Assembly (NCBI GenBank): GCA_030601705.1
Contig: JAUWBM010000001.1
Location: forward strand, 3,473 to 67,472
Length of the DNA stretch: 64,000 nucleotides
Origin: Thermoplasmatota archaeon
GTDB taxonomy: Archaea > Thermoplasmatota > E2 > DHVEG-1
Direction of reading: 5' to 3'
Shown here: positions 1 through 64,000 of the stretch, in pieces
How positions within the stretch are numbered: position 1 is the first letter of the stretch
How the letters are laid out: each line of letters starts with the position of its first letter
Notes under the pieces: model-generated
Databases searched by the model: none
What the model was told of the DNA's origin: nothing
Seen by the model: only the letters and a program-made list of their open reading frames with translations
Made by a program: the position numbers and the translations under genes

Positions 1-123
1 TTCATTTGAGATACTCATTGGTGTTTTTGCTTCGGTTTTATTTGTTAGTAATATGTTTGAAGCTCCAGCTATCGGCATTATCATTATGAATGCCACAATA
101 CCTACCACGAGATATTTCTTCAT
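1..123 (-). CDS. 5' end (N-terminal 41 codons) of a secreted/membrane protein continuing beyond the window edge; signal-peptide-like MKKYLVVGIVAFIMIMPIAGAS
   Basis: Reverse-complement translation from ATG (complement at 121-123) gives a hydrophobic signal-like N-terminus; the frame is open to position 1. Confidence 0.4.
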   Translation of the reverse strand, partial: MKKYLVVGIVAFIMIMPIAGASNILLTNKTEAKTPMSISNE

Positions 124-368
124 TTTTTTTATTCCCCTTAATATAATTCTATCATAGATTTATTGTTAAATGCGTATTTAAAGTTAACGATAGTTAAATA
201 CCGTGAAATAACACTTCACTTTTGTATAATATGATGATTCTTTTTCAGCTGTCTACTTAATCTCGCATCAAACCGTAGGAGTGAACCAAGTAACCATATT
301 GAGCAGAGTGGATGATGTTTCGAATTGGAAAATTATAAGTCAAACAGGAGTATAACAACAAACGAAAA

Positions 369-686
369 ATGCCGTACAATGTTTATATTATTGAGCTGGA
401 CAAAGAAGTGTTGAAATCACGAAAATTTAGGAAACGTAACCCCCATATGAATCCCAAGCTTGCCTGCTACTATGTTGGGCAAACATGTCATGACCCAGAT
501 ACTAGATTTAAACAACATAAGGATGGATACAAAGCCAATCGTCTTGTAAGAAAATATGGATTTCGGCTACGACAGAAAAAATTTCAGAAATACAATCCTA
601 TCAAAACCCGTGAAGAAGCTGAAAAAATCGAACGGCAACTCACTAACAAATTGAGGGCAAAAGGACATGGTGTGTGGTCAAATTAA
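369..686 (+). CDS. GIY-YIG nuclease-domain protein
   Basis: ORF track; VYIIEL...YYVGQT...RFKQHKDG matches the GIY-YIG (URI) motif spacing. Confidence 0.55.
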   Translation: MPYNVYIIELDKEVLKSRKFRKRNPHMNPKLACYYVGQTCHDPDTRFKQHKDGYKANRLVRKYGFRLRQKKFQKYNPIKTREEAEKIERQLTNKLRAKGHGVWSN

Positions 687-712
687 TTAAATTAACCATA
701 CCTAGTAAGATA

Positions 713-2122
713 TCAGACTTTTCTGAAACCTTTACCCATCCAACAATATAGACATAATTTATCCTTTGGTAACCCTATTGCCTTAACCATATCGTCTAAT
801 AGCTGATATTTTAGTGAGGTTACGTCTAAATCTTTTGCAATCCAATCAATCATTTTCTTATATTTCTCAGAATTAGAATCCAAATATTCAGAAACATCTT
901 CGATATCTTTTCCTTCTAGAGCGCGTATTGCTCTCCTAGCAGCCAATTCGTGAATGCTTCTTGTGGATAAATTATAGATGCATGGAAACATCAATGGTGG
1001 ACATCCAGGTCTTACATGCACTTCTTTTGCACCAACGTTTTTCAATTTTGTAATTGTGAAATTCTTCAATTGGGTTCCTCTTACAATGGAATCTTCACAT
1101 AACACGATCCTATTGCCTTCAGTAATGTCTTCATTTGCTATTAATTTCATTAACGCAATCCTATCCCTCATATCTTGTGTTAATGGTGTGTAACTTCTTC
1201 CATAGCCTGGCGTATATTTCAGTAAAACTCTTCTAAATGGTTTACCAGATTCCATGGCATAACCTATCGCATGAGCTGTTCCCGAATCAGGAACTCCCGA
1301 TACTAAATCTATTTCAACATTGTCTCGTTTTGCTAAAAATCTCCCACTATTCTCTCTCACTTTCTCCACATTTATACCTTCATAACATGAAGCTGGGAAC
1401 CCTGTATAAATCCATAAAAATGCACATATTTTGTTGAGATGCTTTCCCTCTTTTTTTCCCTCCATGCCTTTTCTACTGATAAAAACAATCTCGCCAGGAT
1501 CAATAAATTTTTTTATTGCAAAGCCCAAGTTAGGAAATGAACAGGTCTCACTGGCAACGGCTGTCTCTCCCTCTTTTTCTCCGATAACTAATGGAGTAAC
1601 CCCATTCTCATCTCTAGCACAATATATTCCTTTCCTTGTTAATACAAGCAAAGATACGGACCCATTAATATTGTCATACATCTTTTCAATGCCATCGATT
1701 ATGTTGTCGCCTTGGTTTATTAAATGTGCAACAAGTTCTGTCGTGTTGATGTCACCGTGGTCTATCTCGCTGAAAGAGACACCTTTTTTAATTAACATTT
1801 TCACCAATGCATCTTTGTTGGTTACCAAACCAGCGCAACATATGGCAAAAGGTCCAAATTTACTTTCAAAACTTAATGGTTGGGGGTCTTTATCAGAGAT
1901 CACCCCAATGCCCAAATTACTTTTTATTTCATCAGAACCTTCATAAAATTTTGACTTAAACTGTGAATTAGCGATATCATGGATCTTCTTAACAGGCATT
2001 CCATCTTCATCAATAAAGGCTATGCCACCGTATTCAGTGCCAAGATGACTGTGGTAATCAGTTCCATAATAGAGACTAGAAATACAATTATTATTACTCA
2101 CAACACCAAATAAGCCGCTCAT
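713..2122 (-). CDS. purF: amidophosphoribosyltransferase (PurF) homolog; residue 2 is Ser rather than the catalytic Cys
   Basis: N-terminal Ntn-amidotransferase fold (MSGLFGV...GGIAF) plus C-terminal PRT motif IVLCEDSIVRGTQ and AKEVHVRPGCPPLMFPCIY, typical of PurF. Confidence 0.8.
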   Translation of the reverse strand: MSGLFGVVSNNNCISSLYYGTDYHSHLGTEYGGIAFIDEDGMPVKKIHDIANSQFKSKFYEGSDEIKSNLGIGVISDKDPQPLSFESKFGPFAICCAGLVTNKDALVKMLIKKGVSFSEIDHGDINTTELVAHLINQGDNIIDGIEKMYDNINGSVSLLVLTRKGIYCARDENGVTPLVIGEKEGETAVASETCSFPNLGFAIKKFIDPGEIVFISRKGMEGKKEGKHLNKICAFLWIYTGFPASCYEGINVEKVRENSGRFLAKRDNVEIDLVSGVPDSGTAHAIGYAMESGKPFRRVLLKYTPGYGRSYTPLTQDMRDRIALMKLIANEDITEGNRIVLCEDSIVRGTQLKNFTITKLKNVGAKEVHVRPGCPPLMFPCIYNLSTRSIHELAARRAIRALEGKDIEDVSEYLDSNSEKYKKMIDWIAKDLDVTSLKYQLLDDMVKAIGLPKDKLCLYCWMGKGFRKV

Positions 2123-2285
2123 TGTTCCCCAAGCTAGGTGGAAACAATGAGTTGTATTTAAGGATTATTAAATTAAAAAAGAATAGTCCTCCATTAAAGG
2201 TCAAATAGTTTCGCATTGTTCTAAACACATTCAATTAATGGCATCCAGATTTCGTAGACCATACCTAGCAAAAGATCAGTCAGAT

Positions 2286-2456
2286 TAACGGATATAAAGT
2301 CCTCCATTGACATTTATTGTTTCACCAGTTATATAGTTTGACAGGTCAGATGCAAGAATTAGACAGCAAAGCGCCGTGTTCTACAAATTTTAGAGCCATT
2401 CCTTTCCCTATCTCTCTTGAGGTGCCTGTAATAAGAGCAGTTTTTCCCTCAAGCAT
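2286..2456 (-). pseudogene. relic of an SDR-family oxidoreductase (N-terminal Rossmann motif joined out of frame to the C-terminal tail)
   Basis: Minus-strand translation: MLEGKTALITGTSREIGKGMALKFVEHGA (SDR TGxxxGIG motif), then stop, then in another frame SDLSNYITGETINVNGGLYIR* (typical SDR C-terminus). The central ~200 codons are missing. Confidence 0.45.
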
Positions 2457-2993
2457 AGTAGTGTACATACTTTGAAAGAGTGAAAAATTATGGTAAAAAT
2501 CATAGCCTTAAAATGGTATTAAATATATTTGAAAAACATGTATTATTTCTGAGGATGTTTTTTCATTATGAGATTTTGACACAGTAGGTTTAAATAGAAT
2601 CATTGATAGAAAATAGCACATTAGGTTGTAACTATGCCTAAAAAACGTATCAAGAAGAGGACTTGTTCAAAAAACACACCGGATATGAAAAACGAGTCAT
2701 CTGAAAAAAAGTCTAAATATTATGCATTTGGATATCTGGTTAGTGACTATTAGGAAACAGTAATAAAAATGTGTTTTTTTTAGATATCTAGTTTCTTGTA
2801 CTCATCAAATGCTTTATCCATGAAATAAATGTTGTCGTTGATATCCTCTGATTCTTAGAAAGACTCAGGACGTGTTTCTCATTACTAAAAGATACTTTTT
2901 CACTAAAATTTAAAATCTTGGTGAGCAGAAAATATTAAATAATAAATAAGTCTATTATATATAATATATATTATCAAATAGGGAGAAATTAAA

Positions 2994-4667
2994 ATGAAAG
3001 ATATCATGTTTAGAAAAGTCTTTGTAGTTGGAATAATAGTCTTGTTTGTTGGAGCTAGTGTTGCTGTACCAAATATTAAAATGTTGACCAACGTTGAAAA
3101 TGTATTTTCTGCTCGTGCTATGGAGACACTTGATGGAGCACCTTTTGAACCAATCGATCCATTGCCTGAAAATAATTCTGAAAATATAAGTATAAACCCA
3201 GATATAAGCGTATTTGTAATTGATCCTGACAACGATACAATGAACGTTTCTTTTTATAATGCATTGGATGATAGTTTTATTGACGATGCCGAAGATGTGC
3301 AAAACGGGACTAGAGCAGAAGTGATCTGGTCAGATTTAGAATACAACACAACCTACAGTTGGTATGCAATTGCTAACGATTCAATATTTGAAAATAGATC
3401 AGAAACATGGTTTTTTACAACTATAATAAATCACCCACCAAATGAACCGATTGATCCATTACCTGAAAATAATTCTGAAAATATAAGTATAAACCCAGAT
3501 ATAAGCGTATTTGTAATTGATCCTGACAACGATACAATGAACGTTTCTTTTCATAATGCATCGGATGATAGCCACATAGGGACCGTTTTTAATGCTCCAA
3601 ATGGAAGTAGAGCAGAAGTAGAATGGTCAGATCTTCAGTATAACACAACGTACAGCTGGTATGCTGTTGCAGATGACGGCGAATATACCAATCAATCTGA
3701 CACCTGGAATTTTACAACTACAGCAAATCATCCACCGAATGAGCCAAGTAATCCGAATCCAGAAGATGATGCAACGGATGTCGATATTGATGCTGATCTC
3801 AGCTGGATAGGTGGTGACCCTGACGGCGATTCTGTCACCTACGACATCTATCTTGAGGCAGACGATTCGACGCCGGATGTTAAAGTTGCAGATGATATTA
3901 CTGAGACGACGTTTGATCCAGGGGCACTAGAGTATATTACAACGTATTATTGGCAAATCATCTCCTGGGACAGCCAAGGTGCATCAACTGAGGGGCCAAT
4001 ATGGCATTTTACAACAAAAGCTCTTCTGCCACTAGAAGTAAATATAATCAAACCAGAAGAACGTAGTTTTTACCTACAAAACGAAAAACTGTTTCCGTTA
4101 ATAATGAATACCATCGTCTATGGTCCTATTGACATTGAAGTGAATGCCACATCGGGAGCAGAAATAGATAGAGTGGAGTTTTACATCAACGATGTATTAA
4201 AGGATACAGTTAATGAGGCAAACGAAGATGGAGTATATACCTATCATTGGTCGCAACCACTCTGCTTTGTATACACAATAAAAGTCATTGCCTATGACGA
4301 TGCAGGGCAGAATGCCTCTGCTGAAATAAAAGTATTAAAATGGAGAATACATCCTGTCATACTCCTCGCCGGTACTATGTTCATATTTAGACAATTAAGA
4401 TCAGGAACACCATTTCAATGGACAATACTAAGAGGAACAGTTTTTAACCTTAAACAAGTAGGAAATAAATACCATGGGCGAGCTATACGACTTCACTACA
4501 CTGAAATCGCGCCTTTCAGCTCGGTTTCTGGCACCGGCACCATAAAACTCAGAAAAATAACATTTGCACGTGCCCCATTTATGTTAAGCCATGATATTGG
4601 TCCAGTTGGTTTAACTACCTACATCTTTGGGATATTCCCCGGGAAAATAAACAGAATACTAGCATGA
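2994..4667 (+). CDS. secreted cell-surface protein with signal peptide and three tandem ~99-aa FN3/Ig-like repeats
   Basis: N-terminal hydrophobic signal (VFVVGIIVLFVGASVA); repeated HPPNEP...NxS...YSWYA units rich in N-glycosylation sequons. Confidence 0.6.
   Translation: MKDIMFRKVFVVGIIVLFVGASVAVPNIKMLTNVENVFSARAMETLDGAPFEPIDPLPENNSENISINPDISVFVIDPDNDTMNVSFYNALDDSFIDDAEDVQNGTRAEVIWSDLEYNTTYSWYAIANDSIFENRSETWFFTTIINHPPNEPIDPLPENNSENISINPDISVFVIDPDNDTMNVSFHNASDDSHIGTVFNAPNGSRAEVEWSDLQYNTTYSWYAVADDGEYTNQSDTWNFTTTANHPPNEPSNPNPEDDATDVDIDADLSWIGGDPDGDSVTYDIYLEADDSTPDVKVADDITETTFDPGALEYITTYYWQIISWDSQGASTEGPIWHFTTKALLPLEVNIIKPEERSFYLQNEKLFPLIMNTIVYGPIDIEVNATSGAEIDRVEFYINDVLKDTVNEANEDGVYTYHWSQPLCFVYTIKVIAYDDAGQNASAEIKVLKWRIHPVILLAGTMFIFRQLRSGTPFQWTILRGTVFNLKQVGNKYHGRAIRLHYTEIAPFSSVSGTGTIKLRKITFARAPFMLSHDIGPVGLTTYIFGIFPGKINRILA
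3146..3590. repeat. tandem direct repeat (~297-bp period) inside the FN3 surface-protein gene; ~93-bp core is identical between copies
   Basis: The string cctgaaaataattctgaaaatataagtataaacccagatataagcgtatttgtaattgatcctgacaacgatacaatgaacgtttctttt occurs at ~3165 and again at ~3462. Confidence 0.75.
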
Positions 4668-4861
4668 CCAAGACCAATCCTAACACTCTTCTTCCATTTT
4701 TTCATTGCAACAATTAAAAATTTCTTTTAAATTTTTCAAATTTTTTTCATCTGCTAAAAAGTAATTCTGTTTTCTGAAGACTCTCAACTGTAACATAATT
4801 AAACTTGTTCTAGAAAATAATCTTTTTGTTTTACTACAATATTTCCAAGCTACTTTAAAAA

Positions 4862-5959
4862 CTACTGATAGTATCTTGTGTTGTCTTTTGTTACAACGAG
4901 TTTTTTCGATTCTAATTCTAAGTAGTTTTCAATCTCTGCAAACGATTGAAGTTCGATTTCTCTATTTTCATAATATAGGTATTGTATGCCGGAAAGAGAA
5001 ATATTGAGGGACTCATTACTTCCTTCGTCAACAAATAATCGTAAATGAAAAGCATCCTCCATTCCAAAATTCTGATTTATATCGACTTGGATCGATGTCG
5101 TGCAACAGGCACATTCAACAGGTACCCATCCCTCGTTTCCCATTAATTTGCCAACAAAGACTTCTACCCATGCATGAGCCGTTGCAGTTACTTCCCCATT
5201 TTTCTCCCTCTGTAGAAGATAACCTCGGACAAATCGAGCAGGAATATCGACCGCCCTACATAATGATATATAAAGAAATGAGAGATCATCACAATCTCCT
5301 GTTTTCTTTTGAAGTGTTACAGATGCAGGTTGAACATCTCCTTGACCGTTATGTATTTGATAATTTGTGTTTTCTTTTAGCCAGATGAAGAGCAACTTAG
5401 CAATGACAAACGAATTGTTCGTCTCTGCTTGACGCAGTACAGTATCAGCAATTGTTTTAATATTAGGATCATTGGGATCCATGAGATTTGTAGTTCCGTT
5501 GGATTGTTCATGACAATACTGTTCTACGATCTTAGGATAAAAATTAGTGATTTCCTGTATTCTCAGTGCGCTATCGCCATTTAAATCAGAAACAAGAAAA
5601 CTTTCAGATTCAATGCTAGCTGTTACCCCCAGTTCATACGTCGCATCATCTGTCCCTGACACATTCCATCGTATAAAACTATTATTTACCAATATTATGT
5701 TCTGCGTGTAATTTTGGTTGTATAGTAAACTATATGATATTGTTTTGAGAGATTCAGGTAGATTGCATCTATAATCTATCTCATATTTTCCATTGCCAGT
5801 ACAATTTATTTGATAGCCATATTTGATGTCATAGCTTACTTTTGTAGGGTGAGCTACATATGTTGTTGGGATATCCGGAAAAAAATCTAAGCATCCAGAT
5901 ATTACAGGTACTATTAATAAAACGACGGTTATGATGAGGGTGACTTTTTTATTTTTCAT
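4862..5959 (-). CDS. transglutaminase-like cysteine-protease-fold protein with N-terminal signal/lipobox
   Basis: N-terminus MKNKKVTLIITVVLLIVPVISGC; core GDCDDLSFLYISLCRAVDIPARFVRGY...HAWVEVFV...GWVPVE matches the Cys-His-Asp transglutaminase-like core. Confidence 0.7.
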   Translation of the reverse strand: MKNKKVTLIITVVLLIVPVISGCLDFFPDIPTTYVAHPTKVSYDIKYGYQINCTGNGKYEIDYRCNLPESLKTISYSLLYNQNYTQNIILVNNSFIRWNVSGTDDATYELGVTASIESESFLVSDLNGDSALRIQEITNFYPKIVEQYCHEQSNGTTNLMDPNDPNIKTIADTVLRQAETNNSFVIAKLLFIWLKENTNYQIHNGQGDVQPASVTLQKKTGDCDDLSFLYISLCRAVDIPARFVRGYLLQREKNGEVTATAHAWVEVFVGKLMGNEGWVPVECACCTTSIQVDINQNFGMEDAFHLRLFVDEGSNESLNISLSGIQYLYYENREIELQSFAEIENYLELESKKLVVTKDNTRYYQ

Positions 5960-5970
5960 ATGATCGTTTA

Positions 5971-7821
5971 TTATCTCTTAAATAATCCTCGCTTTTTAGG
6001 TCTCGAGGCCCTGTATTGGCATCCGGTATTCATAGGACACCTAATGCATTCAGGATTTTCGTCATGGCAGAATTTTTTCCCAAGTTTTGCTAATGACTCC
6101 AGATATTTGTACACGTTTTCTTTCATTTTTTCTGCTTCTTCTGTCAGTTGTTTTATTGTTTCCTCAGTATCGTCGGTTGTAACCCACCCCAGTCTTTTTG
6201 CTACTCTATTTACTATCACTGCTTTTGGGGTAACATTACTCCCCCTATCTGCAGGTTCTGATTTTGGGATAGGTGCAACATGTTCTTTTTGGAGGGGTGG
6301 AGGGGCAGGCATTTTTGGTATATTTGGCTTAAAATCAGTCGGTTCACCATCTTTGAAAATGGTTACGGACTTGCCACCATGACTCGTCTCCCTAGTACGT
6401 ATCTCGACCATTATAGGGATCTGAATGGAGGCACCCGAGATCAAAGCAATCCCGATAGGAAGTCTCTGTATCTCATTATATGTCTGATTCGTTAAGCCTT
6501 CGACTGATTGGATTATTGCTTTTAAGTCATTAGGATTTGTCACTTTTAGAATAATATTTGTGTTACATTGTGAAATGATATTTTTATCAACCTTTGCAGG
6601 ACGCTGACTTACGACACATAATCCCATACCAAACTTTCTACCTTCAGAGGCTACTGTTCTCAGCATATTAGACGAAACAGAAGTGCCAAATCCACGTTCA
6701 GGGCAGTAATTATGTGCTTCTTCCACTATAAGTAAAAATGGAGGGATTTTTCCTGCTTTACGATCATCGAATAACTCTTTTGTTAAGCGCGCTACAACAA
6801 CATCTTGTATATCTGGCGGAACACCTTTCATATTAATGACAGAACATTTTCCCTTTCTTACAAGATCGGTAGCCGAGGTTCCTTCTTCAGAGAAGACACC
6901 GATAGAATCAAGCGATTCGAGCGATGCAATAACATTCCATCGTGCATTACTTTTGCTCCTGTTGACTGCTTCAATAATGTCTCGGATAGTGTATATCTCC
7001 TTGTATTCTTTTATCTCTTTAATTGATTGGTATAAAACGCCTATCTGTGGTCCCGAAAGTTTCGCATGAAGAAGATCAATAATTTCTCGTGCCTCAAGAT
7101 TCGTACCATTTAATGTTAAATGTTTAATGTCTCCTTTACTTCCAAGCGGAGAATATCCAATAAGTTGGCTAGAATATTGGCCTGGTTTGACACCGAATTT
7201 GTCCATGTTTTTTTGTTCTTTCTTGTCTTTGTTTGATTTTGAAAGCGATATATATTCACCATGGGTATCAATTATAACCATTGGCACTTTTTTCTTGAGA
7301 AGTTCCTCAACTAAGACGCCGCAGGCATAGCTTTTGCCACCGCCTGTTTTCGCCAGTATACAAATATGTTTTTGAACAAGAGAATCTATGTTCAAAAAAA
7401 CCGGCAGGTTAAGTCCCTTAAGAAGGCCCAGATATGCTCCGTTTTGCTTCTCAGAATACAGACCGATTACATGTCTTATGAGATCTTCACTGGCAGGTAT
7501 TATTCTGCTCCCTGTTTCAAAAGGAGTTCGTGGAGTCTGTAAAAGGCCCCTTTTATCCCTATATCCAATTACATCTGCATATGCAGAGACATTGCTTTTA
7601 ATATACGGAAGTTCGTCGTTGCTTTGTAGCATAGTTGCTTCTTGAAATTTAAAGTCCGAATATCTTTTGATATCCATTACTTGAGCAAGTACGTATCCTT
7701 CTTTATGCGGTGCTGCTACATAGTCAAATTTTCTTATATTATAACCATCGACAATGAAATTAAATTCAGTCGAACCGACATTTCCATAGATAACTCCTAT
7801 AGAATCATTTTTTTGTGGCAT
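5971..7821 (-). CDS. HerA/DUF87-family ATPase with a C-terminal extension resembling the endonuclease-III C-terminus (4Fe-4S cluster loop C-X6-C-X2-C-X5-C)
   Basis: HAS-barrel-like N-terminus (IGVIYGNVGSTEFNFIV), Walker A (ILAKTGGGKSYACG), Walker B (FLLIVEEAHNY), then a Pro-rich linker and VNRVAKRLGW...FCHDENPECIRCPMNTGC. The start was moved to the internal Met (MPQKND) to avoid overlapping dph5. Confidence 0.75.
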   Translation of the reverse strand: MPQKNDSIGVIYGNVGSTEFNFIVDGYNIRKFDYVAAPHKEGYVLAQVMDIKRYSDFKFQEATMLQSNDELPYIKSNVSAYADVIGYRDKRGLLQTPRTPFETGSRIIPASEDLIRHVIGLYSEKQNGAYLGLLKGLNLPVFLNIDSLVQKHICILAKTGGGKSYACGVLVEELLKKKVPMVIIDTHGEYISLSKSNKDKKEQKNMDKFGVKPGQYSSQLIGYSPLGSKGDIKHLTLNGTNLEAREIIDLLHAKLSGPQIGVLYQSIKEIKEYKEIYTIRDIIEAVNRSKSNARWNVIASLESLDSIGVFSEEGTSATDLVRKGKCSVINMKGVPPDIQDVVVARLTKELFDDRKAGKIPPFLLIVEEAHNYCPERGFGTSVSSNMLRTVASEGRKFGMGLCVVSQRPAKVDKNIISQCNTNIILKVTNPNDLKAIIQSVEGLTNQTYNEIQRLPIGIALISGASIQIPIMVEIRTRETSHGGKSVTIFKDGEPTDFKPNIPKMPAPPPLQKEHVAPIPKSEPADRGSNVTPKAVIVNRVAKRLGWVTTDDTEETIKQLTEEAEKMKENVYKYLESLAKLGKKFCHDENPECIRCPMNTGCQYRASRPKKRGLFKR

Positions 7822-7858
7822 CCATACCCCTTTTAGTGCGGAATAATAGCAAGGGTTA

Positions 7859-8668
7859 TTATAGTTTTTGTAATTTTTTACTAATCGCTTTTGGCAGATT
7901 TGCAAAAACTTCTAAAGCTTCAACTTCCTTAAAATGGAGATTTCCAGGGATAATCAAAGTGTGAAGTGGTGGGCCAAAATCTTTGTTTAGTAAAGCCTTG
8001 ACTGAATTTGCTACCATGACAGGATCTGGTGAGCCGGCACGAGCAACGACGCAGATAACGCCATCTTCACTAAGTATCTTTTCTCCCAGTTTTTCTTCCA
8101 TTTTTAACAGAAGTTCCATGCCCTGATTTGCAGTCATATATATATCTCTATCCGCCTGAATATCAAGAAGAACGAGCGTATGCAATCCCATTTCTTTATT
8201 TTCTTTTATGATAGTATATGGACTTGTTGGAAAGTAATCTTTTTCTGGAAATGCGAGTGTTGTTGTCCTCCCAAACTTATAGTTTTGTAAGCCGAGCAGC
8301 CCAGGTGCAGCAGTGACAATACTTCCACTGTGAAAGATTTTCGTTTTTATGCCTCTCTTCGTAGCCCGTAATCTCAAATCGACATGAGTTGTTGCAATCA
8401 TGGGGTCTCCGCATGTTAAAAAACCAACTTTTTCTTTTAATGCATATTCTAAAATTTTGTCACCCTTTTCGGTTTCTTCCCTGGATAATACTTTTAATGT
8501 CTTACCTAGTTTTTTTTCAAAAGTGTTTTTATCTAGACCTACAAGCTTTGACGTATAAAATTCAGCAAAAATCTTGTCACAATTTTCTAATTCGCTCAAT
8601 CCTTTCAATGAAATATCTTTTTCGTCGTAGAGACCTAGACCAACAAAGATCAACTGTCCATTTGACAT
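7859..8668 (-). CDS. dph5: diphthine synthase
   Basis: LIFVGLGLYDEKDISLKGLSELENCDKIFAEFYTS and the downstream tetrapyrrole-methylase-fold motifs match Dph5; start placed at MSNGQL. Confidence 0.85.
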   Translation of the reverse strand: MSNGQLIFVGLGLYDEKDISLKGLSELENCDKIFAEFYTSKLVGLDKNTFEKKLGKTLKVLSREETEKGDKILEYALKEKVGFLTCGDPMIATTHVDLRLRATKRGIKTKIFHSGSIVTAAPGLLGLQNYKFGRTTTLAFPEKDYFPTSPYTIIKENKEMGLHTLVLLDIQADRDIYMTANQGMELLLKMEEKLGEKILSEDGVICVVARAGSPDPVMVANSVKALLNKDFGPPLHTLIIPGNLHFKEVEALEVFANLPKAISKKLQKL

Positions 8669-8951
8669 ATCTTCACAAACATTCATTTGATCAGCATACA
8701 AAAAGGTTGTTCTTTATTTGATAAATTCGAAAGTGTTTAAAACCAAAAACACATACGTTTATGTGGGCAACAACTACCAGCTCATTTTTAATTTCATTTT
8801 CTCTTCTGAATGGAGGTTTTTATTCACTGTTTTCTTATTGAAAAATATCGGGTAGATAGTATACATTAGCACGTTTTTTGATATGTATCACCTAAAAATA
8901 AGGGAAAATTTAAATTCACAACTATGCATATTCCCTGTAAGGAGGTAGTTT

Positions 8952-9137
8952 ATGGCATATACACATGAAGGTTGGACCTTATATACACGGGATGTAACCT
9001 TAAAGGGCGGAAGGAATCAAACTATTTATTTCTTTAGTAAAAGGACGCCGAAAAGCGGAAACCCCTGTGAATTACCAAGTGGTTACAGTGTTGGCGTAAA
9101 CAAAAGAACAGGTCTTCCGTATTTGAAGAAGAAGTAA
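8952..9137 (+). CDS. small conserved hypothetical protein (61 aa)
   Basis: ORF track only; it sits just upstream of rnp4. No family was recognised from memory. Confidence 0.35.
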   Translation: MAYTHEGWTLYTRDVTLKGGRNQTIYFFSKRTPKSGNPCELPSGYSVGVNKRTGLPYLKKK

Positions 9138-9248
9138 AACTTTTTATTTCTTCTTTTTTCTTTTTTGTTTTAGCTTAGTTATTGCGGATAAATGGTTTTT
9201 TAAACGAGGATATCATAATCGATTTTTGCTTTTGAAGAGTAGTTCTAT

Positions 9249-9590
9249 ATGTCACGAAGACGCACAGGGAACAAGAAGTTTCAAAAAAGTATAGCAAAAA
9301 ATCGCATTCAACGTTTGTTTAGACTTGCCGAGGAACATGCTTTGTATGATAGATTGGAACTTTCAGACAGGTATGTGTTTTTGGCAAGAAAGATTTCTAT
9401 GCGTTACTTGGTACCGATTCCTGCTGAATTTAAGCGTAGAGTTTGTAAGCATTGTTATTGTTATCTTATGCCAGGCATTAATTGTAGAGTGAGAATTCAT
9501 AGGAGCAAGATTGTAACCTATTGTTATAATTGTAAGAAATATACGAGGATGCCTTTAAGGGATCGTTCGACAAAGTCGAAGCGTAATTAG
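9249..9590 (+). CDS. rnp4: RNase P protein component 4 (Rpp21/RPR2 family)
   Basis: RIQRLFRLAEE...ARKISMRY...EFKRRVCKHCYCYL...CRVR...YCYNCKKY, the Rpp21 zinc ribbon. Confidence 0.8.
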   Translation: MSRRRTGNKKFQKSIAKNRIQRLFRLAEEHALYDRLELSDRYVFLARKISMRYLVPIPAEFKRRVCKHCYCYLMPGINCRVRIHRSKIVTYCYNCKKYTRMPLRDRSTKSKRN

Positions 9591-9708
9591 AATGTAAAAA
9601 AATGATGTTTAATTGTTGTAATTAGTCCAGGGAGTCGTTATCAATATGCTTAAATAACATATGGTTTATTACCGTTTCCCAGTTTATATACTACGGAAGA
9701 GAATTGAT

Positions 9709-10161
9709 ATGACAACAGCGTATGATGTACCCACTAAAGGCTTGATAGATGCATTGACAAAAAAATTGCAGAGCGAGAAAGAGGTTATTCCGCCTGATTG
9801 GAGTGATTATGTGAGAACGGGCATATCAAGAGAAAACCCCCCAGAAAAAAAGGACTGGTGGTACGTAAGGTGCGCTTCTATTCTTCGAAAGATCTATATT
9901 AATAATAGCATTGGTACCGAGCGTTTGAGAAACGAGTATGGCGGAAAATGTGATAGGGGATCAAAACCATACAGAGCAAGGGGTGGCAGTGGATCAATTA
10001 TAAGACATGCATTACACCAATTGGAAAAGGCAGGTTTTGTTGCAAAGATTAGGGGAAAAGGTCGTGTTTTAACGCCGAAAGGAAGATCTCTTTTGGATAA
10101 TACGGCTTATGAAGTTAAGAAAAATCTTATAAGTTATTATCCTGAGCTTAAAAAATATTAA
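9709..10161 (+). CDS. rps19e: 30S ribosomal protein S19e
   Basis: MTTAYDVP...PPDWSDYVRTG...DWWYVRCASILRKIYINN...GSGSIIRHALHQLEKAGFV. Confidence 0.9.
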   Translation: MTTAYDVPTKGLIDALTKKLQSEKEVIPPDWSDYVRTGISRENPPEKKDWWYVRCASILRKIYINNSIGTERLRNEYGGKCDRGSKPYRARGGSGSIIRHALHQLEKAGFVAKIRGKGRVLTPKGRSLLDNTAYEVKKNLISYYPELKKY

Positions 10162-10203
10162 ATAGTTGAAGTCACAATAGGTTTATCCTGAGGCTTTGAA
10201 GTT

Positions 10204-10542
10204 ATGGATGATGAATTGGAGAATATCAAGAAAAAGAAATTGTTAGAACTTCAACAGCAACAGATGCTTTCTCAGGAGGTGGCCGAAGAAGCTCACGAAG
10301 AAGAGTTTGAAGAACAGAAAAAAGCAGTTCTCAGGAAAATTCTCACCACTGAGGCAAGGGAAAGGCTAGGAAGAATTAAGGTTGCTCGTCCAGAAATAGC
10401 AGAAAATATTGAGTACCAACTCATCATGCTTGCCCAATCTGGCAAACTCAAAAATAAAATAAATGATGAACAGTTACGGGGGTTACTTTCAAAGTTAATT
10501 CCAAAGAAAAGAGATATTACAATTAAAAGAAGAGGGTTCTAA
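10204..10542 (+). CDS. PDCD5/TFAR19-like dsDNA-binding protein
   Basis: KKKKLLELQQ...AVLRKILTTEARERLGRIKVARPEIAENIE...; this gene occupies this position in the conserved archaeal cluster. Confidence 0.8.
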   Translation: MDDELENIKKKKLLELQQQQMLSQEVAEEAHEEEFEEQKKAVLRKILTTEARERLGRIKVARPEIAENIEYQLIMLAQSGKLKNKINDEQLRGLLSKLIPKKRDITIKRRGF

Positions 10543-10701
10543 ATGTCAACTCATAAATCATTAGGTAAAAAACTTCGATTAAATAAGGCCACAAAGAGTA
10601 ATAGAAGAGTACCAGCGTGGGTCATGATTCGTACTAACAGACGTTTTACCAGACATCCAAAGACACGTAATTGGCGGAGAAACAAACTCAAGAAAGGTTG
10701 A
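10543..10701 (+). CDS. rpl39e: 50S ribosomal protein L39e (52 aa; below the ORF-track length cutoff)
   Basis: Translated by hand: [52 protein letters not shown]. Confidence 0.85.
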
Positions 10702-10706
10702 TTTTT

Positions 10707-11357
10707 ATGGCTGAAAAGGAGTCAAGTAAAGAAATTGAAAGGATATACGTTGTGCCACTTAGGAGGGCAAAAATCGGTAGATCTTCCCTAGCTGCTCCGA
10801 GAGCGGTTAAACAAGTTCGTGGTTTTCTTACTAAACATATGAAGGTTGATGGGGGAGATATCTGGATAGATGATTCTCTCAACAGAGAATTATGGTCTAA
10901 AGGTAAATACAAGATACCAAGTAAGATACGTGTGAGAGCTATTAAATTTGAAGATGGTGTTGTAGAAGTAACACTACCGGAACTTGGGGTTAAAAAATCA
11001 AGACGGGAAATTCTAAAGGAAGAAAAAGAAAAGAAAGCACCTATTCTCAGAAGAGAAGAAGCTGAGATGCCCGAAGAGGGGGCTCCTGGAACTGAAGATT
11101 ATGAAATTAGTCCTACAGCAGATGGAGAAGTAAAAATAAAGAAAAAGAAAGCGCCAAAGGAAGAAAAAACTGAAAAGAAGAAAGAAGCTAAGAAGAAAAC
11201 TGTCAAGAAGGTAGGAAAAAAAGAAGAAAAGAAACCAGCGAAAAAACCGAAAGCTTCTAAAGAAAAAAAGAAAGAATCTAAAACTTCCAAGAAACAAAAG
11301 AAACCCGCAGGTAAAAAGAAGGCGACTTCTAAAAAAACAGAGAAAAAAAGTGAATAA
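10707..11357 (+). CDS. rpl31e: 50S ribosomal protein L31e with a ~120-aa Lys/Glu-rich C-terminal tail
   Basis: ERIYVVPLRRAKIGRSSLAAPRAVKQVRGFLTKHMKVDGGDIWIDDSLNRELWSKG...IRVRAIKFEDGVVEV. Start set at ATG 10707, after the L39e stop; the track start at 10671 overlaps L39e. Confidence 0.85.
   Translation: MAEKESSKEIERIYVVPLRRAKIGRSSLAAPRAVKQVRGFLTKHMKVDGGDIWIDDSLNRELWSKGKYKIPSKIRVRAIKFEDGVVEVTLPELGVKKSRREILKEEKEKKAPILRREEAEMPEEGAPGTEDYEISPTADGEVKIKKKKAPKEEKTEKKKEAKKKTVKKVGKKEEKKPAKKPKASKEKKKESKTSKKQKKPAGKKKATSKKTEKKSE
11010..11357. repeat. low-complexity lysine-rich coding segment (KKxxKK periodicity) forming the L31e tail
   Basis: aag/aaa/gaa-rich DNA; antisense spurious ORFs 11013..11384 and 11099..11290 arise from it. 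Confidence 0.6.
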
Positions 11358-11360
11358 TAT

Positions 11361-12026
11361 ATGTTTCAACTTTTGGATTTCCATGAAAATCCGAATATAG
11401 GTGTTTACTGCAGGGCAAATGATTCTATCGTGTTTCTACAAAAAAATTTACTAAAGAGAGTGAAAAACGAGATTTCTTCTGCATTGGATACAAGCATCGT
11501 TGAATTAAGCATAGTTGATTCTACCATTATAGGCTCATTACTTGCATTAAACTCTCAGGGAGCAGTGGTCACTGATTTTGCGGATAAAGAAACAGTAGAT
11601 AAGATAAAGGAACAAGGACTTGATGTTTTTGTTGTTAAAGATGTTATAAATGCAGCAGGTAACGATATATTAGTAAATGATAACGGAGCGCTCATTCATC
11701 CTGATATCAAGAATTATTCTATGAAAAAGATCGGTGAAACACTGGGGGTGCCGGTTAAAAAAGGTACTATCGCTTCAATAAAAACTATCGGCATGGCTGC
11801 AGTAGTTACAAACAAAGGTTGTTTGTGTCATCCCAAAGTTACCGATGAAGAGAAAAAACAGTTGGAAAAATTATTTGACGTCTCCGTTATGATTGGAACA
11901 GTAAATCACGGTGTTCCTATGATAGGTAGCGGTCTCGTTGCAAATACGAAAGGTGCTATTATCGGTAAGCTTACTACAGGTATCGAGATGGGGAGAATCG
12001 AGGAGGCTCTGGGGTTTTTAGATTAA
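11361..12026 (+). CDS. eif6: translation initiation factor 6 (aIF6)
   Basis: NPNIGVYCRAND...IIGSLLALNSQGAVV...VVTNKGCLCHP...GSGLVANTKGAIIG, the repeated aIF6 pentein units. Confidence 0.9.
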   Translation: MFQLLDFHENPNIGVYCRANDSIVFLQKNLLKRVKNEISSALDTSIVELSIVDSTIIGSLLALNSQGAVVTDFADKETVDKIKEQGLDVFVVKDVINAAGNDILVNDNGALIHPDIKNYSMKKIGETLGVPVKKGTIASIKTIGMAAVVTNKGCLCHPKVTDEEKKQLEKLFDVSVMIGTVNHGVPMIGSGLVANTKGAIIGKLTTGIEMGRIEEALGFLD

Positions 12027-12279
12027 AATACTTCAACGTTATTTCTTTTTTATAAAACGGTTATTTTTAGGAGAAAATATCAAGATAACGAAGCGCTATG
12101 CGATTTTCCGAAACTTTCTTATATTAAATAGCACATTCATTTTTTAGGCGGAGAGATGGGATTGCTAGTATAACTAAAAAGTTTTTTAAGTGCGGTGTTA
12201 AACACCTCCGCCGCCTCCCCCATTTACCATTCCTATCCATTATCTTTAAGAACATTTATTTGTTTTACAGGTCGATTCC

Positions 12280-14157
12280 ATGAAACTGCTACTTATTCAT
12301 AGTGATTATATTGAATATGAAGTGAAGGATAAAGCCATTCCAAATCCTGAGGAAGTAAAACTAAAAAAAGATAGATTGGAAGAGGCGTTAACTGTGTTCA
12401 CCGCAGTAGAAAAAAATGATGAGAAATCACCACAGCAAACTGTTTTAGAGACTACTGAAGAAATTCGAAAAACTGCTGAGCAACTTAAAGTCAAAAATAT
12501 CATGCTTTATCCGTATGCTCATCTTTCTTCAAATTTGGCCAGTCCAAAAAAAGCTCAAGAAATTCTTATTGAAATTGAATACGAGTTAAAAAACAAAAAC
12601 TTCAATGTAAAAAGATCTCCATTTGGCTGGTATAAAGCATTTAAAATTTCTTGTAAGGGCCATCCCCTTTCTGAACTTTCTAGGGAGATTTCTCCTGGAG
12701 GAAAAGAAGCAGAATCATTAAAAAAGGAAAGAAAGCTCAGTTCTTATTGGTATATTCTAACAGAAGATGGTAAGTTACAAGATGTTGGAAAATTCAATTT
12801 TAAAGGACACGAGAATTTAAAGAAATTTTCATTTTATGAAAAAGAAAAATCAAGGGCAACAAAACAAGAATCCCCTCATGTTAAATTAATGCAAAAATTG
12901 GAAATAGCAGATTATGAACCTGCATCTGATGGGGGAAACATGAGGTTTTACCCCAAGGGTAGATTTATTAAAAAATTGATTGAGGAGTATGTGACCCAAA
13001 GGGTTGTTGAATATGGCGGTCTTGAGGTAGAAACTCCAATAATGTATGATATGGATCATCCTACACTTTCAAAATATTTACAGAGATTCCCTGCAAGGCA
13101 ATATCAAATTGAAAGCGACAAGAGAAACTTTTTCTTGAGATTTGCCGCATGTTTCGGCCAATTTTTAATGGCGCATGATGCTACTATTAGCTACAAAGAT
13201 TTGCCACTTAAGATATATGAGTTGACAAGGTATTCTTTTAGACGAGAACAATCGGGGGAGCTTACTGGGCTGAGAAGACTTAGAGCTTTTACAATGCCAG
13301 ATGTGCATGCCTTTACTTCTGATTTAGATATGGCCATGGATGAGTTCAAAGTAAGATTTGATTTATGTCTCAGTGTTTTGAAAAATATCGGAATAGACAA
13401 TACTGATATAGAGATGGCCTTACGAACAACAAAAGATTTTTATGGAAAAAATAAGGATTTCATAATCGATCTTGTAAAAAAACTTGGAAAACCAATTTTA
13501 ATAGAAATGTGGGATGAAAGAATATTTTACTTTATTTTAAAATTCGAATTTAACTTTGTAGATATGTCAGACAGAGCTTCTGCTTTAAGTACAGATCAAA
13601 TTGATATAGAAAATGGGGAAAGATACGATATTAATTTCACAGATAAAGATGGAAAACCAAAACATCCTTTAATTCTCCATTGTAGTCCTTCTGGTGCCAT
13701 AGAAAGAGTTATTTACGCATTACTCGAAAAAGAAGCAATTAAGATAAACAAAGGTCAAAAGCCTATGTTCCCAATGTGGCTTTCACCTACTCAAGTCAGA
13801 TTTGTTCCGGTTGGCAGTGATTTTGTAAAAACATGTGAAAATTTCGTTGATGAATTCAATAAAAAATCACCATTTATTCATATAAGGGCAGATATCGATG
13901 ATCGTGAGGAAAGTGTTAGTCGTAAAATACGTGATGCGGAAAAAGAATGGATTCCTATAATCATTGTTGTAGGCGATAAAGAGAAAGAGGGAAAAACATT
14001 TACGCCCAGATTTAGAAGTGAAAGTATTGGAGAAAACAATAAATCCTATTCGATAAATGAGTTACATGATTTGGTAATTAAGCAAGTAAAGGATTTCCCG
14101 CAGCATACATTACCGTTACCACTTTACTTATCAAAGAGACCGCGATTCAAAGGATAA
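12280..14157 (+). CDS. thrS: threonyl-tRNA synthetase, archaeal type (N-terminal editing domain)
   Basis: MKLLLIHSDYIEYEV, the archaeal ThrRS editing-domain start, followed by class II aaRS core motifs. Confidence 0.9.
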   Translation: MKLLLIHSDYIEYEVKDKAIPNPEEVKLKKDRLEEALTVFTAVEKNDEKSPQQTVLETTEEIRKTAEQLKVKNIMLYPYAHLSSNLASPKKAQEILIEIEYELKNKNFNVKRSPFGWYKAFKISCKGHPLSELSREISPGGKEAESLKKERKLSSYWYILTEDGKLQDVGKFNFKGHENLKKFSFYEKEKSRATKQESPHVKLMQKLEIADYEPASDGGNMRFYPKGRFIKKLIEEYVTQRVVEYGGLEVETPIMYDMDHPTLSKYLQRFPARQYQIESDKRNFFLRFAACFGQFLMAHDATISYKDLPLKIYELTRYSFRREQSGELTGLRRLRAFTMPDVHAFTSDLDMAMDEFKVRFDLCLSVLKNIGIDNTDIEMALRTTKDFYGKNKDFIIDLVKKLGKPILIEMWDERIFYFILKFEFNFVDMSDRASALSTDQIDIENGERYDINFTDKDGKPKHPLILHCSPSGAIERVIYALLEKEAIKINKGQKPMFPMWLSPTQVRFVPVGSDFVKTCENFVDEFNKKSPFIHIRADIDDREESVSRKIRDAEKEWIPIIIVVGDKEKEGKTFTPRFRSESIGENNKSYSINELHDLVIKQVKDFPQHTLPLPLYLSKRPRFKG

Positions 14158-14214
14158 TAATTCCAACAAACTAAAAAAGAAAAACCTATTACCGATACAT
14201 GGGAGGAGTGATTT

Positions 14215-15345
14215 ATGATAGAAAGAAAACAAATTCAAAAATTAGTCGATTCTTATGATAAAGATAATATCACTATCGGCGTCTTAGGCGGACATTCTGG
14301 TCTTGATGTTTGTAGAGGCAGTAAAAAGCTTGGTTTTAGGACTATTGCAGTCTGCCAGAAGGGAAGGGAGAAAACTTACACTAAGTATTATAAAACTCGC
14401 GGGGATGGGAAAGGTTGTGTTGATGAGACAATAGTTCTTGATAAGTTCTCAGATATAACAAAACCAAAAGTCCAGGAGCAGTTGAGAAAGGGAAATACTA
14501 TCTTTATACATAACAGATATTTCTGGGTTTATTTTGATTTTAATGATATAGAAAATAATTTTATGGTCCCAATTTACGGAACTCGTTCTATGCTTAAGCT
14601 TGAGGAAAGGGATGTTCCAAAGAATCAATATTATCTTTTGGAAAAAGCAGGTATACGGCTTCCTAAGATATTCAAATCGCCAAAGGATATTGACAGGCTT
14701 GTAATAGTAAAAGTGAGTGAAGCTATTCGAGGATACGAAAGAGCTTTTTTCTATGCTTCAAATTATGATGATTATAAGAAAAAATCTAATGAAATGCTTA
14801 CAAAAAAGATGATAAAAAAAGAATCGCTTGAAAAGGCAGTCATTGAGGAATATGTTATTGGTGCACAGATTAATTTCAATTATTTCTATTCAGTAATTGA
14901 TGATGAGCTTGAGATAATGGGCACAGATACAAGAAGACAAACTAATCTTGACGGTCTTATCCGGCTTCCTGCAAATGAACAGCTTGAAGTTCTTAAATAT
15001 ATGAAACCCAAAATAATTGAGACAGGTCATATCGCAGCAACAACTAAGGAATCCATTATTGAGAAAATATTTACACTTGGTGAAAAATTTGTTAAGACTA
15101 CTAAAAAGGAATACCCTCCTGGCATAATTGGTCCATTTGCGCTTCAGGGTGCCATTGCTGCGGATAAAGGAAAAGAAGAAATGGTAGTTTTTGATGTTTC
15201 AATGAGAATACCCGGTAGTCCGCTGACTCGTTTCACGCCGCATTCTGGTTATCTTTACGGTGATTCCATAAGCTATGGCGAAAGGATATCAATGGAGATA
15301 AAAAGAGCGGTAGAGATGGATAAGCTAAAAGAGATCGTCACATAG
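14215..15345 (+). CDS. purP: 5-formaminoimidazole-4-carboxamide ribonucleotide synthetase (PurP)
   Basis: ITIGVLGGHSGLDVCRGSKKLGFRTIAVC, the ATP-grasp PurP signature; ~376 aa. Confidence 0.85.
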   Translation: MIERKQIQKLVDSYDKDNITIGVLGGHSGLDVCRGSKKLGFRTIAVCQKGREKTYTKYYKTRGDGKGCVDETIVLDKFSDITKPKVQEQLRKGNTIFIHNRYFWVYFDFNDIENNFMVPIYGTRSMLKLEERDVPKNQYYLLEKAGIRLPKIFKSPKDIDRLVIVKVSEAIRGYERAFFYASNYDDYKKKSNEMLTKKMIKKESLEKAVIEEYVIGAQINFNYFYSVIDDELEIMGTDTRRQTNLDGLIRLPANEQLEVLKYMKPKIIETGHIAATTKESIIEKIFTLGEKFVKTTKKEYPPGIIGPFALQGAIAADKGKEEMVVFDVSMRIPGSPLTRFTPHSGYLYGDSISYGERISMEIKRAVEMDKLKEIVT

Positions 15346-15910
15346 CATCAGTGCAAGCGATTATTCTTTCTTCAGTAACAATTTTATCTACATTTATATC
15401 ATGTTCTTCTACAGGAATGGTATCAACGATTTGAAATTCAAACGCTAGACCAATATGTGTTGCGTTTATAGAATCCTTCAATAATCCATCATAATATCCC
15501 ATCCCATGCCCAATCCTATAACCACGCTCATCAAAGGCAACACCAGGAACAACGATGAGATCAATCACATCAAGAGAGGCTTCTTTCACATGTTCTTTTC
15601 CGGGTTCTAAGATACCATAAGCACCACAGTCAAGATTCTCCCAGTTTTCTAGTTTGGATAGAATTAAACATCTGTTTTCTTTGTTAGCAATTGGTACAAT
15701 TACATGTTTCCCATTTGATATGCACTCCTTGATCATATTGTGAGTATAAACCTCATTATCATAAGAAATGTAGAAGAGGATCGTATGCACCTGATTGAAC
15801 TCTTTCATCTCAAAAAATCTTTCTTTTATTTGATTGCTTTTTTCCAATATCTCTGATTTAGGTACATCGCTTCTTTTCTTCAACATTTTTTGACGAAGTA
15901 CTTTTTTCAT
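15338..15910 (-). CDS. 5-formyltetrahydrofolate cyclo-ligase (MTHFS) family
   Basis: Size and motif layout of the 5-FTHF cyclo-ligase family; convergent with purP. Confidence 0.7.
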   Translation of the reverse strand: MKKVLRQKMLKKRSDVPKSEILEKSNQIKERFFEMKEFNQVHTILFYISYDNEVYTHNMIKECISNGKHVIVPIANKENRCLILSKLENWENLDCGAYGILEPGKEHVKEASLDVIDLIVVPGVAFDERGYRIGHGMGYYDGLLKDSINATHIGLAFEFQIVDTIPVEEHDINVDKIVTEERIIACTDAM

Positions 15911-16230
15911 TTCAGATGTGTATAAATCTCACGATATATAGAGCTTAACTATTTTTTAATTAACAAAAAAGATTGCGACTTTGGGTTTTCTGATACTGAA
16001 TTAATAGAAAACACTTCAGACAATCCCTCTTTTTCAATGGTATCGACAATATTATCTTTCAGCCGTCTATATATGCGATCTAAATGTACTGATTTTGCAT
16101 ATTACCCTACAATGGAATTTTTAAAATATCAGTTCCTTCATATACAAGTATACGACATCTAATTCCATAAAAATAATATACCCATTTAGTGTTGTAATCA
16201 AAAAAATTTGAGATAGTTAATGGGATAAAC

Positions 16231-17181
16231 ATGAAAGGTCAAGGCATCGGCTTCGGAAAGGCCATTTTATTTAATGAACACTTTGTAGTATATGGGATAC
16301 CATCGATTGTTTCTGCAATAGGTAAATATACGGTTGCTAAAGTAGAACCATATGATCAATCTAAGTTGATACTAGAGGACAAAAGGGATGCAACCCCAAA
16401 GTACAAAGAAGAAAAACTTGACCAACAGAATAATTCCATTAATAGAATTTTGAAGAAAATGGGCATTGATACATCCAAAAATGGAATCAAAATTACGTTG
16501 AATGGGAATCTTTATGCAGCAAGTGGTATCGGTGCTAGTGCAGCTTCTTGTGTGGCGATTGGGAGAGCCCTATCAGATTATTATAACCTCAATCTTTCAG
16601 ATGATGAAATTAACGAGATAGCATATGAAGGAGAGAAAGGATATCATGGTACTCCATCAGGAGTTGACAACACTGCATCAACCTATGGAGGACTTATTTG
16701 GTTTCAAAAAGAAGAAAATAATATCATAGAGAAAATTTCAATTTCCAACCCTATTGAAATCGTAATAGGCAATACCGGCAAAGTTGCAAACACAGTTGCC
16801 GCAGTTGCTGGTGTTAGGGAGAGAAAAGAGGAAAAACCTGAGAAATATAAGGCGATATTTGATAGAACTGAAAATATAGCATATTTAGCAAAAACAGCGT
16901 TGCAAGAAGGGGATTATAGAGAAGTTGGAAAGCTCATGAATGAAAACCATAAACTATTGCAACAGATTGAAGTTTCATCGAGGGAACTTGATTTTCTTGT
17001 AAATATCGCACGAGAATATGGAGCCCTTGGATCGAAACTTACTGGTGGCGGCTTAGGGGGAAACATGATTGCTCTGACGCCGGGTAAAGAACTGCAAGAA
17101 AAGGTAGCAAATGCCATAGAAAAAGAAGGATTTCAGACCATAAAGACGGTCATAGGCGCATCCCGGGACGGTATCGAGTAA
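16231..17181 (+). CDS. mvk: mevalonate kinase (GHMP kinase)
   Basis: GKAILFNEHFVVYG, ASGIGASAA and GGGLGG GHMP motifs. Confidence 0.85.
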   Translation: MKGQGIGFGKAILFNEHFVVYGIPSIVSAIGKYTVAKVEPYDQSKLILEDKRDATPKYKEEKLDQQNNSINRILKKMGIDTSKNGIKITLNGNLYAASGIGASAASCVAIGRALSDYYNLNLSDDEINEIAYEGEKGYHGTPSGVDNTASTYGGLIWFQKEENNIIEKISISNPIEIVIGNTGKVANTVAAVAGVRERKEEKPEKYKAIFDRTENIAYLAKTALQEGDYREVGKLMNENHKLLQQIEVSSRELDFLVNIAREYGALGSKLTGGGLGGNMIALTPGKELQEKVANAIEKEGFQTIKTVIGASRDGIE

Positions 17182-18491
17182 TGAATCTTCGTGATTTTCT
17201 ATCCACACTTGAAAAGGAAAATAAATTGATACGCATAAAAAAAGAAGTATCTACAAATTATGAAATAGCGAATGTCATGTATTCTCTCGATGAAAAACCA
17301 GTTATTTTTGAGAATGTCAAAGGATTTGATTTCCAGGTTTTTGGTGGTATTACTTCAAATAGGGACATTATTGCCAATGGTCTAGACACAACAAAAGATA
17401 AAATTTTGTTTAAGCTTGTTGAAGCGCTTCGCAATCCAAAAGAACCGGAGATGACAGACAAAGCGCCATGCCAAGAAGTTGTGATAAAAGATCCTGACCT
17501 AAGTAAAATCCCACTCCTCTACCATCTAGATGGTGATGGCGGCAGATATGCCTCTGCTACGGTTTCAACGATAAAAGATCCCGATACAGGCAGAAACGTG
17601 TCATATCATCGTTTAATGGAAATTGGTAAAAACAAGTTCACTGCGCGTCTCATTAAAAACAGACAGACTCGTACCACTTACGACAAACTCCAGGGAGATC
17701 TAGAGATGGCAGTATGTATTGGTAACTCGGTAGCGGTTATGATTGCAGCTTCGCTTGGACCGCCTTCCGGTGTTGACGAATTTTCCATAGCAAATGCTCT
17801 TGATAAGACACCTATGATTAAATGTATAACAAAAGATCTTGAAGTTCCGGCTGAATCAGAATTTGTTATAGAAGGAAGACTTACTAGGGAACTCGATAGA
17901 GAAGGTCCCTTTGTTGACCTTACTGAAACAAGAGATTTTGAGCGACAAGAGCCTGTTTTTGTCGTTGATTGTATAACACGTAGAAAGGATGCAATGTATC
18001 AAGCGTTGATTCCTGGTAGACTTGAACACAAAACGCTCATGGGCATGCCAAAAGAACCGACTATCTACAACGAAGTAAGTAAAGTGGTAGACTGTAAAAA
18101 TGTGCTTGTAACAATGGGTGGCGGTTCATGGCTTCATGGTGTTGTCCAAATCAAGAAGAGACATCCTGATGACGCGAAAAAAGCAATTGAAGCTGCCTTT
18201 AACGGTCATAAAAGCATGAAACATGTGGTTATCATTGATGAGGATGTTGATATTTACAATTCAACTGCTATAGAATGGGCTATTGCAACTAGATTTCAGG
18301 GTGACAATGACCTGACTATAAAACCTGATCAACCAGGTAGCTCTCTTGACCCCTCGGGTAAACATGAAGTGGGGAAGAAAACTCTCACGACAAAGGTGGG
18401 CGTTGATGCAACGATTCCACCTCATATTGATAAAAGTAAATATGAGGTTGTTCAATACAAAAAAGTTGATATAGATGATTACCTCAGGTGA
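17181..18491 (+). CDS. UbiD-family decarboxylase (candidate trans-anhydromevalonate-5-phosphate decarboxylase)
   Basis: UbiD N-terminal signature (LRDFLSTLEKENKLIRIKKEV...VIFENVKG); start overlaps the mvk stop (TAATG). Confidence 0.8.
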   Translation: MNLRDFLSTLEKENKLIRIKKEVSTNYEIANVMYSLDEKPVIFENVKGFDFQVFGGITSNRDIIANGLDTTKDKILFKLVEALRNPKEPEMTDKAPCQEVVIKDPDLSKIPLLYHLDGDGGRYASATVSTIKDPDTGRNVSYHRLMEIGKNKFTARLIKNRQTRTTYDKLQGDLEMAVCIGNSVAVMIAASLGPPSGVDEFSIANALDKTPMIKCITKDLEVPAESEFVIEGRLTRELDREGPFVDLTETRDFERQEPVFVVDCITRRKDAMYQALIPGRLEHKTLMGMPKEPTIYNEVSKVVDCKNVLVTMGGGSWLHGVVQIKKRHPDDAKKAIEAAFNGHKSMKHVVIIDEDVDIYNSTAIEWAIATRFQGDNDLTIKPDQPGSSLDPSGKHEVGKKTLTTKVGVDATIPPHIDKSKYEVVQYKKVDIDDYLR

Positions 18492-18792
18492 TGGTAAATT
18501 CAAAGTGTGGCTTGAGGAGAAAAAGATTGGTGATGATCTCCTCTACATTCTAGGTGGAGGTGAACGAACTCATATTGGAGGAATTGTTTTCTGCGAACCA
18601 AATAAAGAACCTCAGATCATATATTTAGCAGGGCATTATGATGATATTGTTTTAAAAACAATTGCCGAGACAGCATGTAAAAAATACGGCACCAAAGTAG
18701 TTGTAACCGGTGGCATTCATATAGATAATGCTACAAAAAATGATATCGAGAAATTAGTTGAAAATTGTAGGGAGCTAGAAAAATGTATTTAA
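18475..18792 (+). CDS. small uncharacterised protein (105 aa) embedded in the mevalonate operon
   Basis: ORF track; both ends overlap neighbouring genes, suggesting translational coupling. Motifs GGGERTHIGGIVF and VVVTGGIHID; no family assigned. Confidence 0.4.
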   Translation: MITSGDGKFKVWLEEKKIGDDLLYILGGGERTHIGGIVFCEPNKEPQIIYLAGHYDDIVLKTIAETACKKYGTKVVVTGGIHIDNATKNDIEKLVENCRELEKCI

Positions 18793-19967
18793 CTAAAGAA
18801 GAAGAGAAAATTCTTGATGGCGATGAAGGGGAAGTAGAAGCGAGATTGTTTAGGCTGCTTGTGCGATTGGGAGAAATATACGGTGCTGATAAGATGATAC
18901 CTGTAGGATCTGTTCAAGTTGCAGGTGTTTCTTACAAATCCATTAGTGATCCGGGTACAGAGTTCTTAGAAGATATGGCATCAAAAGGTGCCAAGGTAAA
19001 GGTACTCACCTATCTCAATCCTGCAGGAATGGATCTTGAGAATTGGAAGAAAATAGGCTTTCCAAAGGATTTTGCAAAGAATCAGCTGAGGATAATGAAT
19101 GCATTCAAAAGCATGGGCATTGTAATCACTTCTACCTGTACACCGTATCTTGCTGGTAATTTACCACGTTTTAGAGAGCATATAGCCTGGTCAGAATCTT
19201 CTGCGGTTTCATTTTCTAATTCCGTAATTGGAGCGAGAACCAATAGAGAAGGAGGGCCTTCTGCTCTTGCTGCTGCTATTTGCGGTAGAACGCCAAACTA
19301 TGGATTGCATCTTTGGGAAAAACGTCAACCTAACATTAAAATTAAGGTGGACGCTGACATGGACTTTAATGCTGATTTTGGTGCTCTTGGATATTTTGTT
19401 GGTAAGCAAGTTAAAAATAAGATTCCGTACTTTACAGGCATAAAAAATGCAAACACAGACCAGTTAAAGGCACTTGGTGCCGCAATGGCTGCCTCAGGAG
19501 CAGTCGCGTTGTATCACGTCGAGGGGTTGACACCAGAGGCGGATTTGGTTGAAAAGGATGGTTTGGAAACTATAGACGTTGGTAAAAAAGAACTTGATGA
19601 AACCTATGAGAAACTGAATTCCGGTAAAGATCCAGATATTGTGATCCTAGGATGCCCACATGCATCTCTTAGAGAGATTTCGACGCTTGCGGTCAAACTT
19701 AAAGATAAACGTTTGAAGAAACCCATTTGGATATGTACTTCAAGAATGATGAAAGAGGCAGCAGATAGAATGGGTTTCACCGAGATAATCGAGAAGGCAG
19801 GAGGCTACATTGTTGCTGACACCTGCATGGTTGTTTCACCTATTGAGGAAATGGGATATAAAACTACAGGTGTAAACTCCGGTAAAGCAGCAAATTATTT
19901 GCCAGGCTTTTGTAAACAGGATGTTGTCTTTGCAAATATAAATAAGCTGATAGAGGTGCAATCATGA
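18783..19967 (+). CDS. aconitase X catalytic subunit (DUF521; phosphomevalonate dehydratase large subunit candidate)
   Basis: MYLTKEEEKILDGDEGEVEARLFRLLVRLGEIYGADKMIPVGSVQVAG, typical AcnX start. Confidence 0.8.
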   Translation: MYLTKEEEKILDGDEGEVEARLFRLLVRLGEIYGADKMIPVGSVQVAGVSYKSISDPGTEFLEDMASKGAKVKVLTYLNPAGMDLENWKKIGFPKDFAKNQLRIMNAFKSMGIVITSTCTPYLAGNLPRFREHIAWSESSAVSFSNSVIGARTNREGGPSALAAAICGRTPNYGLHLWEKRQPNIKIKVDADMDFNADFGALGYFVGKQVKNKIPYFTGIKNANTDQLKALGAAMAASGAVALYHVEGLTPEADLVEKDGLETIDVGKKELDETYEKLNSGKDPDIVILGCPHASLREISTLAVKLKDKRLKKPIWICTSRMMKEAADRMGFTEIIEKAGGYIVADTCMVVSPIEEMGYKTTGVNSGKAANYLPGFCKQDVVFANINKLIEVQS

Positions 19968-20353
19968 AAGGAAGAATGATATCCCCTGGAAAGATCGAGA
20001 GCGTAGCTATTGTTTCAGAGGAACCTATTGGTTTCTATGGAGGGATAGATATAAAAACTGGTACCGTTATCGAAAAAGATCATCCACTAGAAGGGAGGTC
20101 GGTGAAGGATAAGATACTTGTTTTTCCATGCGGTAAGGGTTCGACAGTTGGATCCTATGTTATCTATGGACTAAAGAAAAATGGGGTAGCACCAAGTGGT
20201 ATTATCAACAAAGAGACAGAAACAATAGTAGCGACAGGTGTAATATTAGCAGGTATTCCATGTGTTGACCAAATAGAGATAGAAAAAATAAAAGATGGAG
20301 ACACTGTTTTATTAGATGCTGATAATGGGATAGTAACAATACAAAAAAAATAA
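19964..20353 (+). CDS. aconitase X swivel-domain subunit (DUF126; phosphomevalonate dehydratase small subunit candidate)
   Basis: ~129 aa; GKGSTVGSYVIYGLKKNGVAPSGII motif; start overlaps the stop of the large subunit. Confidence 0.8.
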   Translation: MKGRMISPGKIESVAIVSEEPIGFYGGIDIKTGTVIEKDHPLEGRSVKDKILVFPCGKGSTVGSYVIYGLKKNGVAPSGIINKETETIVATGVILAGIPCVDQIEIEKIKDGDTVLLDADNGIVTIQKK

Positions 20354-20503
20354 GCTTTACAGGAAAAAACAGATTATCGTTTTAATTGCAATAATCGGTC
20401 TATTTGTTTACTTAACATTTATATATTATAGCATCCATAGATATAGTAATAATGGAGAGGAATTACCCTGATAAAAAAGAGTTTAACAATTGGAATTATA
20501 GTA

Positions 20504-21757
20504 TTGTTCATTGGAACGGGTGTTATTATTCCATCAACTGGAACCACAGTGGTAAATAAACCTACTATTTCAACATTTCATGACGGTACCACCTTGTACG
20601 TTGGTGGGAACGGAACAGGGAACTATACGAAAATTCAGGATGCTATCAACGCTGCATGGTATGGTGACACTATTTTTGTGTATGATGATTCATCACCATA
20701 TTTTGAAAGTGTTAATTTAAATAAACGTATTTTCTTGATTGGTGCGGATAAAAATACAACCATCATTGATGCTGAACACAAGGGCAATGTGATTACCATT
20801 CAGTCAGATGGCGCTACAGTTAGTGGATTTACCATTCAAAATTGTAAGAGACCAGTTAGTTATAATTTTCAGTATTCTGTAATTGTAGCTATAGGAAGAG
20901 AAAACCTCGTCATTAAAAACAATATCATTTCAATTGGTCATATTGAATACAACGACTATGTTGCAGGGATATTTCTTCAAAATTCTTCAAATAATCTAAT
21001 TCAATACAATGTTTTATTCGAAGATTATCCGAAAGGGCGAAGTGTGGGTATAATGATTAGTGATTCAGCTTTTAACAATGTCTCTTGGAATGACATCTCA
21101 GGGGATTATTCTGTCGGTATCGAAATACGGTTCCTATATGAACCTGGCTCTTGTAAAGATAATATTATTTATGGAAATTATATTCACCATAATATGTATG
21201 GTATAGATAATTATGGATATAATACTACCATAATTAACAATACGATTTCTCATATGAATTACAAAGGTATTAGCAACGATGGTGATTATACTCTTATTTC
21301 TGGTAATATTATTATGGATAATGGTGATGGCAGTGAATTTTCCTGTGACATCATGTTAACTGGACCGTTATTTGGGGCATCTAGCAGCTATGTCTCAGAT
21401 AATATCATTTCAAATAACAATCCTGCTGGTATTTGGATTTTAGAAAATAAAAATTATATTTCAGATAACCACATTTCAAATAACATTCAAGTTGGTGTCT
21501 ACATCGATTATTCATACAACAATGTTATTATCAGGAATAATTTCGTTGATAACCCAAAAAATGCATTTTTTACTTACGGCTTTCGTCCATTCAAAAATAA
21601 CAAATTTGATGCTAATTACTGGAGTGAGTATACCGGCAGTGGGAAATTACCAAAAATTATCATTGGCCGCAGAACTGGTTTAATCTTTTTATCCCACTCT
21701 TGGTTCGACATTGATTGGCATCCAGCACAAGAACCATATGACATCCCAGCAGTTTAG
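20504..21757 (+). CDS. secreted right-handed parallel beta-helix repeat protein (NosD/pectin-lyase-like)
   Basis: Repeated ~22-aa N/I/G-rich beta-helix turns (NNIISNN, GIYI, NNxI). TTG start per the track; the open frame extends upstream to encode a TM/signal segment (KKSLTIGIIVLFIGTGVIIPS) with no ATG. Confidence 0.65.
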   Translation: MFIGTGVIIPSTGTTVVNKPTISTFHDGTTLYVGGNGTGNYTKIQDAINAAWYGDTIFVYDDSSPYFESVNLNKRIFLIGADKNTTIIDAEHKGNVITIQSDGATVSGFTIQNCKRPVSYNFQYSVIVAIGRENLVIKNNIISIGHIEYNDYVAGIFLQNSSNNLIQYNVLFEDYPKGRSVGIMISDSAFNNVSWNDISGDYSVGIEIRFLYEPGSCKDNIIYGNYIHHNMYGIDNYGYNTTIINNTISHMNYKGISNDGDYTLISGNIIMDNGDGSEFSCDIMLTGPLFGASSSYVSDNIISNNNPAGIWILENKNYISDNHISNNIQVGVYIDYSYNNVIIRNNFVDNPKNAFFTYGFRPFKNNKFDANYWSEYTGSGKLPKIIIGRRTGLIFLSHSWFDIDWHPAQEPYDIPAV

Positions 21758-21804
21758 AGTATCAGCAATTACCTATGAAAAATCCGTTGAAATTAAGTAA
21801 AAGA

Positions 21805-23091
21805 CTATAACAACGCACGCATACTCCAGGAGACACCTATTCCATTTATGGGTATTTGATGCTCCCCTTCATCATCAGACCACGACAATGTGCCTTCAAT
21901 CTCGCAAGCTCCAACTTTCATACCCATATAGGTTGGGAATTTCCATATTTTATTGTATGAATTTTCTATTTCAATATTTACATCTAATTTTGTGTTTGTT
22001 CCATACAATAATGATTGACTTATAACATAAATAGGATTTAAACTAGGTTTTGCAGTTATACTGAAATCTGCTGGCATTCTTACGAACGGAAATATCTTAT
22101 CATCTTCCCTTGTTATTTTTAGATCAACGTTTTTCAGCTCTGTTATAGTCTCCCCATTATCCGTGGTTATAAGTAAGGTACCAAACGGGTTTATTATGGA
22201 TGTTTTACTAGATATAAACTGAGGAGTTGGATAATAATTACTTTCATAGATGTTCCATCCGTTGTCCAATGTCACATGAAACCAGTCCCATCCGTTGATT
22301 AATCCTTTTGTTACAGCCTTTGGAGACCATGCATGTTCATGATGCCCAGTTCCTTTTACTATAAATTTCTCGCCATCAATTTCTACTGTACCAGTGACTT
22401 CACACCCTGTAAATAGATAATTTGCAATACTGCTTTTTGATTTATCAAACGCTCTACTACCTATTGTCCATATTGGAAGTGAACTTGTTGTATAATCCAA
22501 ATCTATGATAATTTCGTGAGTGTTGTCTATGTCTTTATCTTCAGCATGGACGTGCCAGTTTGGATATTCTCCTTCAGCCCACGAATCCTCAAATTCCACG
22601 TTTACTCCTGGAGAACTTGCTATAAGAGTGCCGGAGTTTAGAATTCCAAGATACCTCTTTTTATTGATCATTCCCCCAAACGTTTTTCCATTCTCACCAT
22701 GCAACACAACTACTAGAAGATCTGGTTTCAATGTTCCGATTAAATCACCTCGAGCCATATGATTGAAGCTTATTGACACAGACCAATCCTTTAATTCACT
22801 ATCCTCATCGTTAAATACTGCCCCAAAGTACCACCATTCCCTAGATATGCGAATTTTATCATAATGCACGCCCTCATCCTCAGGTGAAACATCTCTCCTG
22901 AAAGAGGGTATAAAAGAAGTTGGTGGAGTTGGTATTTCTGGTGGCGGAGCTGTTACATTTTCGTCCTCTGGTGGAGAAACTTCCTCCAATAGTGGTAAAG
23001 AAATATAGCCGGCTTTGTACAAAAAAAGTCCTGCAACTACTATCAATGCTACCACTATTATGGCATCAATCTTTTTTAATTTAATTTTCAT
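21805..23091 (-). CDS. membrane-anchored CrtC/AttH-like (carotenoid 1,2-hydratase family) protein
   Basis: N-terminal TM (IIVVALIVVAGLFLY) and Pro-rich linker; H..D...EWWYF...WDWFHV motifs typical of the hydroxyneurosporene synthase/AttH family. Confidence 0.6.
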   Translation of the reverse strand: MKIKLKKIDAIIVVALIVVAGLFLYKAGYISLPLLEEVSPPEDENVTAPPPEIPTPPTSFIPSFRRDVSPEDEGVHYDKIRISREWWYFGAVFNDEDSELKDWSVSISFNHMARGDLIGTLKPDLLVVVLHGENGKTFGGMINKKRYLGILNSGTLIASSPGVNVEFEDSWAEGEYPNWHVHAEDKDIDNTHEIIIDLDYTTSSLPIWTIGSRAFDKSKSSIANYLFTGCEVTGTVEIDGEKFIVKGTGHHEHAWSPKAVTKGLINGWDWFHVTLDNGWNIYESNYYPTPQFISSKTSIINPFGTLLITTDNGETITELKNVDLKITREDDKIFPFVRMPADFSITAKPSLNPIYVISQSLLYGTNTKLDVNIEIENSYNKIWKFPTYMGMKVGACEIEGTLSWSDDEGEHQIPINGIGVSWSMRALL

Positions 23092-23234
23092 TCTCCACCA
23101 AACTATTTGTTTTTATATATTTCTTTATTATATTTGTTATTAATAGTTTTCTTTACAGTTATTACCATAACTTCTAAAGAACAGGTTTTAATAAAGAGTG
23201 ATAGATTACCCAAAAAACCATTTCGGGTAGAAAC

Positions 23235-23753
23235 ATGATAGAAAAGGGCGATATTGAAAAATGCTTTCCAGAGTTACAATGGATAAAAGATACTAATTTA
23301 AGAGGAAAAGTAGTTGAAGTATGGAAAAAAGCTGCAGACCGTGGTAAATGGAATACGCTCGATGATGTACCATTTACTCTCCTTTTTGAGAATTCAGGAT
23401 TGCTTACTGAACATACAAGACGGATAACACGTTTAGCAAAGAACATTATGGAAGTAAGAGAGGAAGATATTAATGGAGATTATTTGATCGCAGGTGCTCT
23501 TCTTCATGATGTTGGAAAACTTTTGGAATACGAAATCCGTGATGGCAAGGTTGTAAAAAGCGAGTATGGTAAGAGATTCCGCCATCCTGTTTCTGGTTCG
23601 AAACTTGCTTGGGAATGCGGCCTACCTGAGGATATTGTTCATATAATATATGCTCATTCACATGAGGGAGACAAGAGTGAGAGAACCCCCGAAGCGATTA
23701 TTGTTCATCATTGTGACTTTATAGATTTTGAGATAAAGAAATCGATGGTGTAA
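23235..23753 (+). CDS. HD-domain phosphohydrolase
   Basis: GALLHDVGK...HH..D motif set. Confidence 0.7.
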   Translation: MIEKGDIEKCFPELQWIKDTNLRGKVVEVWKKAADRGKWNTLDDVPFTLLFENSGLLTEHTRRITRLAKNIMEVREEDINGDYLIAGALLHDVGKLLEYEIRDGKVVKSEYGKRFRHPVSGSKLAWECGLPEDIVHIIYAHSHEGDKSERTPEAIIVHHCDFIDFEIKKSMV

Positions 23754-23757
23754 GATT

Positions 23758-25245
23758 ATGAGGGTAAAGAACGCTGCGGGTAGGACGATTGAGACTGCTA
23801 TTGGTGATAAAACGCTGAAGCCTTTTGCAGGAGCAAAAAAATACAGTTGGTGTTCAAAGGTTACAAGTTTGACTGACGCATTGAAAAAATGCGGCCTGAA
23901 GAACGGAAATACACTTTCTTTTCATCATCAACTTCGCAATGGTGACAATGTAATCAATATGACGCTTGCTGCAGCACGTGATCTCGATGTTAAAAATATT
24001 AGAATGGCACAGACTGCAATATTTAACGTTCATGAACCTGTTATAGACTTTATTAAAGAGGGTGTTGTAAATAGAATAGAGGGAAGTATTAATGGTGTTG
24101 TCGGAGATTTTGTTTCTAAGCATCCTCTCCCATATCCCGTTGTGTTGCGTTCTCATGGCGGGCGTTGGGCTGCTGTTAAAACAGATGAATTACATGTTGA
24201 TATTGCTGTTATAGCTGCTTCTGCCGCCGATGTGCGTGGGAATTGTACGGGAATTATTGGTGAGAGTGCGTTTGGCCCCATATCTTATTCTGAAATTGAT
24301 GCAATGTGTGCTGATCATGTGATCGTGGTGACTGACAATGTTGTTGATTACCCCTGTAAATTTCAAGAGATTCAGGAGAGATATGTTGATTATGTAGCAG
24401 AGGTAGATCGCATAGGCGATCCCAAAAATATTATGTCGGGTACAACAAAGATAACAGAAGATCCTATGAAACTGCAGATCGCTCGTGATTGTGTTGAATT
24501 GATGGATGCTGTGGGGATTATTAAAGAGGGCATGATTTTTCAGTCGGGTGCGGGTGGAATATCTCTTGCTGCAATGAAATATTTAGATGATAGACTTGAA
24601 GAAAAAGATATAGTTGCAGCTACTGCAACTGGTGGTCTTACAAAGTTAATATGTGATATTTATAAGGCAGGTCGTGTTAAAAATATCTATTATTCCCAAG
24701 TTTTTGATGAGTATTCTGTAAAGTTTATCCAAGAAGATCTTGGACTGCCAGCTGATATTGGTCATTACGCTGATCCAACCTCCAAGGGCCGTACTATTGA
24801 TGGCCTTGATACAGTTGTTCTTGGTGCAACAGAGGTCGATACAAATTTCAATGTTAATGTTAACACACATAGTGATGGTCGACTTTTACATGGTATAGGA
24901 GGTCATCAGGATACATCTGCTGGTTCATCCTTATGTATTATTTCTTGTCCTGTTTTTAGAAAAGCTAACCCGATTGTTAGAGAGAAGGTTACAACAATTA
25001 CAACCCCTGGAGATGTTGTAGACGCCATTGTAACTAATGAAGGGACAGCAATAAATCCCCAGCGGAAAGACATCATTGAAAAGGTAGAGGGGAAAATAAA
25101 CCTCGTTCCAATAGAAGAGCTAAAGAATATGGCATATGATGCAACAGGTGGACCAGAAGAGTTGGACCTTGGCGAAGAAATCGTAGGCATGACGAAATGG
25201 ATGGATGGAACCGTGTTAGATATTATAAAACGGGTTAAAGAGTGA
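23758..25245 (+). CDS. citF: citrate lyase alpha-subunit homolog (citrate CoA-transferase, CitF family)
   Basis: Near-collinear match to CitF: LSFHHQLRNGDNVINM, VVLRSHGGRWAAV, VDIAVIAAS..D..GN, LDTVVLGATEVDTNFNVNVNTHSDGRLLHGIGGHQDT, TTITTPGDVVDAIVTNEGTAINPQR. Confidence 0.85.
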   Translation: MRVKNAAGRTIETAIGDKTLKPFAGAKKYSWCSKVTSLTDALKKCGLKNGNTLSFHHQLRNGDNVINMTLAAARDLDVKNIRMAQTAIFNVHEPVIDFIKEGVVNRIEGSINGVVGDFVSKHPLPYPVVLRSHGGRWAAVKTDELHVDIAVIAASAADVRGNCTGIIGESAFGPISYSEIDAMCADHVIVVTDNVVDYPCKFQEIQERYVDYVAEVDRIGDPKNIMSGTTKITEDPMKLQIARDCVELMDAVGIIKEGMIFQSGAGGISLAAMKYLDDRLEEKDIVAATATGGLTKLICDIYKAGRVKNIYYSQVFDEYSVKFIQEDLGLPADIGHYADPTSKGRTIDGLDTVVLGATEVDTNFNVNVNTHSDGRLLHGIGGHQDTSAGSSLCIISCPVFRKANPIVREKVTTITTPGDVVDAIVTNEGTAINPQRKDIIEKVEGKINLVPIEELKNMAYDATGGPEELDLGEEIVGMTKWMDGTVLDIIKRVKE

Positions 25246-25251
25246 TATAAA

Positions 25252-26022
25252 ATGAGATGGAACACCAAAATCACAAAGGTTGAGCCGAATCATTTGGTAA
25301 CACGTGGTTATAGACAAGAAGATTTGATAGGGAATATACCGTATTCTCACGTTGTATACCTGCTTTTGAAAGGCGATCTGCCATCAAAAGAACATGGAAA
25401 GATGATTGATGCCATTCTTACTGCCTGTATCGATCATGGGGTAACACCTCCTTCATCAATTGCATCTAGAACTGTAGCATCTGGTGGAGTACCCCTTCCA
25501 ACTGCTGTTGCAGCCGGAATTCTATCTATTGGAGATGCTCATGGTGGGGCAATAGAAAAAGGTGCAAAATTCCTGCAAAATGGCATTTTACGTATGAAAG
25601 AAGAGGGTAAAACAGTAGAAGAAATAGCAGAGATTCTTGTTAATGAGCATAAGGAACAACATAAACGGATATCGGGGTTCGGCCACAGGGTTCATACTTC
25701 AGATCCCAGAACAAAAAGACTTTTTGTACTTGCCGAAGAATTAAAAATTGCTGGAAATCATATGGCTCTTTCAAATGCAGTTGAATTAGAACTTGAAAAA
25801 ACATATGGAAGAAAGCTGCCAATAAATGTAGATGGCGCAATAGCAGCAATTATTTCAGATATGGATTTTGACTGGAGACTTGGAAAAGCATTCTTTTTGT
25901 TAGGTAGAGTTGCAGGATTAACTGCGCATGTTTATGAAGAACAAACTCAGGAAAAACCCATGAGAAAAATGTTTTCAATAGAATGTGACTACAACGGTCC
26001 AAAAGAAAGAGATCTCCCCTAA
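25252..26022 (+). CDS. short citrate-synthase-family protein (citryl-CoA lyase-like, CCL)
   Basis: ~256 aa; VVYLLLKGDLP, DAHGGAIE, GFGHRVHTSDPR and C-terminal R..G..AH..EE correspond to citrate-synthase catalytic motifs without the large N-terminal domain. Confidence 0.75.
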   Translation: MRWNTKITKVEPNHLVTRGYRQEDLIGNIPYSHVVYLLLKGDLPSKEHGKMIDAILTACIDHGVTPPSSIASRTVASGGVPLPTAVAAGILSIGDAHGGAIEKGAKFLQNGILRMKEEGKTVEEIAEILVNEHKEQHKRISGFGHRVHTSDPRTKRLFVLAEELKIAGNHMALSNAVELELEKTYGRKLPINVDGAIAAIISDMDFDWRLGKAFFLLGRVAGLTAHVYEEQTQEKPMRKMFSIECDYNGPKERDLP

Positions 26023-26080
26023 TTATTGCTTTCTATCTAGAAAATCTTAAATACTTATGTAGATCATATGGAGATAGTAC

Positions 26081-27400
26081 ATGAAAATTTTGCTGGTATT
26101 TCCTAGGATTGAACACGGTGCATTAACCTGTAAAGATAAAGGGTCATGGAGTTCCATACTCTTTGGCTATCCAATTATAACACTCCCGCATCTTGCAGCA
26201 ATAACCCCGAGTAACCATATTGTCAAAATAGTCAACGAGAATTATGACACCATTGATTTTGATGAAGATGTTGACTTGGTAGGAATAACCTGTTATACTA
26301 TGACAGCGCCACGTGCGTATGAAATTGCAGATGAGTTTAGAGAACAAGGGAAAACGGTTGTATTAGGTGGATATCACCCAACAGCAATGCCAGAGGAAGC
26401 AAAACAACATGCAGATAGCATTGTAATGGGCATGGCAGAAGCGAATTGGCCAAAGACAATTAATGATTTTGAAAATGGAAAATTAAAACCCATATATGAA
26501 AGGGATCATGATTTTGATATATCTAAAGTCCCTCCGTTGAGAAGGGATCTTATTAGACATAACCCGTTCATAGGCGCAATTCAAACAACAAGAGGATGTT
26601 CTAATCGTTGTGAATTTTGTGCAATTAGCAGCTTCTGTGGAAATATGGTAAAACAAAGACCCGTCAAAGATGTTGTCGAAGAAATTAAAAATATGCCTAA
26701 TAATTTGTTTATATTTCATGATCCGCATCTCACCTTACATCGAAAATATGCAATGGAGCTCTTTAAAGAGATGATACGGCAAAAAATTCATAAGGGATGG
26801 GTAGCAAATGGAACGGCAAATATTCTTGGTAAAGCTGAAGAGAAATTTTTAGATCTAGCTCAAAAAGCTGGATGTGTCGAATGGTTCGTAGGTTTTGAAT
26901 CAGTTAATCAGGAGACATTAAATAATATCAATAAAAAACACAACAAAGTAGAAGATTTTAAAAAAATGATAAAAAGAGTCCATGATCATGGAATGACCAT
27001 CCAGGGAGGTATAATCTTTGGGTTTGACGAGGATACACCCAATATTTTTGACACAACACTTGAGACAATTAATGACTGGGATTTAGACGTGCTTGAGGTA
27101 AATATTCTTACTCCTTATCCGGGTACACCATTATTTGAAAGGTTAGACAGAGAGGGAAGGATACTTACAAGGGACTGGAGTAGATATAATCAAGTTGATG
27201 TTGTCTTTAAACCTAATAATATGACCGGAAAAGAATTATATGAGGGTGCAAGAAGAGTAGCTAAAGAATTTTATTCACCCCATAACATAGTAAAAAAATT
27301 AACACAGATTATTATGACAACTAAAAGATTCTCAGGCATCATTCCGTCTGCAACAAGTTTTGCCTTCCGACGTTATTATAAAAGGGATTTTAATTTCTGA
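26081..27400 (+). CDS. B12-binding-domain radical SAM enzyme
   Basis: N-terminal cobalamin-binding-like Rossmann (VDLVGITCYTMTAPRAYEIADEFREQGKTVVLGGYH) followed by the CSNRCEFC radical-SAM cluster motif. Confidence 0.8.
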   Translation: MKILLVFPRIEHGALTCKDKGSWSSILFGYPIITLPHLAAITPSNHIVKIVNENYDTIDFDEDVDLVGITCYTMTAPRAYEIADEFREQGKTVVLGGYHPTAMPEEAKQHADSIVMGMAEANWPKTINDFENGKLKPIYERDHDFDISKVPPLRRDLIRHNPFIGAIQTTRGCSNRCEFCAISSFCGNMVKQRPVKDVVEEIKNMPNNLFIFHDPHLTLHRKYAMELFKEMIRQKIHKGWVANGTANILGKAEEKFLDLAQKAGCVEWFVGFESVNQETLNNINKKHNKVEDFKKMIKRVHDHGMTIQGGIIFGFDEDTPNIFDTTLETINDWDLDVLEVNILTPYPGTPLFERLDREGRILTRDWSRYNQVDVVFKPNNMTGKELYEGARRVAKEFYSPHNIVKKLTQIIMTTKRFSGIIPSATSFAFRRYYKRDFNF

Positions 27401-27576
27401 AATATTTTGTAAATCTTATCATTTCACCTGATTTTCAAAATATGAGAATATAGGATAATTGTCGAAAAGGTGACATTCTCACCGCCATGGGTGGTAGTGT
27501 TTATTATGAGTACACGGTTTGCTGTCGTTGGAAATGAATCTAGAGAAGTTTGTTCAAGTCGTTTATCTCGCACATA

Positions 27577-27951
27577 TTAAATCACAGTCCCTGTATCAGC
27601 ATCACCAACACTTCTGTAGAACTTACCAGGACTTTGAAAGTGCCCTCTTGGATATCTCTTACGAAAATTCGGTTTTTGCTTGGACAATTCCCTAGATGAA
27701 GCACCTTTTAAAAGATGAAAAGCTTGAGAAACACTCATTGTTGGAGGAATTCCAACAACAACATGAATGTAATCTGATATAACGCTTAGTTCCTCGATCT
27801 TGATTTTATGTCTTATAGCAACTTCTTCTAAAATTTCTTCGCGAAGCTTTTTATTTTCCACTTTCATAAACATCTTGTATCTATACTTAGGATAGCATTC
27901 CAAATGGTACAAATTCTGGTCAATGCCATGGCTACCGTTAACCAATTTCAT
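27577..27951 (-). mobile_element. tnpA: IS200/IS605-family transposase TnpA (Y1 HUH) gene, apparently truncated at both ends
   Basis: YHLECYPKYRYKMF...IEELSVISDYIHVVVGIPPTMSVSQAFHLLKGASSRELSKQKPNFRKRYPRGHFQSPGKFYRSVGD matches IS200 TnpA collinearly; the typical C-terminal tail is missing. Confidence 0.75.
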
Positions 27952-28377
27952 ATTTTATCACGTCCTGAGTAGGTAATTTAGATTACCCGCCTGCTCAAGA
28001 TATGAATATTTTTCTAGAAAAAGAGGTGTTTTGGGGAAAATTAGGAAGTGACTTAAAAGGCGGGGGATTTAAACCCTCAAAGTTACATTAATCATTGGAA
28101 CGTTTAGTCCAGTTTTAGGATATCAAGTATGGGCAAACGCGATAGAAAACCCCATTAGACAAAGAGACTTTGTAAAAATAAGTAAAAATTGGATGGGTAG
28201 AGGAAAAATATTTAATCCATTTGTATTTCCACAGGATGGAGCGCGATCATTTGAAACTTTCAAAAGCCGGTTATATACTGGGACGACAAACTGGGTTGAT
28301 TGTGCTACTGGAGCTAATGAAACTGGATGTGAGATCTGGAGAGTTGATCATATTTCTTGAATATTAGAACGGATAAA

Positions 28378-29706
28378 ATGAAAAATAAATTAACAGAAGA
28401 TAAAAACATAATTTTAATTACAGTCGATTGCCTAAGAGCAGATCATCTTCACTGTATAGGTTATCCCAAGAATATTTCTCCTACAATGGATTCTCTGGCA
28501 AAAAATGGAGTTTTATTTACCAATGCTATCGCTAATGCACCATATACGCCTTATTCTATACCCTCTTTTATTACATCTAGAGTTCCGCCCGTAGAAAGAT
28601 TTAAAGAGACAATATCAAGTATTCTTAAGCAAAATGGTTATGCTACTGCTGCATTTAATCCGAATCCTATAGTTTTAACTTCTACCATAACCAGTGGAGA
28701 TAGAATCAACAAAGGTTTTGATACCTTTGATTTGCTGCTTTCTTCTAAAAATAAATATGATTTGACTATTGGAGTAATAAGACAGTGGGGGATGAAATAT
28801 TTTAGAAGAAAACTAAATGAAAACGGTTTGTTTTATAAGATAATTTATTCGATATACGATAAGGCAATAAAAAAATTCCCTGTTTTTTTATGCCCTAAGG
28901 AACATCTAATAGTTCCATCTGCTATGGAAGTAAATAACTATGCGATTGATTGGGTAGCCAAACAAAATGGTAAATTTTTCCTGTGGATTCATTATATGGA
29001 CGTTCATGAACCGTACGCTCCACCGGGATATGAAAATCAAAAAGAGATGATGTATCTTATTACAAAATATAGAGATTTTCCTAATGCGCTTACAAAACTA
29101 GAAATTCAAAAACTAATGAATCTATATGATCTTACAATAGAATATACAGATAGAGCTATAAACGATCTTATAGAAAAATTGGAGAAGTTGAATCAATTTC
29201 ATAATAGTGTTATTATAATAAGTGCCGATCATGGAGATGCATTTGGAGAACATGACAACATTCTTGGTCATGGCGGAAAATTCAAGGCTCAATTTTATGA
29301 TGAAGTTATACATGTACCATTAATAATTTATGGACATAAGGAAAAAGGAATTATCGTTGATAAAGTGGTTCAACTTTTAGATATAGCTCCTACGATCTGT
29401 GAATTAGCAAATGTTCCGATACCAGTTTGTTTTTTTGGAGAAAGTCTTTTTTCTAAATCAGAAAAGGGTGCTATTATTAACTCAAGATCATATATCGGAT
29501 ATAGAACAAAAGAATGCAAGTTGATAATTAATAAATCTAACAGCAAGAGAAATGAATTGTATGATCTCATAAACGACCCTAGAGAAAGAAGAAATATTTA
29601 TAATAAGAATAAGGAAGTTACAAAAAAGTTAGAATTGGAAATGACATCTGTTTTAAAAAAATACAAGAGAAAAAAAGAACTAATTGGGATTGAAACTCAA
29701 TTTTAA
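28378..29706 (+). CDS. sulfatase-like hydrolase/transferase (alkaline-phosphatase superfamily) lacking an obvious C/S-x-P-x-R FGly motif
   Basis: KNIILITVDCLRADHL N-terminal metal-site motif; IISADHGDAFGEHDNILGHGG C-terminal motif. ATG at 28378 is preferred over the track TTG at 28357. Confidence 0.7.
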   Translation: MKNKLTEDKNIILITVDCLRADHLHCIGYPKNISPTMDSLAKNGVLFTNAIANAPYTPYSIPSFITSRVPPVERFKETISSILKQNGYATAAFNPNPIVLTSTITSGDRINKGFDTFDLLLSSKNKYDLTIGVIRQWGMKYFRRKLNENGLFYKIIYSIYDKAIKKFPVFLCPKEHLIVPSAMEVNNYAIDWVAKQNGKFFLWIHYMDVHEPYAPPGYENQKEMMYLITKYRDFPNALTKLEIQKLMNLYDLTIEYTDRAINDLIEKLEKLNQFHNSVIIISADHGDAFGEHDNILGHGGKFKAQFYDEVIHVPLIIYGHKEKGIIVDKVVQLLDIAPTICELANVPIPVCFFGESLFSKSEKGAIINSRSYIGYRTKECKLIINKSNSKRNELYDLINDPRERRNIYNKNKEVTKKLELEMTSVLKKYKRKKELIGIETQF

Positions 29707-29790
29707 TAAAATATTGAGTGTTTTCTTTGTACTGTTCATTGTCCGCCCTCGTAAAATTATTTAAACATATTAACTTATGAAAGGCAAGAT

Positions 29791-31095
29791 ATGGAAAGGA
29801 AACAAAAAAATCCATGGACACCTCAGGATGAGGGAGATCACTATCCTGTCATGAAAGAATGGTGGTGTATCGAAACCCTCTTCAAAACATTAGATGACAA
29901 CAGGAAATGGAATTTTAAGGCCTCAATGGCCTACGAAATGGAGACTCCCTCTTGCTTTATTATCTATTTTCTTTTTGACATAACTTCCAACAAGTGTGTC
30001 GTTCATAATGCACTTAATGATGACATTGAAAAACTATCTCATCAAAAAAATAAGGTTGATTTGAAATATAAAAAATCTACGATATCTGGCCTATATCCAA
30101 ATTATAATATTCATTTCGAAAATTTAAAACAAGATTTTATAATCGACATGGAATACAACGCCAAGATATTACCCCATTGGAGTGCGCAAGATTCAACAAA
30201 CGGATATCTGCCCATAGGTATCGATCATTATAGGTACGGGTGGCTTCTAAATTGCAATCTCAAGGGAACTTTAAAATTAAAAAATGAATCGCATAAAATC
30301 GAAGGTAAAGGCTATCTCGAGCGAGCCTGGGGGAATTGGTCCTACTCAAATCCTTTTAAAAGACTCTCAGGGATTAAAAAAACCGTTTTAACATATGGTC
30401 ATCTTACCAGTTGGTGGTTATCACAACATAAGCCGCGTATACCAAACCGTATTGCCTTTACAACAGAAAATAATCCCTTTGGTTACGACTGGTTCTGGGG
30501 CATATTTGATAACGACTGGAGCGTTTTCTACGGAAATTCCCTATTCTGGTTAAGTGAAGGTCCAGCATTTGGTGTATTAACGCTATTTACCGACGGAAAT
30601 AATTACTTGGAGTTTGGCGATGTGAATTTTCATTATAACAAAACCAAATATATTAAAGAACACGATATGTACTATCCAAGCGACATGACCATCACAGCAA
30701 AACTAGATGATAAAGAGATTCGATTGCGAGCTTGGCCAGTATGCGATGGTTATGAGTTTATTACTCCGTTTAACGATGGTGGATTTTACAAGGTCTTTAT
30801 TATGTGTGAGATGCCCGGACGAATTGAAGGCATCTATTACGATGGCGAAAGATCTGTGAAAATAAAGGGAGATTGTAAGATGGTACCGCAAAGACAGCCA
30901 TCCAGATTAGGTCATAACTCGCTTGCAATTAAATTTACAAAACCTCCTAAAGGAGTTGGCATTTCGTTTGATTTAAATTCACATTACTTGAAGAAAAAAA
31001 TGTTCACCGAGATACAACTGGCTCCTCGCCCAAAGCTTACATTCGATTTAAAAAAAGTTGATGTTTCTAAAATAAACAAAAAAAAAATTTCTTGA
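29791..31095 (+). CDS. CrtC/AttH-like hydratase-family protein (second paralog)
   Basis: DEGDHYPVMKEWWCIETLF and YDWFWGIF mirror the H...EWWY / WDWFH motifs of the first paralog. Confidence 0.6.
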   Translation: MERKQKNPWTPQDEGDHYPVMKEWWCIETLFKTLDDNRKWNFKASMAYEMETPSCFIIYFLFDITSNKCVVHNALNDDIEKLSHQKNKVDLKYKKSTISGLYPNYNIHFENLKQDFIIDMEYNAKILPHWSAQDSTNGYLPIGIDHYRYGWLLNCNLKGTLKLKNESHKIEGKGYLERAWGNWSYSNPFKRLSGIKKTVLTYGHLTSWWLSQHKPRIPNRIAFTTENNPFGYDWFWGIFDNDWSVFYGNSLFWLSEGPAFGVLTLFTDGNNYLEFGDVNFHYNKTKYIKEHDMYYPSDMTITAKLDDKEIRLRAWPVCDGYEFITPFNDGGFYKVFIMCEMPGRIEGIYYDGERSVKIKGDCKMVPQRQPSRLGHNSLAIKFTKPPKGVGISFDLNSHYLKKKMFTEIQLAPRPKLTFDLKKVDVSKINKKKIS

Positions 31096-31099
31096 AAAA

Positions 31100-32467
31100 T
31101 TAGTCATAAAGATTCCTGTTATCAATTAATCTTTTAGCCTTTATTGAATTTCTGTCAAAAGTATTTGGTTCAACAAGTTTTATCTGGGGTTTTGCAATGG
31201 TTTTTGAGTGTGTTATGCCATCTTTAATCTCTGGCATTTTCATTATAGCATCCGCTATTTTTTCTCGTATGGATTCGTTTATCACTTGGCTTTCAGCAAT
31301 TACGGTAATAAAGTCCTTTCCATTTTTTTTATCAAATACTACCTGATATTCAATGATTTCAGGAATATTGAAAATTGCCTCATCAAACATGTTTGTAAAA
31401 AGATTGTCACCTGCTCCAATTGGAATAAGATCATCTGATCTTCCCTTAATTTCAATTCTTTTTAGAGGAAGGCCACAATCACATATACTCGGAATTATCC
31501 TTCCAAGATCATGCGAATTATATCGAATCAAAGGCATCCCCTCTCTATCATAGGTTGTAAAAAGTAATTCTCCAATCTCTCCATCCTCCAATTGTTCACC
31601 AGTTTCAGGATCAACCACTTCAGTAAGAAAATTAGTTTCGCTAAGATGCATGCCATGTTTCTTTTCACATTCACCTGCCATCAGTAATCCAATTTCAGTG
31701 GTGCCATATCCTATAAAAACATCGGCATCCCATTCTTTTTCAATGAATTTTCTCATTGAATTAGGCGTTGGCTCAGCCCCAATAAGAAACTTTTCAATTC
31801 CGAGCCCTTTCAAATCACAGAGTTTTTCCATTTCTTTTGTAAGATAATTGACACGTGAAGAAACATCTGAGAAAATATTTGGTTTATATTCATTTAGAAT
31901 CTCTAATTCTTCCTCAACTAATAATCTCCCTGTAGCAAGTGTTAAACATCCGATAATCTCATATGCTTTATCTAGACAATATCTATTTCCCCATATCTCT
32001 GTACCATATCCCACTTCAAAGGTAAGGCGGACAATGTCTTTGTGTGTAATTCCGTACATGAGTTGCAAACCTGTTGCAGTAGAGACTGCTATCCTTTTAA
32101 TGTCATTTTTCGTAAAGTATGCTTTTTTTGGTTTACCTGTTGTACCGGCCGTCGTAAAAACCTTAATGAACCTATCCTCAGGAACTGAGAAAAAAGATCT
32201 TGGGTCATTTTGTAAGTCTATAGTATCTGTATACGGAATCTTTGTCATATCTTTAATAGATTTTATATCGCTTGGTTTAAGACCATATTTTTTAAAAAGT
32301 CTATGATAGAAAGGAGAAGTATTATATGCATACCTTAAAGATTTTTTAAGTTTTGAAAAATTATATCTATCCAAAGTTATTCTAGTCAATTTACCAAAAT
32401 ACGATTTTTTTGCAGGCTCCTGGCCATTTGATTTTTCTCTCAATCTTGACTTAACAAATGGTGCCAA
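31100..32467 (-). CDS. phenylacetate-CoA ligase / coenzyme F390 synthetase-family adenylate-forming enzyme
   Basis: PaaK-like N-terminus (SPFYHRLFKKYGLKPSDIKSIKDMTKIPYTDTIDLQ...FTTAGTTGKPK) and ANL fold length. Confidence 0.75.
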   Translation of the reverse strand: MAPFVKSRLREKSNGQEPAKKSYFGKLTRITLDRYNFSKLKKSLRYAYNTSPFYHRLFKKYGLKPSDIKSIKDMTKIPYTDTIDLQNDPRSFFSVPEDRFIKVFTTAGTTGKPKKAYFTKNDIKRIAVSTATGLQLMYGITHKDIVRLTFEVGYGTEIWGNRYCLDKAYEIIGCLTLATGRLLVEEELEILNEYKPNIFSDVSSRVNYLTKEMEKLCDLKGLGIEKFLIGAEPTPNSMRKFIEKEWDADVFIGYGTTEIGLLMAGECEKKHGMHLSETNFLTEVVDPETGEQLEDGEIGELLFTTYDREGMPLIRYNSHDLGRIIPSICDCGLPLKRIEIKGRSDDLIPIGAGDNLFTNMFDEAIFNIPEIIEYQVVFDKKNGKDFITVIAESQVINESIREKIADAIMKMPEIKDGITHSKTIAKPQIKLVEPNTFDRNSIKAKRLIDNRNLYD

Positions 32468-32944
32468 TCTTTCTATTATGGTACAATTCCTCCAATTTGA
32501 TGTCTAATCTTGAGGATAATAGTATATTATTTATATATTTTGACCTCAAGATACATACAAAAAAGTGGAATTCCAATTTGAAATCATAGTATATAGGGAG
32601 GTTAACCCACTCGTTTTTGCTGTGTTTTGAAATATAGATTTGACATGTTAATACCCAACGTCAGTAGTTCGGCAAGTGAATGGGACAAATGAACACTCAG
32701 ACCTTACCAACACTCTCTGGTTCCTGTTTGAATCAAAAATCGGCAGTATAACATAGAAATTCTACATGTTTCGATTGAAAAATCTGTTTTTCAACCTGGC
32801 TTACGTCAACCAGATTGTCTGTTCTCGACCAGTGATTGAGTCGGAAATTATGCCTTTGGTTTCTACACTATGTTTTTTAATTTAAGTATAAAAGGTTTAA
32901 ATTCTATAATCGTTATTACAGAATTCCAATAGGGGTTATATCTG

Positions 32945-33940
32945 TTGAAGGCAAATTCAAATTCAAAATATACCATTAGAGACAAACTTTTTGCTCATTT
33001 AGAAACATGGAGACTTTATACTGTAATATGGTGTGGATTAGTTAGTTTAGCTGGATCATGCATTGCTTTTGGAGATTTTCCACCATTAAAAATTGCGTTT
33101 CTAGCTTTTTTTATACCAATGATGGGTTGGACGGCAGGATTATATTTAGCAGATTTTTTAGATAGAAAATTAGATGCTATACAAAAACCTCACAGACCCA
33201 TTCCCTCGGGTAGAATTAAACCATATGAAGCAATTGCAATAGGAGCAATATTTGCATTAACTGGTTTTATACTATCTACCCTATTAAGTCCAAATAATAT
33301 TTTACTTGTTTTTGTAGTAGCTCTATTGGTACTAGGATATGCAAAATTTTCTAAATCTCGCGGTATAGTGGGCAATTTAAATAGAGGATTTGTTACAGTT
33401 GCTACATATTTTTTTGGTGTTTTTTCTATAGGTCAATCTATTCAGGAAATACCAATATACATTTGGTTGCTTTCATTTGTATTTTTAATTCATGATACGA
33501 ACAGTAATTTAGTTGGAGCAATAAGAGATATGGAGGGAGATAAAAAAGGTGGATATATAACAATACCTGTAAAATATGGACTTAAAAAATCAATATTTAT
33601 TTCATTAATTCTAACTTTTACTTGGCTTTCCCTTGTTCTTTATCTACCGTATTATTTCAAATTTTTAAAGATTGAATTCTATCTACTAATGATAATCGAT
33701 GTTTTAATTCTATTCTCCCTTTATGTTTATTTATTCATGACAGTAAAAAATTATTCTAGAGAAAAGGCACTAAAATTCCATGAATTTTTCGTAATAGAGC
33801 GAGTAACTTTAGCATCTGCCTTAATTTTTGGAATTGCAAGTATAAACAAAGCAGGAATTATTTTTGTTATTGCACTTTTAGTTACATATCTCTCTCAATA
33901 TTTACTAAGAAAAAGATATGAGTTTAAGGAGAAAAAATGA
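32945..33940 (+). CDS. UbiA-family prenyltransferase (integral membrane)
   Basis: Multi-TM protein; Asp-rich motifs YLADFLDRKLD and NLVGAIRDMEGD; TTG start per the track. Confidence 0.8.
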   Translation: MKANSNSKYTIRDKLFAHLETWRLYTVIWCGLVSLAGSCIAFGDFPPLKIAFLAFFIPMMGWTAGLYLADFLDRKLDAIQKPHRPIPSGRIKPYEAIAIGAIFALTGFILSTLLSPNNILLVFVVALLVLGYAKFSKSRGIVGNLNRGFVTVATYFFGVFSIGQSIQEIPIYIWLLSFVFLIHDTNSNLVGAIRDMEGDKKGGYITIPVKYGLKKSIFISLILTFTWLSLVLYLPYYFKFLKIEFYLLMIIDVLILFSLYVYLFMTVKNYSREKALKFHEFFVIERVTLASALIFGIASINKAGIIFVIALLVTYLSQYLLRKRYEFKEKK

Positions 33941-34941
33941 AATATGCAGTTATTGGTCTTGGAGCTGTTGGAAGTATTGTTGGCGGTCTTCTTGCTAAAT
34001 CTGGTGAAAATGTAGTTTTAATCGGTAAAAAAAACCAGGTAGAGATAATAAAACAAAAAGGGATAAAGATAGATGGGATTGCTGGTTCGATACATGTAAA
34101 AAATGTTTCTGCATCTATTGATCTTTCATTACTTGAGGATGCGGATGTTATCCTTATATGCATAAAATCTCAAGATACAAAAAATCTTGCTTATGATTTA
34201 AAGAAACATATTAAGAAATCTGCATTAATTATTTCGTTTCAAAACGGTGTGAAAAACCAAAAGAGTTTAGAAGATATAACGGGAAATAAAGTTATTTCAA
34301 GCATCATTCTTTTCAATGCGTTATATTCAAAACCAGGTGAAGTTACCCTTGCAATTAAAGGCAAAATGTTAGTAGAAGCTGATAATTCATGTTGGGATAT
34401 CGAAAAAACTCTATTTAATTCACTTAGAAAAGAAGGATTAGATTCTGAAATTGTAGATGATATAGAAGGTTATCTTTGGAGTAAATTAATTGTCAATCTG
34501 CAAATTGCAGTGACAGCATTAACTGGTCAAACAATAAAAGAATCAACTGTTGATAAGGATTGCAGGGCAATATTAGTTGCAACAATGAAGGAAGGAATAG
34601 ATATTGTTGAACAATCAGGGATTACTCTAAAAACTTTACCAAGTATTGATCCTAGAAGTCTTATAAGAAGGATGAGTTTATTTAATTCTACTTTGCTAAA
34701 AATTGGTAGTAGACTAATGAAAATAAAAGAAAATGCTATAAACTCCATGTGGCAGAGTTTATCAAGAGGTAAACCAACTGAAATTGATTATATAAATGGA
34801 GAAATTGTAGATTTGGCTAAAAAAAATAAATTACAAGCACCAATAAACACAAAACTTGTAGAGCTGATAAAGGATGCAGAAAGAAAACACGCGACAAAAA
34901 GCTTTGAATCTTATGAACTAAAGGAACTCTTGGGAATTTAA
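33937..34941 (+). CDS. 2-dehydropantoate 2-reductase (ApbA/PanE family; 6PGD-like C-terminal domain)
   Basis: MKYAVIGLGAVGSIVGGLLAKSG Rossmann start and GKPTEIDYINGEIV C-terminal motif; start overlaps the UbiA stop. Confidence 0.8.
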   Translation: MKYAVIGLGAVGSIVGGLLAKSGENVVLIGKKNQVEIIKQKGIKIDGIAGSIHVKNVSASIDLSLLEDADVILICIKSQDTKNLAYDLKKHIKKSALIISFQNGVKNQKSLEDITGNKVISSIILFNALYSKPGEVTLAIKGKMLVEADNSCWDIEKTLFNSLRKEGLDSEIVDDIEGYLWSKLIVNLQIAVTALTGQTIKESTVDKDCRAILVATMKEGIDIVEQSGITLKTLPSIDPRSLIRRMSLFNSTLLKIGSRLMKIKENAINSMWQSLSRGKPTEIDYINGEIVDLAKKNKLQAPINTKLVELIKDAERKHATKSFESYELKELLGI

Positions 34942-34985
34942 CTCTGATACTTAATTAAAATTTGAAAAGGAGGATACCTAAAAGG

Positions 34986-35609
34986 ATGGTGAAATTTATT
35001 GGATTTTTATTGAATAAAATAGGTGTAAAATTTAATGCTCATAAATTAAAAATATTTATTGATAAAGGTTTCATTATAATTGAAAAAATTATTACCAAAC
35101 TTATCAAGTTAATTCCTTTTTATCTTGATTTTTACGAGGAAATACTTGAAAAAGAAATAATATTAGCAGATATTTCAAAAAATGATAAAATTGTTCATAT
35201 TGGATGTGGGTCCATTCCTGCTACATGCATCCTTATTACAAAAAAAACAAATGCAAGTATTATTGGAATTGAGAAAAATGAACATTCCGTAAAACACGCA
35301 AAACAATGTGTTTCTCAATTAAATCTTTCAGATAAAATTGAGATTAAACTTTCTGATGCTAGTGATTTTTCAATTAAAAATTTCGATCTCATTATTATAG
35401 CACAAGGCATAACTCCCTATAGAGAAATTTTAGAGAAAATCTCCAAGGACATTAAAAAAGATGCTCGTGTGGTTTTTAGAACAAGTTCGAAAATAAGTGG
35501 GGAGCTTTCCGAAAATGATTTGTTTTTAAAAGATATATTTAAAATAGATAAGATGGTGTATCATAAACAAAATAGTTTGTTAATTTCAATTTTGCTTCAA
35601 AAAAAATAA
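34986..35609 (+). CDS. nicotianamine-synthase-like (NAS/CntL-like) protein, short form
   Basis: DKIVHIGCGSIPATCILI resembles the NAS GSGPLPLT motif; FDLIIIAQ and DARVVFRTS resemble the NAS C-terminal block. ATG at 34986 follows a GGAGG-like motif. Confidence 0.5.
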   Translation: MVKFIGFLLNKIGVKFNAHKLKIFIDKGFIIIEKIITKLIKLIPFYLDFYEEILEKEIILADISKNDKIVHIGCGSIPATCILITKKTNASIIGIEKNEHSVKHAKQCVSQLNLSDKIEIKLSDASDFSIKNFDLIIIAQGITPYREILEKISKDIKKDARVVFRTSSKISGELSENDLFLKDIFKIDKMVYHKQNSLLISILLQKK

Positions 35610-35860
35610 TCTAATTTTTTTGGGAATATTGTCAATATTTATTTTTTATTAAAAATGTTTATATCTCTGGTGATTCCATTGTAGAAGGGGAAGGGAGATA
35701 AAGAAAAATGTTAAATGCATTACTCTCCATGGTGCTGTTTTTCCACTTTAATTTCAACTATGATATAATATGACATTTTCGGGTAAAGAGCATAAGTTCA
35801 TTTTTGTATTAAACATTAAGTATTATAAGATTGATATTTCCCCTCCGCTGAGGATGGTTT

Positions 35861-36427
35861 ATGATAAAAAAATTCCTTGACTACTTGTATTATTCATTTG
35901 AAATTTTTTCTAATTACATTCCATTCCTTGCAAAGTTATATATAAAATTTCATGCACCTTCGGTAAAAAAAGAAATCAAGATGTTGAATTTGTCATCATC
36001 TGATAGAATTCTGCATATAGGTTGTGGTGCGATACCCTATACGTCCATAGGAATATCAAGGGAAATTGATACAGAGATTGTAGGGATAGATTGCAATCCC
36101 CGTGTCGTAGATATTGCTATTGATTATCTAAAAAGATATAATCTTTCCAATATGGTTAAAATTGAGATAGGAGATGGAAAAACCTATAGTATCTCAGGTT
36201 TCGATGTTATCATACTCTCTTATGGAATCGATGGTCAGGATTTGGTTTTAAGGCACGCTATCGATTCGATGAAAAAGGGAGCAAGAATTATTTTAAGGAG
36301 ATTCACGACAGAGAGAGATAATTATATTGATTCAATTGTGAAAGAGTTCTCAGTTTGTAGTATTAAATTGCTGTTGACACAGGAATCAATTTTAATTGTT
36401 AAAAAAACCCAAACAGATATACAATGA
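35861..36427 (+). CDS. nicotianamine-synthase-like protein, second paralog
   Basis: RILHIGCGAIPYTSIGIS, FDVIILSYGIDGQD, GARIILRRFT; paralogous to 34986..35609. Confidence 0.5.
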   Translation: MIKKFLDYLYYSFEIFSNYIPFLAKLYIKFHAPSVKKEIKMLNLSSSDRILHIGCGAIPYTSIGISREIDTEIVGIDCNPRVVDIAIDYLKRYNLSNMVKIEIGDGKTYSISGFDVIILSYGIDGQDLVLRHAIDSMKKGARIILRRFTTERDNYIDSIVKEFSVCSIKLLLTQESILIVKKTQTDIQ

Positions 36428-36922
36428 CGCTTGAATGCTTACCGTAATTTCATCAAGACTGTCTCTTTATCATCTTTTATAATTGTGTCTTTTCTTCATA
36501 TTGTAGAGAAATACCAAGATTTGTATTAACGTGCTCATCACATCACTATCTATAGGATCAACAAATGTTGTGTCTATATATAGACAGACATATTCCCTTT
36601 CTCAGTTGTCTGTTAAGAGTGGTCGCCAATATTATAGTACCGACGACTGGTCAATGGCTTTTAGAGATTGGTCAAGATGTGCTGAAGGTTCCAAACATTA
36701 TAAAAAGAAGTTTTACCAACACCAACTATAACCCCTACAGAATTTTTGTCAAATTTATATGAAACACCGCAGCCAGGAAATTCTATCTGACTGAAAAATT
36801 AACTATTTGGTAAATCTTTGCTAGTTGGTCATTGATCGATATTAGAATTGAAAAAACAGCTTAGGTACTAGATATACTGATGGCAAAGATTTTAATAGGA
36901 TATTTCCATATTTTTGCCGACT

Positions 36923-37843
36923 ATGAAAAAAAATGTACTCTCGATACTGGGCATCAAAGATGAAATAGAAGAAATCATTGATTTCGGCTTTCAGTTAAAA
37001 AATGATGTGAAAAACGGAAAGAAACTGGATTATCTCCAGGGTAAAACACTGGCGTTGATATTTGAACGGGCATCTACACGAACCAGAGCTTCTTTTGAAG
37101 TAGGTATGACCCTATTAGGTGGCCATGCAGTATTTCTAAATAAAGACGACATCAAAATAGGTGAGAGAGAATCCGCTGAAGACATTGCTTTGGTTTTATC
37201 GAGATACGTAGATATCATAATGTATAGAGCGTTAAAAAAAGAAGATTTACATGAACTTGCAAAACATGCTACTGTACCTGTAATAAATGGGCTGGATATG
37301 GATGAGCATCCCTGCCAGATACTAGCTGATCTAATGACTATTAAAGAGCACAAAGGAAGATTACATGGGCTGAATTTTGTTTTCATTGGAGATGGAGATG
37401 ACAATCTAACCCATTCCTACCTTCTAGGATGTACACTTGTCGGAATGAATATTACAGTTATCTCCCATAAAAAACACTGGCCATCGGAATACTTCGTTGA
37501 CCAGGCAAATATGATTGCTGAAAAGAAAAACCTACGAGTAACTATAACAGATGATATTGATGCAATAAAAGATGCTGACATAATAACTACGGATACATGG
37601 GTATCACTCTGGTATGAAAAAGAAAGACAACAAATAATGGCTGATTTAAAAGATTATACAATAACGCAAGATATTATGAATAAAGCTAAGAAAGATGCTA
37701 TTTTCATGCATTGTATGCCCATTTATTATGGAGAAGAAGTAGTAAAAGAAGTTGCCCATGGAAAACAATCTGCGATTATCGGTGAGGCTGAAAATCGTAT
37801 GTGGGTACAAATGGCATTAATGGTTAAATTATTGAGCCAATAA
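36923..37843 (+). CDS. ornithine-carbamoyltransferase-family transcarbamylase with non-canonical second-substrate motifs
   Basis: STRTRASFE carbamoyl-phosphate motif and HPCQILADLMTI are conserved, but DTWVSLW replaces the OTC DxxxSMG and HCMP replaces HCLP. Confidence 0.8.
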   Translation: MKKNVLSILGIKDEIEEIIDFGFQLKNDVKNGKKLDYLQGKTLALIFERASTRTRASFEVGMTLLGGHAVFLNKDDIKIGERESAEDIALVLSRYVDIIMYRALKKEDLHELAKHATVPVINGLDMDEHPCQILADLMTIKEHKGRLHGLNFVFIGDGDDNLTHSYLLGCTLVGMNITVISHKKHWPSEYFVDQANMIAEKKNLRVTITDDIDAIKDADIITTDTWVSLWYEKERQQIMADLKDYTITQDIMNKAKKDAIFMHCMPIYYGEEVVKEVAHGKQSAIIGEAENRMWVQMALMVKLLSQ

Positions 37844-38004
37844 AGATATTTCTCTTCATGGTTTTTGTGGATCCTTTAGTGCGAAATAAGTTAAAACATA
37901 GTTTACAGAAGATTTTGTTATGTATCTCCTTAAATCTTCTGTTCTCTAAAATCATAATGAATGGGGCCAAGAATAATATTTTTACGGGAATACATTTCAA
38001 AAAC

Positions 38005-39027
38005 TCATACTATGTTAAAATGATAGTTAATGATCTGTAATAATACGTCTAGGAATACTAAAGTATATACCATAAGAAGATAGTTGTAGCCTTTTCTCCC
38101 AACAATTTTTCCCAACTCTCCCATGCCTTCTTTCTTTAATTTTAAGAGTTTACAATACCAAGACAGTGAGTATATCCACACTATTAGAAATAGTACCAAG
38201 AATATGGGAGAAAGCAGTGTTCTCATGTAAAGTAATACACCCAATATACCTGAAAGTACAAACATGAAGAAAGAGATTTTTGCTGCAGTTTTTTCTCCAA
38301 AAGATGTTGCATATGTTTTTACTCCCAGTTTACGATCTCCTTCTATATCGTGTATTCCTTCGGGTAAATCATGGGCATTATCTGCAAAGTATGTAAAAAG
38401 AACGAGAAGGACCATCATTTGAAAATCATAAGTATTAAATGAAATTTTATCTCCAAATATCGGAAATGTTAATGATATATTGCCAGTTTGTCCCATAGTC
38501 CAAATTGCAAAGAATCCAAAGATTGCTACTACAACCCATTGTATAGGAGTAAAAATTTCAGAGTATGCAGGTATCTTTATAATTTTTTTCAAGTATTTAT
38601 TATGAAACGCCACAAATAAGGCTACTGCTTCAACTAATATAAGACACCATATGCTAACGAGAAACGCAAATATAAACGTCATAGCCGAGAATATCAGTGC
38701 TATCACAAAGAATTTTTTTGAACTTATTCTGCCTTTAGGTAGCGGCCGATCTGGGTGAACAACAGCGTCGATATCAATATCTGTTATATCATTCCATATA
38801 AGTGCTGCAAAAAAACCTGAGTAGAGAGTTAATATCGTTAAAATAATTGTTTTTATAATCTCCCAGTCATACGCCTGTAATCCATATGCCAACATTGGTA
38901 CACTAGCAAACATGAGTACATGGCTTATCAATTCATAAATCGGAAAAGGACGCCAAGAAAAAAGGAAACTAAATGGTCCTTTGGGAGAGTTAGCTTTCAT
39001 CTTTCCCTCTAAGTGATTCTTCTTCAT
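38005..39027 (-). CDS. UbiA-family prenyltransferase (second copy; start uncertain, possibly an internal Met)
   Basis: ALIWNDITDIDIDAVVHPDRPLPKGRIS (UbiA motif I) plus a second Asp-rich motif; ~8 TM segments. Confidence 0.8.
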   Translation of the reverse strand: MKKNHLEGKMKANSPKGPFSFLFSWRPFPIYELISHVLMFASVPMLAYGLQAYDWEIIKTIILTILTLYSGFFAALIWNDITDIDIDAVVHPDRPLPKGRISSKKFFVIALIFSAMTFIFAFLVSIWCLILVEAVALFVAFHNKYLKKIIKIPAYSEIFTPIQWVVVAIFGFFAIWTMGQTGNISLTFPIFGDKISFNTYDFQMMVLLVLFTYFADNAHDLPEGIHDIEGDRKLGVKTYATSFGEKTAAKISFFMFVLSGILGVLLYMRTLLSPIFLVLFLIVWIYSLSWYCKLLKLKKEGMGELGKIVGRKGYNYLLMVYTLVFLDVLLQIINYHFNIV

Positions 39028-39307
39028 GTGTATTTGGTTCCATAGAAACTGGAAGAGAATATATCCTTTTCATAATCACAAGGATGAAACAGCAACAAAT
39101 TCCAAAACCATTTGCAACAATTATGGGGAACTTTTCTACAACAATGCCGTAGAGTAACCACAACATCATACCAACTACCAATGTCAACGGCATATAATAC
39201 GATACGTCATCAAGTTTCTTGGTTCTATAACCTCGGATCAATTGAGGTATAAAACCTAAAGAGGTTATGGCCCCTGCCATCAAACCTAACAGATCGATCG
39301 CATCCAT
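38990..39307 (-). CDS. SemiSWEET/PQ-loop family small membrane transporter
   Basis: LMAGAITSLGFIPQLIRGYRTKKLDDVS...WLLYGIVVEKFPIIVANGFG closely follows the bacterial SemiSWEET pattern (PQ motif, 3 TM). Confidence 0.65.
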   Translation of the reverse strand: MDAIDLLGLMAGAITSLGFIPQLIRGYRTKKLDDVSYYMPLTLVVGMMLWLLYGIVVEKFPIIVANGFGICCCFILVIMKRIYSLPVSMEPNTHEEESLRGKDES

Positions 39308-39369
39308 GAATGAAAACTCATCCAAAATACAATATTAAATCTTTCTGATTTCTACAAATAAGTTTTTCA

Positions 39370-39379
39370 ATAAAAATTA
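39370..39379 (+). promoter_or_regulatory. candidate archaeal TATA box (aataaaaatt) ~25 nt upstream of tRNA-Pro
   Basis: A/T octamer at the expected -26 spacing from the tRNA 5' end. Confidence 0.3.
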
Positions 39380-39390
39380 GATGTATAGGT

Positions 39391-39690
39391 TTACTTTTGG
39401 GCCCGTGGGGTAGCTTGGCATCCTTCCAGCTTGGGGTGCTGGTAACTCGAGTTCAAATCTCGACGGGCCCACTCAGAACTTTTCGAATTATTATCTGCCA
39501 TATTAGAGTTAGAATCATTACTGCCTTTCCCTTCTATAAGAGCAAGGTATCTACGGAGTTCAATATCCACAAAGGAGCTAATGTTAATTTCTTTCTCACG
39601 AGCTTGTTTTAATAAATCTTTACTAATAGTTATACCATAACTCCCGTGTTTTAGGCACATGATATTACGGAGTAATGCCCAAATCCTCAA
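39391..39690 (-). CDS. questionable ORF; the N-terminal part resembles a ribbon-helix-helix (CopG/VapB-like) DNA-binding protein, the 3' third runs antisense through tRNA-Pro
   Basis: YGITISKDLLKQAREKEINISSFVDIELRRYLALIEGK resembles RHH proteins; there is no stop before the tRNA. Confidence 0.25.
   Translation of the reverse strand: MRIWALLRNIMCLKHGSYGITISKDLLKQAREKEINISSFVDIELRRYLALIEGKGSNDSNSNMADNNSKSSEWARRDLNSSYQHPKLEGCQATPRAQK
39399..39471 (+). tRNA. tRNA-Pro (anticodon GGG)
   Basis: Cloverleaf folded by hand: acceptor gggcccg/cgggccc, anticodon stem ccagc/gctgg with loop ttGGGgt, T-arm tcgag-ttcaaat-ctcga. GC-rich island in an AT-rich context. Confidence 0.85.
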
Positions 39691-39873
39691 AAATCCTCCT
39701 CTGCTTTTTTGTAACTTCCGTTACAATGATTGAGCCATCACTCAGTTTCACCTTCAAATTTAGGGGGCACTATATTAGAATGATTAATGTCTATTTAAAA
39801 CTGTTGGTTGATATATCGTTATGTCTCATAATTTAGATAAATTATAAGAGCTCATATCAAATAGAAAGTGTAG

Positions 39874-40503
39874 TTAAACTCCTTTTTTATCCCCCCATAT
39901 TATCTTATGTAATTGCAAACCCAACCTTACATTGAGACCATCATCAAGTATCCAGGATGATAAATCTTTTAGATTGGTTCCCCACATAGGTTGGAAAAAA
40001 ACTGTACATTTAGGTTTGTATTTTTTAATAATTGCTTTTGCAAAATCACAATCTTTCCTATTTTTGATTACAAATTTTAATTGATCATTGGTGGTAAGAT
40101 ACGATAAATTATTGAAATTCATTTTTTCATGCATACCTGATGATGGACATTTGATATCGAGAGAGACCATCAATGATTTTTTACATACTATTTTTTCTGT
40201 GCTTATGCTTCCATTTGTCTCCAAACATATCCTGTATCCTCTTTTTGAAAGGATATTTATTAAATCAAGTGTTTCATCTTGTAACAATGGTTCTCCACCT
40301 GTAATACAAATATGTTTGCATGGAAATTTTTGAATCTCGTTAGCTATATCATCGACACTCATTTTTTTTCCATGTTCATATGCATATTTTGTATCACAGT
40401 AAGAACATCTTAAATTACATCCTGTTACCCTTATGAATATATTGGGCAAACCAGTCCAATTTCCTTCCCCTTGTAGTGAATAAAATACTTCATTAATTTT
40501 CAT
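39874..40503 (-). CDS. queE: 7-carboxy-7-deazaguanine synthase (QueE, radical SAM)
   Basis: VFYSLQGEGNWTGLPNIFIRVTGCNLRCSYCDTKY...ITGGEPLL. Confidence 0.85.
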   Translation of the reverse strand: MKINEVFYSLQGEGNWTGLPNIFIRVTGCNLRCSYCDTKYAYEHGKKMSVDDIANEIQKFPCKHICITGGEPLLQDETLDLINILSKRGYRICLETNGSISTEKIVCKKSLMVSLDIKCPSSGMHEKMNFNNLSYLTTNDQLKFVIKNRKDCDFAKAIIKKYKPKCTVFFQPMWGTNLKDLSSWILDDGLNVRLGLQLHKIIWGDKKGV

Positions 40504-40646
40504 TTGTTTAATGTATTATGGAATGCTGATTAAAAAATTTTCTGTGTTTAAAATCAATAAAAATCTTATCGCAACATATGTAAAAATATTTATATAGGAA
40601 TTGATATTAGGGGTAAGCCGTTCCAACAATGATGTTAGATAGAGTG

Positions 40647-40658
40647 GAGTATATAAAA
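40647..40658 (+). promoter_or_regulatory. candidate TATA box (gtatataaaaat) for the tRNA-Lys–rpoH–rpoB transcription unit
   Basis: TATA-like octamer ~40 nt upstream of the mature tRNA-Lys 5' end. Confidence 0.35.
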
Positions 40659-40694
40659 ATTGATTAGATAAAATGGAACTGCGGCCCTTGATTG

Positions 40695-40768
40695 GGGCCT
40701 GTAGCTCAGCTAGGTAGAGCATCTGGCTTTTAACCAGGTGGCCAAGGGTTCGAATCCCTTCAGGCCCG
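40695..40768 (+). tRNA. tRNA-Lys (anticodon TTT)
   Basis: Acceptor gggcctg/caggccc, anticodon stem tctgg/ccagg with loop ctTTTaa, T-arm aaggg-ttcgaat-ccctt. Confidence 0.85.
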
Positions 40769-40844
40769 CCTATTCCTCAAAAAAAACTGGGAGGAATGCA
40801 CCATCACTGTCACCTCAAAAAAGCATCATGAAAAACATTATGAA

Positions 40845-41099
40845 ATATTAGGACATAAACTGGTTCCCAGACATGCAATTTTATCTGATAGAGAGAGAAA
40901 GGAACTGTTGGAAAAATACAATATCAGACCCGAACAACTGCCGAGGATTCTGGATACCGACCCTGTGATAATTTCTATTGGAGCAAAGTCGGGACAAATC
41001 GTAAAAATTGTAAGAAAAAGTCAAACTGCTAAATATGCGACAGCTTATAGGATAGTAATAGAAAGTGAGAATAGCGAAAGGGGAATTTTCACAAGCTAG
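40845..41099 (+). CDS. rpoH: DNA-directed RNA polymerase subunit H (Rpo5); true start uncertain (no in-frame ATG upstream of the conserved N-terminus)
   Basis: In-frame translation upstream of the track Met reads ...ILGHKLVPRHAILSDRERKELLEKYNIRPEQLPRILDTDPVIISIGAKSGQIVKIVRKSQTAKYATAYRIV. The RpoH hallmark H.LVP.H.IL lies before the first ATG at 40908. Confidence 0.75.
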   Translation: MLGHKLVPRHAILSDRERKELLEKYNIRPEQLPRILDTDPVIISIGAKSGQIVKIVRKSQTAKYATAYRIVIESENSERGIFTS

Positions 41100-41136
41100 C
41101 GCTAGGTATGTTATATAGTTATAGGTGTGTAATAAT

Positions 41137-44100
41137 ATGAAAGAATTTGTTGACGCTTTTTATAGAGATAGAAGTATAGTAAATCACCAGCTTGCATCAT
41201 ATGATGATTTTTTAAATCAAAGATTGCAAAGAATTGTTGACAATACTGTAATTGGCCAAGAAGAAGAGGGGACGGAAAAAGGTTGCATATATCCAGAAAT
41301 AGAAGGATACAGGATAAAATTTGGCAAAATAAAAATAGGATCTCCCGAAGTGAAGGAAGCCGATGGAACCGAAAGACGTTTATCACCTATGGAGGCTAGA
41401 TTGAGAGATCTTACCTATGAAGCAAATGTTGAATTAGAATTCATACCTGTTAAAGATGAAGTTGAATATGAACCTGAAACAGTGAGAATTGGCGAACTCC
41501 CCATAATGATCAAATCAAAGAAATGTAACATATCTAAAGAAGTATTAGAAGAAGAAGCGGAACACAGTTTTTCAGATGAAGAGTATAAAGAGAAACTGCA
41601 GGAGAAACAGGAGGATCCTTTAGACCCCGGCGGATACTTTATTAGCAATGGTACAGAAAGAGTGCTTATTACTGTCGAAGATCTTGCACCCAATCGGGTC
41701 CTAGTAGAAAAGGCTAGCAGATATGGTACTGATGTAGAAGTTGCCAAAGTGTTTTCTCAGAGAGAAGGATACCGTGCTTTGACGGTAGTTGAGAAAAAAA
41801 AGGACGGCATGCTCATGGTATCTCTGCCAACGACATATGGCCAGATACCTCTCATTATATTGTTGAGATCATTGGGAATGGAGAACGATGAGGAAATCGT
41901 CGATGTAATATGTGTAGATCCTAAAATGAAACCTTATGTTTTAGCAAATATTGAGGAATGTGCCAGAGAGTACAGTATAACAACAAAAGAGGAAGCTGTT
42001 GCTTATTTAGGTAAAAAATTCGCGGGCGGGCAAGCTAAAGAATATCGTATTAAACGAGTAGAAACCATAATGGACAGACATCTTCTTGCACATCTTGGAA
42101 ATTCTCCAGAAGATCGTCTGACAAAGGCTATTTTCATGGCACGTATGGGTATGGCCGTTTTAGAATTAGCATTAGGCAAGAGAGAACCTGACGATAAAGA
42201 TCACTATGCAAACAAACGGTTGAAGCTAGCTGGAGATTTAATGGAAGATCTATTTAGGGTTGCATTCACAGCTCTTTGTAAAGACTTAAAATATCAGATT
42301 GAAAGGGTTCATGCAAAAGGTAAGGAAATAAAGATTAGCTCGTCTCTACGTGCAGATGTTTTAAGTCAAAGGATCCATCACGCCCTTGCGACAGGTAATT
42401 GGGTTGGGGGTAGGGCAGGGATATCCCAACTGTTAGATAGAACAAGTAATTTAGCTGTACTAAGTCATTTAAGAAGAGTGACCTCACCTCTAACAAGATC
42501 TCAACCGCACTTTGAAGCCAGAGATTTACATTCCACTCAATGGGGCAGATTATGTCCAAATGAAACGCCTGAAGGACCCAACTGTGGTCTTGTGAAAAAC
42601 CTTGCACTTACCGTTGAAATATCTGAAGGATTTTCTGAAAAAGAGTTAGAAACTGTTCTGAGAGATTTAGGCATCAAAGAAATTACTAAAAATATGACTG
42701 GGTCCAGAGTTTATCTAAACGGTGACCTTATTGGTATGCACTCCAACGGAGAAGAATTAGTACAAAAGTTAAGGCAGAGAAGGCGAAAAGGTTTACTTAA
42801 CAACGAAATCAATGTATGTTATGATGTAGAAGCAAATGATGTTATTGTAAACTGTGACTGTGGCAGATTAAGAAGACCCCTTCTTGTTGTTGAAAACGGC
42901 AAACTTTTGTTAGATGATAAGTATTTAAGTGAACTCAGGGAAGAGAAGAAAAAATGGATAGACATTATAAACGAAGGCTTGGTAGAATATATGGACGCTG
43001 AAGAAGAGGAAAATACACTTATAGCGTTAACAGAAAGAGATATCACACCTGATCATACCCACATGGAGTTAGATCCCATGTGTATATTAGGCATCGGTTC
43101 TTCTTTGGTTCCATATCCTGAACACAACTCTTCTCCGAGAATAACCATGGGCGCAGGTATGGGTAAGCAATCCCTTGGTTTTGGAGCGGCAAACTACAGA
43201 ATACGTCCTGATACCAGAGGTCATCTGATGCATTATCCTCAAAAACCCTTAGTTCAAACTCACCCCATTAAATATATCAGGTTTAGAGAGAGACCCGCTG
43301 GACAAAACTTCATCGTAGCAGTAGCATCATTCCAAGGTTATAATATGGAAGATGCACTTGTAGTGAGCAAATCGGCTATTGAAAGAGGACTTGGTAGAAG
43401 TTCATTTATTAGGACCTATCGCAGTGAGGAAAAAAGATATCCTGGTGGCCAAGAGGATCATTTTGAAATTCCAAATCCAGATTGTAGAGGTGTAAGAAGT
43501 GAAGATGCATACAATAATCTGGGTGAAGATGGACTTATTTCTCCAGAGTGTAATGTTGATGCAGGAAATGTACTGATAGGAAAAACCTCGCCGCCTAGAT
43601 TTCTTGAAGAACCAACGGATTTTTTAACACCTCAAAAAAGAAGAGAAACATCTGTTACAGTTCAGCATGGCGAAGTGGGCGTTGTTGATAAAGTTATGCT
43701 TTCTGAATCAGTAAATGGTTCAAGAATGGTTAAAATTAAGGTACGAGAACAGCGCATTCCTGAATATGGAGATAAGTTTGCATCAAAGCATGGTCAGAAG
43801 GGAGTCATCGGATACATTGTACCACAAGAGAATATGCCATTTACAGAAGATGGTATGTCTCCTGATTTGATAATTAACCCACATGCTATACCATCTAGAA
43901 TGACAATAGCCCACGTACTTGAGATGATAGGTGGCAAGGTAGGATCTCTTGAGGGAAGAGTAGTGAATGGAACTGCATTTAGCGGAGAATCCGAAGAAGA
44001 ACTTAGAGGTGCGCTGATTAAAAATGGATTTAAAGACAATGGTAAAGAAATTTTCTATGATGGAATGACAGGAGAGCCATTAGAAGGTGACGTGTTCATG

Positions 44101-44502
44101 GGATGTATTTATTATCAAAAGCTACATCACATGGTAGCAGGTAAAATACATGCACGATCAAGAGGACCTGTACAAATATTAACAAGACAGCCTACCGAAG
44201 GTAGAGCTAGAGAAGGCGGTTTACGATTTGGAGAGATGGAAAGAGACTGTCTAATTGCTCATGGAGTTTCAATGGTTATAAAAGATAGATTACTTGATGA
44301 ATCAGATATTACAATGAAGTATGTATGTAATAATTGTGGTCACATAGCAATGATTGACAGACATGGAAGATTGCATTGTCCTGTATGTGGTGATAAGGCG
44401 GATATACATCCTGTTGAAATGAGTTACGCGTTTAAGTTGTTAATTGATGAATTAAAATCATTGGTTGTTGTGCCCAGAATTAAATTAGAATCGCTAGTAT
44501 AG
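41137..44502 (+). CDS. rpoB: DNA-directed RNA polymerase subunit B (unsplit Rpo2)
   Basis: Full-length collinear RpoB ([27 protein letters not shown]-terminal Zn ribbon CxxC...CxxC) in a single ORF. Confidence 0.95.
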
Positions 44503-44513
44503 GAGGTTTAGGT

Positions 44514-47177
44514 ATGGCAAGATCAAGAAGTATCACTAAAAAAATAGGGAAATTGGAGTTCGCTGTGCTTTCACCAAATGAAATCAGAAAGATGAGTGCT
44601 ACAAAAGTAATTACTGCTGATACCTATGATGATGATGGTTTTCCCATTACAATGGGTCTTATGGATCAAAAATTAAGCGTCATTGAGCCGGGATTAAGGT
44701 GTAAAACCTGTGGGTTGAAAGTAGGAAAAGACAAATGTCCTGGACACTTCGGCCATATTGACCTTGCGATGCCTGTTGTCCATGTGGGATTTGTTAAAAC
44801 CATAAGAAATAGTTTACGGGCAACATGCAGAAAATGTGGAAGGATACTGCTAACCGATCAACGATTGGATGGGTATAAAAAGGCAATCGAAAAAAATAAG
44901 TTAGAAGGGAGAGACAATTCCTTCATTTTTAAGACCATCATATCGGAATGCGTTAAAGGAGATGTATGCCCTAGATGTGACAATGAAACAGGTAAGATAG
45001 ATCTTGATAAACCTACATCTTTTAGAGAAAATGGCAAAAAATTAACTCCTACTGAAATAAGAGATTGGCTGGAAAAAATTCCCGATGAGGATCTCCTGTT
45101 ATTGGATATTAATAAGAAATCAGCAAGACCTGAATGGATGATTTTAACAGTTTTACCTGTACCTCCAGTTACTGTTAGACCTTCTGTAACACTAGAATCT
45201 GGTGAGCGTTCTGAAGACGATCTTACACATAAGCTAGTAGATGTTATCAGAATAAATCAGAGACTCCAAGAAAACAGAGACGCCGGCGCCCCACAGCTTA
45301 TAGTAGAGGATTTATGGGAACTGCTTCAGTATCATGTTACCACATACTTGGACAATCAAACCTCTGGGATACCACCAGCAAGACATCGTTCTGGAAGACC
45401 TCTTAAAACTTTGGCACAGAGACTTAAAGGAAAGGAAGGGAGATTTAGAAGTAACTTATCTGGTAAGAGGGTTAATTTTTCTGCAAGAACTGTGATCTCT
45501 CCAGATCCTAATCTAAGCATTAACGAGATTGGTGTTCCTATAGAGATAGCTAGAGAGTTGACCGTCCCTGTGAGAGTCACTACGCACAATCTTGAATGGT
45601 GTAAAAAAATAATCGAACTAAGTGCTGAATCGGATACAGCGGAATATGTACCGCATGTAAATTACGTGAAAAGATACAGAAGCGGCATAGAACAGAGAAT
45701 CAAAGTAGCGGAAAAAAATGCAAAAGATGTTGCTGAAAAATTAGAAGTTGGTTATATAATAGAGAGACAGTTGATGGATGGAGATATTACATTATTTAAT
45801 CGTCAACCCTCTCTTCACCGTATGTCTATGATGGCACATCGCGTTAAGGTAGTTCCTTATAGATCATTTCGGTTTAACCTCTCTGTATGCCCTCCATATA
45901 ATGCAGATTTTGATGGAGATGAAATGAATCTTCATCTCATACAAGGAGTTGAGGCAAAAGCTGAGGCTGAAATTCTCATGAAAGTACAAGAAAATATTCT
46001 CTCACCTAGATTTGGCGGCGTAATAATAGGTGGACTACATGATCATATATCAGGATGTTTTTTACTTACATATAGAGACAGAAAATTCTTAAAGGAGGAT
46101 GCAGCACGATTTCTAGGTGCATTCAACTATAAAGGAAAATTCCCCAAAACTCATGTTGAGAAAGAAACACACTTTGTTTACGGGAGAGACATATTTAGTG
46201 TTTTGTTACCCCGCGATTTGAATATGGAATATAAAGCTAAATCGTGCTTTAACTGTGAAGTATGCAAGGCTCCAGATTGTCCACATACTGCATATGTCAT
46301 CATAAAAAATGGCGTTCTAAAACAAGGAGTGGTTGACGAAAACAGTATTGGTTCATTTAAAGGAAAAATAGTAGAAAGGATAATTAGAGATCACGGCACA
46401 GATGCTGGCAGGGAATTTATTGATGATGTTACTCGTTTAGGGATAGCTACGATAACTAAATTTGGTTTTACAACAAGTATAGATGATGAAGACATACCAA
46501 AGGAAGCAAAAAGACAAATAAAAGAAGGTTTAGATAGAGCACAGAGCAAGATTAAGAATCTTGTTGCAGCATATGGAAATAATGAACTGGAACCTCTTCC
46601 AGGTAGAAGTTTAGAAGAAACTTTAGAAATGGAAATAATGAGAGTTACTGGAAGGGCAAGAGATATGGCTGGTGAAATAGCCAGCAGATATCTTGGAATG
46701 GATAATAGTGCAGTCATAATGGCAAAATCTGGTGCTAGGGGCTCGATGCTGAACCTATCCCAGATGTCTGGTTGCGTAGGACAGCAGGCGGTTCGAGGTG
46801 AAAGAATATCGAGGGGTTATAAACATAGAACATTACCGCATTTCAAAAAGGGAGATTTAGGATCAAGTGCAAAAGGTTTTGTTGCCAGCTGTTACAAAAG
46901 TGGGCTTAATCCAACTGAATATTTCTTCCATTCAATGGGAGGTAGAGAAGGTCTCGTAGACACTGCAGTACGCACATCTCGATCAGGATATATGCAAAGA
47001 CGTTTAGTAAATGCGTTAGAGGATCTTAAGGTAGAAAATGACGGTACTGTGAGACATACTGGGGGAGATATAATACAATTTATTTATGGCGAAGACGGAG
47101 TAGACCCATCAAGAAGTATAAATGGAAAAGCAGTGGATGTTGATAGAATCATTTACGAAATAAAAGAGGAGGCATAG
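44514..47177 (+). CDS. rpoA1: DNA-directed RNA polymerase subunit A' (Rpo1N)
   Basis: Zn-binding N-terminus and the [10 protein letters not shown] catalytic motif. Confidence 0.95.
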
Positions 47178-47179
47178 TT

Positions 47180-48679
47180 ATGGCTACCTCTGCAACTAAA
47201 AATAAAAAACAAAAAAACATAAAAAAACCTGTTAAGCCTAAAAAAGGTATTTCTATCAAAAATCAAAAGAAAAAAGAAATGTTAAAATCTACGGTGGATA
47301 AAACTGTCAAAGCAAAGAAGCTGAAAGAAAAAATGGTTCCTCCGCCACCTAAAAAACAGAAGAAGAAGGAAAAGCCTGCAAAGATTAAAAAAACAAATGA
47401 TATCCGCACCAAAAAGAAGAAAGAAACCTTGAAATCTACTAAGGGTAAAGCTGAGAAGTTAGAATTAAAAATGGTTCCTCCGCCACCTAAAGAAGAAGAT
47501 GAGCCAAAAGAATGCAAAAAGATAAGATCAGAGATAAACGAAATTTTGAAAGATAGATTTCTTCCTAGACACGTAGTTGATAATATTGTAGAATGGGTTG
47601 CTAGGGATAAAAAACTTGAATCAAAATTGAAAATTATAATTGATCGAGTATTGGCTGATTATAGTAAAAATCTAATTGATCCAACTGAAGCATGTGGCAT
47701 GGTAGGTGCACAAAGTATTGGAGAGCCTGGAACGCAAATGACGATGAGAACTTTCCACTACGCAGGTGTAGCAGAAATTAACGTTACTTTGGGCTTACCA
47801 AGGCTCATAGAAATTGTTGATGCAAGATCTATACCGTCAACTCCGATGATGAATATCTATCTCAGAGATGAATATAAGGTAAATCCTGATCTAGCAAAAG
47901 AAATTGCAAATAAAATTGAAATTACAACACTTACAGACGTAGCAGATATTGAAATGGATTTAATTAGTTTAATTACCCATATTAAACCAAACAAAAAAAC
48001 AATGAATAAAAAGGGATTAACATTAGAGGAAATATTGGGGAGATTAAAAACAGTCAGGAAGACAGATGCCCACATAGAAAAAAACGCCATTAAAATAACA
48101 TTAGATGACCCGGGTTATAAAAATCTTCAGAGTGTTAACGAAACGCTTAAAAAATTAAAAATTAAAGGTATCGACGGGATAAAACGTGTTATCATAAGAA
48201 AGGAACCTGATGAAGGATATGTAATATACAGTGAAGGGAGTAATCTCAAAGAGGTTTTAGAAATCGAGGGTGTTGATCCATATAAGACATCAACAAATGA
48301 CATTCATGCTGTCGCTAGAGAACTCGGAATAGAGGCTGCAAGGAACATGATAATTCAGGAGGCACACAATACTCTATCAGAACAAGGTTTGAATGTAGAT
48401 TTAAGACACATTATGATTGTAGCAGATGTTATGACTGCAGATGGCACTGTGAAAGCTATAGGAAGGCATGGTGTAAGCGGTGAAAAGAGCTCTGTATTAT
48501 CCAGAGCTGCATTTGAAATAACAGTGAATCATTTACTATTAGCTAGCCAGAGAGGCGAATCTGATAAACTCAATGGTGTGGCAGAAAACATCATTGTTGG
48601 GCAGCCTGTTAACTTAGGTACGGGCGCTGTTGAGCTTGCTATGGGCCATAGTAAAAGTAAAAAGAAGAAGGGAAAGTAA
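47180..48679 (+). CDS. rpoA2: DNA-directed RNA polymerase subunit A'' (Rpo1C) with a ~120-aa Lys/Pro-rich N-terminal extension containing an internal 46-aa repeat
   Basis: Conserved A'' core from ~aa 125 ([29 protein letters not shown]). The N-terminus carries KKKEMLKST...KMVPPPPKK and KKKETLKST...KMVPPPPKE. Confidence 0.9.
47263..47500. repeat. two ~138-bp direct repeat units encoding the Lys-rich / MVPPPPK motif in the rpoA'' 5' region
   Basis: Identical 21-mer atggttcctccgccacctaaa at 47333 and 47471. Confidence 0.6.
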
Positions 48680-48979
48680 ATGGTGGATGTAAACAAAGTT
48701 TTAAAGGTTGTAGTGAAAAAAGGAAAGGTAAAGATAGGTGAAAAACAAACGAAAATAGCAATAGGTGACGGGTCTGCAAAGCTTATTGTTGTGGCAAATA
48801 ATTGCCCATATTCTACAGAGATCACTGCTTTAGCAAATGAAAAAAAAGTATCGATTTACAACTATAACTCAAACGGCGTAGAGCTTGGGTATGCGTGTGG
48901 TAAAAACTTTGTAATTTCCTCCTTTGCAGTGATAGACGAGGGTGAATCCAATATAATGCAGCTAGTTAAAGAAAGGTAA
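48680..48979 (+). CDS. rpl30e: 50S ribosomal protein L30e
   Basis: KKGKVKIGEKQT...AKLIVVANNCP...ELGYACGKNFVISSFAVID. Confidence 0.9.
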   Translation: MVDVNKVLKVVVKKGKVKIGEKQTKIAIGDGSAKLIVVANNCPYSTEITALANEKKVSIYNYNSNGVELGYACGKNFVISSFAVIDEGESNIMQLVKER

Positions 48980-48984
48980 TAATA

Positions 48985-49407
48985 ATGTCAGAAATTACCT
49001 TTTCCAATGAAACAGTACAATACATAAGCCTAGCAAGTAAGTATTCTGGGGCAATTATTAAGGACTGCATAGTAGAAGATGATCGTATAATTTTTGTGGT
49101 TGAAAAGGGGGATATGGGCGTTGCTATTGGGAGTAAAGCAAAAAATTTAGAGAAAATGCGTACTCTTTTTAAGAAGAACGTAAAATTTGTAGAATTTGAT
49201 GAAGATAAAAAGAGATTTGTAGAAAATCTTTGTAAGCCATACAAAGTAAATAGCATTGATATGGAAGGGGATGATGCAAGTATTGTAAAAATAAAAGTTA
49301 ATCCAAGAGACAAATCCAAATTAATTGGCAAAGGTGGAATAAACATCAATATGATTCGTAAATTAGCTCGAAGACACCACTCAATTAGGGATGTACAAAT
49401 TAAATAA
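48985..49407 (+). CDS. nusA: archaeal NusA-like transcription termination factor (two KH domains)
   Basis: ~140 aa; GVAIGSKAKNLEKM and IGKGGININMIRKLARR KH GxxG motifs; canonical position after rpl30e. Confidence 0.85.
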   Translation: MSEITFSNETVQYISLASKYSGAIIKDCIVEDDRIIFVVEKGDMGVAIGSKAKNLEKMRTLFKKNVKFVEFDEDKKRFVENLCKPYKVNSIDMEGDDASIVKIKVNPRDKSKLIGKGGININMIRKLARRHHSIRDVQIK

Positions 49408-49493
49408 TTCGCCTTGTTTATTGCAATAATTTTTAAATAGAGTTCTATGTTCAGTAGAGGGGGGTATTCCTGAAAATAAAAAACAAATCTGAC

Positions 49494-52400
49494 ATGCCTT
49501 TTGATGCTGAATCCATCATTGGTGGAAAAAGCGGCGTTCTCAGGGGCTTAGTTAAGGAATATAAAATAGAAATAAAAGGAAAGCCTGAATGTTCTAATGC
49601 GTGCCCAGCAGGGATCAATGTAAAGGCCTATGTAAATCTCATTGCAAACAGGAAATTCGAAGAAGCTGTAGAAGTAATACGTCAGGCTAATCCATTTCCT
49701 GCTGTCTGTGGGAGGGTCTGTACTCGACCGTGTGAAGATAGCTGCGAACATGGAGTAGAAGGAGATCCTGTTTCTATTCGTGCCTTAAAGAAGTACGCCT
49801 CTGATTATGAACTTGCCCGCCGACCTCTTGTGATGGAACCTTGTAAAACAGTTTACGACGAAAAAGTAGCAATAATTGGAGCTGGACCTGCGGGTCTTTC
49901 AGCTGCCGTAGATCTTGTACGAATGGGATATCCTGTCACTGTTTTTGAGACGAAAAAAGACCCAGGGGGAATGCTCCGCTATGCCATTCCACCATATCGT
50001 CTTCCAGATAGAATTCTAAAAAGAGAGATTGACTGGATAAAAGGGCTAGGAGTAAATATCAAAACAGGAACAAAAGTTGATGATTCTGTAACCTTATTTA
50101 AGAAAGGATATTCTGCCATACTCATTGCAACAGGTGCACCAAAATCGTTTTCTCTCGGTATTGGAGGAGAAGAATCGGAAGGAGTTATCGATGCTTTGTG
50201 GTTCTTACGGGGAATCTGTAATAATAGTCCAATAAAAATGGAAGGAAACGTAGTTGTAATCGGTGGCGGATCAACTGCGTTTGATGCTGCTAGATCTGCA
50301 ATTCGACTTGGAGTCAAGAAGGTCACATTGGCATATCGTCGAGGAATAGAAGAGATGCCTGCAGAAAGGGAAGAGGTTGAACACGCCCAAGAGGAAGGCG
50401 TTGAAATATTAACGTTAGCAATTCCCAATAAAATAATCATAAAAGGTGGGAAAGTTACAGGAGTAGAATTTCTTAAAGCAAAGCTTGGTGAGCCTGATGA
50501 ATCCGGGCGAAGAAGACCGGTTCCCATAAAAGGAAGCGAGTTCGTCCTAAACGCTGATATTATTATTCCAGCTATTGGAGCAAGACCTGATGTTGGAACA
50601 GTAGGAAATTGCAAAATTACTGCCCAAAATGGAAGGATAAACGTTAAAGATAAAGGATGTACAATAGTAAAAGGAGTTTTTGCCGCAGGTGACGTTGAAA
50701 CAGGACCATCCTCTGTGGTAAAGGCTATTGGACGTGGACATGAAGCAGCAGTCGGTATTAATACATATTTTAGAGGGGCTGAATATACTGAAATAGGAGA
50801 TTCGTCAAAATCTGTACCAATTGTCCTTGAACCACCAACATATTCTCGCTCCCTCCATTCTCCTAAAAGATTGAGGAAAGAAGAAAGGGTCGCATCATTC
50901 AATGAAGTTGAAGGATCATTTGCAGATTTTGAGATAATAGATGAAGCATCTCGATGCTTTACCTGCGGACCATGCGATGTTTGTACTGTTTGTCTTCCAA
51001 ACTGTAATCACAAACAAGTAGTTGCTCAAACAGAAGAAACAACGTTTCTTTTGAAAGTTCCTTCTGACCTATCTTCTATAGTAACTGAAAAGGGGCCATC
51101 TACAGTTAAGGTAAAAGCCAACGGAAATGAAAAATCAATGACGCTTCACAGTCTCATTCCTGCAGTTGACATAGATCGTTGTATAGGTTGTGGACGATGT
51201 GAGGAAGTATGTGCCTACAAAGCTATAAGAAATGTCCTCAAAAAAGATGGAAGAATAGTTGCTGAGGTTGTTCACAACTCATGTGCATCATGCAGCGCTT
51301 GTGTATCAGCATGTCCCTCAGGTGCTATAAGTCAAGGATATATGTCTGATAAAGAAATACTATCAAGATTATATGAGAAAAAGACACCATTTGAAGGAAT
51401 TAAGGCATTGATGAGCTACTGGAGCACTCCATCACCTGCCTTTGATTATAACGGTGTCGTTGAGGTGATGTCTGCAAGAAAACCTACGCCTTCATTTCTG
51501 ATAAGATCTCTAGCACGATCGGGTAAGGGACTTCTAGTTATCGGACCTAATGAAAAAACTGGGTCGCATTATTTACCCGGGGAAGAACATCCTCTCAATA
51601 CGATTCAACAGGCAAGGAGTTTACTGAAACTTATTGGAATTTCTCCTGATAGAATACAATACAAAGCGGTCCCCAATGGTACAAATCCATCTGGACTGTT
51701 AAAAGAATTCTCAAAATCTCTTGATAAAAAGAAACTTGTCACACTCAAAGCACCATTGCCAAAATCCATCAACGGTCCATTAGGAGAATCTATGACAATC
51801 CTAAGGATTATGGGAGCAAATCCGGATATTAAACCTTCTGATAGTGTTATTCCTATTCAACCGGTAAAATCTGGGGGCACTGCCTTTTTTGAAGGATGTC
51901 TACCGATGCTCCATTGGATTGGAGAATCTCATAAATTATTTGATCTGAGTCCGACTCGCCAGGCCATATATGGTCTTATAAAAAAAATGAAGATTGATGC
52001 TGGATTCATTGAGGGTTTTTCCTGCCCTTCAAAGGGGTTACTACAGACAAAAACTGATGGTATCAAGGAAATTGTATCTAAAATTGAATCAAATAATCTT
52101 AAATCATTTAAGAAGGTAAATCCAAAAAAATTAATCCTTGGAACTCCAGAGTCTTTCTCTTCCTTTTCAAAGGAGAAATATTTTGGAACAATATCCTCTC
52201 TTCCTGATGAACTGTTAAATGTGGCAAAAAAATCAAAAGGTTTTGCCCCTATCGAGAAAACTGTATCCATTCATCGTGCTTGTGCTATAGAAAATGATCC
52301 ATTCTATGAAACCACCAAAAAGCTTCTTGATCTTATTCCGGGGCTCACAATCGTTGAACTAAATGGGCAATGTGAACACAGAGGATTAGAGAATTTTGAT

Positions 52401-52595
52401 GGCAACTCAAAGGAGACTGCCTTACATCTAATGAAAGAGGCAGTCAGTAAAGATGTAGATATGATCATATGCACCTCTCCATATTGTGAGTCTCATCTCT
52501 TGCTGAGTCAAAGAAAGGGATCTTGGCGTTCGGTAGATATTGAAGTAACAGATGTGTATAAAGTGCTTCTTTCTTCTTTAGAAGGTGATGCTTAA
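49494..52595 (+). CDS. large multidomain Fe-S flavoprotein: NfnB/GltD-like NAD(P)H oxidoreductase + 2x[4Fe-4S] ferredoxin + Cys-depleted MvhD-like + CCG-like domains (HdrL-like fusion)
   Basis: N-terminus CSNACPAGINV...CGRVCTRPCEDSC plus FAD/NAD(P) GxGxxG motifs (IIGAGPAGLSAA; VVVIGGGSTAFDAA), as in the GltD/SudA family. Mid region CIGCGRCEEVC...CASCSACVSACP. The later segment resembles MvhD/FlpD with its cysteines substituted; C-terminus Cx..CP-like. Confidence 0.7.
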   Translation: MPFDAESIIGGKSGVLRGLVKEYKIEIKGKPECSNACPAGINVKAYVNLIANRKFEEAVEVIRQANPFPAVCGRVCTRPCEDSCEHGVEGDPVSIRALKKYASDYELARRPLVMEPCKTVYDEKVAIIGAGPAGLSAAVDLVRMGYPVTVFETKKDPGGMLRYAIPPYRLPDRILKREIDWIKGLGVNIKTGTKVDDSVTLFKKGYSAILIATGAPKSFSLGIGGEESEGVIDALWFLRGICNNSPIKMEGNVVVIGGGSTAFDAARSAIRLGVKKVTLAYRRGIEEMPAEREEVEHAQEEGVEILTLAIPNKIIIKGGKVTGVEFLKAKLGEPDESGRRRPVPIKGSEFVLNADIIIPAIGARPDVGTVGNCKITAQNGRINVKDKGCTIVKGVFAAGDVETGPSSVVKAIGRGHEAAVGINTYFRGAEYTEIGDSSKSVPIVLEPPTYSRSLHSPKRLRKEERVASFNEVEGSFADFEIIDEASRCFTCGPCDVCTVCLPNCNHKQVVAQTEETTFLLKVPSDLSSIVTEKGPSTVKVKANGNEKSMTLHSLIPAVDIDRCIGCGRCEEVCAYKAIRNVLKKDGRIVAEVVHNSCASCSACVSACPSGAISQGYMSDKEILSRLYEKKTPFEGIKALMSYWSTPSPAFDYNGVVEVMSARKPTPSFLIRSLARSGKGLLVIGPNEKTGSHYLPGEEHPLNTIQQARSLLKLIGISPDRIQYKAVPNGTNPSGLLKEFSKSLDKKKLVTLKAPLPKSINGPLGESMTILRIMGANPDIKPSDSVIPIQPVKSGGTAFFEGCLPMLHWIGESHKLFDLSPTRQAIYGLIKKMKIDAGFIEGFSCPSKGLLQTKTDGIKEIVSKIESNNLKSFKKVNPKKLILGTPESFSSFSKEKYFGTISSLPDELLNVAKKSKGFAPIEKTVSIHRACAIENDPFYETTKKLLDLIPGLTIVELNGQCEHRGLENFDGNSKETALHLMKEAVSKDVDMIICTSPYCESHLLLSQRKGSWRSVDIEVTDVYKVLLSSLEGDA

Positions 52596-54679
52596 TGCTT
52601 GAGGCAAGGATAAAAAAACATCCGATACTATCTATCGATAAAACATCGGCATCTGTAACATTCACCTTCAATGGGAAGAAACTCACTGCAAAACCAGGAG
52701 AGATGATCTCTTCTGCATTATTTGCTCATGGGATACACATATTTGGCCATCACAAAAAAGACAAGTCTCCCCAGGGAATGTTCTGTGCAAATGGTCAGTG
52801 CTCTCAGTGCTTGGTTATTGTCGATGGCATTCCTGTAAAATCATGTATTACTCCGGTAAAAGAAGGCATGGAAGTAAGATCCTTAGATGGCCTACCTACT
52901 CTTCTTAAAGATGATGAGGTTGTCAAAATCGGTGGTGAGATACCTGTTGTCGATACACCTGTTCTTATCATTGGAGGCGGACCTGCAGGTATGTCTGCCG
53001 CTATAGAATTAGGGCAAATGGGCATATATTGTATCATTTGTGACGATAAACAAGAATTAGGAGGAAAGCTTAGCCTTCAGACTCATAACTTCTTTGGTTC
53101 TATGAGAGACTGTTTTGCTGGGAGTCGTGGAATAGATATAGGTTACGATCTTGCATCTCTTGTGAATGAGAATAAGAACTTGGAAGTTTGGACAAATTCT
53201 CCTGTTGTAGGTGTTTTTGCTGATGGACTTGTTGGAGTCGTGAAAGATGGCAGCTATACTCTTGTGAAACCCGAGAGAATATTAGTAACTGCAGGTGCAC
53301 GAGAAAAGACCTTGGCATTCCACGGTTGCGATTTACCTGGCGTCTATGGTGCAGGTGCATTTCAGACTCTTGTCAATAGGGATCTTATTAAACCTACTGA
53401 CAAATTGTTCATTGTTGGAGGGGGAAATGTAGGTCTAATAGGTGCATATCACGCCTTACAGGCTGGTATTGATGTCATTGGTATTGTAGAAGCCCTTCCA
53501 GAATGTGGTGGATACAAAGTCCATCTTGATAAAATCAAGCGTTTGGGAATTCCGGTTTATACTTCTCATACGGTATTAAGAGCTGAAGGAAAGGATCATC
53601 TTGAACGGGTTGTCATATCAGAGATAGATAATAAGTTCAGACCAATTAAGGGAACTGAAGCGGTTTTTGAGGCAGATACTTTGCTCATTGCTGTAGGATT
53701 GACTCCTGTGAATGAACTAAAGAAACAGGCAGAAGAATTTGGTTTAAAAACATATGCTGCAGGAGACGCTGACATCATCGCAGAAGCATCTGCTGCTATG
53801 TTCTCTGGACGTATAACTGCCAGAGCTGTGCTTAAAGATATGGGATACGACGTTGAGGTTCCACCCGAATGGGAAGAAATGGTGAATATTCTCCGTAGTA
53901 GACCAGGTCCAGTGAAAGAATCTCATCTATTTCCAAAAGATAAAGCTGTGTATCCGATTATCCGATGTGCGCAAGAAATTCCCTGTAATCCCTGCATGGA
54001 AGCGTGTGTTCTCCAAAGTATTAAGATAAAAGAGCCATCAATGATGGGCAGACCACAATTTGATGGAGATTGTCTTGGATGTGCACAATGTGTTGCTATA
54101 TGTCCTGGACTTGCTATAACACTTGTTGATAAAGGATATGATAAAACAAAGAGAACAGCCAGGGTTGTCATCCCTTGGGAGATGCCTGAGGGAACCATAA
54201 AGATAGGGCAAGAAGTAACGACAACAGGGCTAGAAGGAGAAATAATAGGAAAAGGTAAGGTTATTGCCATAAAAGAGTCTAAATGGCAAAATAGGAGGCT
54301 TTTGGTATCATTGGAGGTCCCTTACAATAAAGCAGACCTAGTAGCAGGAATCAGGATAAAGGAACCTAGAAGTAAAAAGATTGGTGCCACTGTCAAACAA
54401 ATTGATGATGGAGAAGTGATTATCTGTCGATGTGAACGTGTCGCTAAAAGTGATATTATTGATTATATCAAGAAGACTGGTACAAGGGATGTAAATGCTG
54501 TAAAGGCAGCACTTCGTGTTGGAATGGGGCCTTGCGGGGGAAAGACCTGTACCGAGCTCATTATGCGTGTGTTTAGAGAACTTGGAATTGACCTGAAAGA
54601 CGTAGAACCACCTGTTGATCGCCCATTCACGCAAGAAGTGCCCCTCAAAGCGTTTCTGAAGGAGGGTGATGACCAGTGA
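52595..54679 (+). CDS. sarcosine-oxidase-alpha / opine-oxidase-A / HcnA-HcnB-like fused subunit (2Fe-2S ferredoxin + FAD/NAD(P) oxidoreductase + 2x[4Fe-4S] + BFD-like [2Fe-2S])
   Basis: N-terminal CANGQCSQC...C 2Fe-2S; LIIGGGPAGMSAA and FIVGGGNVGL dinucleotide motifs; CNPCMEAC...CLGCAQCVAICP ferredoxin; CRCE...GPCGGKTC BFD-like. Start overlaps the upstream stop. Confidence 0.75.
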   Translation: MLEARIKKHPILSIDKTSASVTFTFNGKKLTAKPGEMISSALFAHGIHIFGHHKKDKSPQGMFCANGQCSQCLVIVDGIPVKSCITPVKEGMEVRSLDGLPTLLKDDEVVKIGGEIPVVDTPVLIIGGGPAGMSAAIELGQMGIYCIICDDKQELGGKLSLQTHNFFGSMRDCFAGSRGIDIGYDLASLVNENKNLEVWTNSPVVGVFADGLVGVVKDGSYTLVKPERILVTAGAREKTLAFHGCDLPGVYGAGAFQTLVNRDLIKPTDKLFIVGGGNVGLIGAYHALQAGIDVIGIVEALPECGGYKVHLDKIKRLGIPVYTSHTVLRAEGKDHLERVVISEIDNKFRPIKGTEAVFEADTLLIAVGLTPVNELKKQAEEFGLKTYAAGDADIIAEASAAMFSGRITARAVLKDMGYDVEVPPEWEEMVNILRSRPGPVKESHLFPKDKAVYPIIRCAQEIPCNPCMEACVLQSIKIKEPSMMGRPQFDGDCLGCAQCVAICPGLAITLVDKGYDKTKRTARVVIPWEMPEGTIKIGQEVTTTGLEGEIIGKGKVIAIKESKWQNRRLLVSLEVPYNKADLVAGIRIKEPRSKKIGATVKQIDDGEVIICRCERVAKSDIIDYIKKTGTRDVNAVKAALRVGMGPCGGKTCTELIMRVFRELGIDLKDVEPPVDRPFTQEVPLKAFLKEGDDQ

Positions 54680-55854
54680 TCAAAGAATACGATGTGATTG
54701 TTATCGGAGCGGGTTCTGTTGGAGCTCCTACTGCTTATTTCCTTTCTGAGGCAGGTTTTAAGGTACTGGTTGTTGAGAAACTTTCTTCATCTGGACAGGG
54801 TCAAAATAAGGCAGCAATTGGAGGAGTTAGAGCCACTCATTCAGATCCTGCAAAAATACAAATTTGTCTCCAAAGTATAGATATTTTCTCCAATTGGAAG
54901 GAAAAAACGGGTACAGATATTGGATGGAAGGAAGGAGGTTATTGTTTTCCGGTATATCGAGAGAAAGAAGAGAATATCCTCAAATCTATATTATCTATTC
55001 AAAAGAAATACGGGCTCGATATTGATTGGGTTGATGATGAGGGAATAAAGAAAGTTGTACCAGGTATAAACGAAAAAGGGCTCATTGGAGGTACTTTTTC
55101 ACCTAATGACGGTCAGGTAAGTCCTTTACTCTCTTCAGAGTCTTTTACTAATGAGGCAATGAAGCTTGGGGCTGAGTATAGATATCGTGAAAGCGTTATT
55201 GGTCTCTTAACCGAAGGCGATAAAGGAAATATGTTAGTAAAAGGAATCAAGACAAAAAAAGGAGAATATAAGGCTTATAATGTAGTTAACGCTGCTGGAG
55301 CCCACGCTTCTGCTATATGTAAGATGGCAGGGCTAGATATACCGGTAAATCCGGATAGTCACGAGGCAGGAATAACCGCCCCTGTTGAACCGTTTCTTGA
55401 CCCACTTGTTGTTGATCTACGTCCTGGGGCTGAAGGGAAGACAGTAAACTTCTACTTCGGTCAGAACTTAGAGGGACAAATCATATTTTGTTATACGCCA
55501 AGTAAGATCTTTGCTGGAGAAGACAGGAGATCTACGCCAGAATTTATGCCCATAATTGCTAGAAGATTAGTAAACCTCATTCCAAGATTCAAAAATCTTA
55601 CTATTAGAAGGATATGGAGAGGACTCTATCCAATGACTCCAGATGGGGTTGCAGTAGTTGGTAAACCATCGGGAGTTGAAGGTTTGTACCTTGGGGTTGG
55701 AATGTGTGGACAGGGTTTCATGATGGGACCTGGAGTTGGTTTAAACCTTGCAAATATTATAGCCAAAGGGCCACCCATCATAGAAAATGAAGTGCTCAAC
55801 CTTTTGAGTCCCGACAGAAACTTCTACAGCGGAAAGAAAGAAGCTTTGAAATAG
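54676..55854 (+). CDS. FAD-dependent oxidoreductase (DAO family; sarcosine-oxidase-beta / proline-dehydrogenase-beta-like)
   Basis: YDVIVIGAGSVGAPTAYFLSEAGFKVLVVEK GxGxxG start and C-terminal GxG.G; overlaps the upstream gene by 4 nt. Confidence 0.8.
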   Translation: MIKEYDVIVIGAGSVGAPTAYFLSEAGFKVLVVEKLSSSGQGQNKAAIGGVRATHSDPAKIQICLQSIDIFSNWKEKTGTDIGWKEGGYCFPVYREKEENILKSILSIQKKYGLDIDWVDDEGIKKVVPGINEKGLIGGTFSPNDGQVSPLLSSESFTNEAMKLGAEYRYRESVIGLLTEGDKGNMLVKGIKTKKGEYKAYNVVNAAGAHASAICKMAGLDIPVNPDSHEAGITAPVEPFLDPLVVDLRPGAEGKTVNFYFGQNLEGQIIFCYTPSKIFAGEDRRSTPEFMPIIARRLVNLIPRFKNLTIRRIWRGLYPMTPDGVAVVGKPSGVEGLYLGVGMCGQGFMMGPGVGLNLANIIAKGPPIIENEVLNLLSPDRNFYSGKKEALK

Positions 55855-55943
55855 AATAGTAGTAACAATAATAAACAATACTTCCTATCCTGTGCCGATA
55901 CATGGACTGTGAAAAATCGGTTTAAATGCGGAGATACAAAAGA

Positions 55944-56330
55944 TTATTTCATCTTGAATTCAAACCACTTTACCTTTCCTTCCTTTACAAGTTTTTTGAT
56001 TTTGTTTTGTTTGACATTTAGTTTTGATTTCTCTGTTTTGAATTCTACAAATAGTATTTGATCATCTTCAAATTGTATTCCATCAATTGGATCGCCTATG
56101 TATCGAAAGTTTTCTGTAGAATACGGATATTTTTCCATAGATGATGCAAATTGCTCTGTTATTTTATTATAGGCTATTGATAAAGATTCTTTTTCACTAG
56201 AAAGTTTTTCAATCTTTTTATGTAAAGGAGATATTGCAACTCTATAAACGAGAGTTATTCCAAAAATTACTCCTATTATTATCCCGATTAAGAATACCCA
56301 GAATGTCATTAATGGATCCATCTTATCCAT
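55944..56330 (-). CDS. membrane-anchored protein with a YraN/Mrr-like PD-(D/E)xK nuclease-fold motif
   Basis: N-terminal TM (FWVFLIGIIIGVIFGITLVY), coiled-coil, then GDPIDGIQFEDDQILFVEFKTEKS (D...E.K). Confidence 0.4.
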   Translation of the reverse strand: MDKMDPLMTFWVFLIGIIIGVIFGITLVYRVAISPLHKKIEKLSSEKESLSIAYNKITEQFASSMEKYPYSTENFRYIGDPIDGIQFEDDQILFVEFKTEKSKLNVKQNKIKKLVKEGKVKWFEFKMK

Positions 56331-56389
56331 TTAGAAATACATTATATGGTTGAATAGTTTTTTATTGGTAAAAAATGACAGAGTGAAAA

Positions 56390-57064
56390 CTATGATGTAA
56401 TTCGCTTTTTAAACAGGAATTTGAGGTTTTTCCATCCATCCTTAAAACTTTCCAGTTTTATCTCTCCTTCCCTAGGGCATAACGTTGAAAATATTTCTCT
56501 TGATTTTACGTCTTTTGCAGTAAACATTTCTATTTTTATTTCTTCCGAAAAAGGCATTCCATCATTAAAATCTTCCAAAGGTTGAATTTTGTCTAAAGCC
56601 TCTTTTTTGAATATCCACATACCTGATTGGGAATCTCTAATATTTATGAGGAACAAAACACGAAGTACGGTTGCAAGAGTTAAATTTCCAAATCGGTGTG
56701 TTAAAGTCATTGATCCTTTTTTTAATTCAGCAAATCTATCTGTAGTTATGAAATCTAAGTTTTCATCTAACAATAGCTGGACATATTCATGTATTCTATC
56801 AAATGGATATGTTGCATCTGCATCACCGGTGACAATGATATCACCTGTAATTTGTGGCATACCTGTCTTATACGCTCTACCATAACCTTTTCTTTTTTCA
56901 ATAATTATTTTTGCTCCTTTCTTCTTAGCTATTTCTTGGGTTTTATCCTTTGAATCGCCGTCTATTATAACTATTTCTAACTCCCAGTTATTTTTTTTAA
57001 AGAAATCTTTGTTAATTGAATCAATGGTTTTTCCTATACCTTTTTCTTCATTTAATGTAGGCAT
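56390..57064 (-). CDS. family-2 glycosyltransferase (dolichyl-phosphate sugar synthase-like)
   Basis: MPTLNEEKGIGKTIDSI...EIVIIDGDSKDKT...TGDADATYP GT-A/DxD motifs. Confidence 0.8.
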   Translation of the reverse strand: MPTLNEEKGIGKTIDSINKDFFKKNNWELEIVIIDGDSKDKTQEIAKKKGAKIIIEKRKGYGRAYKTGMPQITGDIIVTGDADATYPFDRIHEYVQLLLDENLDFITTDRFAELKKGSMTLTHRFGNLTLATVLRVLFLINIRDSQSGMWIFKKEALDKIQPLEDFNDGMPFSEEIKIEMFTAKDVKSREIFSTLCPREGEIKLESFKDGWKNLKFLFKKRITS

Positions 57065-57177
57065 TATAACGCTGATTTTCAGGGTAAAACGCTCCTGGAA
57101 AAAAAGGTATAATCAATTATATTAAAAGGTTTTGTAAATAAAAAAAGAAAAAAGATAGAGAGAATTTTTTCTCTCTC

Positions 57178-60100
57178 TTAGTGTCGTCTGCGTCTCAAGA
57201 GTATGAATGCTACTCCAATAGCTGCAATCAGTGTTAGTAGTTCGAATCCAGGTATTCCACCCGGTACGATTTTTATGGTTAGTGTCCCGTCTTGATATGT
57301 TTCATAGCTAGCAGTAATTACGTAATTACCATCATCTGAAGGTGCTGTGAAGGTTACTTTTCCATTGTTGTCTGATGTTTTTGTAGTGCCTTCAAAGGTT
57401 ACACTTGCACCGGCTAGTCCGCTACCTTTTGCAAGCACTGTTACAGTAAATGATGAGCCTGTTTGTGGGTCCGCACTTGGTCCAACTATACTGATCTCAT
57501 ATCTCTTAATCACGGAAATTGTTTTTTCTTCAGTTGCATATCCTGTCTTTTTAGCAGTGACTGTATAAATTGCAGATTCTACTCCAGGATCAGGTACTGT
57601 GAATGTTGCCTCTCCATTTGAATCTGTCTGAGATGTAACTTGACCAAACTCGACGTCCACGCCGCTCACGGGCGTCCCTCCAGATCTAATGGTAACAGTT
57701 AAGGTTTCTCCCTCATGTATTGGGGATTTCGATACTGATATATCCAATGATTGCTTTCCTGTAACCTTTATGGTTGTATTCGTTATCACAGAGTTATCCC
57801 AGATGAGTAGTCCACCAACATATCTTACGTTTCGTGCGATTGTAACATTTAGATTCCCACTAGCTACCGGTGCAACACTTAATGTTACTTTTCCGTTCGC
57901 GTTCGTTTCTACTGGCTCGGGTTGTGATGGTATAATCCCAGCAGTAGACGGCGTAAGGGTAATATTGATCCCTGGTATTGGATTGTTATCACTATCTAGA
58001 GCAATTATTGTAATCGTATTCGCCATATTGATATAGATCTCAGATGGTTCTACTATGAAGCTGGGGAATACGATTCTGAGTTGCCCATCTGTAGTATTAC
58101 CTTCATAATTAGTATATTCACTCTGTAGGGTAACGTTTATTTTTCCTTTTACGTCTCCAGTTTCTTCTATATCAAACTCCCCATTTCCGTCCTCGTCTAG
58201 TATAAAATATTCAGTTTCAGCAGGATTTGTAGTTGTATTTGCAGCCTCATACATATTGATATATAATTTTGTGCCATCTGGTAAGGGGACACCATTGGCA
58301 TCAACGGCAGTAACAGCTACAGTAATATTATCTAACCCGATGCCACAGGTCACTGCTTCTGGTGAATATGTAATCTCGGCTCTTTCTACATCTAAAGTGA
58401 TGTTTCCATCGTGTTCATTTTCACCAGAATTATTTACTGCAGTTATTAGGAGTTCACCCCTAAAGTGTGGTATAAAATCGTCCATATACCAAATATTACC
58501 AGATTTCTCTTTTAGCGGTTCTGTCTGGATAACATCGCCATCGTTGTCAAGTATTTCAGCAGTAACTGAATCAATATCGTCAATAAGATTTCCATTTCCA
58601 TCCAAAACCTCGAATTCCCAAGCATGCTCCATACCAACAGTTAGAGTTTGATTTGCTGCATCTACAGGATCCGTAATATCAACAATCATATCATGTAAAG
58701 GAGCAACCTCAATGATATCATACATATAATATACACCTGCTTCAGCAGCTACCACGATGTACCCAACTCCTTCTTCAATATCCTCTTCAGTTACAACGAA
58801 TTCAAATCTACCCTGTTCACCACTACCCGGAGTATTATCTCCAGTAGTCTCGTTCATACATTCTATAAAAATCCAATTTTCATCATAATATGTAAGATGT
58901 ACCTCCGCGTACTGTCCATTCGCGATCTCAGCAATCACAGTTTCGGTTGATTGAACTGAAATCTCTTTATTATCTCCTTCAGACGTCGTAACAGATCCGA
59001 ATAACCCTTTGACACCAAAGTCCTTACTAACAGATGCGTTACCTGTGTCGTTATGAGCAGTTATGGTTATTGTCCCAGCAGTTTTAGGATCTATCTTTAC
59101 CGTATATATGCCGTAGTCTGGAGGTGTCATATATCCGTCTGACACCGCATCTTCTTCGTCTATTTTGATATCGAGTCCACAACCAGTTATCTCTATCGAT
59201 GCATTCTTTTCATCACTTTGATCATCACCATAAATCTGGATTGTAATTTCATTGGAGGTATTCTTCCATTGGCAGCTGGTTATCTTATTTATAGAGACCT
59301 CATCCACCATGTCATCTATAATCACGGTCATATCACCCGGAGAAACAACTTGGAAATTAACAGAACCAGTTATATTGGCTTCCAAGTCATCGATATCCGT
59401 ATAATTCTCATCATTCAATGGGTTTGTAACGATTATTGTTCCGGTACCTGTTTCATTGAATTTAATTTTGAACCTATAGTAGGCATATTTCAAAGTATCT
59501 GTAACTCCGGTGGCTACATTGGCATGGACAAGGACAACATCATCGTCATCATACTCCATATTTGTAGTTGAGTTATATGATTTAACGCCAGTGACGTGTA
59601 TCCACATTTTATCATAATGATCTCCGTCCCACGAGTTATATATTGAAACATTAATAGTCTGATTAAATCCTGAGACAAGCTCATCTGGACTTTCAACTTT
59701 TACTTTGGCGCTATCATCAGAGGCGATATCGATTGAATAATATTTTATAAAATCAGCTATATCGAGCTTATCAGTTTCATCTAATCTGTGGCTACCAACA
59801 TCACTATAAGTACCAAGACACCATGTACCTGCGCTACCGCCATTCTCATCTGTTGGTGAAATAATTGAAAATCTTCCCGTACTATATGTATTAGTGTATG
59901 TAATTAATCTATAACCGCCTTCAATTGGAGAGTATAGCGAAATGTTATATCCCTCGATGCCGTTTCCTTTCCCATCTCTCACATATCCATTAGAAATCTG
60001 GATCTCATCTCCCCATTCAAGATTTGTTGGCATAACTGCTGAAATATTTAGCTTAACAGGCACTATTTGCTCTCCATATCTAGCAGCATCCATTGTTACG

Positions 60101-60765
60101 TTTATTATATATTCTGTCTCATAGTTGCCACTATCATCGTAATCAAAGGTAATATCGACGTCCCATATACCAGTGGAAATGGATTGATGATTCCATTCCA
60201 CATCATTTGGTTCATAAAGAGTAATCGTCACAGCCTCTTCAAGAAGCATATATTTTGAACCAGTCCAGTTATAAACGTAGAAATAGAACGAATTTGGGTA
60301 ATTATAAGTTTTGTTATATACTGCATGATCGATCCAATTTCCTCCAACTTTATACTTTACATCGTATAAACTACTGATAGTTATATTCATCGCATCTAAT
60401 TGACCAGAACTGTTATGTAAAGAAATGTTCCATGTACCTAAAGGATTAACAATATTTTCTGAATCAAGATTTTTCCATCCAGGAACGTTTATCTTTATGG
60501 ATACTTCTTCATTTGCATCGGCTCTTTTGTCATCAAGATCTTTAAACCCAGTACCGTTCCATACTTTTACATAATAACGTTCATCTTCATTGAGTCCACT
60601 AGCGTTAACCCAAATAGTTTCACCGCATGTCAAGTCAAGAGTTTTAGATATCTCGTCAATTGCTGGAGCCGCTAGAGTGCTCTGAGGGACGAGTATAATT
60701 ACCGCGAGCAGTAGTATCAGCGTCATCAGTATCGGCATTAACTTACTTTTTCTTTCTTTTCTCAT
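57178..60765 (-). CDS. giant secreted cell-surface (S-layer/adhesin-like) protein with a C-terminal PGF-CTERM archaeosortase sorting signal
   Basis: Signal peptide at the chosen start (MRKERKSKLMPILMTLILLLAVIILVPQSTLAAP); many NxS/T sequons and Ig-like repeats; ends ...IPGFELLTLIAAIGVAFILLRRRRH (PGF motif + TM + basic tail). Confidence 0.7.
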   Translation of the reverse strand: MRKERKSKLMPILMTLILLLAVIILVPQSTLAAPAIDEISKTLDLTCGETIWVNASGLNEDERYYVKVWNGTGFKDLDDKRADANEEVSIKINVPGWKNLDSENIVNPLGTWNISLHNSSGQLDAMNITISSLYDVKYKVGGNWIDHAVYNKTYNYPNSFYFYVYNWTGSKYMLLEEAVTITLYEPNDVEWNHQSISTGIWDVDITFDYDDSGNYETEYIINVTMDAARYGEQIVPVKLNISAVMPTNLEWGDEIQISNGYVRDGKGNGIEGYNISLYSPIEGGYRLITYTNTYSTGRFSIISPTDENGGSAGTWCLGTYSDVGSHRLDETDKLDIADFIKYYSIDIASDDSAKVKVESPDELVSGFNQTINVSIYNSWDGDHYDKMWIHVTGVKSYNSTTNMEYDDDDVVLVHANVATGVTDTLKYAYYRFKIKFNETGTGTIIVTNPLNDENYTDIDDLEANITGSVNFQVVSPGDMTVIIDDMVDEVSINKITSCQWKNTSNEITIQIYGDDQSDEKNASIEITGCGLDIKIDEEDAVSDGYMTPPDYGIYTVKIDPKTAGTITITAHNDTGNASVSKDFGVKGLFGSVTTSEGDNKEISVQSTETVIAEIANGQYAEVHLTYYDENWIFIECMNETTGDNTPGSGEQGRFEFVVTEEDIEEGVGYIVVAAEAGVYYMYDIIEVAPLHDMIVDITDPVDAANQTLTVGMEHAWEFEVLDGNGNLIDDIDSVTAEILDNDGDVIQTEPLKEKSGNIWYMDDFIPHFRGELLITAVNNSGENEHDGNITLDVERAEITYSPEAVTCGIGLDNITVAVTAVDANGVPLPDGTKLYINMYEAANTTTNPAETEYFILDEDGNGEFDIEETGDVKGKINVTLQSEYTNYEGNTTDGQLRIVFPSFIVEPSEIYINMANTITIIALDSDNNPIPGINITLTPSTAGIIPSQPEPVETNANGKVTLSVAPVASGNLNVTIARNVRYVGGLLIWDNSVITNTTIKVTGKQSLDISVSKSPIHEGETLTVTIRSGGTPVSGVDVEFGQVTSQTDSNGEATFTVPDPGVESAIYTVTAKKTGYATEEKTISVIKRYEISIVGPSADPQTGSSFTVTVLAKGSGLAGASVTFEGTTKTSDNNGKVTFTAPSDDGNYVITASYETYQDGTLTIKIVPGGIPGFELLTLIAAIGVAFILLRRRRH

Positions 60766-61017
60766 ATATCTTTTCCTCCTAAATTTTATCCTATTTTTCG
60801 CATGAATGTCCGATTTTCCACAGTTTAATTCGCACCGCGAACCGATATGAAAATTCATAAACGCATCTAACAATTATATGAACTTTCACATCTGTGTCCT
60901 CACCGGACCCTCATTTCACCGTAAATAACTACCTTATTTAAATAAGTTGCGATTTTACTTATCTTATATACAGGTATTGGTGCAACTTTTTGATTAGGTA
61001 TAATAAATCATCATTTA

Positions 61018-61254
61018 TCATTTATTCTTTTCATTTTGAATTATCTTTTTAAACTCATCAAGTCTTCCATCCAAATCAGCATTCATTAACCCAATAGCCT
61101 GCTGTAGCTCCTCTTGAGAATCAGTTTTATAAAAAATCTTAAGATTTTCCAACCGTAGAACTTTACCACATCTAGGGCATTTTGTTGTCTTACGGGATAA
61201 CTCTACACCTTTAACTTTCTTACAATTAGGGCAAACAATGACGCCAAATTTCAT
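61018..61254 (-). CDS. small zinc-ribbon protein (CPNC...CPRC)
   Basis: ORF track; C4 ribbon at the N-terminus followed by a helical tail. Confidence 0.5.
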   Translation of the reverse strand: MKFGVIVCPNCKKVKGVELSRKTTKCPRCGKVLRLENLKIFYKTDSQEELQQAIGLMNADLDGRLDEFKKIIQNEKNK

Positions 61255-61317
61255 AGCATTTCACTAAAACAGTACCTTAACTAATAAATATGCCTATATT
61301 TATTTGGGCTTTGCATT

Positions 61318-61406
61318 CCCGCCTTAGCTCAGTCTGGCTGGAGCGGCCGGCTGTAGACCCTACGGCCGTAACCGGCAGGTCCCCGGTTCAAATCCGGGAG
61401 GCGGGA
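61318..61406 (+). tRNA. tRNA-Tyr (anticodon GTA) with a 14-nt intron after position 37
   Basis: Acceptor cccgcct/aggcggg; anticodon stem gccgg...ccggc separated by 21 nt (7-nt loop ctGTAga plus accctacggccgta, which carries ctac complementary to the anticodon); T-arm cccgg-ttcaaat-ccggg. Confidence 0.8.
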
Positions 61407-61456
61407 CTTTTTAACATTATAGTAAATTATTTACACATATACTAGACATACGTAAC

Positions 61457-62497
61457 ATGGAGATGAAAGACAAATCCACTGGAATACGCGCCCAGCTAGA
61501 TCAAGCTGAAAAAATGCGAAAATATCTTTCTGAAAAAAATTTACTGAGAAATGATTTGAAAATTAGTAAGGACAATGCATTTATCTATTTCCCAGTAAAA
61601 GACTTACCAAGAGAGCTAGATCCTTACAAAGTTCTTAAAAAAGAATTTGAAAAAAAAGAAACAGAACCTAAATCATACAAAGAAATTGTTTCGATTCCTG
61701 ATAAACTAAAGCATGAATTACCTACGTCCTACGATGCAATAGGTGACATAATTCTAATAAAGCTACCAAATAAACTTCTAAAATATCAAAAAGAAATTGG
61801 GGAATCATTATTAAAATCAAATAAAAATGTAAAAACAGTCTGTTTAATAGAACCTGTTACTGGAGAATTTAGAACTAGAAATATCAAGGTTATAGCAGGA
61901 GAAAAACATACAACGACGACCCATAAGGAATATGGGCTAAAATTTGATGTTGATGTAGAAAATACCTATTTCTCCCCAAGACTTGCTACAGAGAGAAAAC
62001 GAGTTGCAGGTCTTGTAAAACCTAACGAAATAGTTGTGGACATGTTTGCAGGTGTTGCACCATTCTCCATTATGATTGCAAAATATGCCAATCCTAAGAT
62101 TATATATGCAATTGATAAAAACGAGGAAGCTGTAAAATGTGCAAAACAAAACATTAAAAGAAACAACGTTCTTGATAAAATTGAAGTCATAAACGCAGAT
62201 GCAAACGAAATCCATAAAATCTTACAAAAAAAAGCAGATAGAATCATTATGAATCTTCCATTTTCTGCTCATTTGTTTTTTATGTATGCATTAAAAATTG
62301 CTAAAGATTATGTAATAATACATTATTATGATATATTAAAAGTAGGCATGATAGAGGAAAGAACGGGTAAACTGAAAAAAATAGCTGAAGAAAACGGATA
62401 CGCTCTACCAAATTTAGACATAAGAAAAATTAAAAGCTATGCACCAAGAGAATTTTATATAGGAATTGATATTACGGCTAAGAAGATGCCGATGTAG
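61457..62497 (+). CDS. trm5: tRNA (guanine37-N1)-methyltransferase Trm5/TYW2 family
   Basis: VVDMFAGVAPFSIMIAKYA...IYAIDKNEEAVKCAKQNIKRNNV...IIMNLP class I MTase motifs in Trm5 arrangement. Confidence 0.8.
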   Translation: MEMKDKSTGIRAQLDQAEKMRKYLSEKNLLRNDLKISKDNAFIYFPVKDLPRELDPYKVLKKEFEKKETEPKSYKEIVSIPDKLKHELPTSYDAIGDIILIKLPNKLLKYQKEIGESLLKSNKNVKTVCLIEPVTGEFRTRNIKVIAGEKHTTTTHKEYGLKFDVDVENTYFSPRLATERKRVAGLVKPNEIVVDMFAGVAPFSIMIAKYANPKIIYAIDKNEEAVKCAKQNIKRNNVLDKIEVINADANEIHKILQKKADRIIMNLPFSAHLFFMYALKIAKDYVIIHYYDILKVGMIEERTGKLKKIAEENGYALPNLDIRKIKSYAPREFYIGIDITAKKMPM

Positions 62498-62561
62498 CTT
62501 AGACCGGTAGAGCGGCTGACTTGTAATCAGCAGGTCGGGGGTCCAAATCCCTCCATCGGCT
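62488..62561 (+). tRNA. tRNA-Thr (anticodon TGT); 5' end overlaps the last 10 nt of trm5
   Basis: Acceptor gccgatg/catcggc; anticodon stem gctga/tcagc with loop ctTGTaa; T-arm ggggg-tccaaat-ccctc. Confidence 0.8.
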
Positions 62562-62697
62562 TCAGTTACTATGATACAAATTCCTACGATCTTTTTTAAT
62601 GTAAATCATCTCGAATAGGAAAAAGGATGATAAAGGTATATTTTTAAAGCAATAATTGTTGTAATATTTATATTTAAGAAGGATTGGAGGAGAAAAT

Positions 62698-63378
62698 ATG
62701 AAAATATCAAAAGTAGGAACAATTGTTTTGGGAATAGCGCTAATAATCAGCATTAGTGTTGCTGCTGTAGTAGGAATAGCCAATATTGGTTTACAAAGTG
62801 AATTATCTGACCTTGAAATCGAACTAAATTCTACTCAAGCGATGCTTCAAGATAATGTAACGAGATTACAAGAAAAAACAGAGAATCGTACTAATACGGA
62901 ATTATTTATCAAGACATATTTGAGTGGTATAGGCATATATTATAATGCTATGGATGTTGAAGATATTGCAACTTATAAATATAACAGAGCAGAAGACTAT
63001 TATGATAGCGGTAACTGGTTTAGTGGAGTAGGATATTACGACGATGCAATGGATTACTACAGTAATGCGAGAGAAGAATATAGAGATGCTCAAGATGTGT
63101 TCAAAAATGCAAGTAATTATACAACAAATCAAACATTTAAAAACATCAATACTGTCTATTCAAATATGATGGATTCAAAATCTAAATCGATGACTTATTT
63201 ATATGAAGCAGCGGAATATATGTCGGCCGCCTGCCAGTTTTACTTAGATGGAAATTATGAGGCAGCTCATGACCGTGCCAATAAAGCAAATGAAAAAATT
63301 ACATTTAGTGATGAACAATTAACAATATTTAATACCCATCTAGCAGAATTGAATACAATTTTATTAGGTTTAAACTAG
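62698..63378 (+). CDS. N-terminally membrane-anchored hypothetical protein (Tyr/Asp/Asn-rich)
   Basis: ORF track; N-terminal TM (VGTIVLGIALIISISVAAVVGIA). Confidence 0.45.
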   Translation: MKISKVGTIVLGIALIISISVAAVVGIANIGLQSELSDLEIELNSTQAMLQDNVTRLQEKTENRTNTELFIKTYLSGIGIYYNAMDVEDIATYKYNRAEDYYDSGNWFSGVGYYDDAMDYYSNAREEYRDAQDVFKNASNYTTNQTFKNINTVYSNMMDSKSKSMTYLYEAAEYMSAACQFYLDGNYEAAHDRANKANEKITFSDEQLTIFNTHLAELNTILLGLN

Positions 63379-63714
63379 AAGCTAAAAAATCTGGTTCATA
63401 AATAGTATTTACTTAATCGTCAGGATATCTATTTTCAAACTTTCGCACGATTCATAGGTTGAATTTATATAGTGCAAAATTTGTGCTCCAAATCACAATT
63501 TTTTGCTATTTTCTTACGGATTTTAACCCATATACTGTATTCTCTCTATCAGCTATCTGAGCTCTTTTTTCTCTCGTTAAACGTCCATTTTATTCCAGAT
63601 CTCAATCGAGGGCTTTGAACCCAAATTTTCAAATGATAATTGTTCATTTTGAATAACTGACATTTTTACAATTTTACACACAAGTATTATAATACTTAAT
63701 TTACAAATAGTCAA

Positions 63715-64000
63715 TATGGTGATGAAGATGGAATGGAAAAAATCGATAAGTTATTTGATAATAGTCTTAGTCGTTCTTGGGCTATTTGGAAATCTTTCTC
63801 AAGCATGCGGTCCTAATGAACCAGCGGGGAAATCCCACGTTTCCCATCTGTATCTTTATGAGAAGAATCCTACAACCTGGGATGTTATATCTAATGGTTC
63901 TTGGGGCAAGATGAAGTATGGAGTATCTGGAGAAGAATTTGAGTTTGTTTTTAACGGTCATAATCTTACTTCAGGACAGAATTATACCCTAATCTATTAT
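63715..64000 (+). CDS. 5' part of a secreted hypothetical protein continuing beyond the window
   Basis: ATG at 63715; signal-like ISYLIIVLVVLGLFGNLSQA; the frame is open to the window end. Confidence 0.4.

Follow-up and report, generated by a model that had tools for sequence, protein, structure and literature searches.

A HerA-like ATPase with an endonuclease III-like iron-sulfur domain conserved in uncultured Thermoplasmatota

HerA-FtsK motors and the glycosylase cluster domain

Archaeal HerA of the HerA-NurA systems (Sulfolobus, Thermococcus) combines a HAS-barrel-like N terminus with a RecA-like DUF87 core and carries Walker A, Walker B, and [ST]QRP motifs. A protein with the same core and motifs and a putative HAS-barrel-like N terminus, whose best HMM similarity over its whole length is to archaeal HerA, is encoded in a 64,000-nucleotide stretch of Thermoplasmatota DNA (the window, meaning all of the DNA that was analyzed). 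The window protein differs from canonical HerA in falling far below the equivalog thresholds and in showing no linkage to NurA, Mre11, or Rad50 in the loci surveyed; canonical HerA, in turn, lacks the C-terminal linker, Fe-S module, and basic peptide found here. FtsK, built from an alpha-beta motor, a linker, and a gamma domain, belongs to the same ATPase superfamily. The gamma domain, a winged helix, recognizes KOPS and activates XerD, and N-terminal transmembrane helices anchor FtsK, whereas the window protein has an Fe-S head and no transmembrane segment. The likeness to FtsK would be one of architecture (a hexameric pump with a small domain flexibly tethered at its extreme C terminus), and any functional likeness is an analogy.

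HerA-like paralogues without the Fe-S module occur in Euryarchaeota and DPANN, including Geoglobus ahangari WP_048094614 and DUF87 proteins of Methanoperedens and Woesearchaeota. Their cores are 40 to 52% identical to that of the window protein and end in the same R-x-[ST]-x-H-G-G motif, their C-terminal extensions are variable, and dph5 or a DUF357 gene often lies beside the gene; however, a MinD-like end (GGFLKKIFGG, KKKGLFAKYF), a coiled coil, or an unrelated globular domain replaces the Fe-S module. The finding draws attention to a housekeeping HerA paralogue that is widespread in the Euryarchaeota and DPANN and uncharacterized. A further euryarchaeal DUF87/HerA-domain protein, HVO_1301 of Haloferax volcanii (D4GXE5), is of similar length (588 aa) and is likened here by description rather than by sequence; nothing in that description points to an Fe-S tail. 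HVO_1301 is reported to cross-link to the divisome protein CdpB1 and to localize at midcell, and its deletion had only minor effects (bioRxiv 10.64898/2026.07.16.738847).

The Fe-S domain type in question is otherwise known only from DNA repair glycosylases such as endonuclease III (EndoIII), and the role of the [4Fe-4S] cluster in EndoIII/MutY-type enzymes has been debated for three decades as structural, as a DNA-binding loop, or as a redox or charge-transfer sensor. The cluster domains of EndoIII, MutY, NTHL1, and ROS1-DME share with the window tail a C-x6-C-x2-C-x5-C loop with Pro at loop position 5 and a preceding R-[VI]-A-x-R-L-G helix in which both Arg residues are present. The tail differs from them in lacking the HhH-GPD six-helix barrel and the N-terminal helix of the cluster domain, in having Ala for the catalytic Asp and an acidic loop, and in being carried by a motor ATPase. 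Hundreds of uncultured Thermoplasmatota carry the fusion, which is conserved among them and under selection. An Fe-S accessory module on a HerA-like ATPase is apparently undescribed so far; among the papers searched, none connects HerA/DUF87 with DUF357 or with the Fe-S domain of EndoIII.

The ATPase gene and its C-terminal module

The gene, its parts, and its two neighbors all lie on the minus strand of the window:

5971..7821, minus strand: whole gene of the HerA-like ATPase with Fe-S tail, an uninterrupted open reading frame of 616 aa plus stop
6355..7821, minus strand: HerA-family ATPase core, aa 1-489 (Pfam, NCBIfam, conservation)
7330..7353, minus strand: Walker A (P-loop) AKTGGGKS, aa 157-164 (read from the translation; block 0.93 conserved)
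6718..6735, minus strand: Walker B LLIVEE, aa 363-368, followed by AH (motif scan; conservation 0.88)
6598..6609, minus strand: SQRP motif, aa 405-408 (motif scan; conservation 0.95)
6232..6354, minus strand: variable Pro/Lys-rich linker, aa 490-530, presumably disordered
6007..6231, minus strand: putative EndoIII/MutY-type [4Fe-4S] cluster domain without the glycosylase core, aa 531-605
6019..6069, minus strand: candidate cluster-ligand motif (FCL), C585-x6-C592-x2-C595-x5-C601, here CHDENPECIRCPMNTGC, invariant in homologues
5974..6006, minus strand: basic C-terminal peptide SRPKKRGLFKR, aa 606-616 (column counts, charges)
4862..5959, minus strand: transglutaminase-like lipoprotein, 365 aa, downstream (Pfam Transglut_core, E of 4e-19; lipobox)
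7859..8668, minus strand: diphthine synthase, dph5-like, upstream (Pfam TP_methylase, E of 2.9e-17)

The reading frame runs from an ATG at 7821 to a stop codon at 5973-5971, and full-length homologues are 66 to 98% identical. On paper, a TTG at 7905 could give a longer version; the ATG start is backed by the Shine-Dalgarno-like AAAGGGGT 6 nt upstream and by homologues of 603 to 632 aa that align from residue 1. An antisense reading frame of 140 aa (5960-6382, plus strand) was taken as spurious because conservation tracks the minus-strand frame.

The core has a HAS-barrel-like region at aa 8-60, DUF87 at aa 131-349, and, at aa 395-472, a region resembling HerA_C, and it is closed by a conserved R-x-R-E-T-x-H-G-G-K-S. 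A sequence-only reading of this DNA had named a HerA/DUF87 core, and Pfam bears this out with a match to the DUF87/HerA central domain PF01935 at aa 131-349 (E of 2e-37; 129.9 bits versus a cut-off of 23.2). The match to the HAS-barrel family PF09378 is weak (22.9 bits versus a cut-off of 25.2), as is that to HerA_C; many close homologues have a precomputed PF09378 match. Walker A, Walker B, and the SQRP motif, which we take to be the arginine-finger region of FtsK-HerA ATPases, are all intact. Column conservation in the core is 0.8 to 0.97 and dN/dS is 0.03 to 0.07. The Pro-rich linker that the same reading had placed after the core corresponds to aa 490-530, where column identity falls to 0.46 to 0.6 with insertions and deletions and dN/dS is 0.15 to 0.35; in the distant relatives P0141 to P0143 the linker grows to about 200 aa.

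The tail that follows consists of a V-x-R-V-A-x-R-L-G-W helix, two more helices, and the Cys loop, and its residues are exactly those quoted when the last ~80 aa were first likened to the four-Cys C terminus of EndoIII. Used alone as a query, the 75-aa tail matched the NCBIfam models mutY TIGR01084 (positions 143-209; E of 8.5e-8) and nth TIGR01083 (positions 139-192; E of 1.1e-4). A profile of the tail matched ROS1 (E of 6.9e-9) and EndoIII 9nzc (E of 1.2e-5) among PDB sequences; among 5.8 billion proteins, once the family itself is set aside together with P0392, a lower-scoring family fragment (E of 5.6e-7), its first matches were genuine EndoIII sequences with PF00730 and PF00633 (E of about 1e-6). 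The short Pfam model EndIII_4Fe-2S (PF10576) was not reported for the tail at E of ≤1 and was not enough for the purpose; detecting the homology needed the full-length NCBIfam glycosylase models and the PDB profiles. The profile similarity to the EndoIII Fe-S region on which the sequence-only reading depended was thus found, at E values between 8.5e-8 and 6.9e-9 in the strongest searches. These matches lie far above chance and make the tail a homologue of the [4Fe-4S] domain at the C terminus of EndoIII, MutY, and ROS1. Nor is it a random fragment: as aligned, it spans essentially all of the C-terminal portion of the EndoIII cluster domain, starting with the helix after the catalytic Asp and ending with the last Cys.

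The catalytic part of a glycosylase is missing. As had been noted from the sequence, the ATPase protein has no HhH-GPD core: neither PF00730 nor PF00633 was matched in Pfam at E of ≤1, and the similarity of the tail to EndoIII begins only at EndoIII position 137 or thereabouts. The catalytic Asp, near the beginning of the V-D-x-[HN]-V-x-R helix, aligns with Ala534, and Ala occupies this position in 76 of 80 homologues. Residues R20, R24, G26, and P71 of the tail are common to EndoIII. The C-x6-C loop has a net charge of -0.91 (n = 197), compared with +1.14 in EndoIII homologues (n = 37), and the Fe-S module as a whole has a charge of +1.3, compared with +3.9 for its EndoIII counterpart. Glycosylase activity of the ATPase-Fe-S protein has virtually no likelihood, since the protein lacks the HhH-GPD domain, has Ala for the catalytic Asp, and has lost the basic DNA-contact residues of the loop.

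An AlphaFold2 model of the tail computed with EndoIII rows added to the alignment (pLDDT of 84) has the three-helix-plus-loop fold of EndoIII, a match that is not independent of the sequence homology because EndoIII sequences sat in the alignment; on this model the tail is predicted to adopt the EndoIII cluster-domain fold. A model from a shallow family-only alignment was poor (pLDDT of 67, with the cluster loop below 50) and was set aside. Four-Cys sites can also hold Zn rather than an Fe-S cluster, which counts against the Fe-S reading. We consider that the tail is very probably a real cluster-binding accessory domain.

The protein ends in the peptide SRPKKRGLFKR, which has six Lys or Arg residues and no Asp or Glu and whose conserved end is K-K/R-G-L/F-F-K/R-R/K. 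In relatives, longer MinD-like C termini occur (GLFGKLF, GFLKKIFGG); the closing peptides, of a G-[FL]-[LF]-x-K-[ILMY]-F-G-G-like type and flanked by Lys/Arg, resemble the membrane-targeting sequence of MinD. The C-terminal pattern of Escherichia coli MinD is KGFLKRLFGG. Scored as an amphipathic peptide at the extreme C terminus with a hydrophobic pair, two residues, and a second hydrophobic pair, flanked by Lys/Arg, the full MinD-like motif was present in 12 of 148 family representatives, against a background of 1.6% (P of about 6e-6); one of the 12 is P0141, which also has the Fe-S module. The window protein differs in keeping only half of the motif (GLFKR, within KKRGLFKR), which is too short for a classical amphipathic helix, and membrane binding is putative. 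From its sequence, KKRGLFKR appears to be a short basic remnant of the MinD-like amphipathic peptide that is common in relatives without the Fe-S module.

Possible roles of the tethered module

The explanation that we favor, and rate as rather likely, is a vertically conserved domain fusion in which a housekeeping HerA-family ring ATPase has captured an EndoIII/MutY-type [4Fe-4S] domain that provides tethered, noncatalytic heads for targeting or anchoring. An FtsK-HerA-superfamily ring ATPase of a large uncultured Thermoplasmatota clade would have taken the C-terminal [4Fe-4S] domain from an EndoIII/MutY-type glycosylase, and the domain would ride at the end of a disordered linker of 40 to 200 aa, followed by a short basic peptide. 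As a hexamer, the protein would be a translocase powered by NTP, with double-stranded DNA as its most likely substrate, as for HerA and FtsK; each of its six tethered modules would hold a structural [4Fe-4S] cluster. As noncatalytic targeting or anchoring heads, the modules, together with the neighboring basic, amphipathic C-terminal peptide, may hold the motor on its substrate, on a partner protein, or on the membrane, in a layout analogous to that of the linker-tethered gamma domain of FtsK.

A protein partner or the membrane is a reasonable candidate for the main ligand of the module, and DNA is a tentative one. The sequence-only reading had offered an Fe-S sensor or a DNA-binding appendage; the appendage itself stands, whereas the replacement of basic by acidic residues casts doubt on the DNA-binding role that the cluster loop canonically has, and a DNA-binding role of the module is further weakened because the whole of it is less basic than that of EndoIII. 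Evolution has here cut the cluster domain out of a glycosylase and retained it, still under selection, as part of an unrelated motor. The fusion has no catalytic Asp and no basic loop any more but holds on to the Cys ligands and the Arg network, and it offers a clean natural system in which to test the capacities of the cluster domain by itself. The swappable C-terminal heads of the wider family (MinD-like peptide, coiled coil, Fe-S domain) suggest a localization or targeting code, which bears on the motor, if any, that stands in for FtsK in FtsZ-dividing archaea.

A more specific proposal is that the EndoIII-type [4Fe-4S] domain is an autonomous, portable module that recruits or regulates a membrane- or divisome-associated DNA pump and that the protein is the Thermoplasmatota counterpart of bacterial FtsK/SftA. 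An FtsK/SftA-like pump role for HerA-like ATPases was predicted long ago, and a hint of such a role comes from the midcell position of HVO_1301, the DUF87 protein of H. volcanii. We regard this proposal as unlikely; if true, it would supply a natural "minimal" system for glycosylase Fe-S cluster function without base excision.

Rather than being a passive anchoring head, the module could be a redox or DNA charge-transfer sensor that gates the motor. R539 and R543, corresponding to the Arg residues that couple the cluster to the domain through Arg-Cys hydrogen bonds in MutY and EndoIII, are retained, and the hosts are sediment anaerobes, judged by names such as SG8-52-3, SM1-50, and the Guaymas bins. 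However, EndoIII-type clusters are notably oxygen stable and are redox silent off DNA, the loop required for docking on DNA has acidic character in this family, and the gene context contains no pointer to redox regulation. A redox-regulatory role of the module seems improbable to us.

Gene neighborhood and spread of the fusion

The gene encoding the transglutaminase-like lipoprotein, which the sequence-only reading had correctly placed downstream on the same strand, begins 11 nt after the stop codon of the ATPase gene and is probably cotranscribed with it. It lies directly downstream on the same strand in 76 of 81 loci, and its lipobox Cys23, catalytic Cys223 (GDCDD), and His262 are at least 93% conserved. 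Upstream, 37 nt separate the ATPase start from the dph5-like gene, whose own start was set at MSNGQ to give 269 aa, the usual length of homologues; dph5 is directly upstream on the same strand in 79 of the 81 loci, with a median length of 269 aa. dph5, the HerA-like gene, and the transglutaminase-like lipoprotein gene thus form a conserved trio among housekeeping genes. The recurrent neighbors (dph5, the transglutaminase-like lipoprotein, and ribosomal protein genes, in 76 to 79 of the 81 loci) also include EF-2, and the window encodes RNA polymerase, ThrRS, and ribosomal proteins. The dph5 gene and the gene for the extracytoplasmic transglutaminase-like protein offer no clue to mechanism, and their conserved association may be a matter of synteny alone. 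In four distant lineages DUF357 is the conserved downstream partner; it is absent from the window and from 80 close loci and therefore cannot account for the window locus.

These neighbors bear on whether the protein is the canonical HerA of HerA-NurA(-Mre11-Rad50) double-strand-break resection with a DNA damage-sensing Fe-S head, which we judge to be quite improbable. Its best NCBIfam matches are indeed HerA equivalogs (NF040819, E of 5e-44; NF040937, E of 2e-41), repair nucleases and helicases often contain Fe-S clusters, and in one distant relative the gene adjoins that of the repair helicase-nuclease Hef. However, the scores of 150.7 and 141.8 bits are far under the equivalog cut-offs of 970 and 800 bits, respectively, and the Hef adjacency was seen only once. 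The sequence-only reading had found no NurA gene nearby, and a wider survey agrees: NurA, Mre11, and Rad50 were absent from the ~30 large window reading frames tested and from the recurrent neighbors in 81 loci. By these neighbors the ATPase does not appear to belong to a canonical HerA-NurA pair, and by its model scores it is best classed as a HerA-family paralogue rather than HerA proper.

The protein also does not look like a defense HerA. PADLOC models of HerA from anti-phage systems (Sir2-HerA, DUF4297-HerA, and others), in which the Fe-S module would be a sensor of invader DNA, match at E values of 1e-49 to 1e-23; these matches are confined to the generic ATPase core, and no Sir2, DUF4297, or nuclease effector gene lay beside the ATPase gene in the survey of 81 loci. 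The stable, syntenic position among the genes listed above indicates vertical inheritance and a housekeeping role, and an anti-phage function is very improbable.

The sequence-only reading had left open whether the tail is a relic of a deleted nth gene or a genuine appendage and had proposed looking for the same fusion elsewhere. The fusion was found at full length in no fewer than 80 species-level genomes and in some 2,900 database proteins, and the tail is in frame in 80 of 81 species-level loci. Of the database homologues examined, 140 of 140 keep the C-x6-C-x2-C-x5-C motif, as do 80 of those 81 loci (window included); every examined homologue whose C terminus is present keeps the four Cys, and together with Pro590 these are invariant in 80 of 80 aligned homologues and in all 140 from the database. 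R539, R543, L544, G545, W546, and P590 are invariant or nearly so among the aligned homologues. The tail has a dN/dS of 0.06 to 0.20 (in summary, about 0.1 to 0.16), below that of the linker, and evolves under purifying selection. The module also occurs in relatives that are only 45 to 58% identical and have very different linkers of about 200 aa. That the tail amounts to the last third of EndoIII without its catalytic residues would fit a decaying, functionless remnant, produced if the 5' part of an nth gene located downstream of herA had disappeared and translation of the ATPase had continued into what was left, but the conservation of the tail refutes this, leaving the relic extremely unlikely. 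It is the genuine-appendage alternative that is supported by the spread of the fusion, the retained Cys residues, and the dN/dS of the tail; since the fusion is conserved and under selection, the tail is a real accessory module and not a gene wreck.

A chimeric assembly or an undetected frameshift that fuses two distinct genes, of which stand-alone tail sequences in metagenome gene calls might be taken as a sign, has a practically negligible likelihood, as the reading frame is continuous here and in independent assemblies, including the closed chromosomes CP070724 and CP070798. The tail was found in no other architecture, and its stand-alone copies, annotated as "endonuclease III" and 52 to 98 aa long (such as P0136 to P0138, of 96 aa), are all fragments from frameshifted or truncated contigs. 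The one examined on a long contig comes from a locus in which the dph5, DUF87, and transglutaminase genes are all split by frameshifts, and the others come from contigs of 0.6 to 5 kb. For annotation, gene calls of 52 to 128 aa labeled "endonuclease III" or "adenine glycosylase" in these lineages are fragments of the HerA-like/Fe-S protein.

The ATPase core and its Fe-S tail

The HerA-like ATPase is encoded on the reverse strand by an unbroken open reading frame of 616 amino acids (ATG at 7821, stop codon at 5973 to 5971). The mechanical reading frame reaches further upstream, to a TTG at 7905; because AAAGGGGT precedes ATG 7821 at a suitable spacing and homologs of 603 to 632 amino acids can be aligned from residue 1, the gene was placed at 5971 to 7821. 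Pfam assigned the DUF87/HerA central domain to residues 131 to 349 (E = 2e-37), with weak matches to a HAS barrel (residues 8 to 60, below threshold) and to HerA_C (residues 395 to 472). The conserved core ends in …RTRETSHGGKS and is followed by the linker and then by the tail, TPKAVIVNRVAKRLGW…YKYLESLAKLGKKFCHDENPECIRCPMNTGCQYRASRPKKRGLFKR, so that the HerA/DUF87 core, Pro-rich linker, and EndoIII-like tail described in the sequence-only reading were all present in the translation and the Pfam matches. The predicted FtsK-HerA-type ATPase is intact, and the tether between core and module is presumably disordered.

Features of the HerA-like ATPase
5971-7821 (-): HerA-like ATPase gene
aa 157-164: P-loop AKTGGGKS, in a block within the 88 to 95% conserved range
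aa 363-368: Walker B motif LLIVEE, block within the same range
aa 405-408: SQRP, block within the same range
aa 490-530: Pro/Lys-rich linker, directly after the core end
aa 531-605: EndoIII-type Fe-S tail, predicted ligands C585, C592, C595, and C601

The resemblance of the tail to endonuclease III (EndoIII) is, on profile evidence, real. With the last 140 residues as the query, the claimed similarity to the EndoIII Fe-S region was found in two NCBIfam models, mutY (positions 143 to 209 of 277; E = 8.5e-8) and nth (positions 139 to 192 of 192; E = 1.1e-4), and ROS1, EndoIII, and MutY were the sole significant phmmer matches of the tail among PDB sequences. A profile of 21 tails matched ROS1 (6.9e-9) and EndoIII 9nzc (1.2e-5) in the PDB more strongly than the single-sequence search did. 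Against 5.8 billion proteins it ranked fragments of its own family first, most at E ≤ 1e-15 and one, database protein P0392, at 5.6e-7, and the first matches outside the family were genuine EndoIII proteins with PF00730 and PF00633 (E ~1e-6, 31 to 43% identity). The tail aligns with the EndoIII span that opens with the helix headed by the catalytic Asp and closes with the fourth Cys; read from its sequence, it covers the C-terminal part of the cluster domain completely and is no arbitrary fragment. It is very probably a real cluster-binding accessory domain.

The module keeps the ligand motif, including the Pro at position 5 of the loop, together with the hydrophobic core positions and the R-V-A-x-R-L-G-W helix, whose two Arg residues are near-invariant in a joint alignment with EndoIII. 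Whereas EndoIII has an HhH-GPD barrel, a catalytic Asp, and a basic C-x6-C loop, the window protein has Ala534, an acidic loop, and, as claimed earlier, no HhH-GPD catalytic core detectable by Pfam. The catalytic Asp aligned to Ala534, a position that is Ala in 76 of 80 homologs. The mean net charge of the loop was -0.91 in 197 tails versus +1.14 in 37 EndoIII homologs, and that of the whole module was +1.3 versus +3.9 for its EndoIII counterpart. Glycosylase activity is excluded for the predicted protein, and the canonical contact of the Fe-S cluster loop with the DNA backbone is doubtful. Positive charge is gathered in the 11 residues past the last Cys, SRPKKRGLFKR (6 K/R, no acidic residue), and the K-K/R-G-L/F-F-K/R-R/K end of this C-terminal peptide is conserved. 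Encoded behind the core, as predicted from these features, are a conserved, noncatalytic EndoIII-type cluster domain and a conserved basic terminal peptide.

Conservation of the fusion

Relatives were searched in one genome per GTDB species, and 200 were found. The best 80 of these aligned over residues 1 to 616 at 66 to 92% identity, and all come from uncultured Thermoplasmatota; among them are SG8-52-3, SM1-50, bins from Guaymas and from groundwater, and two closed chromosomes. The C-x6-C-x2-C-x5-C motif was kept in all 140 database homologs retrieved and in every later fragment extending to the C terminus; across 80 aligned sequences, no substitution occurs at the four Cys, P590, V540, A541, R543, L544, G545, or W546, and 79 sequences have R539. 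Column identity was 0.8 to 0.97 in the core, 0.76 to 0.85 in the tail, and 0.46 to 0.6 in the linker, which also has indels; in pairwise comparisons with 11 related genomes, dN/dS was 0.03 to 0.07 for the core, 0.06 to 0.20 for the tail, and 0.15 to 0.35 for the linker. "Stand-alone" tails of 52 to 98 amino acids (e.g., the 96-amino-acid P0136 to P0138), whose annotations read endonuclease III or adenine glycosylase, are fragments, and at the one fragment locus examined on a long contig, frameshifts break dph5, the ATPase gene, and the downstream gene alike.

The sequence-only reading had left open a relic of a deleted nth gene or a genuine Fe-S appendage. The relic is contradicted by the invariant Cys residues, the recurrence in 80 relatives, the purifying-range dN/dS of the tail, and the fragment nature of the stand-alone copies, and the same conservation bears out the appendage. 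A frameshift or chimeric assembly joining the two parts is rejected as well, since the reading frame is unbroken and the full-length fusion recurs in the relatives, closed chromosomes included.

Misannotation of fragments as glycosylases is recurrent: public gene calls of 52 to 128 amino acids named "endonuclease III" or "adenine-specific DNA glycosylase" (P0136 to P0138, P0140, P0345, P0378, P0382, P0385, and locus L083) are C-terminal pieces of the HerA fusion on frameshifted or truncated contigs. Public annotations otherwise read "DUF87 domain-containing" or "HerA-like ATPase," with fragments as "endonuclease III," and no paper describing HerA/DUF87 joined to an EndoIII Fe-S domain was found in the literature searched. 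Each of the two parts belongs to a well-established family, and domains are commonly shuffled. The fusion would be a natural, selected case of a glycosylase Fe-S domain at work outside any glycosylase, and it flags an uncharacterized archaeal motor family whose C-terminal heads interchange.

C-terminal ends and proposed working

Scanned exhaustively with HMMER, 1.84 billion cluster representatives yielded 10,927 matches; the close family is a single 50% cluster. Four more representatives, 45 to 58% identical (P0141, P0142, P0143, and the fragment P0256, one of them named Thermoplasmata HGW-1), carry the same module behind 200-amino-acid Pro/Glu/Ala-rich linkers, and their loops are acidic too. 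The majority of other relatives, from Geoglobus, Methanoperedens, Woesearchaeota, and other Thermoplasmatota, share the core (40 to 52% identical) and differ at the C terminus, where some have no extension and others a coiled coil, a globular domain of unrelated type, or a short peptide (e.g., GGFLKKIFGG, KKKGLFAKYF, or NLFRKIFGGG). Peptides of the GGFLKKIFGG type are patterned like the membrane-targeting sequence of MinD. Further MinD-like ends among HerA-like relatives are SLFKKIFGSSK and RKGLFGKLFNKD; peptide-ended relatives are P0163/P0319 (Geoglobus ahangari WP_048094614), P0148, P0149, P0235, P0262, P0288, and P0141.

Of 148 representatives, 12 end in such a basic amphipathic peptide, versus 1.6% of internal windows (p ~6e-6), and the Fe-S-bearing P0141 is one of the 12 (…RKGLFGKLFNKD). 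The C-terminal extension thus looks like an exchangeable targeting region. KKRGLFKR of the window protein looks like a shortened form of the shared peptide, and the pattern of ends points to peripheral membrane association of the archaeal HerA-like ATPase family.

By analogy with HerA and FtsK, the window protein would form a hexameric NTP-driven translocase, which with one module per chain would carry six flexible Fe-S heads per ring, a layout that recalls the gamma domain of FtsK on its linker. The cluster would be structural, as in the parent glycosylases, and the heads, with the basic/amphipathic end beside the cluster, may tether the motor to DNA, a partner protein, or the membrane. A partner or the membrane is the target that we tentatively and narrowly put first; DNA is nearly as likely, and redox gating by the head is unlikely. 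In Haloferax volcanii, the 588-amino-acid DUF87 protein HVO_1301 is reported in a 2026 preprint to cross-link to CdpB1 and localize to midcell, and its deletion to have only a mild phenotype (bioRxiv 10.64898/2026.07.16.738847); these data offer a lead toward a possible division-site function.

Gene neighborhood and family assignment

Across 81 loci (the window and 80 close relatives), the immediate upstream neighbor on the same strand is a dph5-like gene in 79, at a median distance of 43 bp, and the next gene downstream encodes a transglutaminase core in 76, after a median gap of 10 bp. The same-strand transglutaminase-like lipoprotein noted earlier after the ATPase gene holds up: the gap in the window is 11 nt, and the protein, with its lipobox Cys and a GDCDD…H-x-W catalytic signature that does not vary, is probably an extracytoplasmic lipoprotein. 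Its lipobox Cys23 (gene at 4862-5959, reverse strand) is invariant, and some related loci hold a second, divergent paralog a few genes on (L026, 3765-5075).

DUF357, found neither in the window nor in the 80 close loci, directly follows the ATPase gene in four distant, independent lineages, both with and without the Fe-S module. In one of the four, DUF357 is in turn followed by the transglutaminase gene, and in another dph5 lies upstream. This arrangement suggests that DUF357 and the HerA-like ATPase are a functional pair.

DUF357 genes (~100 aa) adjoining or overlapping the ATPase gene, by locus
L081: 6740-7039
L085: 8136-8435
L086: 8151-8444
L087: 7070-7390

No NurA, consistent with the earlier reading, and no Mre11, Rad50, or defense effector occurred among the recurrent neighbors in the 81 loci or the ~30 large window ORFs. 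NCBIfam HerA equivalogs matched at a mere 15 to 18% of their cutoff scores, and PADLOC HerA models cover the generic core only. On these scores and neighbors, the protein is a housekeeping HerA paralog; assignments to HerA proper and to a defense HerA were both rejected.

The rest of the window holds genes for RNA polymerase B/A'/A'', ThrRS, and ribosomal proteins, RNase P and eIF6-like genes, and genes for enzymes of the mevalonate pathway. Ribosomal protein L31e (10671-11357, forward; Pfam 1.4e-10 over residues 31 to 89) has a Lys/Glu-rich, low-complexity C-terminal extension of ~130 amino acids (KKKEAKKKTVKKVGKKEEKK…), odd for such a small ribosomal protein. A 557-amino-acid secreted or membrane protein (2994-4667, forward), with no Pfam match at 1e-5, is probably a surface glycoprotein, since it has two near-identical internal repeats of ~115 amino acids (…NHPPNEPIDPLPENNSENISINPDISVFVIDPDNDTMNVSF…) and numerous N-x-[ST] sequons. 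Clustered at 16231-19967 (forward) are genes for a GHMP kinase, a UbiD-family decarboxylase, and aconitase-X (AcnX), a set that is a hallmark of the modified "archaeal" mevalonate pathway. A three-gene oxidoreductase operon at 49494-55854 (forward) encodes a 1,033-amino-acid Pyr_redox_2/Fer4_20 protein fused to 4Fe-4S dicluster and FlpD (MvhD-like) domains, a 694-amino-acid 2Fe-2S/Pyr_redox_2/BFD protein, and a DAO-family flavoprotein.

Follow-up and report, generated by a model that had tools for sequence, protein, structure and literature searches.

Organization of the locus

The window, the whole 64,000-nucleotide stretch of a Thermoplasmatota contig that was analyzed, contains at positions 21805–32467 an interval for which an earlier note had proposed the tailoring of isoprenoid lipids. 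All the genes listed there are real: two for hydratase-like proteins, one each for a B12 radical-SAM enzyme, a sulfatase-like protein and a PaaK-like ligase, and an IS200 element. The interval indeed lies between a mevalonate operon upstream and a pair of UbiA genes downstream. The archaeal-type operon (16231–20353, + strand; Pfam and NCBIfam matches) encodes a mevalonate kinase, which scores 251 bits with TIGR00549 (cut-off 163), together with a decarboxylase of the UbiD family, an LpdD-like chaperone and both AcnX subunits, large and small (537 bits). From what is known of the archaeal pathway, we take the UbiD and AcnX genes to be mevalonate-pathway enzymes.

The first gene of the interval, CrtC1 (21805–23091, − strand), encodes a 428-aa AttH/CrtC-fold protein. 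It is separated from the operon by a gene for a beta-helix (NosD-like) protein (20504–21757, +; Pfam Beta_helix and NosD). This gene is a variable insert: most relatives lack it here and have CrtC1 directly next to the AcnX small subunit, and L009 carries a beta-helix gene of 34% identity in the slot. Divergent from CrtC1 runs a unit of three genes that was overlooked before. Its first gene encodes an HD-domain protein (23235–23753, +; Pfam HD, 5e-12); in 39 of 55 loci, this gene lies upstream of CrtC1, no more than 2.6 kb away. It is followed by a CitF-like citrate CoA-transferase (23758–25245, +; CitF Pfam 421 bits; TIGR01584 472, cut-off 501) and a citryl-CoA lyase, CCL (25252–26022, +; NF004866, 309 bits, cut-off 245). 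In L005 and L006, ATP-citrate-lyase-type genes replace the CitF-CCL pair in the same slot. The pair belongs to central carbon metabolism and not to lipid tailoring, and the three-gene citrate-cleavage unit takes up about a quarter of the interval. The unit would share a divergent promoter region with CrtC1 and could possibly supply the adjacent mevalonate pathway.

Downstream of this unit lies the gene for a B12-binding (class B) radical-SAM protein of 439 aa (26081–27400, +; Pfam B12-binding, Radical_SAM and DUF4070). The spacer between it and the sulfatase gene holds two remnants. The IS200 Y1 transposase (TnpA) ORF (27577–27951, −; Y1_Tnp, 76 bits) is present as claimed, and turned out to be a dead pseudogene, since its HUH motif is degenerate (YIH, in DYIHVV) and an in-frame TAA stands just ahead of the catalytic-Tyr motif YVRDK (...TGTVI*YVRDKRLEQ). 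This ORF is not present in L096, where the gene order is otherwise identical. The second remnant, a gene fragment of about 90 codons (28088–28357, +), corresponds to the 3′ part of a gene for a 414-aa repeat protein. It matches residues 324–414 of the L089 protein (tblastn, 37% identity, E=6e-16), as well as L110 and L089 in tblastx, and is a rearrangement scar.

The sulfatase-family (alkaline-phosphatase superfamily) gene (28357–29706, +; Pfam Sulfatase, 150 bits) has an ATG available at 28378, which is probably the translation start. At the position of the expected formylglycine motif C/S-x-P-x-R, the sequence reads VDCLRAD. An ortholog between the radical-SAM gene and CrtC2 was found only in L096 (61% identity). 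The gene was seen in one of about 160 related loci and is a rare accessory member. It is followed by CrtC2 (29791–31095, +; 434 aa), the AttH/CrtC-fold paralog of CrtC1, and by the PaaK/F390-synthetase-like adenylate-forming ligase gene (31100–32467, −; AMP-binding and AMP-binding_C_2 domains). The ligase scores 225 bits with PA_CoA_ligase and 221 bits with the DVU1553 family, both below cut-off. It is convergent with CrtC2, as are its orthologs (63–75% identical) in L010, L011, L017–L019, L091, L096, L098, L099, L101, L114, L117 and L118. It is a conserved neighbor with an unproven role in lipid tailoring. Its start is likely a TTG, because homology extends to residue 1. This is the one well-supported case within the interval, against the at least four non-ATG starts that had been counted; outside the interval, UbiA1 and the beta-helix gene probably also start with TTG.

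The downstream context (32945–39027) comprises UbiA1 (32945–33940), an ApbA-type reductase, a NAS-like and a second methyltransferase, an ornithine carbamoyltransferase (OTCase) and UbiA2 (38005–39027, −). Both UbiA proteins score best with DGGGP-synthase-like models, below cut-off in each case. In many relatives, CrtC2 is positioned between UbiA1 and OTCase.

Fold, motifs and topology of CrtC1 and CrtC2

CrtC1 and CrtC2 align with each other in BLASTP (8e-15, 23% identity) and are true paralogs, and the motifs quoted for them are present: DEGVH...REWWY and GWDWFH in CrtC1, DEGDH...KEWWC and GYDWFW in CrtC2. With the Pfam CrtC model, CrtC1 scores 21.2 bits, just under the cut-off of 22.5, and CrtC2 gives no Pfam match. 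Against PDB sequences, CrtC1 finds AttH (2ICH) at E=0.003. The AlphaFold models of CrtC1 (pLDDT 82) and CrtC2 (pLDDT 93) both match AttH NE1406 (Foldseek 5.5e-14 and 6.8e-16 with 2ICH) and kievitone hydratase (8.5e-11 with 7A0T for CrtC1, 2e-12 with 7A0Q for CrtC2). These best matches have target-normalized TM-scores of 0.62–0.71, but the identity is only 11–16% and the archaeal proteins exceed them in length by about 100 residues. In CrtC1, the additional parts are a transmembrane anchor and a linker; in CrtC2, they are an insertion of 45 aa, in which a helix is predicted, and an extended C-terminus. For both paralogs, the next structural matches are the pericyclases Fsa2, CghA and Phm7 and a 25-phosphosteroid lyase.

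Among 91 family members, the columns of DEGxH, EWW and Asp269 (CrtC1)/Asp233 (CrtC2) are invariant. Many polar residues are invariant (D72, E73, H76, E85, H253 and D269 in CrtC1), and H253, W255 and D269 do not vary in 49 CrtC1 orthologs. In the carotenoid hydratase CrtC, mutagenesis identified His239, Trp241, Tyr266 and Asp268 as essential (PMC4717167). CrtC1 shares with CrtC (PF07143; R. gelatinosus and T. roseopersicina), a cofactor-independent hydratase of isoprenoid double bonds, the fold family, the His-x-Trp with which the N-terminal domain ends and, soon after it, an invariant Asp. Unlike the CrtC systems, the locus has no carotenoid genes nearby, and no equivalent of Tyr266 could be mapped in the archaeal proteins. 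In CrtC2, D233 is invariant, but residue 178 is an Arg in the window, whereas 35 of 42 family members have His here, the essential residue in CrtC.

As had been claimed, one of the two proteins is membrane-anchored. CrtC1 has a basic N-terminus, an N-terminal transmembrane helix (residues 7–26 of the AlphaFold model) and then a Pro-rich linker with a conserved N-x-T sequon, from which its catalytic domain is predicted to be extracellular, anchored by this helix. CrtC2 has no signal sequence.

The B12 radical-SAM gene and its AttH-like neighbors

The radical-SAM protein conserves C173-x3-C177-x2-C180, and its best NCBIfam matches are BchE and HpnJ, with HpnR also found, all below cut-off. Gene linkage was counted in loci seeded independently on the radical-SAM gene; these are metagenome loci from a single phylum, and the counts are inflated by shared descent. 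Directly downstream on the same strand, 14 of 38 orthologs have an AttH-like gene, with a gap of −3 to 84 bp, as opposed to none of 20 paralogs (p=0.001). Within 6 kb, any AttH-like gene accompanies 19 of 23 orthologs versus 0 of 10 paralogs (p=1e-5). Three AttH-like types occupy the slot beside the ortholog: CrtC2, a CrtC2-like type (37–46% identity) and a third type with 30–33% identity to CrtC1. In L101 and L107, a geranylgeranyl-reductase-family gene (TIGR02032, E=8e-30) is located between the radical-SAM and AttH-like genes. PaaK/CapK-like ligases adjoin both radical-SAM clades (10 of 19 orthologs, 5 of 7 paralogs).

Conservation of the gene order

The gene order is kept in about 70 species-level Thermoplasmatota genomes, named Thermoprofundales (MBG-D) MAGs included, and all 77 genome loci are Thermoplasmatota. 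Of 67 loci, 61 have CrtC1 next to the AcnX small subunit, and a mevalonate kinase gene lies within 9 kb of CrtC1 in 38 of 42. This linkage to the mevalonate genes persists from 96% down to 44% CrtC1 identity, while the outer flanks vary. Co-conservation with lipid genes in relatives, on which the lipid reading had been made to depend beforehand, was observed for the paralogs: the mevalonate operon, the UbiA genes, the geranylgeranyl-reductase-family gene and the B12 radical-SAM gene accompany them.

The earlier note had described the interval as an accessory island, possibly acquired by lateral transfer and marked by the IS element and non-ATG starts. The IS200 remnant, the gene fragment, the rarity and lower GC3 (0.22) of the sulfatase-like gene and the variable beta-helix gene fit such an origin. 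However, CrtC1, HD-CitF-CCL, the radical-SAM gene, CrtC2 and the ligase gene match the core genes in GC content and codon usage and are syntenic over dozens of species-level genomes; the arrangement is inherited across Thermoprofundales-type genomes, the flanks carry ribosomal-protein, aminoacyl-tRNA-synthetase and RNA-polymerase genes, and TTG starts are no evidence of transfer. Lateral acquisition of the interval is therefore highly improbable. It is already contradicted for the conserved genes and survives only for the IS remnant and the beta-helix gene, and possibly for the sulfatase-like gene.

A putative lipid-tail-modifying module

Our preferred reading, to which we give about an even chance, is that the interval belongs to a vertically inherited isoprenoid-lipid neighborhood of Thermoprofundales-type (MBG-D) Thermoplasmatota, with a two-enzyme tail-modifying module of radical-SAM and AttH/CrtC-fold proteins as its core. 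The radical-SAM enzyme, by analogy with Ted a candidate modifier of lipid tails, would act on unactivated carbons of archaeol or GDGT isoprenoid tails and most likely introduce a double bond, as Ted does. CrtC2, its candidate partner, would hydrate this double bond through acid catalysis by the conserved Asp, giving a tertiary alcohol and thus a hydroxylated membrane lipid. CrtC1, a candidate isoprenoid hydratase with the full His-x-Trp...Trp-Asp-Trp set, might carry out a similar hydration or dehydration of outer-face lipid outside the cell. Fold, paralogy, motif conservation and gene linkage are observed directly; the substrates, reaction types and cellular location are inferred. Arg178 in the CrtC2 of the window counts against this module, as do the non-lipid contexts of distant AttH-like relatives and the extracellular enzyme domain, which is odd for tails desaturated by a cytoplasmic radical-SAM protein. 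If the reading is true, a sediment Thermoprofundales archaeon could be a possible new source of lipids that serve as climate proxies.

The precedent is a pair with overlapping genes, the B12 radical-SAM enzyme Ted, which desaturates GDGTs, and the AttH-like Hgs, from Ca. Bathyarchaeota B1_G15 and a Guaymas scaffold; their co-expression yields OH-GDGTs (bioRxiv 10.1101/2025.10.20.683597). It lends weight to the tailoring of isoprenoid chains by the hydratase-like and radical-SAM proteins, and the interval may be read as a divergent module mirroring Ted-Hgs. In both, a B12 radical-SAM gene adjoins an AttH-fold gene in an archaeal lipid neighborhood (here in relatives, on the same strand), and the proposed logic is to desaturate a saturated tail and then hydrate it; this likeness is one of fold and domain. 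The systems differ in phylum: in the BLAST survey of the same study, Hgs homologs were almost confined to Methanobacteriota and Bathyarchaeota, Thermoplasmatota were reported without Hgs, and Ted homologs were counted only at 500 aa or more, above the 439 aa of the protein described here. Moreover, two to three AttH paralog types occur here, one of them exported and membrane-anchored, and the linkage extends to the mevalonate operon, the gene for a PaaK-like ligase and those for citrate cleavage. The Methanosarcina hydroxyarchaeol synthase Has resembles the module in its outcome, a hydroxylated archaeal lipid obtained by hydration of a double bond, but it belongs to the unrelated phytoene-desaturase family and takes unsaturated biosynthetic intermediates as substrates; no Has-type gene was seen in the window.

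Other functions were considered for the same genes. The module might tailor a prenylated, quinone-like or cofactor-like small molecule instead of core membrane lipids. In that case, UbiA1 would prenylate a head made or activated by the reductase, the NAS-like transferase and the PaaK-like ligase; methylation or desaturation would fall to the radical-SAM enzyme, and hydration of the prenyl tail to the AttH-like protein. Cotranscription of the radical-SAM gene with the citrate-cleavage genes and the ligase neighbors of both its clades fit this pathway too, and in relatives (e.g., L101, L099 and L128) the ligase gene runs in the same direction as those for UbiA1, an ApbA- or epimerase-type reductase and the NAS-like transferase. 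The sub-threshold DGGGP-synthase scores of both UbiA proteins point the same way, as does the respiratory system reported for Thermoprofundales (PMC9585477). Nevertheless, a small-molecule product is unlikely: neither the window nor the related loci showed genes for quinone biosynthesis or aromatic precursors, the nearest experimental B12 radical-SAM and AttH pair works on GDGTs, and CrtC1 is bound to the mevalonate operon itself. We regard it as similarly doubtful that the AttH-like proteins are surface or secreted lipocalin-type binders or hydrolases whose proximity to lipid genes reflects descent within one archaeal order. The predicted export and anchoring of CrtC1, the JGI name "predicted secreted hydrolase" of its homologs, the signal peptides common among distant AttH-like relatives, the neighborhoods of P0298, P0325 and P0362, which have no lipid genes, and the restriction of the genome loci to Thermoplasmatota would agree with this. 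The many invariant polar residues suggest catalysis instead; three different paralog types are found repeatedly next to the radical-SAM ortholog, but none next to members of its paralog clade, the CrtC1-AcnX adjacency is kept despite differing flanks from genome to genome, and L101 and L107 carry the geranylgeranyl-reductase-family gene inside the module.

Within a lipid module, the radical-SAM enzyme could also be a methylase (like Gmm, Cgm or Pgm, or of the backbone) or a ring synthase (like Grs) and not a desaturase, the AttH-like partner then using another, pre-existing double bond or being a cyclase or dehydratase. Such a role is rather unlikely, though it has its precedents: characterized archaeal lipid B12 radical-SAM enzymes include both kinds, the below-cut-off NCBIfam matches are to a cyclase (BchE), HpnJ and a methylase (HpnR), and AttH-fold enzymes include pericyclases and a lyase. 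Against it, the genomic context, namely the specific association with genes of the hydratase fold and, at two loci, with the geranylgeranyl-reductase-family gene, argues for double-bond chemistry.

Gene Content of the Interval

The interval between window positions 21805 and 32467 was resolved from the ORF listing and family scans. It begins with CrtC1 (21805-23091, minus strand, 428 aa), one of two AttH/CrtC-like hydratase-like proteins. On the plus strand follow an HD-domain protein (23235-23753), a CitF-like citrate CoA-transferase (23758-25245), a citryl-CoA lyase (25252-26022) and a B12-binding radical-SAM protein with DUF4070 (26081-27400, 439 aa). An IS200 Y1-transposase ORF (27577-27951, minus strand) and a gene fragment (28088-28357), the 3' end of a 414-aa repeat protein, precede a sulfatase-family protein (28357-29706, plus strand), the second hydratase-like protein CrtC2 (29791-31095, plus strand, 434 aa) and a PaaK/F390-synthetase-like ligase (31100-32467, minus strand). 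No tRNA or Rfam families were found inside the interval. The earlier note had described an accessory lipid-tailoring island. Its six genes are all present, but the HD, CitF and lyase genes were overlooked. As a whole, the description is largely right, incomplete in the missed genes, and wrong in its acquired-island part.

Upstream lies an archaeal-type mevalonate operon with mevalonate kinase, a UbiD-family protein, an LpdD-like chaperone and the AcnX large and small subunits. The downstream genes are UbiA1, an ApbA-type reductase, two methyltransferase-like genes, an ornithine carbamoyltransferase and UbiA2. Ribosomal-protein, ThrRS and RNA-polymerase genes stand on either side of the whole region, which is therefore situated in the core chromosome.

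Fold and Motifs of CrtC1 and CrtC2

CrtC1 and CrtC2 are paralogous (BLASTP 8e-15, 23% identity over ~330 residues). Judged by sequence, both are marginal members of the CrtC/AttH family. CrtC1 reaches 21.2 bits with Pfam CrtC (PF07143), under the gathering threshold of 22.5, and CrtC2 gives no match; a precomputed PF07143 match is present on some orthologs. CrtC1 matches the AttH structure 2ICH (NE1406) at E = 0.003, and a 91-sequence profile reaches it at E = 8e-4, no better. In Foldseek searches of the PDB with AlphaFold models (pLDDT 82 for CrtC1 and 93 for CrtC2), 2ICH was the best match of both (5.5e-14 and 6.8e-16, respectively), and the kievitone hydratase structures ranked next (7A0T at 8.5e-11 with CrtC1, 7A0Q at 2.1e-12 with CrtC2). 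Behind these, both matched the decalin-forming pericyclases Fsa2, CghA and Phm7 and a 25-phosphosteroid lyase. The predicted models clearly point to the AttH/CrtC fold superfamily, characterized by two lipocalin-like β-barrels.

Over 91 sequences from the two families, D-E-G-x-H, E-W-W and a single Asp (D269 in CrtC1, D233 in CrtC2) are invariant or nearly so. In 49 CrtC1 orthologs, H253-x-W255, where the N-terminal domain ends, and D269 show no variation. The essential residues of CrtC are His239, Trp241, Tyr266 and Asp268 (PMC4717167). H253-x-W255 of CrtC1 appears to correspond in position to His239/Trp241, with an Asp shortly after, as for Asp268 (PMC4717167); the comparison covers the His, Trp and Asp of CrtC1 and CrtC2. 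In contrast to CrtC, the CrtC2 of the window has R178 in place of the His, which is present in 35/42 relatives, while W180 and D233 are kept.

The N-terminus of CrtC1 is basic and leads into a transmembrane helix (residues 7-26); the linker after it is rich in Pro and includes an N-x-T sequon that is conserved. From this, we infer a membrane-anchored protein with its domain facing the cell exterior. In CrtC2, a signal sequence is absent; this protein carries a 45-residue insertion specific to its family, in which a helix is predicted (195-212), and is extended at the C-terminus.

No carotenoid genes (crtI, crtB, crtD and similar) were found among the annotated ORFs of the window or in the related loci, and a carotenoid role for CrtC1 and CrtC2 was rejected because of this absence. 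The distant bacterial AttH-like relative P0343 adjoins a Caroten_synth gene, the sole such case.

Linkage of the Radical-SAM and AttH-Like Genes

The radical-SAM protein contains Pfam B12-binding (47.9 bits) and Radical_SAM (76.3 bits) domains. Its CxxxCxxC motif is present, C173, C177 and C180 are invariant, and the length of 439 aa is shared by nearly all orthologs. Metagenome contigs were scanned with an alignment of this protein and its paralogs, and 80 loci were annotated by HMMs and BLAST. The radical-SAM protein was chosen as seed because seeding on CrtC1 would bias the counts. Orthologs were defined by at least 60% identity, and the paralog clade by less than 50%.

The ortholog and paralog clades differ sharply in their linkage to AttH-like genes. 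In counts drawn from related genomes, which are therefore not independent events, an AttH-like gene lies directly downstream on the same strand (gap of -3 to 84 bp) for 14/38 orthologs versus 0/20 paralogs (Fisher p 0.001), and any AttH-like gene is found within 6 kb for 19/23 versus 0/10 (Fisher p 1e-5). The AttH-like gene is convergent at two further ortholog loci and lies within 0.8-2.8 kb at most of the remaining ones. In the window, the radical-SAM gene and CrtC2 are co-directional, with the IS remnant and sulfatase-like gene between them; direct adjacency is also seen in the related loci L010 and L011.

Three AttH-like types occur beside the radical-SAM ortholog: CrtC2 orthologs, CrtC2-like proteins of 37-46% identity, and a third type of ~350 aa, 30-33% identical to CrtC1, in which the anchor is absent. 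The AttH-like family representatives P0288 and P0294 are of this third type and likewise adjoin that radical-SAM ortholog. Two loci, L101 and L107, carry a gene of the geranylgeranyl-reductase family (TIGR02032, E = 8e-30, under the curated cut-off) between the radical-SAM and AttH-like genes.

The third AttH-like type is convergent with the radical-SAM ortholog in L012, L089, L105, L153 and L172, often with a second B12 radical-SAM paralog (~430 aa) alongside. The paralog clade (41-48% identity) stands without an AttH-like neighbor in L148, L151, L156, L157, L160, L161, L163, L166 and L168.

Distribution and Neighborhood of CrtC1

Homologs of CrtC1 and CrtC2 come from uncultured Thermoplasmatota. 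When one genome per species was scanned with an alignment restricted to CrtC1 orthologs, 77 loci were obtained, every one from a Thermoplasmatota MAG. These include 3300003432D, SM1-50, M11B2D, SG8-52-3 and M9B1D, which are Thermoprofundales (MBG-D) genomes (PMC6461988). Identity to the nearest relatives is 91-96%. A profile search of 1.84 billion 50%-identity cluster representatives gave 580 members at E ≤ 1e-3, which makes this a small family.

The neighbors of CrtC1 were counted by tblastn of the window proteins against all CrtC1-seeded loci. The AcnX small subunit adjoins CrtC1 in 61/67 loci and mevalonate kinase lies within 9 kb in 38/42. On the opposite side, the HD gene is found within 2.6 kb (39/55 loci); a citryl-CoA-lyase domain occurs within 7 kb of CrtC1 in 34/44 loci. 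This neighborhood is kept over CrtC1 identities ranging between 96% and 44%, and the genes beyond the block vary by genome. The radical-SAM ortholog follows the HD-CitF-lyase genes in 15/20 loci with a CrtC1 at least 60% identical, versus 2/19 below this value.

The lyase clears its curated NCBIfam cut-off (NF004866, 309 bits against 245), and CitF scores slightly under its own (TIGR01584, 472 bits against 501). In several relatives, genes with an ATP-citrate-lyase-type domain make-up replace CitF and the lyase in the same slot, with lyase matches of 41-44%. Since two distinct citrate-cleaving systems occupy one position, the HD-CitF-lyase genes are read as a unit for citrate cleavage, belonging to central metabolism. 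The link between citrate cleavage and the mevalonate operon is persistent within this lineage, and the unit may feed the adjacent mevalonate pathway. In the related loci L005/L006 (5901-9853), the ATP-citrate-lyase-type genes are located behind the same HD gene; in the window, the HD-CitF-lyase unit occupies 23235-26022, between CrtC1 and the radical-SAM gene.

Possible Function of the AttH-Like and Radical-SAM Pair

In Bathyarchaeota, the B12 radical-SAM enzyme Ted desaturates GDGT tails, and the AttH-like Hgs, whose gene overlaps that of Ted, turns the products into OH-GDGTs; the identifiers given for the Ted-Hgs loci are DRO69_02625, GBSed_1000338310 and GBSed_1000338311 (10.1101/2025.10.20.683597). 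The same pairing of AttH-like and B12 radical-SAM genes is found here, in another phylum. Hgs homologs were described as almost confined to Methanobacteriota and Bathyarchaeota, with Thermoplasmatota lacking Hgs, using BLASTP at 1e-80 and at least 300 aa against GBSed_1000338311; for Ted homologs, E ≤ 1e-100 and at least 500 aa were used (10.1101/2025.10.20.683597). The reported absence suggests that proteins of the CrtC1/CrtC2 type are not close Hgs orthologs, and the 439-aa radical-SAM protein is shorter than the length required for Ted. By the authors' definitions, the present proteins thus do not appear to be close Ted or Hgs orthologs, the likeness being one of fold, domains and gene pairing rather than of measured sequence distance. 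A Bathyarchaeota-type Ted-Hgs locus was found in none of the contexts of seven family representatives. By analogy, the pair probably works like Ted-Hgs; it is not placed as a member of those families.

Gene context and this new literature give real support to the earlier proposal that the hydratase-like proteins and the radical-SAM enzyme tailor lipids, a function that we infer. There is moderate confidence that these genes act on isoprenoid lipids, and less in a hydroxylated tetraether as the specific product. The radical-SAM enzyme may instead be a methylase or cyclase, as its top NCBIfam matches are BchE, HpnJ and HpnR, all under cut-off. The pair might also belong to a small-molecule pathway rather than to membrane-lipid tailoring. 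One reason for keeping this rival is that related ligases adjoin both radical-SAM clades. The paralog clade often adjoins a distant PaaK/CapK-like ligase (24-31% identity), so that the pairing of a radical-SAM enzyme with an adenylating ligase recurs in both.

With action on isoprenoid lipids as the preferred reading, a more far-reaching and rather improbable proposal is that Thermoprofundales (MBG-D) possess a lineage-specific, unrecognized system acting on finished lipids. It would consist of a 439-aa B12 radical-SAM desaturase and two to three divergent AttH-fold hydratases, with CrtC1 as an anchored ecto-enzyme on the outer face. Thermoprofundales are among the most widespread benthic archaea and are very abundant. 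If the proposal is true, they would be a sediment source of hydroxylated or unsaturated tetraethers, and CrtC1 would be the first extracytoplasmic archaeal enzyme modifying lipid tails. Sediment OH-GDGTs and related tetraethers serve as temperature proxies, and the identity of their producers therefore matters. To our knowledge, Hgs is the only known AttH-type lipid hydratase. If the Thermoprofundales proteins share chemistry of the Hgs/Ted kind, this abundant benthic group becomes a candidate in situ source of such lipids. The known range of archaeal lipid-modifying enzymes would then be extended by a new radical-SAM clade, and possibly by one enzyme with an extracellular site of action. The genes, short and well delimited, lend themselves to direct study in the hosts in which Ted and Hgs were expressed.

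Vertical Inheritance and Apparent Local Gains

Lateral acquisition, as proposed in the earlier note, fails for the conserved genes, since both composition and synteny speak against it. In GC, GC3 and codon usage, both hydratase-like genes, the radical-SAM gene and the ligase resemble the rest of the window. The ligase, UbiA1 and the beta-helix gene upstream of CrtC1 probably begin with TTG; non-ATG starts, which the note regarded as consistent with possible transfer, are uninformative about it. The conserved genes of the interval are vertically inherited. Only the IS remnant, the fragment, the beta-helix gene and perhaps the sulfatase-like gene look like local gains.

The IS200 ORF (Y1_Tnp, 76 bits) has a degenerate HUH motif, D-Y-I-H-V-V, and a TAA stop just ahead of the YVRDK motif with the catalytic Tyr; it is an inactive remnant, a pseudogene. 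The adjoining fragment (28088-28357) comprises the last ~90 codons of the repeat protein, just upstream of the sulfatase-like gene. The 414-aa protein is intact in L089 (1970-3214) and L110, there also in a neighborhood of radical-SAM, AttH-like and ligase genes. In L096, the radical-SAM gene, a sulfatase-like gene (61% identical), a CrtC2-like gene and a convergent ligase follow each other without an IS. The IS and the fragment are therefore spacer scars, and the sulfatase-like gene a shared but rare accessory; its reading as a pure IS passenger was rejected. The ligase is convergent with CrtC2 in many relatives.

Formylglycine-dependent sulfatases carry a canonical C/S-x-P-x-R motif. It is absent near the N-terminus of the sulfatase-like protein, which reads ...ILITVDCLRADHL... 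there. The protein matches Pfam Sulfatase with 150 bits, and all equivalog models score far under cut-off.

Further features were noted outside the interval. A small LpdD/proteasome-chaperone-like gene (PF21758, window 18475-18792) overlaps with both the UbiD-family and the AcnX genes at their ends and is kept within the mevalonate operon in nearly all relatives. The beta-helix gene is NosD-like (window 20504-21757) and is inserted between this operon and CrtC1; in the closest relative, L009, another beta-helix gene (34% identity) occupies this slot, and most genomes lack one here. UbiA1, the ApbA-type reductase and a NAS-like gene (window 32945-35609) have the lowest GC3 of the window (0.15-0.19 versus ~0.28 for most genes). 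This block is inverted relative to the ligase in comparison with L101, where all four genes are co-directional. Finally, ARAGORN predicted a 90-nt tRNA with an abnormal four-base anticodon at window 61318-61407, where the Rfam tRNA family gave a match as well; this is probably an archaeal tRNA with an intron.

Follow-up and report, generated by a model that had tools for sequence, protein, structure and literature searches.

A CitF homologue paired with a citryl-CoA lyase in sediment Thermoplasmata: a candidate citrate lyase independent of ATP and acyl carrier protein

How could citrate be cleaved where CitF, the transferase subunit of citrate lyase, is encoded beside a short member of the citrate synthase family instead of its usual partners? 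The question is raised by a 64-kb stretch of DNA (the window) from a sediment archaeon of the Thermoplasmata that is MBG-D/Thermoprofundales-like. A sequence-only reading had described a CitF homologue followed 6 nt downstream by the short citrate-synthase-family protein and preceded by an HD hydrolase, and the open reading frames are exactly as it described them: the three genes lie on the same strand, with 4 nt between the HD gene and citF and 6 nt between citF and the gene of the short protein, a citryl-CoA lyase (CCL; Table 1). We propose, with a probability of about 0.65 and without any biochemistry, that CitF and CCL form a two-enzyme citrate lyase that dispenses with both ATP and an acyl carrier protein. 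Purifying selection on each of the three genes is strong, with no decay (dN/dS 0.06-0.17 against orthologues), and the AT-rich stretch before the HD gene is possibly an archaeal promoter of the HD-CitF-CCL unit, a weak suggestion that rests on inference only.

Table 1. Features of the HD-CitF-CCL locus, in window coordinates
Feature	Position	Strand	Basis
AT-rich intergenic stretch before HD gene, TATA-like TTTTAATAAA at 23186-23195	23092..23234	+	sequence inspection
HD-domain (HDIG-type) metalloprotein, 172 aa, function unresolved	23235..23753	+	Pfam HD, TIGR00277 HDIG
CitF homologue, 495 aa; predicted citrate:acetyl-CoA CoA-transferase, EC 2.8.3.10 chemistry, free CoA thioesters inferred	23758..25245	+	PF04223
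Citryl-CoA lyase (CCL), citrate synthase family, 256 aa	25252..26022	+	NF004866, PDB 6HXP_A

That the transferase is a CitF homologue, as first read, is borne out by Pfam PF04223 (8e-126), which covers residues 35-493 and makes the protein full-length; its PDB matches are 2hj0 (E 1e-106) and 1xr4 (E 6e-103), it is 36% identical to E. coli CitF, and its dN/dS is 0.06-0.07. Against the NCBIfam citF model TIGR01584 it scores 472 bits, slightly under the equivalog cut-off of 501, and the CitF of a second archaeal lineage, G2, scores 592 bits, above it. The catalytic motifs are intact: 68 positions are invariant between this protein and canonical CitFs, including E359 (EVD) and G381-G382-H383-x-D385. 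Both groups of CCL-linked CitFs differ from the E. coli, Salmonella and S. mutans proteins at N112, H371, R/K375, L377-H-G-I380 and K402. We considered LHGIGGHQD as a signature of ACP independence and rejected it: the motif is also found in P0361, in which CitF is fused to CitE, and in 62 metagenomic CitFs linked to citE, which had themselves been retrieved with this pattern, and it is a trait of the subfamily, not a marker of ACP independence. No sequence signature separating CCL-linked from ACP-dependent CitFs was found. Since, in addition, the CCL-linked CitFs are nested among ACP-dependent ones, it is an assumption that they use free CoA thioesters efficiently. The isolated alpha subunit of citrate lyase reportedly takes acetyl-CoA in vitro. 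A fusion of CitF to CCL does not occur among the 150 best family representatives, and the long representatives P0361, P0363 and P0405, which might have served as Rosetta-stone fusions, are CitF-(ACP)-CitE.

The short protein had been likened to the CCL of reductive-TCA organisms, with the catalytic His/His/Asp retained, and both points held. It exceeds the cut-off of the NCBIfam citryl-CoA lyase model NF004866 (309 bits against 245) and aligns from end to end with PDB 6HXP_A, an entry that bears the annotation citryl-CoA lyase (E 1.4e-70); its identity to this characterised Hydrogenobacter enzyme is 50%, whereas the NCBIfam models of citrate synthase reach only 26-96 bits against cut-offs of 332-594. 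The Citrate_synt profile PF00285 is matched (7.5e-40) at positions 164-355 of 357 only, that is, in its C-terminal half, and the protein is not a citrate synthase proper, a two-domain enzyme of ~370-430 aa that hydrolyses citryl-CoA. H97 (HGGA), H145 (GFGHR), D194 (NVDG), R153 and R219 are invariant; the first three we take to be the catalytic His/His/Asp of citrate synthase and the two arginines, presumably, to bind substrate. In a neighbour-joining tree, which is only indicative, the archaeal CCLs linked to CitF fall into a single clade, sister to the bacterial CCLs of SucCD-like clusters. The full-length 6HXP match and a dN/dS of ~0.08 (range 0.07-0.09) rule out a pseudogene or a generic citrate synthase fragment, which would have undone the original idea. 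Judged from its sequence, then, the protein is a true CCL orthologue. The Hydrogenobacter CCL is reported to work on free citryl-CoA (Aoshima et al. 2004).

The absence of the remaining citrate lyase genes, which had been noticed for the immediate neighbours CitD, CitE, CitX and CitG, extends well beyond them. Searches with E. coli CitC, CitD, CitE, CitX and CitG produced nothing beyond noise in the 64-kb window (tblastn E>=0.06; phmmer none at E<=1), and none of the five genes was found in the 1.15 Mb made up of the window and 87 related loci. A positive control showed that these probes work: among 80 metagenomic loci with related CitFs they picked up CitE in 62 and CitD in 41, and in those 62 loci citE, usually together with citD, lies immediately upstream of citF. 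Locally, neither a CitE encoded with CitF nor a CitD was found.

The pairing itself is conserved. In 54 of the 55 archaeal species-level loci with room for it, CitF immediately precedes CCL, at a spacing of -58 to +17 nt (mode -4), and stop and start codons often overlap. The complete genomes CP070836.1, CP070739.1 and CP070751.1, a 1.07-Mb contig holding P0152, and SG8-52-4 (KYK24513.1 and the gene upstream of it) are among the carriers of the pair. The pairing is seen in at least three CitF lineages (G1, which comprises ~60 GTDB species genomes, G2 and L090); in four G2 loci (L067, L069, L070 and L072) a CitF only 48% identical to that of the window stands with CCL alone. One G1-like CitF, that of L125, is without CCL and HD. 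The closest bacterial CCLs (60-64% identity) are found in HD-SucC-like-SucD-like-CCL-AcnL-AcnS clusters (SucCD-like genes in loci L080-L086), often with an isocitrate-dehydrogenase-family gene, and this layout is the one expected for an ATP-dependent CCS/CCL system. Homologues of these SucCD-like genes were found neither in the window nor in any archaeal locus; in the Thermoplasmata, CitF occupies the synthetase slot of a CCS/CCL-type cluster. In evolution, the ATP-dependent synthetase of such a cluster has given way to a CitF taken over from canonical citDEF lyases. The cluster of most relatives also includes an aconitase-family gene; here it is not adjacent, and no aconitase, isocitrate dehydrogenase or CCS gene was found in the 64-kb window.

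EC 2.8.3.10 makes, and EC 4.1.3.34 uses, the same (3S)-citryl-CoA. In the predicted reaction CitF would release acetate from acetyl-CoA by moving the CoA onto citrate, which becomes (3S)-citryl-CoA, and CCL would split (3S)-citryl-CoA into oxaloacetate and acetyl-CoA, the latter returning to the first step. The net conversion would be citrate to acetate and oxaloacetate, with acetyl-CoA acting catalytically; enzyme activity and the use of free acetyl-CoA are both inferred. Conservation of the thioester means that the two enzymes should operate near equilibrium and be reversible, and at millimolar metabolite levels cleavage is favoured. The frequent aconitase-family neighbour suggests that citrate may come from isocitrate and 2-oxoglutarate, for example from the glutamate of protein degradation or from a reductive TCA branch, a physiological role that remains inference.

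With CCS/CCL the proposed lyase has in common an orthologous CCL, a two-step route through free citryl-CoA and a cluster with HD and aconitase-family neighbours, yet in the archaeal loci a CoA-transferase takes the place of the ATP-dependent SucCD-like synthetase, and the predicted net reaction uses no ATP and yields acetate rather than net acetyl-CoA. The canonical CitDEF lyase (EC 4.1.3.6) has a homologous CitF (PF04223, 36-46% identity to the E. coli protein, with the EVD and GGHxD motifs) and the same predicted net reaction. CitD carries a phosphoribosyl-dephospho-CoA group. Unlike CitDEF, the archaeal loci lack the HpcH/HpaI-fold CitE along with CitD, CitX, CitG and CitC (window and 87 loci), the lyase step falls to the unrelated citrate-synthase-family fold, and free CoA presumably serves as acyl carrier. 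The C-terminal module of ATP-citrate lyase (AclAB/ACLY) is homologous to CCL (PDB 6qcl and 6hxj, E ~1e-19) and cleaves citryl-CoA, but there citryl-CoA is made through citryl-phosphate by an ATP-grasp/SucCD-like module, which the archaeal cluster does not have. Citrate synthase, including its roTCA reversal, shares the catalytic core and the His/His/Asp, whereas the archaeal protein has only 256 aa, corresponds to the C-terminal half of the Pfam profile and groups with CCLs.

The local gene content leaves room for a conventional ACP-dependent lyase with citD, citE, citX and citG elsewhere, CCL being then an unrelated neighbour or the partner of an unlinked SucCD-like citryl-CoA synthetase. The absence of the four genes is established only locally, the CitFs are nested within ACP-dependent relatives, and MBG-D MAGs contain sucC and sucD, some of them in two copies. 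We nevertheless consider this very improbable, given that citE adjoins citF in most of the related metagenomic loci and in none of the 1.15 Mb around the archaeal pairs, and that the adjacency of CitF and CCL has been kept across lineages whose CitFs have diverged to 48% identity. It is also conceivable, if improbable, that the substrate of the pair is not citrate but an analogue, for instance citramalate, homocitrate, 2-methylcitrate or malate. One known citramalate lyase has an alpha subunit that is CitF-like, the window CitF falls just short of the citF cut-off, and, as the aconitase-family neighbour is LeuCD/HacAB-like and below every equivalog cut-off, an analogue is not excluded. Citrate, itself an inferred substrate, is favoured by a CCL that is half identical to a characterised citryl-CoA lyase and keeps the presumed oxaloacetate-binding residues, by a G2 CitF well above the citF cut-off, and by the isocitrate-dehydrogenase-family genes and canonical citDEF of related clusters.

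The direction of flux is likewise inferred, and the same enzymes could work in synthesis, CCL condensing acetyl-CoA with oxaloacetate and CitF handing the CoA to acetate. In that case the pair would act as a citrate synthase that conserves the thioester, activating acetate without spending ATP and standing in for a canonical enzyme that is missing, which we think unlikely although it has some support. Nearly all MAGs of the MBG-D genome study have these CCLs as their K01647 'citrate synthase' entries, and only one other citrate-synthase-family match is listed, so that canonical citrate synthase seems to be missing. Precedents for such logic cited in the literature are the ATP-citrate lyase of Desulfobacter, run synthetically, and the succinyl-CoA:acetate CoA-transferase of acetate oxidisers. 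The aconitase-family neighbour is compatible with either direction. Taking the equilibrium constant of citrate lyase as ~0.3-1 M, micromolar oxaloacetate and millimolar acetate would hold equilibrium citrate below ~1 uM, a level so low that only a strong pull from downstream steps would keep cleavage from being favoured. MBG-D archaea are moreover predicted to be protein fermenters that excrete acetate, which also speaks against synthesis and leaves citrate cleavage by CitF and CCL as our preferred reading.

A full-text literature search found no paper describing a CitF-CCL system, in keeping with the initial impression that the gene combination is unusual; a published listing of citrate cleavage variants comprises ATP-citrate lyase, CCS/CCL and reversed citrate synthase. 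Which (reverse) TCA cycle variant operates, and at what energy cost, is set by the mode of citrate cleavage or formation, and a CoA-transferase/CCL hybrid would need no ATP and should be reversible. The pair is present in at least ~60 species-level genomes of MBG-D/Thermoprofundales, a group reported to rank with the most frequent and most abundant sediment archaea of the world. Marker-based pathway calls mishandle it: the published MBG-D reconstruction scored these CCLs as "citrate synthase" and inferred an "oxidative TCA cycle" partly on that ground, and schemes that demand CCS together with CCL would score rTCA as absent. For central metabolism the exchange is a clear example of non-orthologous module replacement, and its two genes could offer a compact citrate lyase that does without prosthetic-group machinery. 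Only tentatively, and with more doubt than conviction, do we extend this to the view that CitF-CCL is a fourth, thioester-conserving and freely reversible route of making and breaking citrate, the sole one in MBG-D, with the HD protein as an unrecognised accessory factor common to three non-homologous citrate-cleaving systems. On that view 2-oxoglutarate could be led reductively to acetate and oxaloacetate, or acetate could enter the cycle, in either case free of ATP.

The HD gene is the conserved first gene of the cluster, its substrate and role being unassigned. In 47 of 48 G1 loci it immediately precedes CitF, and homologues with 42-51% identity also flank the bacterial SucCD-like/CCL clusters and canonical citDEF clusters. 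A PDB sequence search with the protein gave no informative match. The HD hydrolase assignment, made earlier from the sequence, stands on Pfam PF01966 (5e-12), the TIGR00277 HDIG match and an AF2 model (pLDDT 90.8) whose best PDB fold match is the HD domain of YhaM (TM 0.71), the rest being generic HD phosphohydrolases. The conserved H...HD...D metal ligands of the fold are present, and the invariant residues include H60, H91-D92, H117, H141, H158, H159 and D161.

Three adjacent genes of the window, which the sequence-only reading had described as an HD protein, a CitF homologue and a short citrate-synthase-family protein at 23235-26022, are confirmed by their open reading frames, Pfam and NCBIfam. 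All three are under strong purifying selection (dN/dS 0.06-0.17), and an identical trio is found on a contig of a public read assembly. The window is a fragment of an archaeal chromosome (GC ~36%) with split A'/A'' and B RNA polymerase genes and archaeal mevalonate pathway genes, and among named genomes it comes closest to MBG-D-type (Thermoprofundales) MAGs of Thermoplasmatales/Thermoplasmata, e.g. SG8-52-4, SG8-52-3, SM1-50 and SCGC AB-539-N05.

Coordinates of the citrate genes, other window genes and HD-family members of related loci
Feature	Position	Strand	Remarks
HD-domain protein, 172 aa	23235-23753	+	first ORF of three-gene unit
CitF homologue, 495 aa	23758-25245	+	4 nt after HD
Citrate-synthase-family protein, 256 aa	25252-26022	+	6 nt after CitF
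Mevalonate cluster	16231-20353		GHMP kinase, UbiD-family decarboxylase, small chaperone-like protein (PF21758), aconitase X large and small subunits
Isoprenoid/lipid-type genes	21805-23091, 31100-32467, 38005-39027	-	
Isoprenoid/lipid-type genes	26081-27400, 29791-31095, 32945-33940, 34962-36427		
IS200-like Y1 transposase	27577-27951	-	PF01797, 2.7e-21; just downstream of radical SAM gene
Two large flavin/iron-sulfur oxidoreductase genes	49494-54679		Pyr_redox_2, Fer4, FlpD/MvhD-like and Fer2 domains
HD-family member, L083	5166-5675		
HD-family member, L104	5717-6223		
HD-family member, L105	3270-3776		
HD-family member, L109	3263-3769		

CitF matches PF04223 (8e-126) and scores 472 bits against TIGR01584, slightly under the equivalog cut-off of 501; it hits both solved structures of CitF (E 1e-106 and 6e-103), and 68 positions, the EVD and GGHxD motifs among them, are invariant with CitF of E. 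coli, Salmonella and S. mutans. The 256-aa protein exceeds the cut-off of the citryl-CoA lyase model NF004866 (309 bits versus 245), falls far under the cut-offs of all citrate synthase NCBIfam models and aligns over its full length with PDB 6HXP_A (E 1.4e-70, 50% identity), which is annotated as a citryl-CoA lyase and is presumably that of Hydrogenobacter thermophilus. Its proposed likeness to citryl-CoA lyase was thus borne out and, judged by sequence, it is a real citryl-CoA lyase (CCL). The full-length alignment and the purifying selection reject a fragment or pseudogene. H97, H145, D194, R153 and R219 are invariant, the first three being, we assume, the citrate-synthase-type His/His/Asp triad and the arginines substrate-binding.

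The reactions EC 2.8.3.10 (acetyl-CoA + citrate = acetate + (3S)-citryl-CoA) and EC 4.1.3.34 ((3S)-citryl-CoA = acetyl-CoA + oxaloacetate) have (3S)-citryl-CoA as a common intermediate, and the citrate lyase alpha subunit on its own takes free acetyl-CoA in vitro. Hydrogenobacter CCL is reported to act on free citryl-CoA (Aoshima et al. 2004). Given these three points, the pair should cleave citrate without ATP or ACP, an inferred activity that sequence analysis, within its reach, supports: CitF would move CoA from acetyl-CoA to citrate, yielding (3S)-citryl-CoA and acetate, and CCL would split (3S)-citryl-CoA into acetyl-CoA and oxaloacetate, so that citrate would be converted to acetate and oxaloacetate with acetyl-CoA acting catalytically.

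The nearest bacterial CCLs (60-64% identity; L080-L086, loci of Stahlbacteria and related MAGs) lie in the order HD, SucC-like ATP-grasp subunit, SucD-like CoA-binding subunit, CCL, aconitase large and small subunits, often with an isocitrate-dehydrogenase-family gene upstream, and in a neighbor-joining (NJ) tree they are sister to a single clade of archaeal CCLs. The Thermoplasmata cluster, HD-CitF-CCL-(aconitase), shares this layout except that CitF occupies the position of the synthetase. As citryl-CoA synthetase and CitF would do the same job, turning citrate into citryl-CoA, this apparent module swap is the best argument from sequence data for CitF feeding CCL. Gene content, without biochemistry, makes the system a hybrid of citrate lyase and the ATP-dependent synthetase/lyase route (CCS/CCL), and a new variant of these known routes. 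The combination had been called unusual, and full-text literature searches found no description of it.

Using a CCL alignment, we scanned one genome per GTDB species for CCL relatives and examined the best 80 of 430. In 54 of the 55 archaeal loci with room upstream CitF immediately precedes CCL, at gaps of -58 to +17 nt, most commonly a 4-nt overlap; the 150 best family representatives included no CitF-CCL fusion. In the main group, of ~60 Thermoplasmata species, 47 of 48 loci have HD directly 5' of CitF. Behind CCL, 37/59 loci carry a fused LeuCD-like aconitase-family gene, replaced in the window's subgroup by a B12/radical-SAM gene; the IS200-like transposase may mark a rearrangement point there. 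The CitF of a second group (L067, L069, L070 and L072, complete MAG chromosomes among them) is only 48% identical to that of the window, yet exceeds the citF equivalog cut-off, and adjoins CCL with neither HD nor an aconitase-family gene beside the pair. L090, from metagenomes, represents a third lineage, and L125, with a main-group-like CitF alone, is an exception to the pairing. A rough NJ tree places CCL-linked CitFs within the citE-linked ones at two or more points, which suggests that they were recruited, perhaps repeatedly, from canonical citrate lyases; both the CitF and CCL trees are distance-based and carry no support values. No residue signature distinguishing CCL-linked from ACP-linked CitFs was found.

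The claim that CitD, CitE, CitX and CitG do not adjoin CitF held for the window plus 87 related loci, together 1.15 Mb, where E. coli CitC/D/E/X/G (annotated cit operon) and the ACP and CitE portions of two citrate lyase fusions found no match by tblastn, or by phmmer on six-frame translations at E<=1. This local absence is meaningful, as in 80 metagenomic loci with same-subfamily CitFs the same probes detected CitE immediately 5' of CitF in 62 and CitD in 41.

The HD protein is confidently modelled as an HD fold (pLDDT 90.8), its invariant His and Asp residues form an extended set, and neither structure nor sequence yielded a specific relative of known function. Its homologues (42-51% identity) lie beside three citrate-cleaving gene sets, namely CitF with CCL in archaea, SucCD-like synthetase with CCL in bacteria, and canonical citD-citE-citF (order citDEF-HD-aconitase, e.g. 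L104, L105, L108, L109, L117, L119, L124), and an aconitase-family gene is usually close by. HD may be an accessory factor that has gone unrecognised.

As the thioester is conserved, the CitF-CCL reaction should lie near equilibrium; that cleavage is favoured at physiological concentrations is our inference, and the main rival, in which the pair runs in reverse as a citrate synthase that activates acetate, is not ruled out. Since the neighbouring aconitase-family gene is LeuCD/HacAB-like and falls under all equivalog cut-offs, it also remains possible that a citrate analogue, rather than citrate, is the substrate. The aconitase-family and isocitrate-dehydrogenase-family genes neighbouring the citrate genes in this and related clusters point to a link between 2-oxoglutarate on one side and oxaloacetate with acetate on the other, and we infer that the role could be glutamate catabolism or a reductive TCA branch; MBG-D archaea are predicted protein degraders.

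According to a 2022 paper, citrate is cleaved in the reductive cycle by ATP-citrate lyase, CCS/CCL or reversed citrate synthase. In the main genome paper on MBG-D, an oxidative TCA cycle is inferred and aclAB is noted to be absent; its supplementary table enters exactly these CCL genes, including those on the L047 and L050 contigs and KYK24513.1 (SG8-52-4), as K01647 "citrate synthase". As almost no further gene of the citrate synthase family is listed per MAG, MBG-D may lack a canonical citrate synthase. Our reading alters that TCA reconstruction. The system, which occurs widely in an archaeal group of ecological importance, has been misread in published reconstructions. K01647-scored CCLs of 256 aa occur in L025, L047, L050 and L054 (contigs from SG8-52-3, 3300003432D, M11B2D and SM1-50).

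Other arrangements were also seen. WOR-3-like bacterial MAGs (L074, L076-L079, L088) carry dapA-dapB-CCL-AcnL-AcnS-DUF366 without adjacent synthetase or CitF. Orphan CitF genes with no CitE, CitD or CCL nearby occur in L098/L099, L156/L158, L102, L089 and L125, some adjoining isocitrate-dehydrogenase-family or aconitase-family genes.

Upstream of the citrate genes lies an archaeal modified mevalonate pathway cluster, syntenic in the related loci L004 and L006; its GHMP kinase is mevalonate-kinase-like by our reading and the Pfam families of the orthologues there. The citrate genes seem to lie within a cluster for modifying isoprenoids or lipids, with a pair of CrtC-like lipocalin paralogues, one B12-binding radical SAM enzyme, an AMP-forming ligase, two prenyltransferases of the UbiA type and SAM methyltransferases; L004 and L006 have similar neighbours. 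The domains of the two large oxidoreductases suggest an electron-bifurcating or heterodisulfide-reductase-associated complex.

Follow-up and report, generated by a model that had tools for sequence, protein, structure and literature searches.

Hydroxy-GDGTs are made by Ted, a tetraether desaturase of the B12-radical-SAM type, and Hgs, an AttH-like hydratase encoded by an overlapping gene, as has been shown experimentally (Garcia et al., bioRxiv 10.1101/2025.10.20.683597). The search for Ted homologs in that study demanded a length of at least 500 aa, and no close Hgs homologs were reported for Thermoplasmatota (Garcia et al., bioRxiv 10.1101/2025.10.20.683597). In betaine-lipid synthesis, BtaA and BtaB serve as SAM:diacylglycerol aminocarboxypropyl transferase and N-methyltransferase, respectively. 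Enzymes of the nicotianamine synthase (NAS)/CntL type are known from cntKLM opine-metallophore clusters, which also encode an opine dehydrogenase and metallophore transporters.

Here we describe a recurrent gene cluster of ~13-17 kb, analyzed in a 64,000-nucleotide stretch of a Thermoplasmatota archaeon genome (GenBank assembly GCA_030601705.1, contig JAUWBM010000001.1; hereafter, the window). Its distribution is confined to uncultured Thermoplasmatota of sediments, among them genomes of the Marine Benthic Group D type, and it is so far uncharacterised. In agreement with the original prediction, literature searches found no described system of the same gene composition. We put at about even the chance that the cluster makes, decorates or remodels an isoprenoid ether lipid, its most likely role, rather than a soluble metal chelator.

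Gene Content of the Cluster in the Window

ORF families were assigned with Pfam and NCBIfam, and every originally noted ORF was confirmed at its position. The set first noticed, which was bracketed by two UbiA genes, is the right half of the cluster: its genes stand, but its boundaries do not, as the unit reaches leftward to 26081 at minimum and probably to 21805 (span, ~21.8/26.1-39.3 kb). A tRNA-Pro gene (39399-39472) forms the right boundary, and mevalonate-pathway genes lie 6-10 kb upstream.

The upstream members include two paralogous hydratase-like proteins of BLAST family F4, one of 428 aa (21805..23091, minus strand; weak Pfam CrtC lipocalin match) and one of 434 aa (29791..31095, plus strand; double lipocalin), whose AttH/CrtC fold was confirmed in the present analysis. 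Orthologs of the 428-aa protein (88-93% identity) flank the cluster in four other loci (L001, L004, L007, and L012). A B12-binding radical SAM enzyme of 439 aa (26081..27400, plus strand; Pfam B12-binding, Radical_SAM, and DUF4070) has BchE, HpnJ, lipid B12-rSAM, and HpnR as its best NCBIfam matches, none reaching its own cutoff. One to three genes separate it from the AttH-like genes in the window; in 10 of 11 loci recovered with a NAS-like seed, the two types are immediate neighbors in the same orientation. A PaaK/F390-synthetase-like adenylate-forming enzyme (31100..32467, minus strand; Pfam AMP-binding and AMP-binding_C_2) scores 225 bits against NCBIfam PaaK and 221 bits against the DVU_1553 family, each under the cutoff. 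The sulfatase/alkaline-phosphatase-superfamily gene (28357..29706, plus strand; Pfam Sulfatase, E 1e-43), found elsewhere only in L011 among the loci compared, is a peripheral, variable member.

UbiA-1 (32945..33940, plus strand; Pfam UbiA, 119 bits) and the more divergent UbiA-2 (ORF 38005-39027, likely start 39000, minus strand; 101.7 bits) are closer to the O-prenylating lipid synthase DGGGPS than to aromatic prenyltransferases. The best solved relative of UbiA-1 is Methanocaldococcus jannaschii DGGGPS (MjDGGGPS; 6M31), matched over the full length at 4.1e-26; UbiA-2 matches it at 2e-11. With 124.7 and 69.6 bits, both stay below the NCBIfam DGGGPS equivalog cutoff of 296. The position of MjDGGGPS Asn62 is occupied by Ala or Ser in 38/38 UbiA-1 orthologs and that of Asp180 by Ala, while UbiA-2 carries His for Tyr125 and Gly for Asp180. 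UbiA-1 aligns with MjDGGGPS end to end and could be the ordinary DGGGPS of its lineage. UbiA-2 is convergent with the carbamoyltransferase gene, and its start is overlapped by a SemiSWEET/PQ-loop 3-TM transporter gene (38990..39325, minus strand; Pfam MtN3_slv and PQ-loop; NCBIfam SemiSWEET_2, 81.5 bits, just over the cutoff of 80), an arrangement repeated in L001, L004, and L007.

Between the UbiA genes, an ApbA/PanE-type (ketopantoate-reductase-family) NAD(P)H reductase (33937..34941, plus strand; Pfam ApbA and ApbA_C) overlaps UbiA-1 by 4 bp, the two genes being translationally coupled, and scores 204 bits against TIGR00745 (cutoff 141). Opine dehydrogenases and the ketopantoate reductase (KPR) C-terminal domain belong to a common 6PGDH-like fold class, and the reductase had been proposed as an opine-dehydrogenase partner of the NAS-like enzymes. 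It retains the KPR catalytic residues, however, and its match to the opine dehydrogenase CENDH (1bg6) is weak and confined to the N-terminal Rossmann part, no opine-dehydrogenase match being found for its C-terminal part.

The two short genes downstream encode predicted NAS/CntL-like SAM-dependent alkyltransferases. NAS-like 1 (ORF 34962-35609, plus strand) probably starts at the ATG at 34986, since its homologs have 207 aa, the length that this start gives; NAS-like 2 (35861..36427, plus strand) has 188 aa. They are paralogs (36% identity, E 2e-26), and the NAS-type motifs noticed in them proved real and family-wide: GxGxxPxT, Glu57, Arg165, an acidic residue at 33, and Tyr46 are near-invariant in 133 family members. 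The closest solved structures are CntL and MtNAS rather than ordinary methyltransferases, and CntL is the top PDB sequence match of NAS-like 2 (7e-6). Nevertheless, roughly half of the N-terminal domain of NAS is missing from them, and their conserved Glu and Tyr are matched only tentatively to MtNAS Glu81 and Tyr107, so the proteins may themselves be methyltransferases.

The atypical OTC-branch carbamoyltransferase (ORF 36914-37843, likely start 36923, plus strand) keeps the carbamoyl-phosphate motifs STRTR, HPCQ, and AENR. Judged by published criteria (PMC4581275), its second-substrate site is changed, with DTWVSLW for DxxxSMG, Arg for Lys53, and HCMP for HCLP. These alterations, part of the original prediction, are kept in 120/120 of the closest homolog clusters (DxWxS(L/F/Y)W, FxRxSxRT for FxKxSxRT, and HCMP). 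Its score of 338 lies above the NCBIfam OTC equivalog cutoff (280.85), and the protein retains the equivalents of Asp231 and Asn167; it could still use ornithine.

Conservation Among Thermoplasmatota

A NAS-seeded search of species genomes recovered 21 loci, exclusively from Thermoplasmatota. Counted over 27 NAS-seeded sources (the window and 26 loci), NAS-like genes are present in 27, UbiA in 19, PaaK-like and B12-radical-SAM genes in 18 each, AttH-like genes in 14, short-chain dehydrogenase/reductase (SDR) genes in 10, OTC-like genes in seven, and ApbA reductases in six. A separate OTC-like-seeded search (80 loci) recovered the same neighborhood. The OTC-like gene lies within 1.5 kb of a downstream UbiA gene in 47/52 loci, within 3 kb of a NAS-like gene in 24/25, within 5 kb of an AttH-like gene in 13/17, within 8 kb of a B12-radical-SAM gene in 10/12, and no more than 4 kb upstream of a SemiSWEET gene in 14/30; OTC-like and UbiA genes are convergent with a gap of at most 300 bp in 57/64 loci. 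In L023, L025, L026, and many loci recovered with the OTC-like seed, orthologs of NAS-like 2 adjoin both the OTC-like gene and UbiA-2. Gene order and orientation vary among loci, indicating that clustering is maintained beyond mere inheritance, although the restriction of all loci to a single phylum implies that synteny is inherited in part. Recurrence with both seeds supports a conserved module rather than a fortuitous neighborhood. Its core, seen in many rearranged versions, comprises two DGGGPS-like UbiAs, one or two NAS/CntL-like proteins, the atypical carbamoyltransferase, AttH/CrtC-fold hydratase-like proteins, and B12-radical-SAM enzymes.

The KPR-like gene falls outside this core as a lineage-specific slot occupant. 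A reductase stands directly 3' of one UbiA on the same strand, at a spacing of at most 100 bp, in 33/33 loci; in most loci the slot is taken by an extended SDR (10 loci, against six for ApbA) that resembles the lipid SDRs OleD and HpnA. ApbA was found in none of the 80 OTC-seeded loci. Among relatives, a class I methyltransferase gene adjoins the NAS-like gene in eight, and remote NAS-like members adjoin genes for an LPG_synthase_TM protein or a BtaA-family (DUF3419) protein, with B12-radical-SAM and polyprenyl synthase genes nearby.

Proposed Function and Alternative Explanations

The DGGGPS-like UbiAs, the Ted/Hgs-like pairing of AttH-like and B12-radical-SAM genes, the OleD/HpnA-like SDR, the mevalonate genes, and the LPG_synthase_TM and BtaA-family neighbors together point to an isoprenoid ether lipid. 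By analogy with Ted and Hgs, the B12-radical-SAM and AttH-like enzymes would act on isoprenoid tails, possibly by desaturating or methylating them and then adding water to give a tertiary alcohol. The UbiAs would join a polyprenyl diphosphate through a C-O (ether) bond to a hydroxyl acceptor that is not the standard GGGP. The NAS-like enzymes would use SAM as alkyl donor, most likely transferring a 3-amino-3-carboxypropyl group to the UbiA substrate or product with release of MTA, and so create an amino-acid-type polar group in a step functionally comparable to that of BtaA. The carbamoyltransferase might then convert an amine of this group to a ureido group with carbamoyl phosphate; its aromatic S(L/F/Y)WY loop, in place of SMGQ, would leave room for a second substrate of greater bulk or hydrophobicity. 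The reductase may reduce a keto intermediate, and the PQ-loop protein may carry a precursor or head group across the membrane.

The original prediction had offered a metallophore or a modified isoprenoid head group; of the two, an aminocarboxypropyl- or carbamoyl-modified head group fits the DGGGPS-like UbiA, AttH-fold, and B12-radical-SAM neighbors better. A soluble opine/nicotianamine-type metallophore, with the NAS-like enzymes adding aminobutyrate units to an amino acid and the KPR-like protein as opine dehydrogenase, is suggested by the CntL and MtNAS relationship, the fold class, and the CENDH match. We consider it very unlikely, given the retained KPR residues, the replacement by SDR or absence of the reductase in most NAS-seeded loci, its complete absence from the OTC-seeded ones, and constant partners that are membrane prenyltransferases; no metal transporter, metal regulator, or ABC/MFS metallophore transporter was found in the cluster. 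Less far-fetched, but still unlikely, is a prenylated small molecule instead of a membrane lipid. In that case the NAS-like enzymes, carbamoyltransferase, reductase, and PaaK-like ligase, all soluble, would build an amino-acid-derived polar moiety for prenylation by UbiA, and the product would be a redox-active cofactor, a chelator with a lipid anchor, or a conjugate of terpenoid and amino acid that is secreted. Soluble amino or keto acids are indeed the normal substrates of KPRs, OTC-family enzymes, and NAS/CntL relatives, the ligase is frequent, and the transporter is coupled to UbiA-2. The UbiAs, however, are DGGGPS-like rather than of MenA/UbiA/aromatic type, the cluster contains no aromatic-precursor genes or exporters, and its tail-modifying enzyme types indicate long isoprenoid chains. 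Finally, chance proximity of housekeeping argF, panE, normal DGGGPS, and ordinary methyltransferase genes, syntenic in one lineage, would agree with the cutoffs passed for OTC and the PanE subfamily, the housekeeping names in public annotation, and the single phylum. It is highly improbable in view of the uniform loss of DxxxSMG and Lys53, the persistence of the OTC-like gene near UbiA and NAS-like genes despite rearrangements, the non-orthologous replacement in the reductase slot, and UbiA changes at GGGP-binding residues.

Comparison With Known Systems

Both UbiAs have MjDGGGPS as nearest solved relative and largely retain Asp-rich motifs 1 and 3, but Asn62 is altered in UbiA-1, Tyr125 in UbiA-2, and Asp180 is lost from both. 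The carbamoyltransferase is ~45% identical to Pyrococcus furiosus OTC and, compared with ornithine carbamoyltransferases, has intact carbamoyl-phosphate-binding motifs but replaced DxxxSMG, Lys53, and HCLP. It differs from ornithine and putrescine carbamoyltransferases by a one-residue insertion before Asn167, and from the latter in lacking the PTCase motif and C-terminal extension. MtNAS and S. aureus CntL are the best sequence and fold matches of the NAS-like proteins among solved structures; all share GxGxxPxT, and Glu57 and Arg165 align with Glu and Arg in both. At ~207 aa rather than ~270-300 aa, however, the NAS-like proteins have only ~60 residues of N-terminal helices, and their genes, unlike cntKLM, are paired with membrane prenyltransferases and lack the opine dehydrogenase and transporters. 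BtaA is a member of the unrelated DUF3419 family and has no homolog within the window; BtaA/BtaB offer a possible functional analogy in placing a SAM-derived C4 amino-acid group on a membrane lipid. Although the B12-radical-SAM protein (~439 aa) is shorter than required of Ted homologs, and UbiA, NAS-like, and carbamoyltransferase genes surround the pair but not Ted/Hgs, the two loci share the pairing of an archaeal B12-binding radical SAM gene with an AttH/CrtC-fold gene.

Gene organization and conservation of the cluster

The data point to a conserved cluster for isoprenoid (ether-lipid) tailoring that has not been described so far. All ORFs of the original prediction were present in the window. 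Using Pfam and NCBIfam for family assignment, we identified a UbiA prenyltransferase gene, UbiA-1 (32945-33940, + strand; Pfam 119 bits), which overlaps by 4 bp with an ApbA/PanE reductase gene (33937-34941, +; TIGR00745 204 bits, cutoff 141). Two genes for short nicotianamine synthase (NAS)-like SAM enzymes follow. The first lies in a 215-aa ORF (34962-35609, +); since its homologs are 207 aa long, translation probably starts from the ATG at 34986. The second encodes 188 aa (35861-36427, +). Next come a gene of the ornithine carbamoyltransferase (OTC) family (36914-37843, +; TIGR00658 338 bits, cutoff 280.85), a second UbiA gene, UbiA-2 (38005-39027, - strand; Pfam 101.7 bits), and a SemiSWEET gene (38990-39325, -; 81.5 bits, cutoff 80). 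A tRNA-Pro gene (39399-39472) forms the right-hand limit of the block. Rfam and tRNA scans detected no RNA elements inside the cluster. The gaps between the two NAS-like genes (250 bp) and between NAS-like 2 and the OTC-like gene (486 bp, 36428-36913) held only short unsupported ORFs and no Rfam match.

Several other features of the window were recorded. Upstream of the cluster, at a distance of 6-10 kb (16231-20353), are archaeal modified mevalonate genes for a GHMP kinase, a UbiD-type decarboxylase and AcnX, which also neighbour the cluster in the related loci L029 and L088. The gene for the AcnX large subunit is followed by a 129-aa ORF (19964-20353) that presumably encodes the small subunit. 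Between an AttH-like gene and a B12-radical SAM gene, a block encoding an HD-domain protein, a CitF-like protein and a truncated citrate-synthase C-terminal protein (23235-26022) recurs in many loci (L012, L027, L029, L055-L063 and others) and is replaced in some by an ATP-citrate-lyase-like pair. Three large flavin/iron-sulfur oxidoreductase genes (49494-55854), the first with an FlpD-like domain, directly follow the RNA polymerase/NusA operon and are unrelated to the cluster; RpoB is unsplit in this organism, an archaeon. A 90-nt tRNA gene (61318-61407; Rfam tRNA 51.7 bits), to which ARAGORN gave a four-base anticodon (gtag) and no amino acid, may contain an intron.

Homolog context look-ups, together with a scan that took a single genome from each species, yielded 26 NAS-seeded loci, or 27 sources with the window. 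Their gene maps come from a simple ORF caller combined with BLAST searches against the window proteins. NAS-like genes were present in 27/27 sources, UbiA in 19, a PaaK-like ligase and a B12-radical SAM protein in 18 each, and the 428-438-aa family with two window copies (21805-23091 and 29791-31095) in 14. An SDR was found in 10 of the 27, a class I methyltransferase in eight, the OTC-like protein in seven, the ApbA-type reductase in six and SemiSWEET in five. A single-domain response-regulator pair lies upstream of UbiA in nine of the 27 (including L002, L006, L014, L018, L023 and L026) and is absent from the window. Downstream of the NAS-like gene, one sub-lineage (L001, L004, L005 and L007) carries genes for a macrolide-type glycosyltransferase, a Methyltransf_24 protein and a radical SAM/SPASM protein, which suggests a glycosylated product variant.

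An independent test seeded with the OTC-like protein gave the same picture. A metagenome scan confirmed 511 relatives, from which 80 loci were kept, and the same neighbourhood appeared on three long contigs found from this protein alone. Among loci with enough flank, UbiA lay at most 1.5 kb downstream of the OTC-like gene in 47/52 and within 3 kb in 25/25, a NAS-like gene within 3 kb in 24/25, an AttH-like gene within 5 kb in 13/17, and a B12-radical SAM gene within 8 kb in 10/12. The OTC-like and UbiA genes were convergent with a gap of at most 300 bp in 57 of 64 loci. The order and orientation of cluster genes differ among loci, and the association has therefore been maintained, not just inherited. 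The gene set is thus conserved in relatives by both the NAS-seeded and the OTC-seeded loci. All cluster loci come from a single phylum; the protein relatives are from Thermoplasmatota MAGs, with the exception of one Promethearchaeota-labelled protein. The latter, MHA1192999.1, is at least 90% identical to NAS-like 1 (cluster P0001, P0446); the assignment may reflect a mistake in binning or labelling.

The short NAS-like enzymes

The two NAS-like proteins are paralogs (36% identity, E 2e-26) that public annotation names "class I SAM-dependent methyltransferase". We searched all PDB sequences with a family profile built from 18 members. CntL came out on top (7.3e-17, 64.8 bits), followed by MtNAS (5.8e-11, 45.5 bits), and the best ordinary methyltransferase scored well below both (4.3e-7, 32.9 bits). 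These two enzymes were also the top Foldseek matches to an AlphaFold model of the family (pLDDT 86). Both searches bore out the claim that the short proteins resemble NAS and CntL more than ordinary methyltransferases. With the Pfam NAS family (PF03059; gathering score 27.1), protein 1 scored above threshold (31.5 bits) and protein 2 below it (21.6 bits). The family comprises 127 representatives (50% clustering level) at E ≤ 1e-30 and 861 at E ≤ 1e-10. One distant short member, in locus L031 (10001-11599), adjoins an LPG_synthase_TM membrane protein; another, in L032 (5595-10684), lies near a DUF3419/BtaA-family gene, two B12-radical SAM genes and a polyprenyl synthase.

Across 133 members, GxGxxPxT, Glu57, Asp96, Arg165, an acidic residue at position 33 and Tyr46 are near-invariant. 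CntL and MtNAS each have Glu and Arg aligned to Glu57 and Arg165. The acidic residue 33 (130/133) and Tyr46 (122/133) lie in the helices preceding the Rossmann fold, and Tyr46 aligns with CntL Tyr109. In NAS the catalytic Glu/Tyr pair is Glu81/Tyr107 (MtNAS) or Glu77/Tyr106 (AtNAS1) (PMC10248798, PMC10491745), a spacing of 25-29 residues compared with 13 in the NAS-like family. The NAS-like proteins are also some 70-90 residues shorter than NAS enzymes. NAS and CntL have an N-terminal domain of helices, about 100 aa long, that closes the reaction chamber over the Rossmann domain; the model has only three helices before this fold. The NAS-like enzymes thus probably catalyze alkyl rather than methyl transfer, with two reservations: their short N-terminus and the uncertain correspondence of residue 33 and Tyr46 to MtNAS Glu81 and Tyr107. 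Their N-terminus is amphipathic (mean hydrophobic moment 0.43-0.71), which would fit membrane association without being diagnostic of it, and was left out of the evidence.

Carbamoyltransferase, reductase and prenyltransferases

The OTC-like protein shares about 45% identity with P. furiosus OTC and carries the public label "ornithine carbamoyltransferase" because it passes the curated TIGR00658 cutoff. Its carbamoyl-phosphate site is intact: the window protein and its orthologs all carry STRTR, HPxQ and the C-terminal ENR motif with its Arg. Shi et al. (2015, PMC4581275) take a DxxxSMG loop and the Lys53 of FxKxSxRT as the defining marks of OTCases. The window protein has neither second-substrate motif: DTWVSLW replaces the former, with DTW(V/I)S(L/Y)WYE in orthologs, and FERASTRT, with Arg at the Lys53 position, replaces the latter. 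It further has HCMP where OTC has HCLP, and a one-residue insertion, GDG(D/N)DN. Among the 120 closest protein clusters (at least 68% identity), S(L/F/Y)W occurs in 117, SIW in two and SAY in one; Arg occupies the Lys53 position in all 120, and HCMP is present in 119. The motifs of PTCase, DPTCase and DBTCase differ from those of the OTC-like protein too. The altered substrate motifs of the original prediction were thus confirmed, and by its motifs we place the protein in a separate OTC-branch subfamily whose second-substrate loop is changed and more aromatic.

The reductase contains both the N- and C-terminal ApbA Pfam domains. Aligned to solved ketopantoate reductases (KPRs), including the Thermococcus enzyme, it retains QNG, WsKLivN (WxKLxxN), SMwQ (SMxQ) and EIDYING. 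The KPR catalytic residues Asn98, Lys176, Asn180, Ser244 and Glu256 (E. coli PanE numbering) are all kept. Directly 3' of UbiA-1 in relatives, the gene is of the ApbA type in six loci and in 10 encodes an extended SDR resembling OleD and HpnA. UbiA and the reductase are on the same strand at most 100 bp apart in 33/33 loci, and none of the 80 OTC-seeded loci has an ApbA-type reductase. We conclude from this that the module includes a reductase, of which the KPR type is a lineage-specific replacement. The 4-bp overlap with UbiA and the SDR replacement in relatives argue for a cluster role of the reductase.

The nearest solved structures and curated families of both UbiA proteins are DGGGPS, not aromatic prenyltransferases. 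Neither reaches the DGGGPS equivalog cutoff of 296 (UbiA-1, 124.7 bits; UbiA-2, 69.6 bits). In MjDGGGPS, Asn62, Tyr125 and Asp180 reportedly matter for GGGP binding or activity (PMC9385802). UbiA-1 has Ala or Ser, the conserved Tyr, and Ala at these positions; UbiA-2 has the conserved Asn, His and Gly.

Proposed function and alternatives

We rate the cluster as belonging to the archaeal lipid or isoprenoid biosynthetic gene clusters, building on directly established cluster membership, conservation, fold and family assignments, and motif deviations. In the proposed pathway, the UbiA proteins would O-prenylate a non-standard acceptor, the NAS-like enzymes would move the aminocarboxypropyl group of SAM onto a lipid-linked or head-group nucleophile, and the carbamoyltransferase would form a ureido derivative. 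The reductase would reduce a keto intermediate, while the B12-radical SAM and AttH-like proteins would modify the tails.

That the product belongs to a new class of lipids is a realistic prospect. In its most specific form, which we consider rather improbable, this would be an archaeal polar lipid class combining an isoprenoid ether core with a SAM-derived 3-amino-3-carboxypropyl head group (homoserine-ether or aminobutyrate-type). The short NAS-like enzymes would install this group, and a transcarbamylase, the first one known to be lipid-directed, would then carbamoylate it. If so, abundant sediment Thermoplasmatota would have an independently evolved counterpart of betaine lipids, possibly phosphorus-free and possibly metal-binding. 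Synthesis of butanetriol-GDGT (BDGT) was considered as the main idea and dropped, because BDGT needs only backbone methylation and a pattern-limited genome scan gave no named Methanomassiliicoccus locus.

The most plausible rival to a tailored lipid is a prenylated small molecule, a category that would take in a lipid-anchored chelator. Next in plausibility, though disfavoured, is a soluble opine-type metallophore, one of the products envisaged by the original prediction. The KPR-type reductase, likened there to the opine dehydrogenases that partner NAS-like enzymes, is not conserved and matches opine dehydrogenases in its N-terminal Rossmann part only; it is not a CntM-like partner. No metallophore transporters were found in the neighbourhoods examined, and the cluster lacks the CntM/ODH-family dehydrogenase and dedicated export/import genes that mark opine metallophores. 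Least plausible is a coincidental adjacency of housekeeping genes, which the motif changes and the co-occurrence statistics both disfavour. We retain a tailored isoprenoid or ether lipid as the preferred product.

Among uncultured sediment archaea, the Marine Benthic Group D type of Thermoplasmatota ranks with the most abundant. To our knowledge, their lipids serve as biomarkers without known sources or pathways. In the cluster, an unnoticed short NAS-like family and a mis-annotated carbamoyltransferase subfamily whose second-substrate site is new occur together with prenyltransferases of the lipid type and tail-modifying enzymes. It supplies specific candidates for head groups or core modifications that are still unexplained in sediment lipidomes. 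Public annotation hides it behind generic methyltransferase and ornithine carbamoyltransferase names, and arginine-pathway inference from "OTC" labels in these archaea may be wrong.

Comparison with Ted and Hgs

The literature searched held no description of this gene combination, in keeping with the expectation that no characterised system has such a composition, and yielded one relevant preprint. It reports that the B12-radical SAM desaturase Ted (locus tag DRO69_02625) and Hgs, an AttH-like hydratase whose gene overlaps that of Ted, turn GDGT into hydroxy-GDGT, and that close Hgs homologs are missing from Thermoplasmatota (bioRxiv 10.1101/2025.10.20.683597). The window encodes AttH-like proteins of 428 aa (21805-23091) and 434 aa (29791-31095) and a B12-radical SAM protein (26081-27400, +). 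A profile of the 434-aa family had no matches among PDB sequences. In fold comparison, the family scored 29.6 with AttH (2ich), 27.1 with kievitone hydratase (7a0q), about 23 with Diels-Alderases and 21.8 with 25-phosphosteroid lyase, enzymes whose substrates are prenyl or other hydrophobic chains. The AttH-like and B12-radical SAM genes stand side by side on one strand in 10/11 NAS-seeded loci; in the window, one to three genes separate them. By gene pairing and fold rather than by sequence comparison, the cluster thus shares with Ted and Hgs an AttH/CrtC-fold gene beside a B12-radical SAM gene, which extends this enzymatic logic to a phylum reported to be without Hgs.
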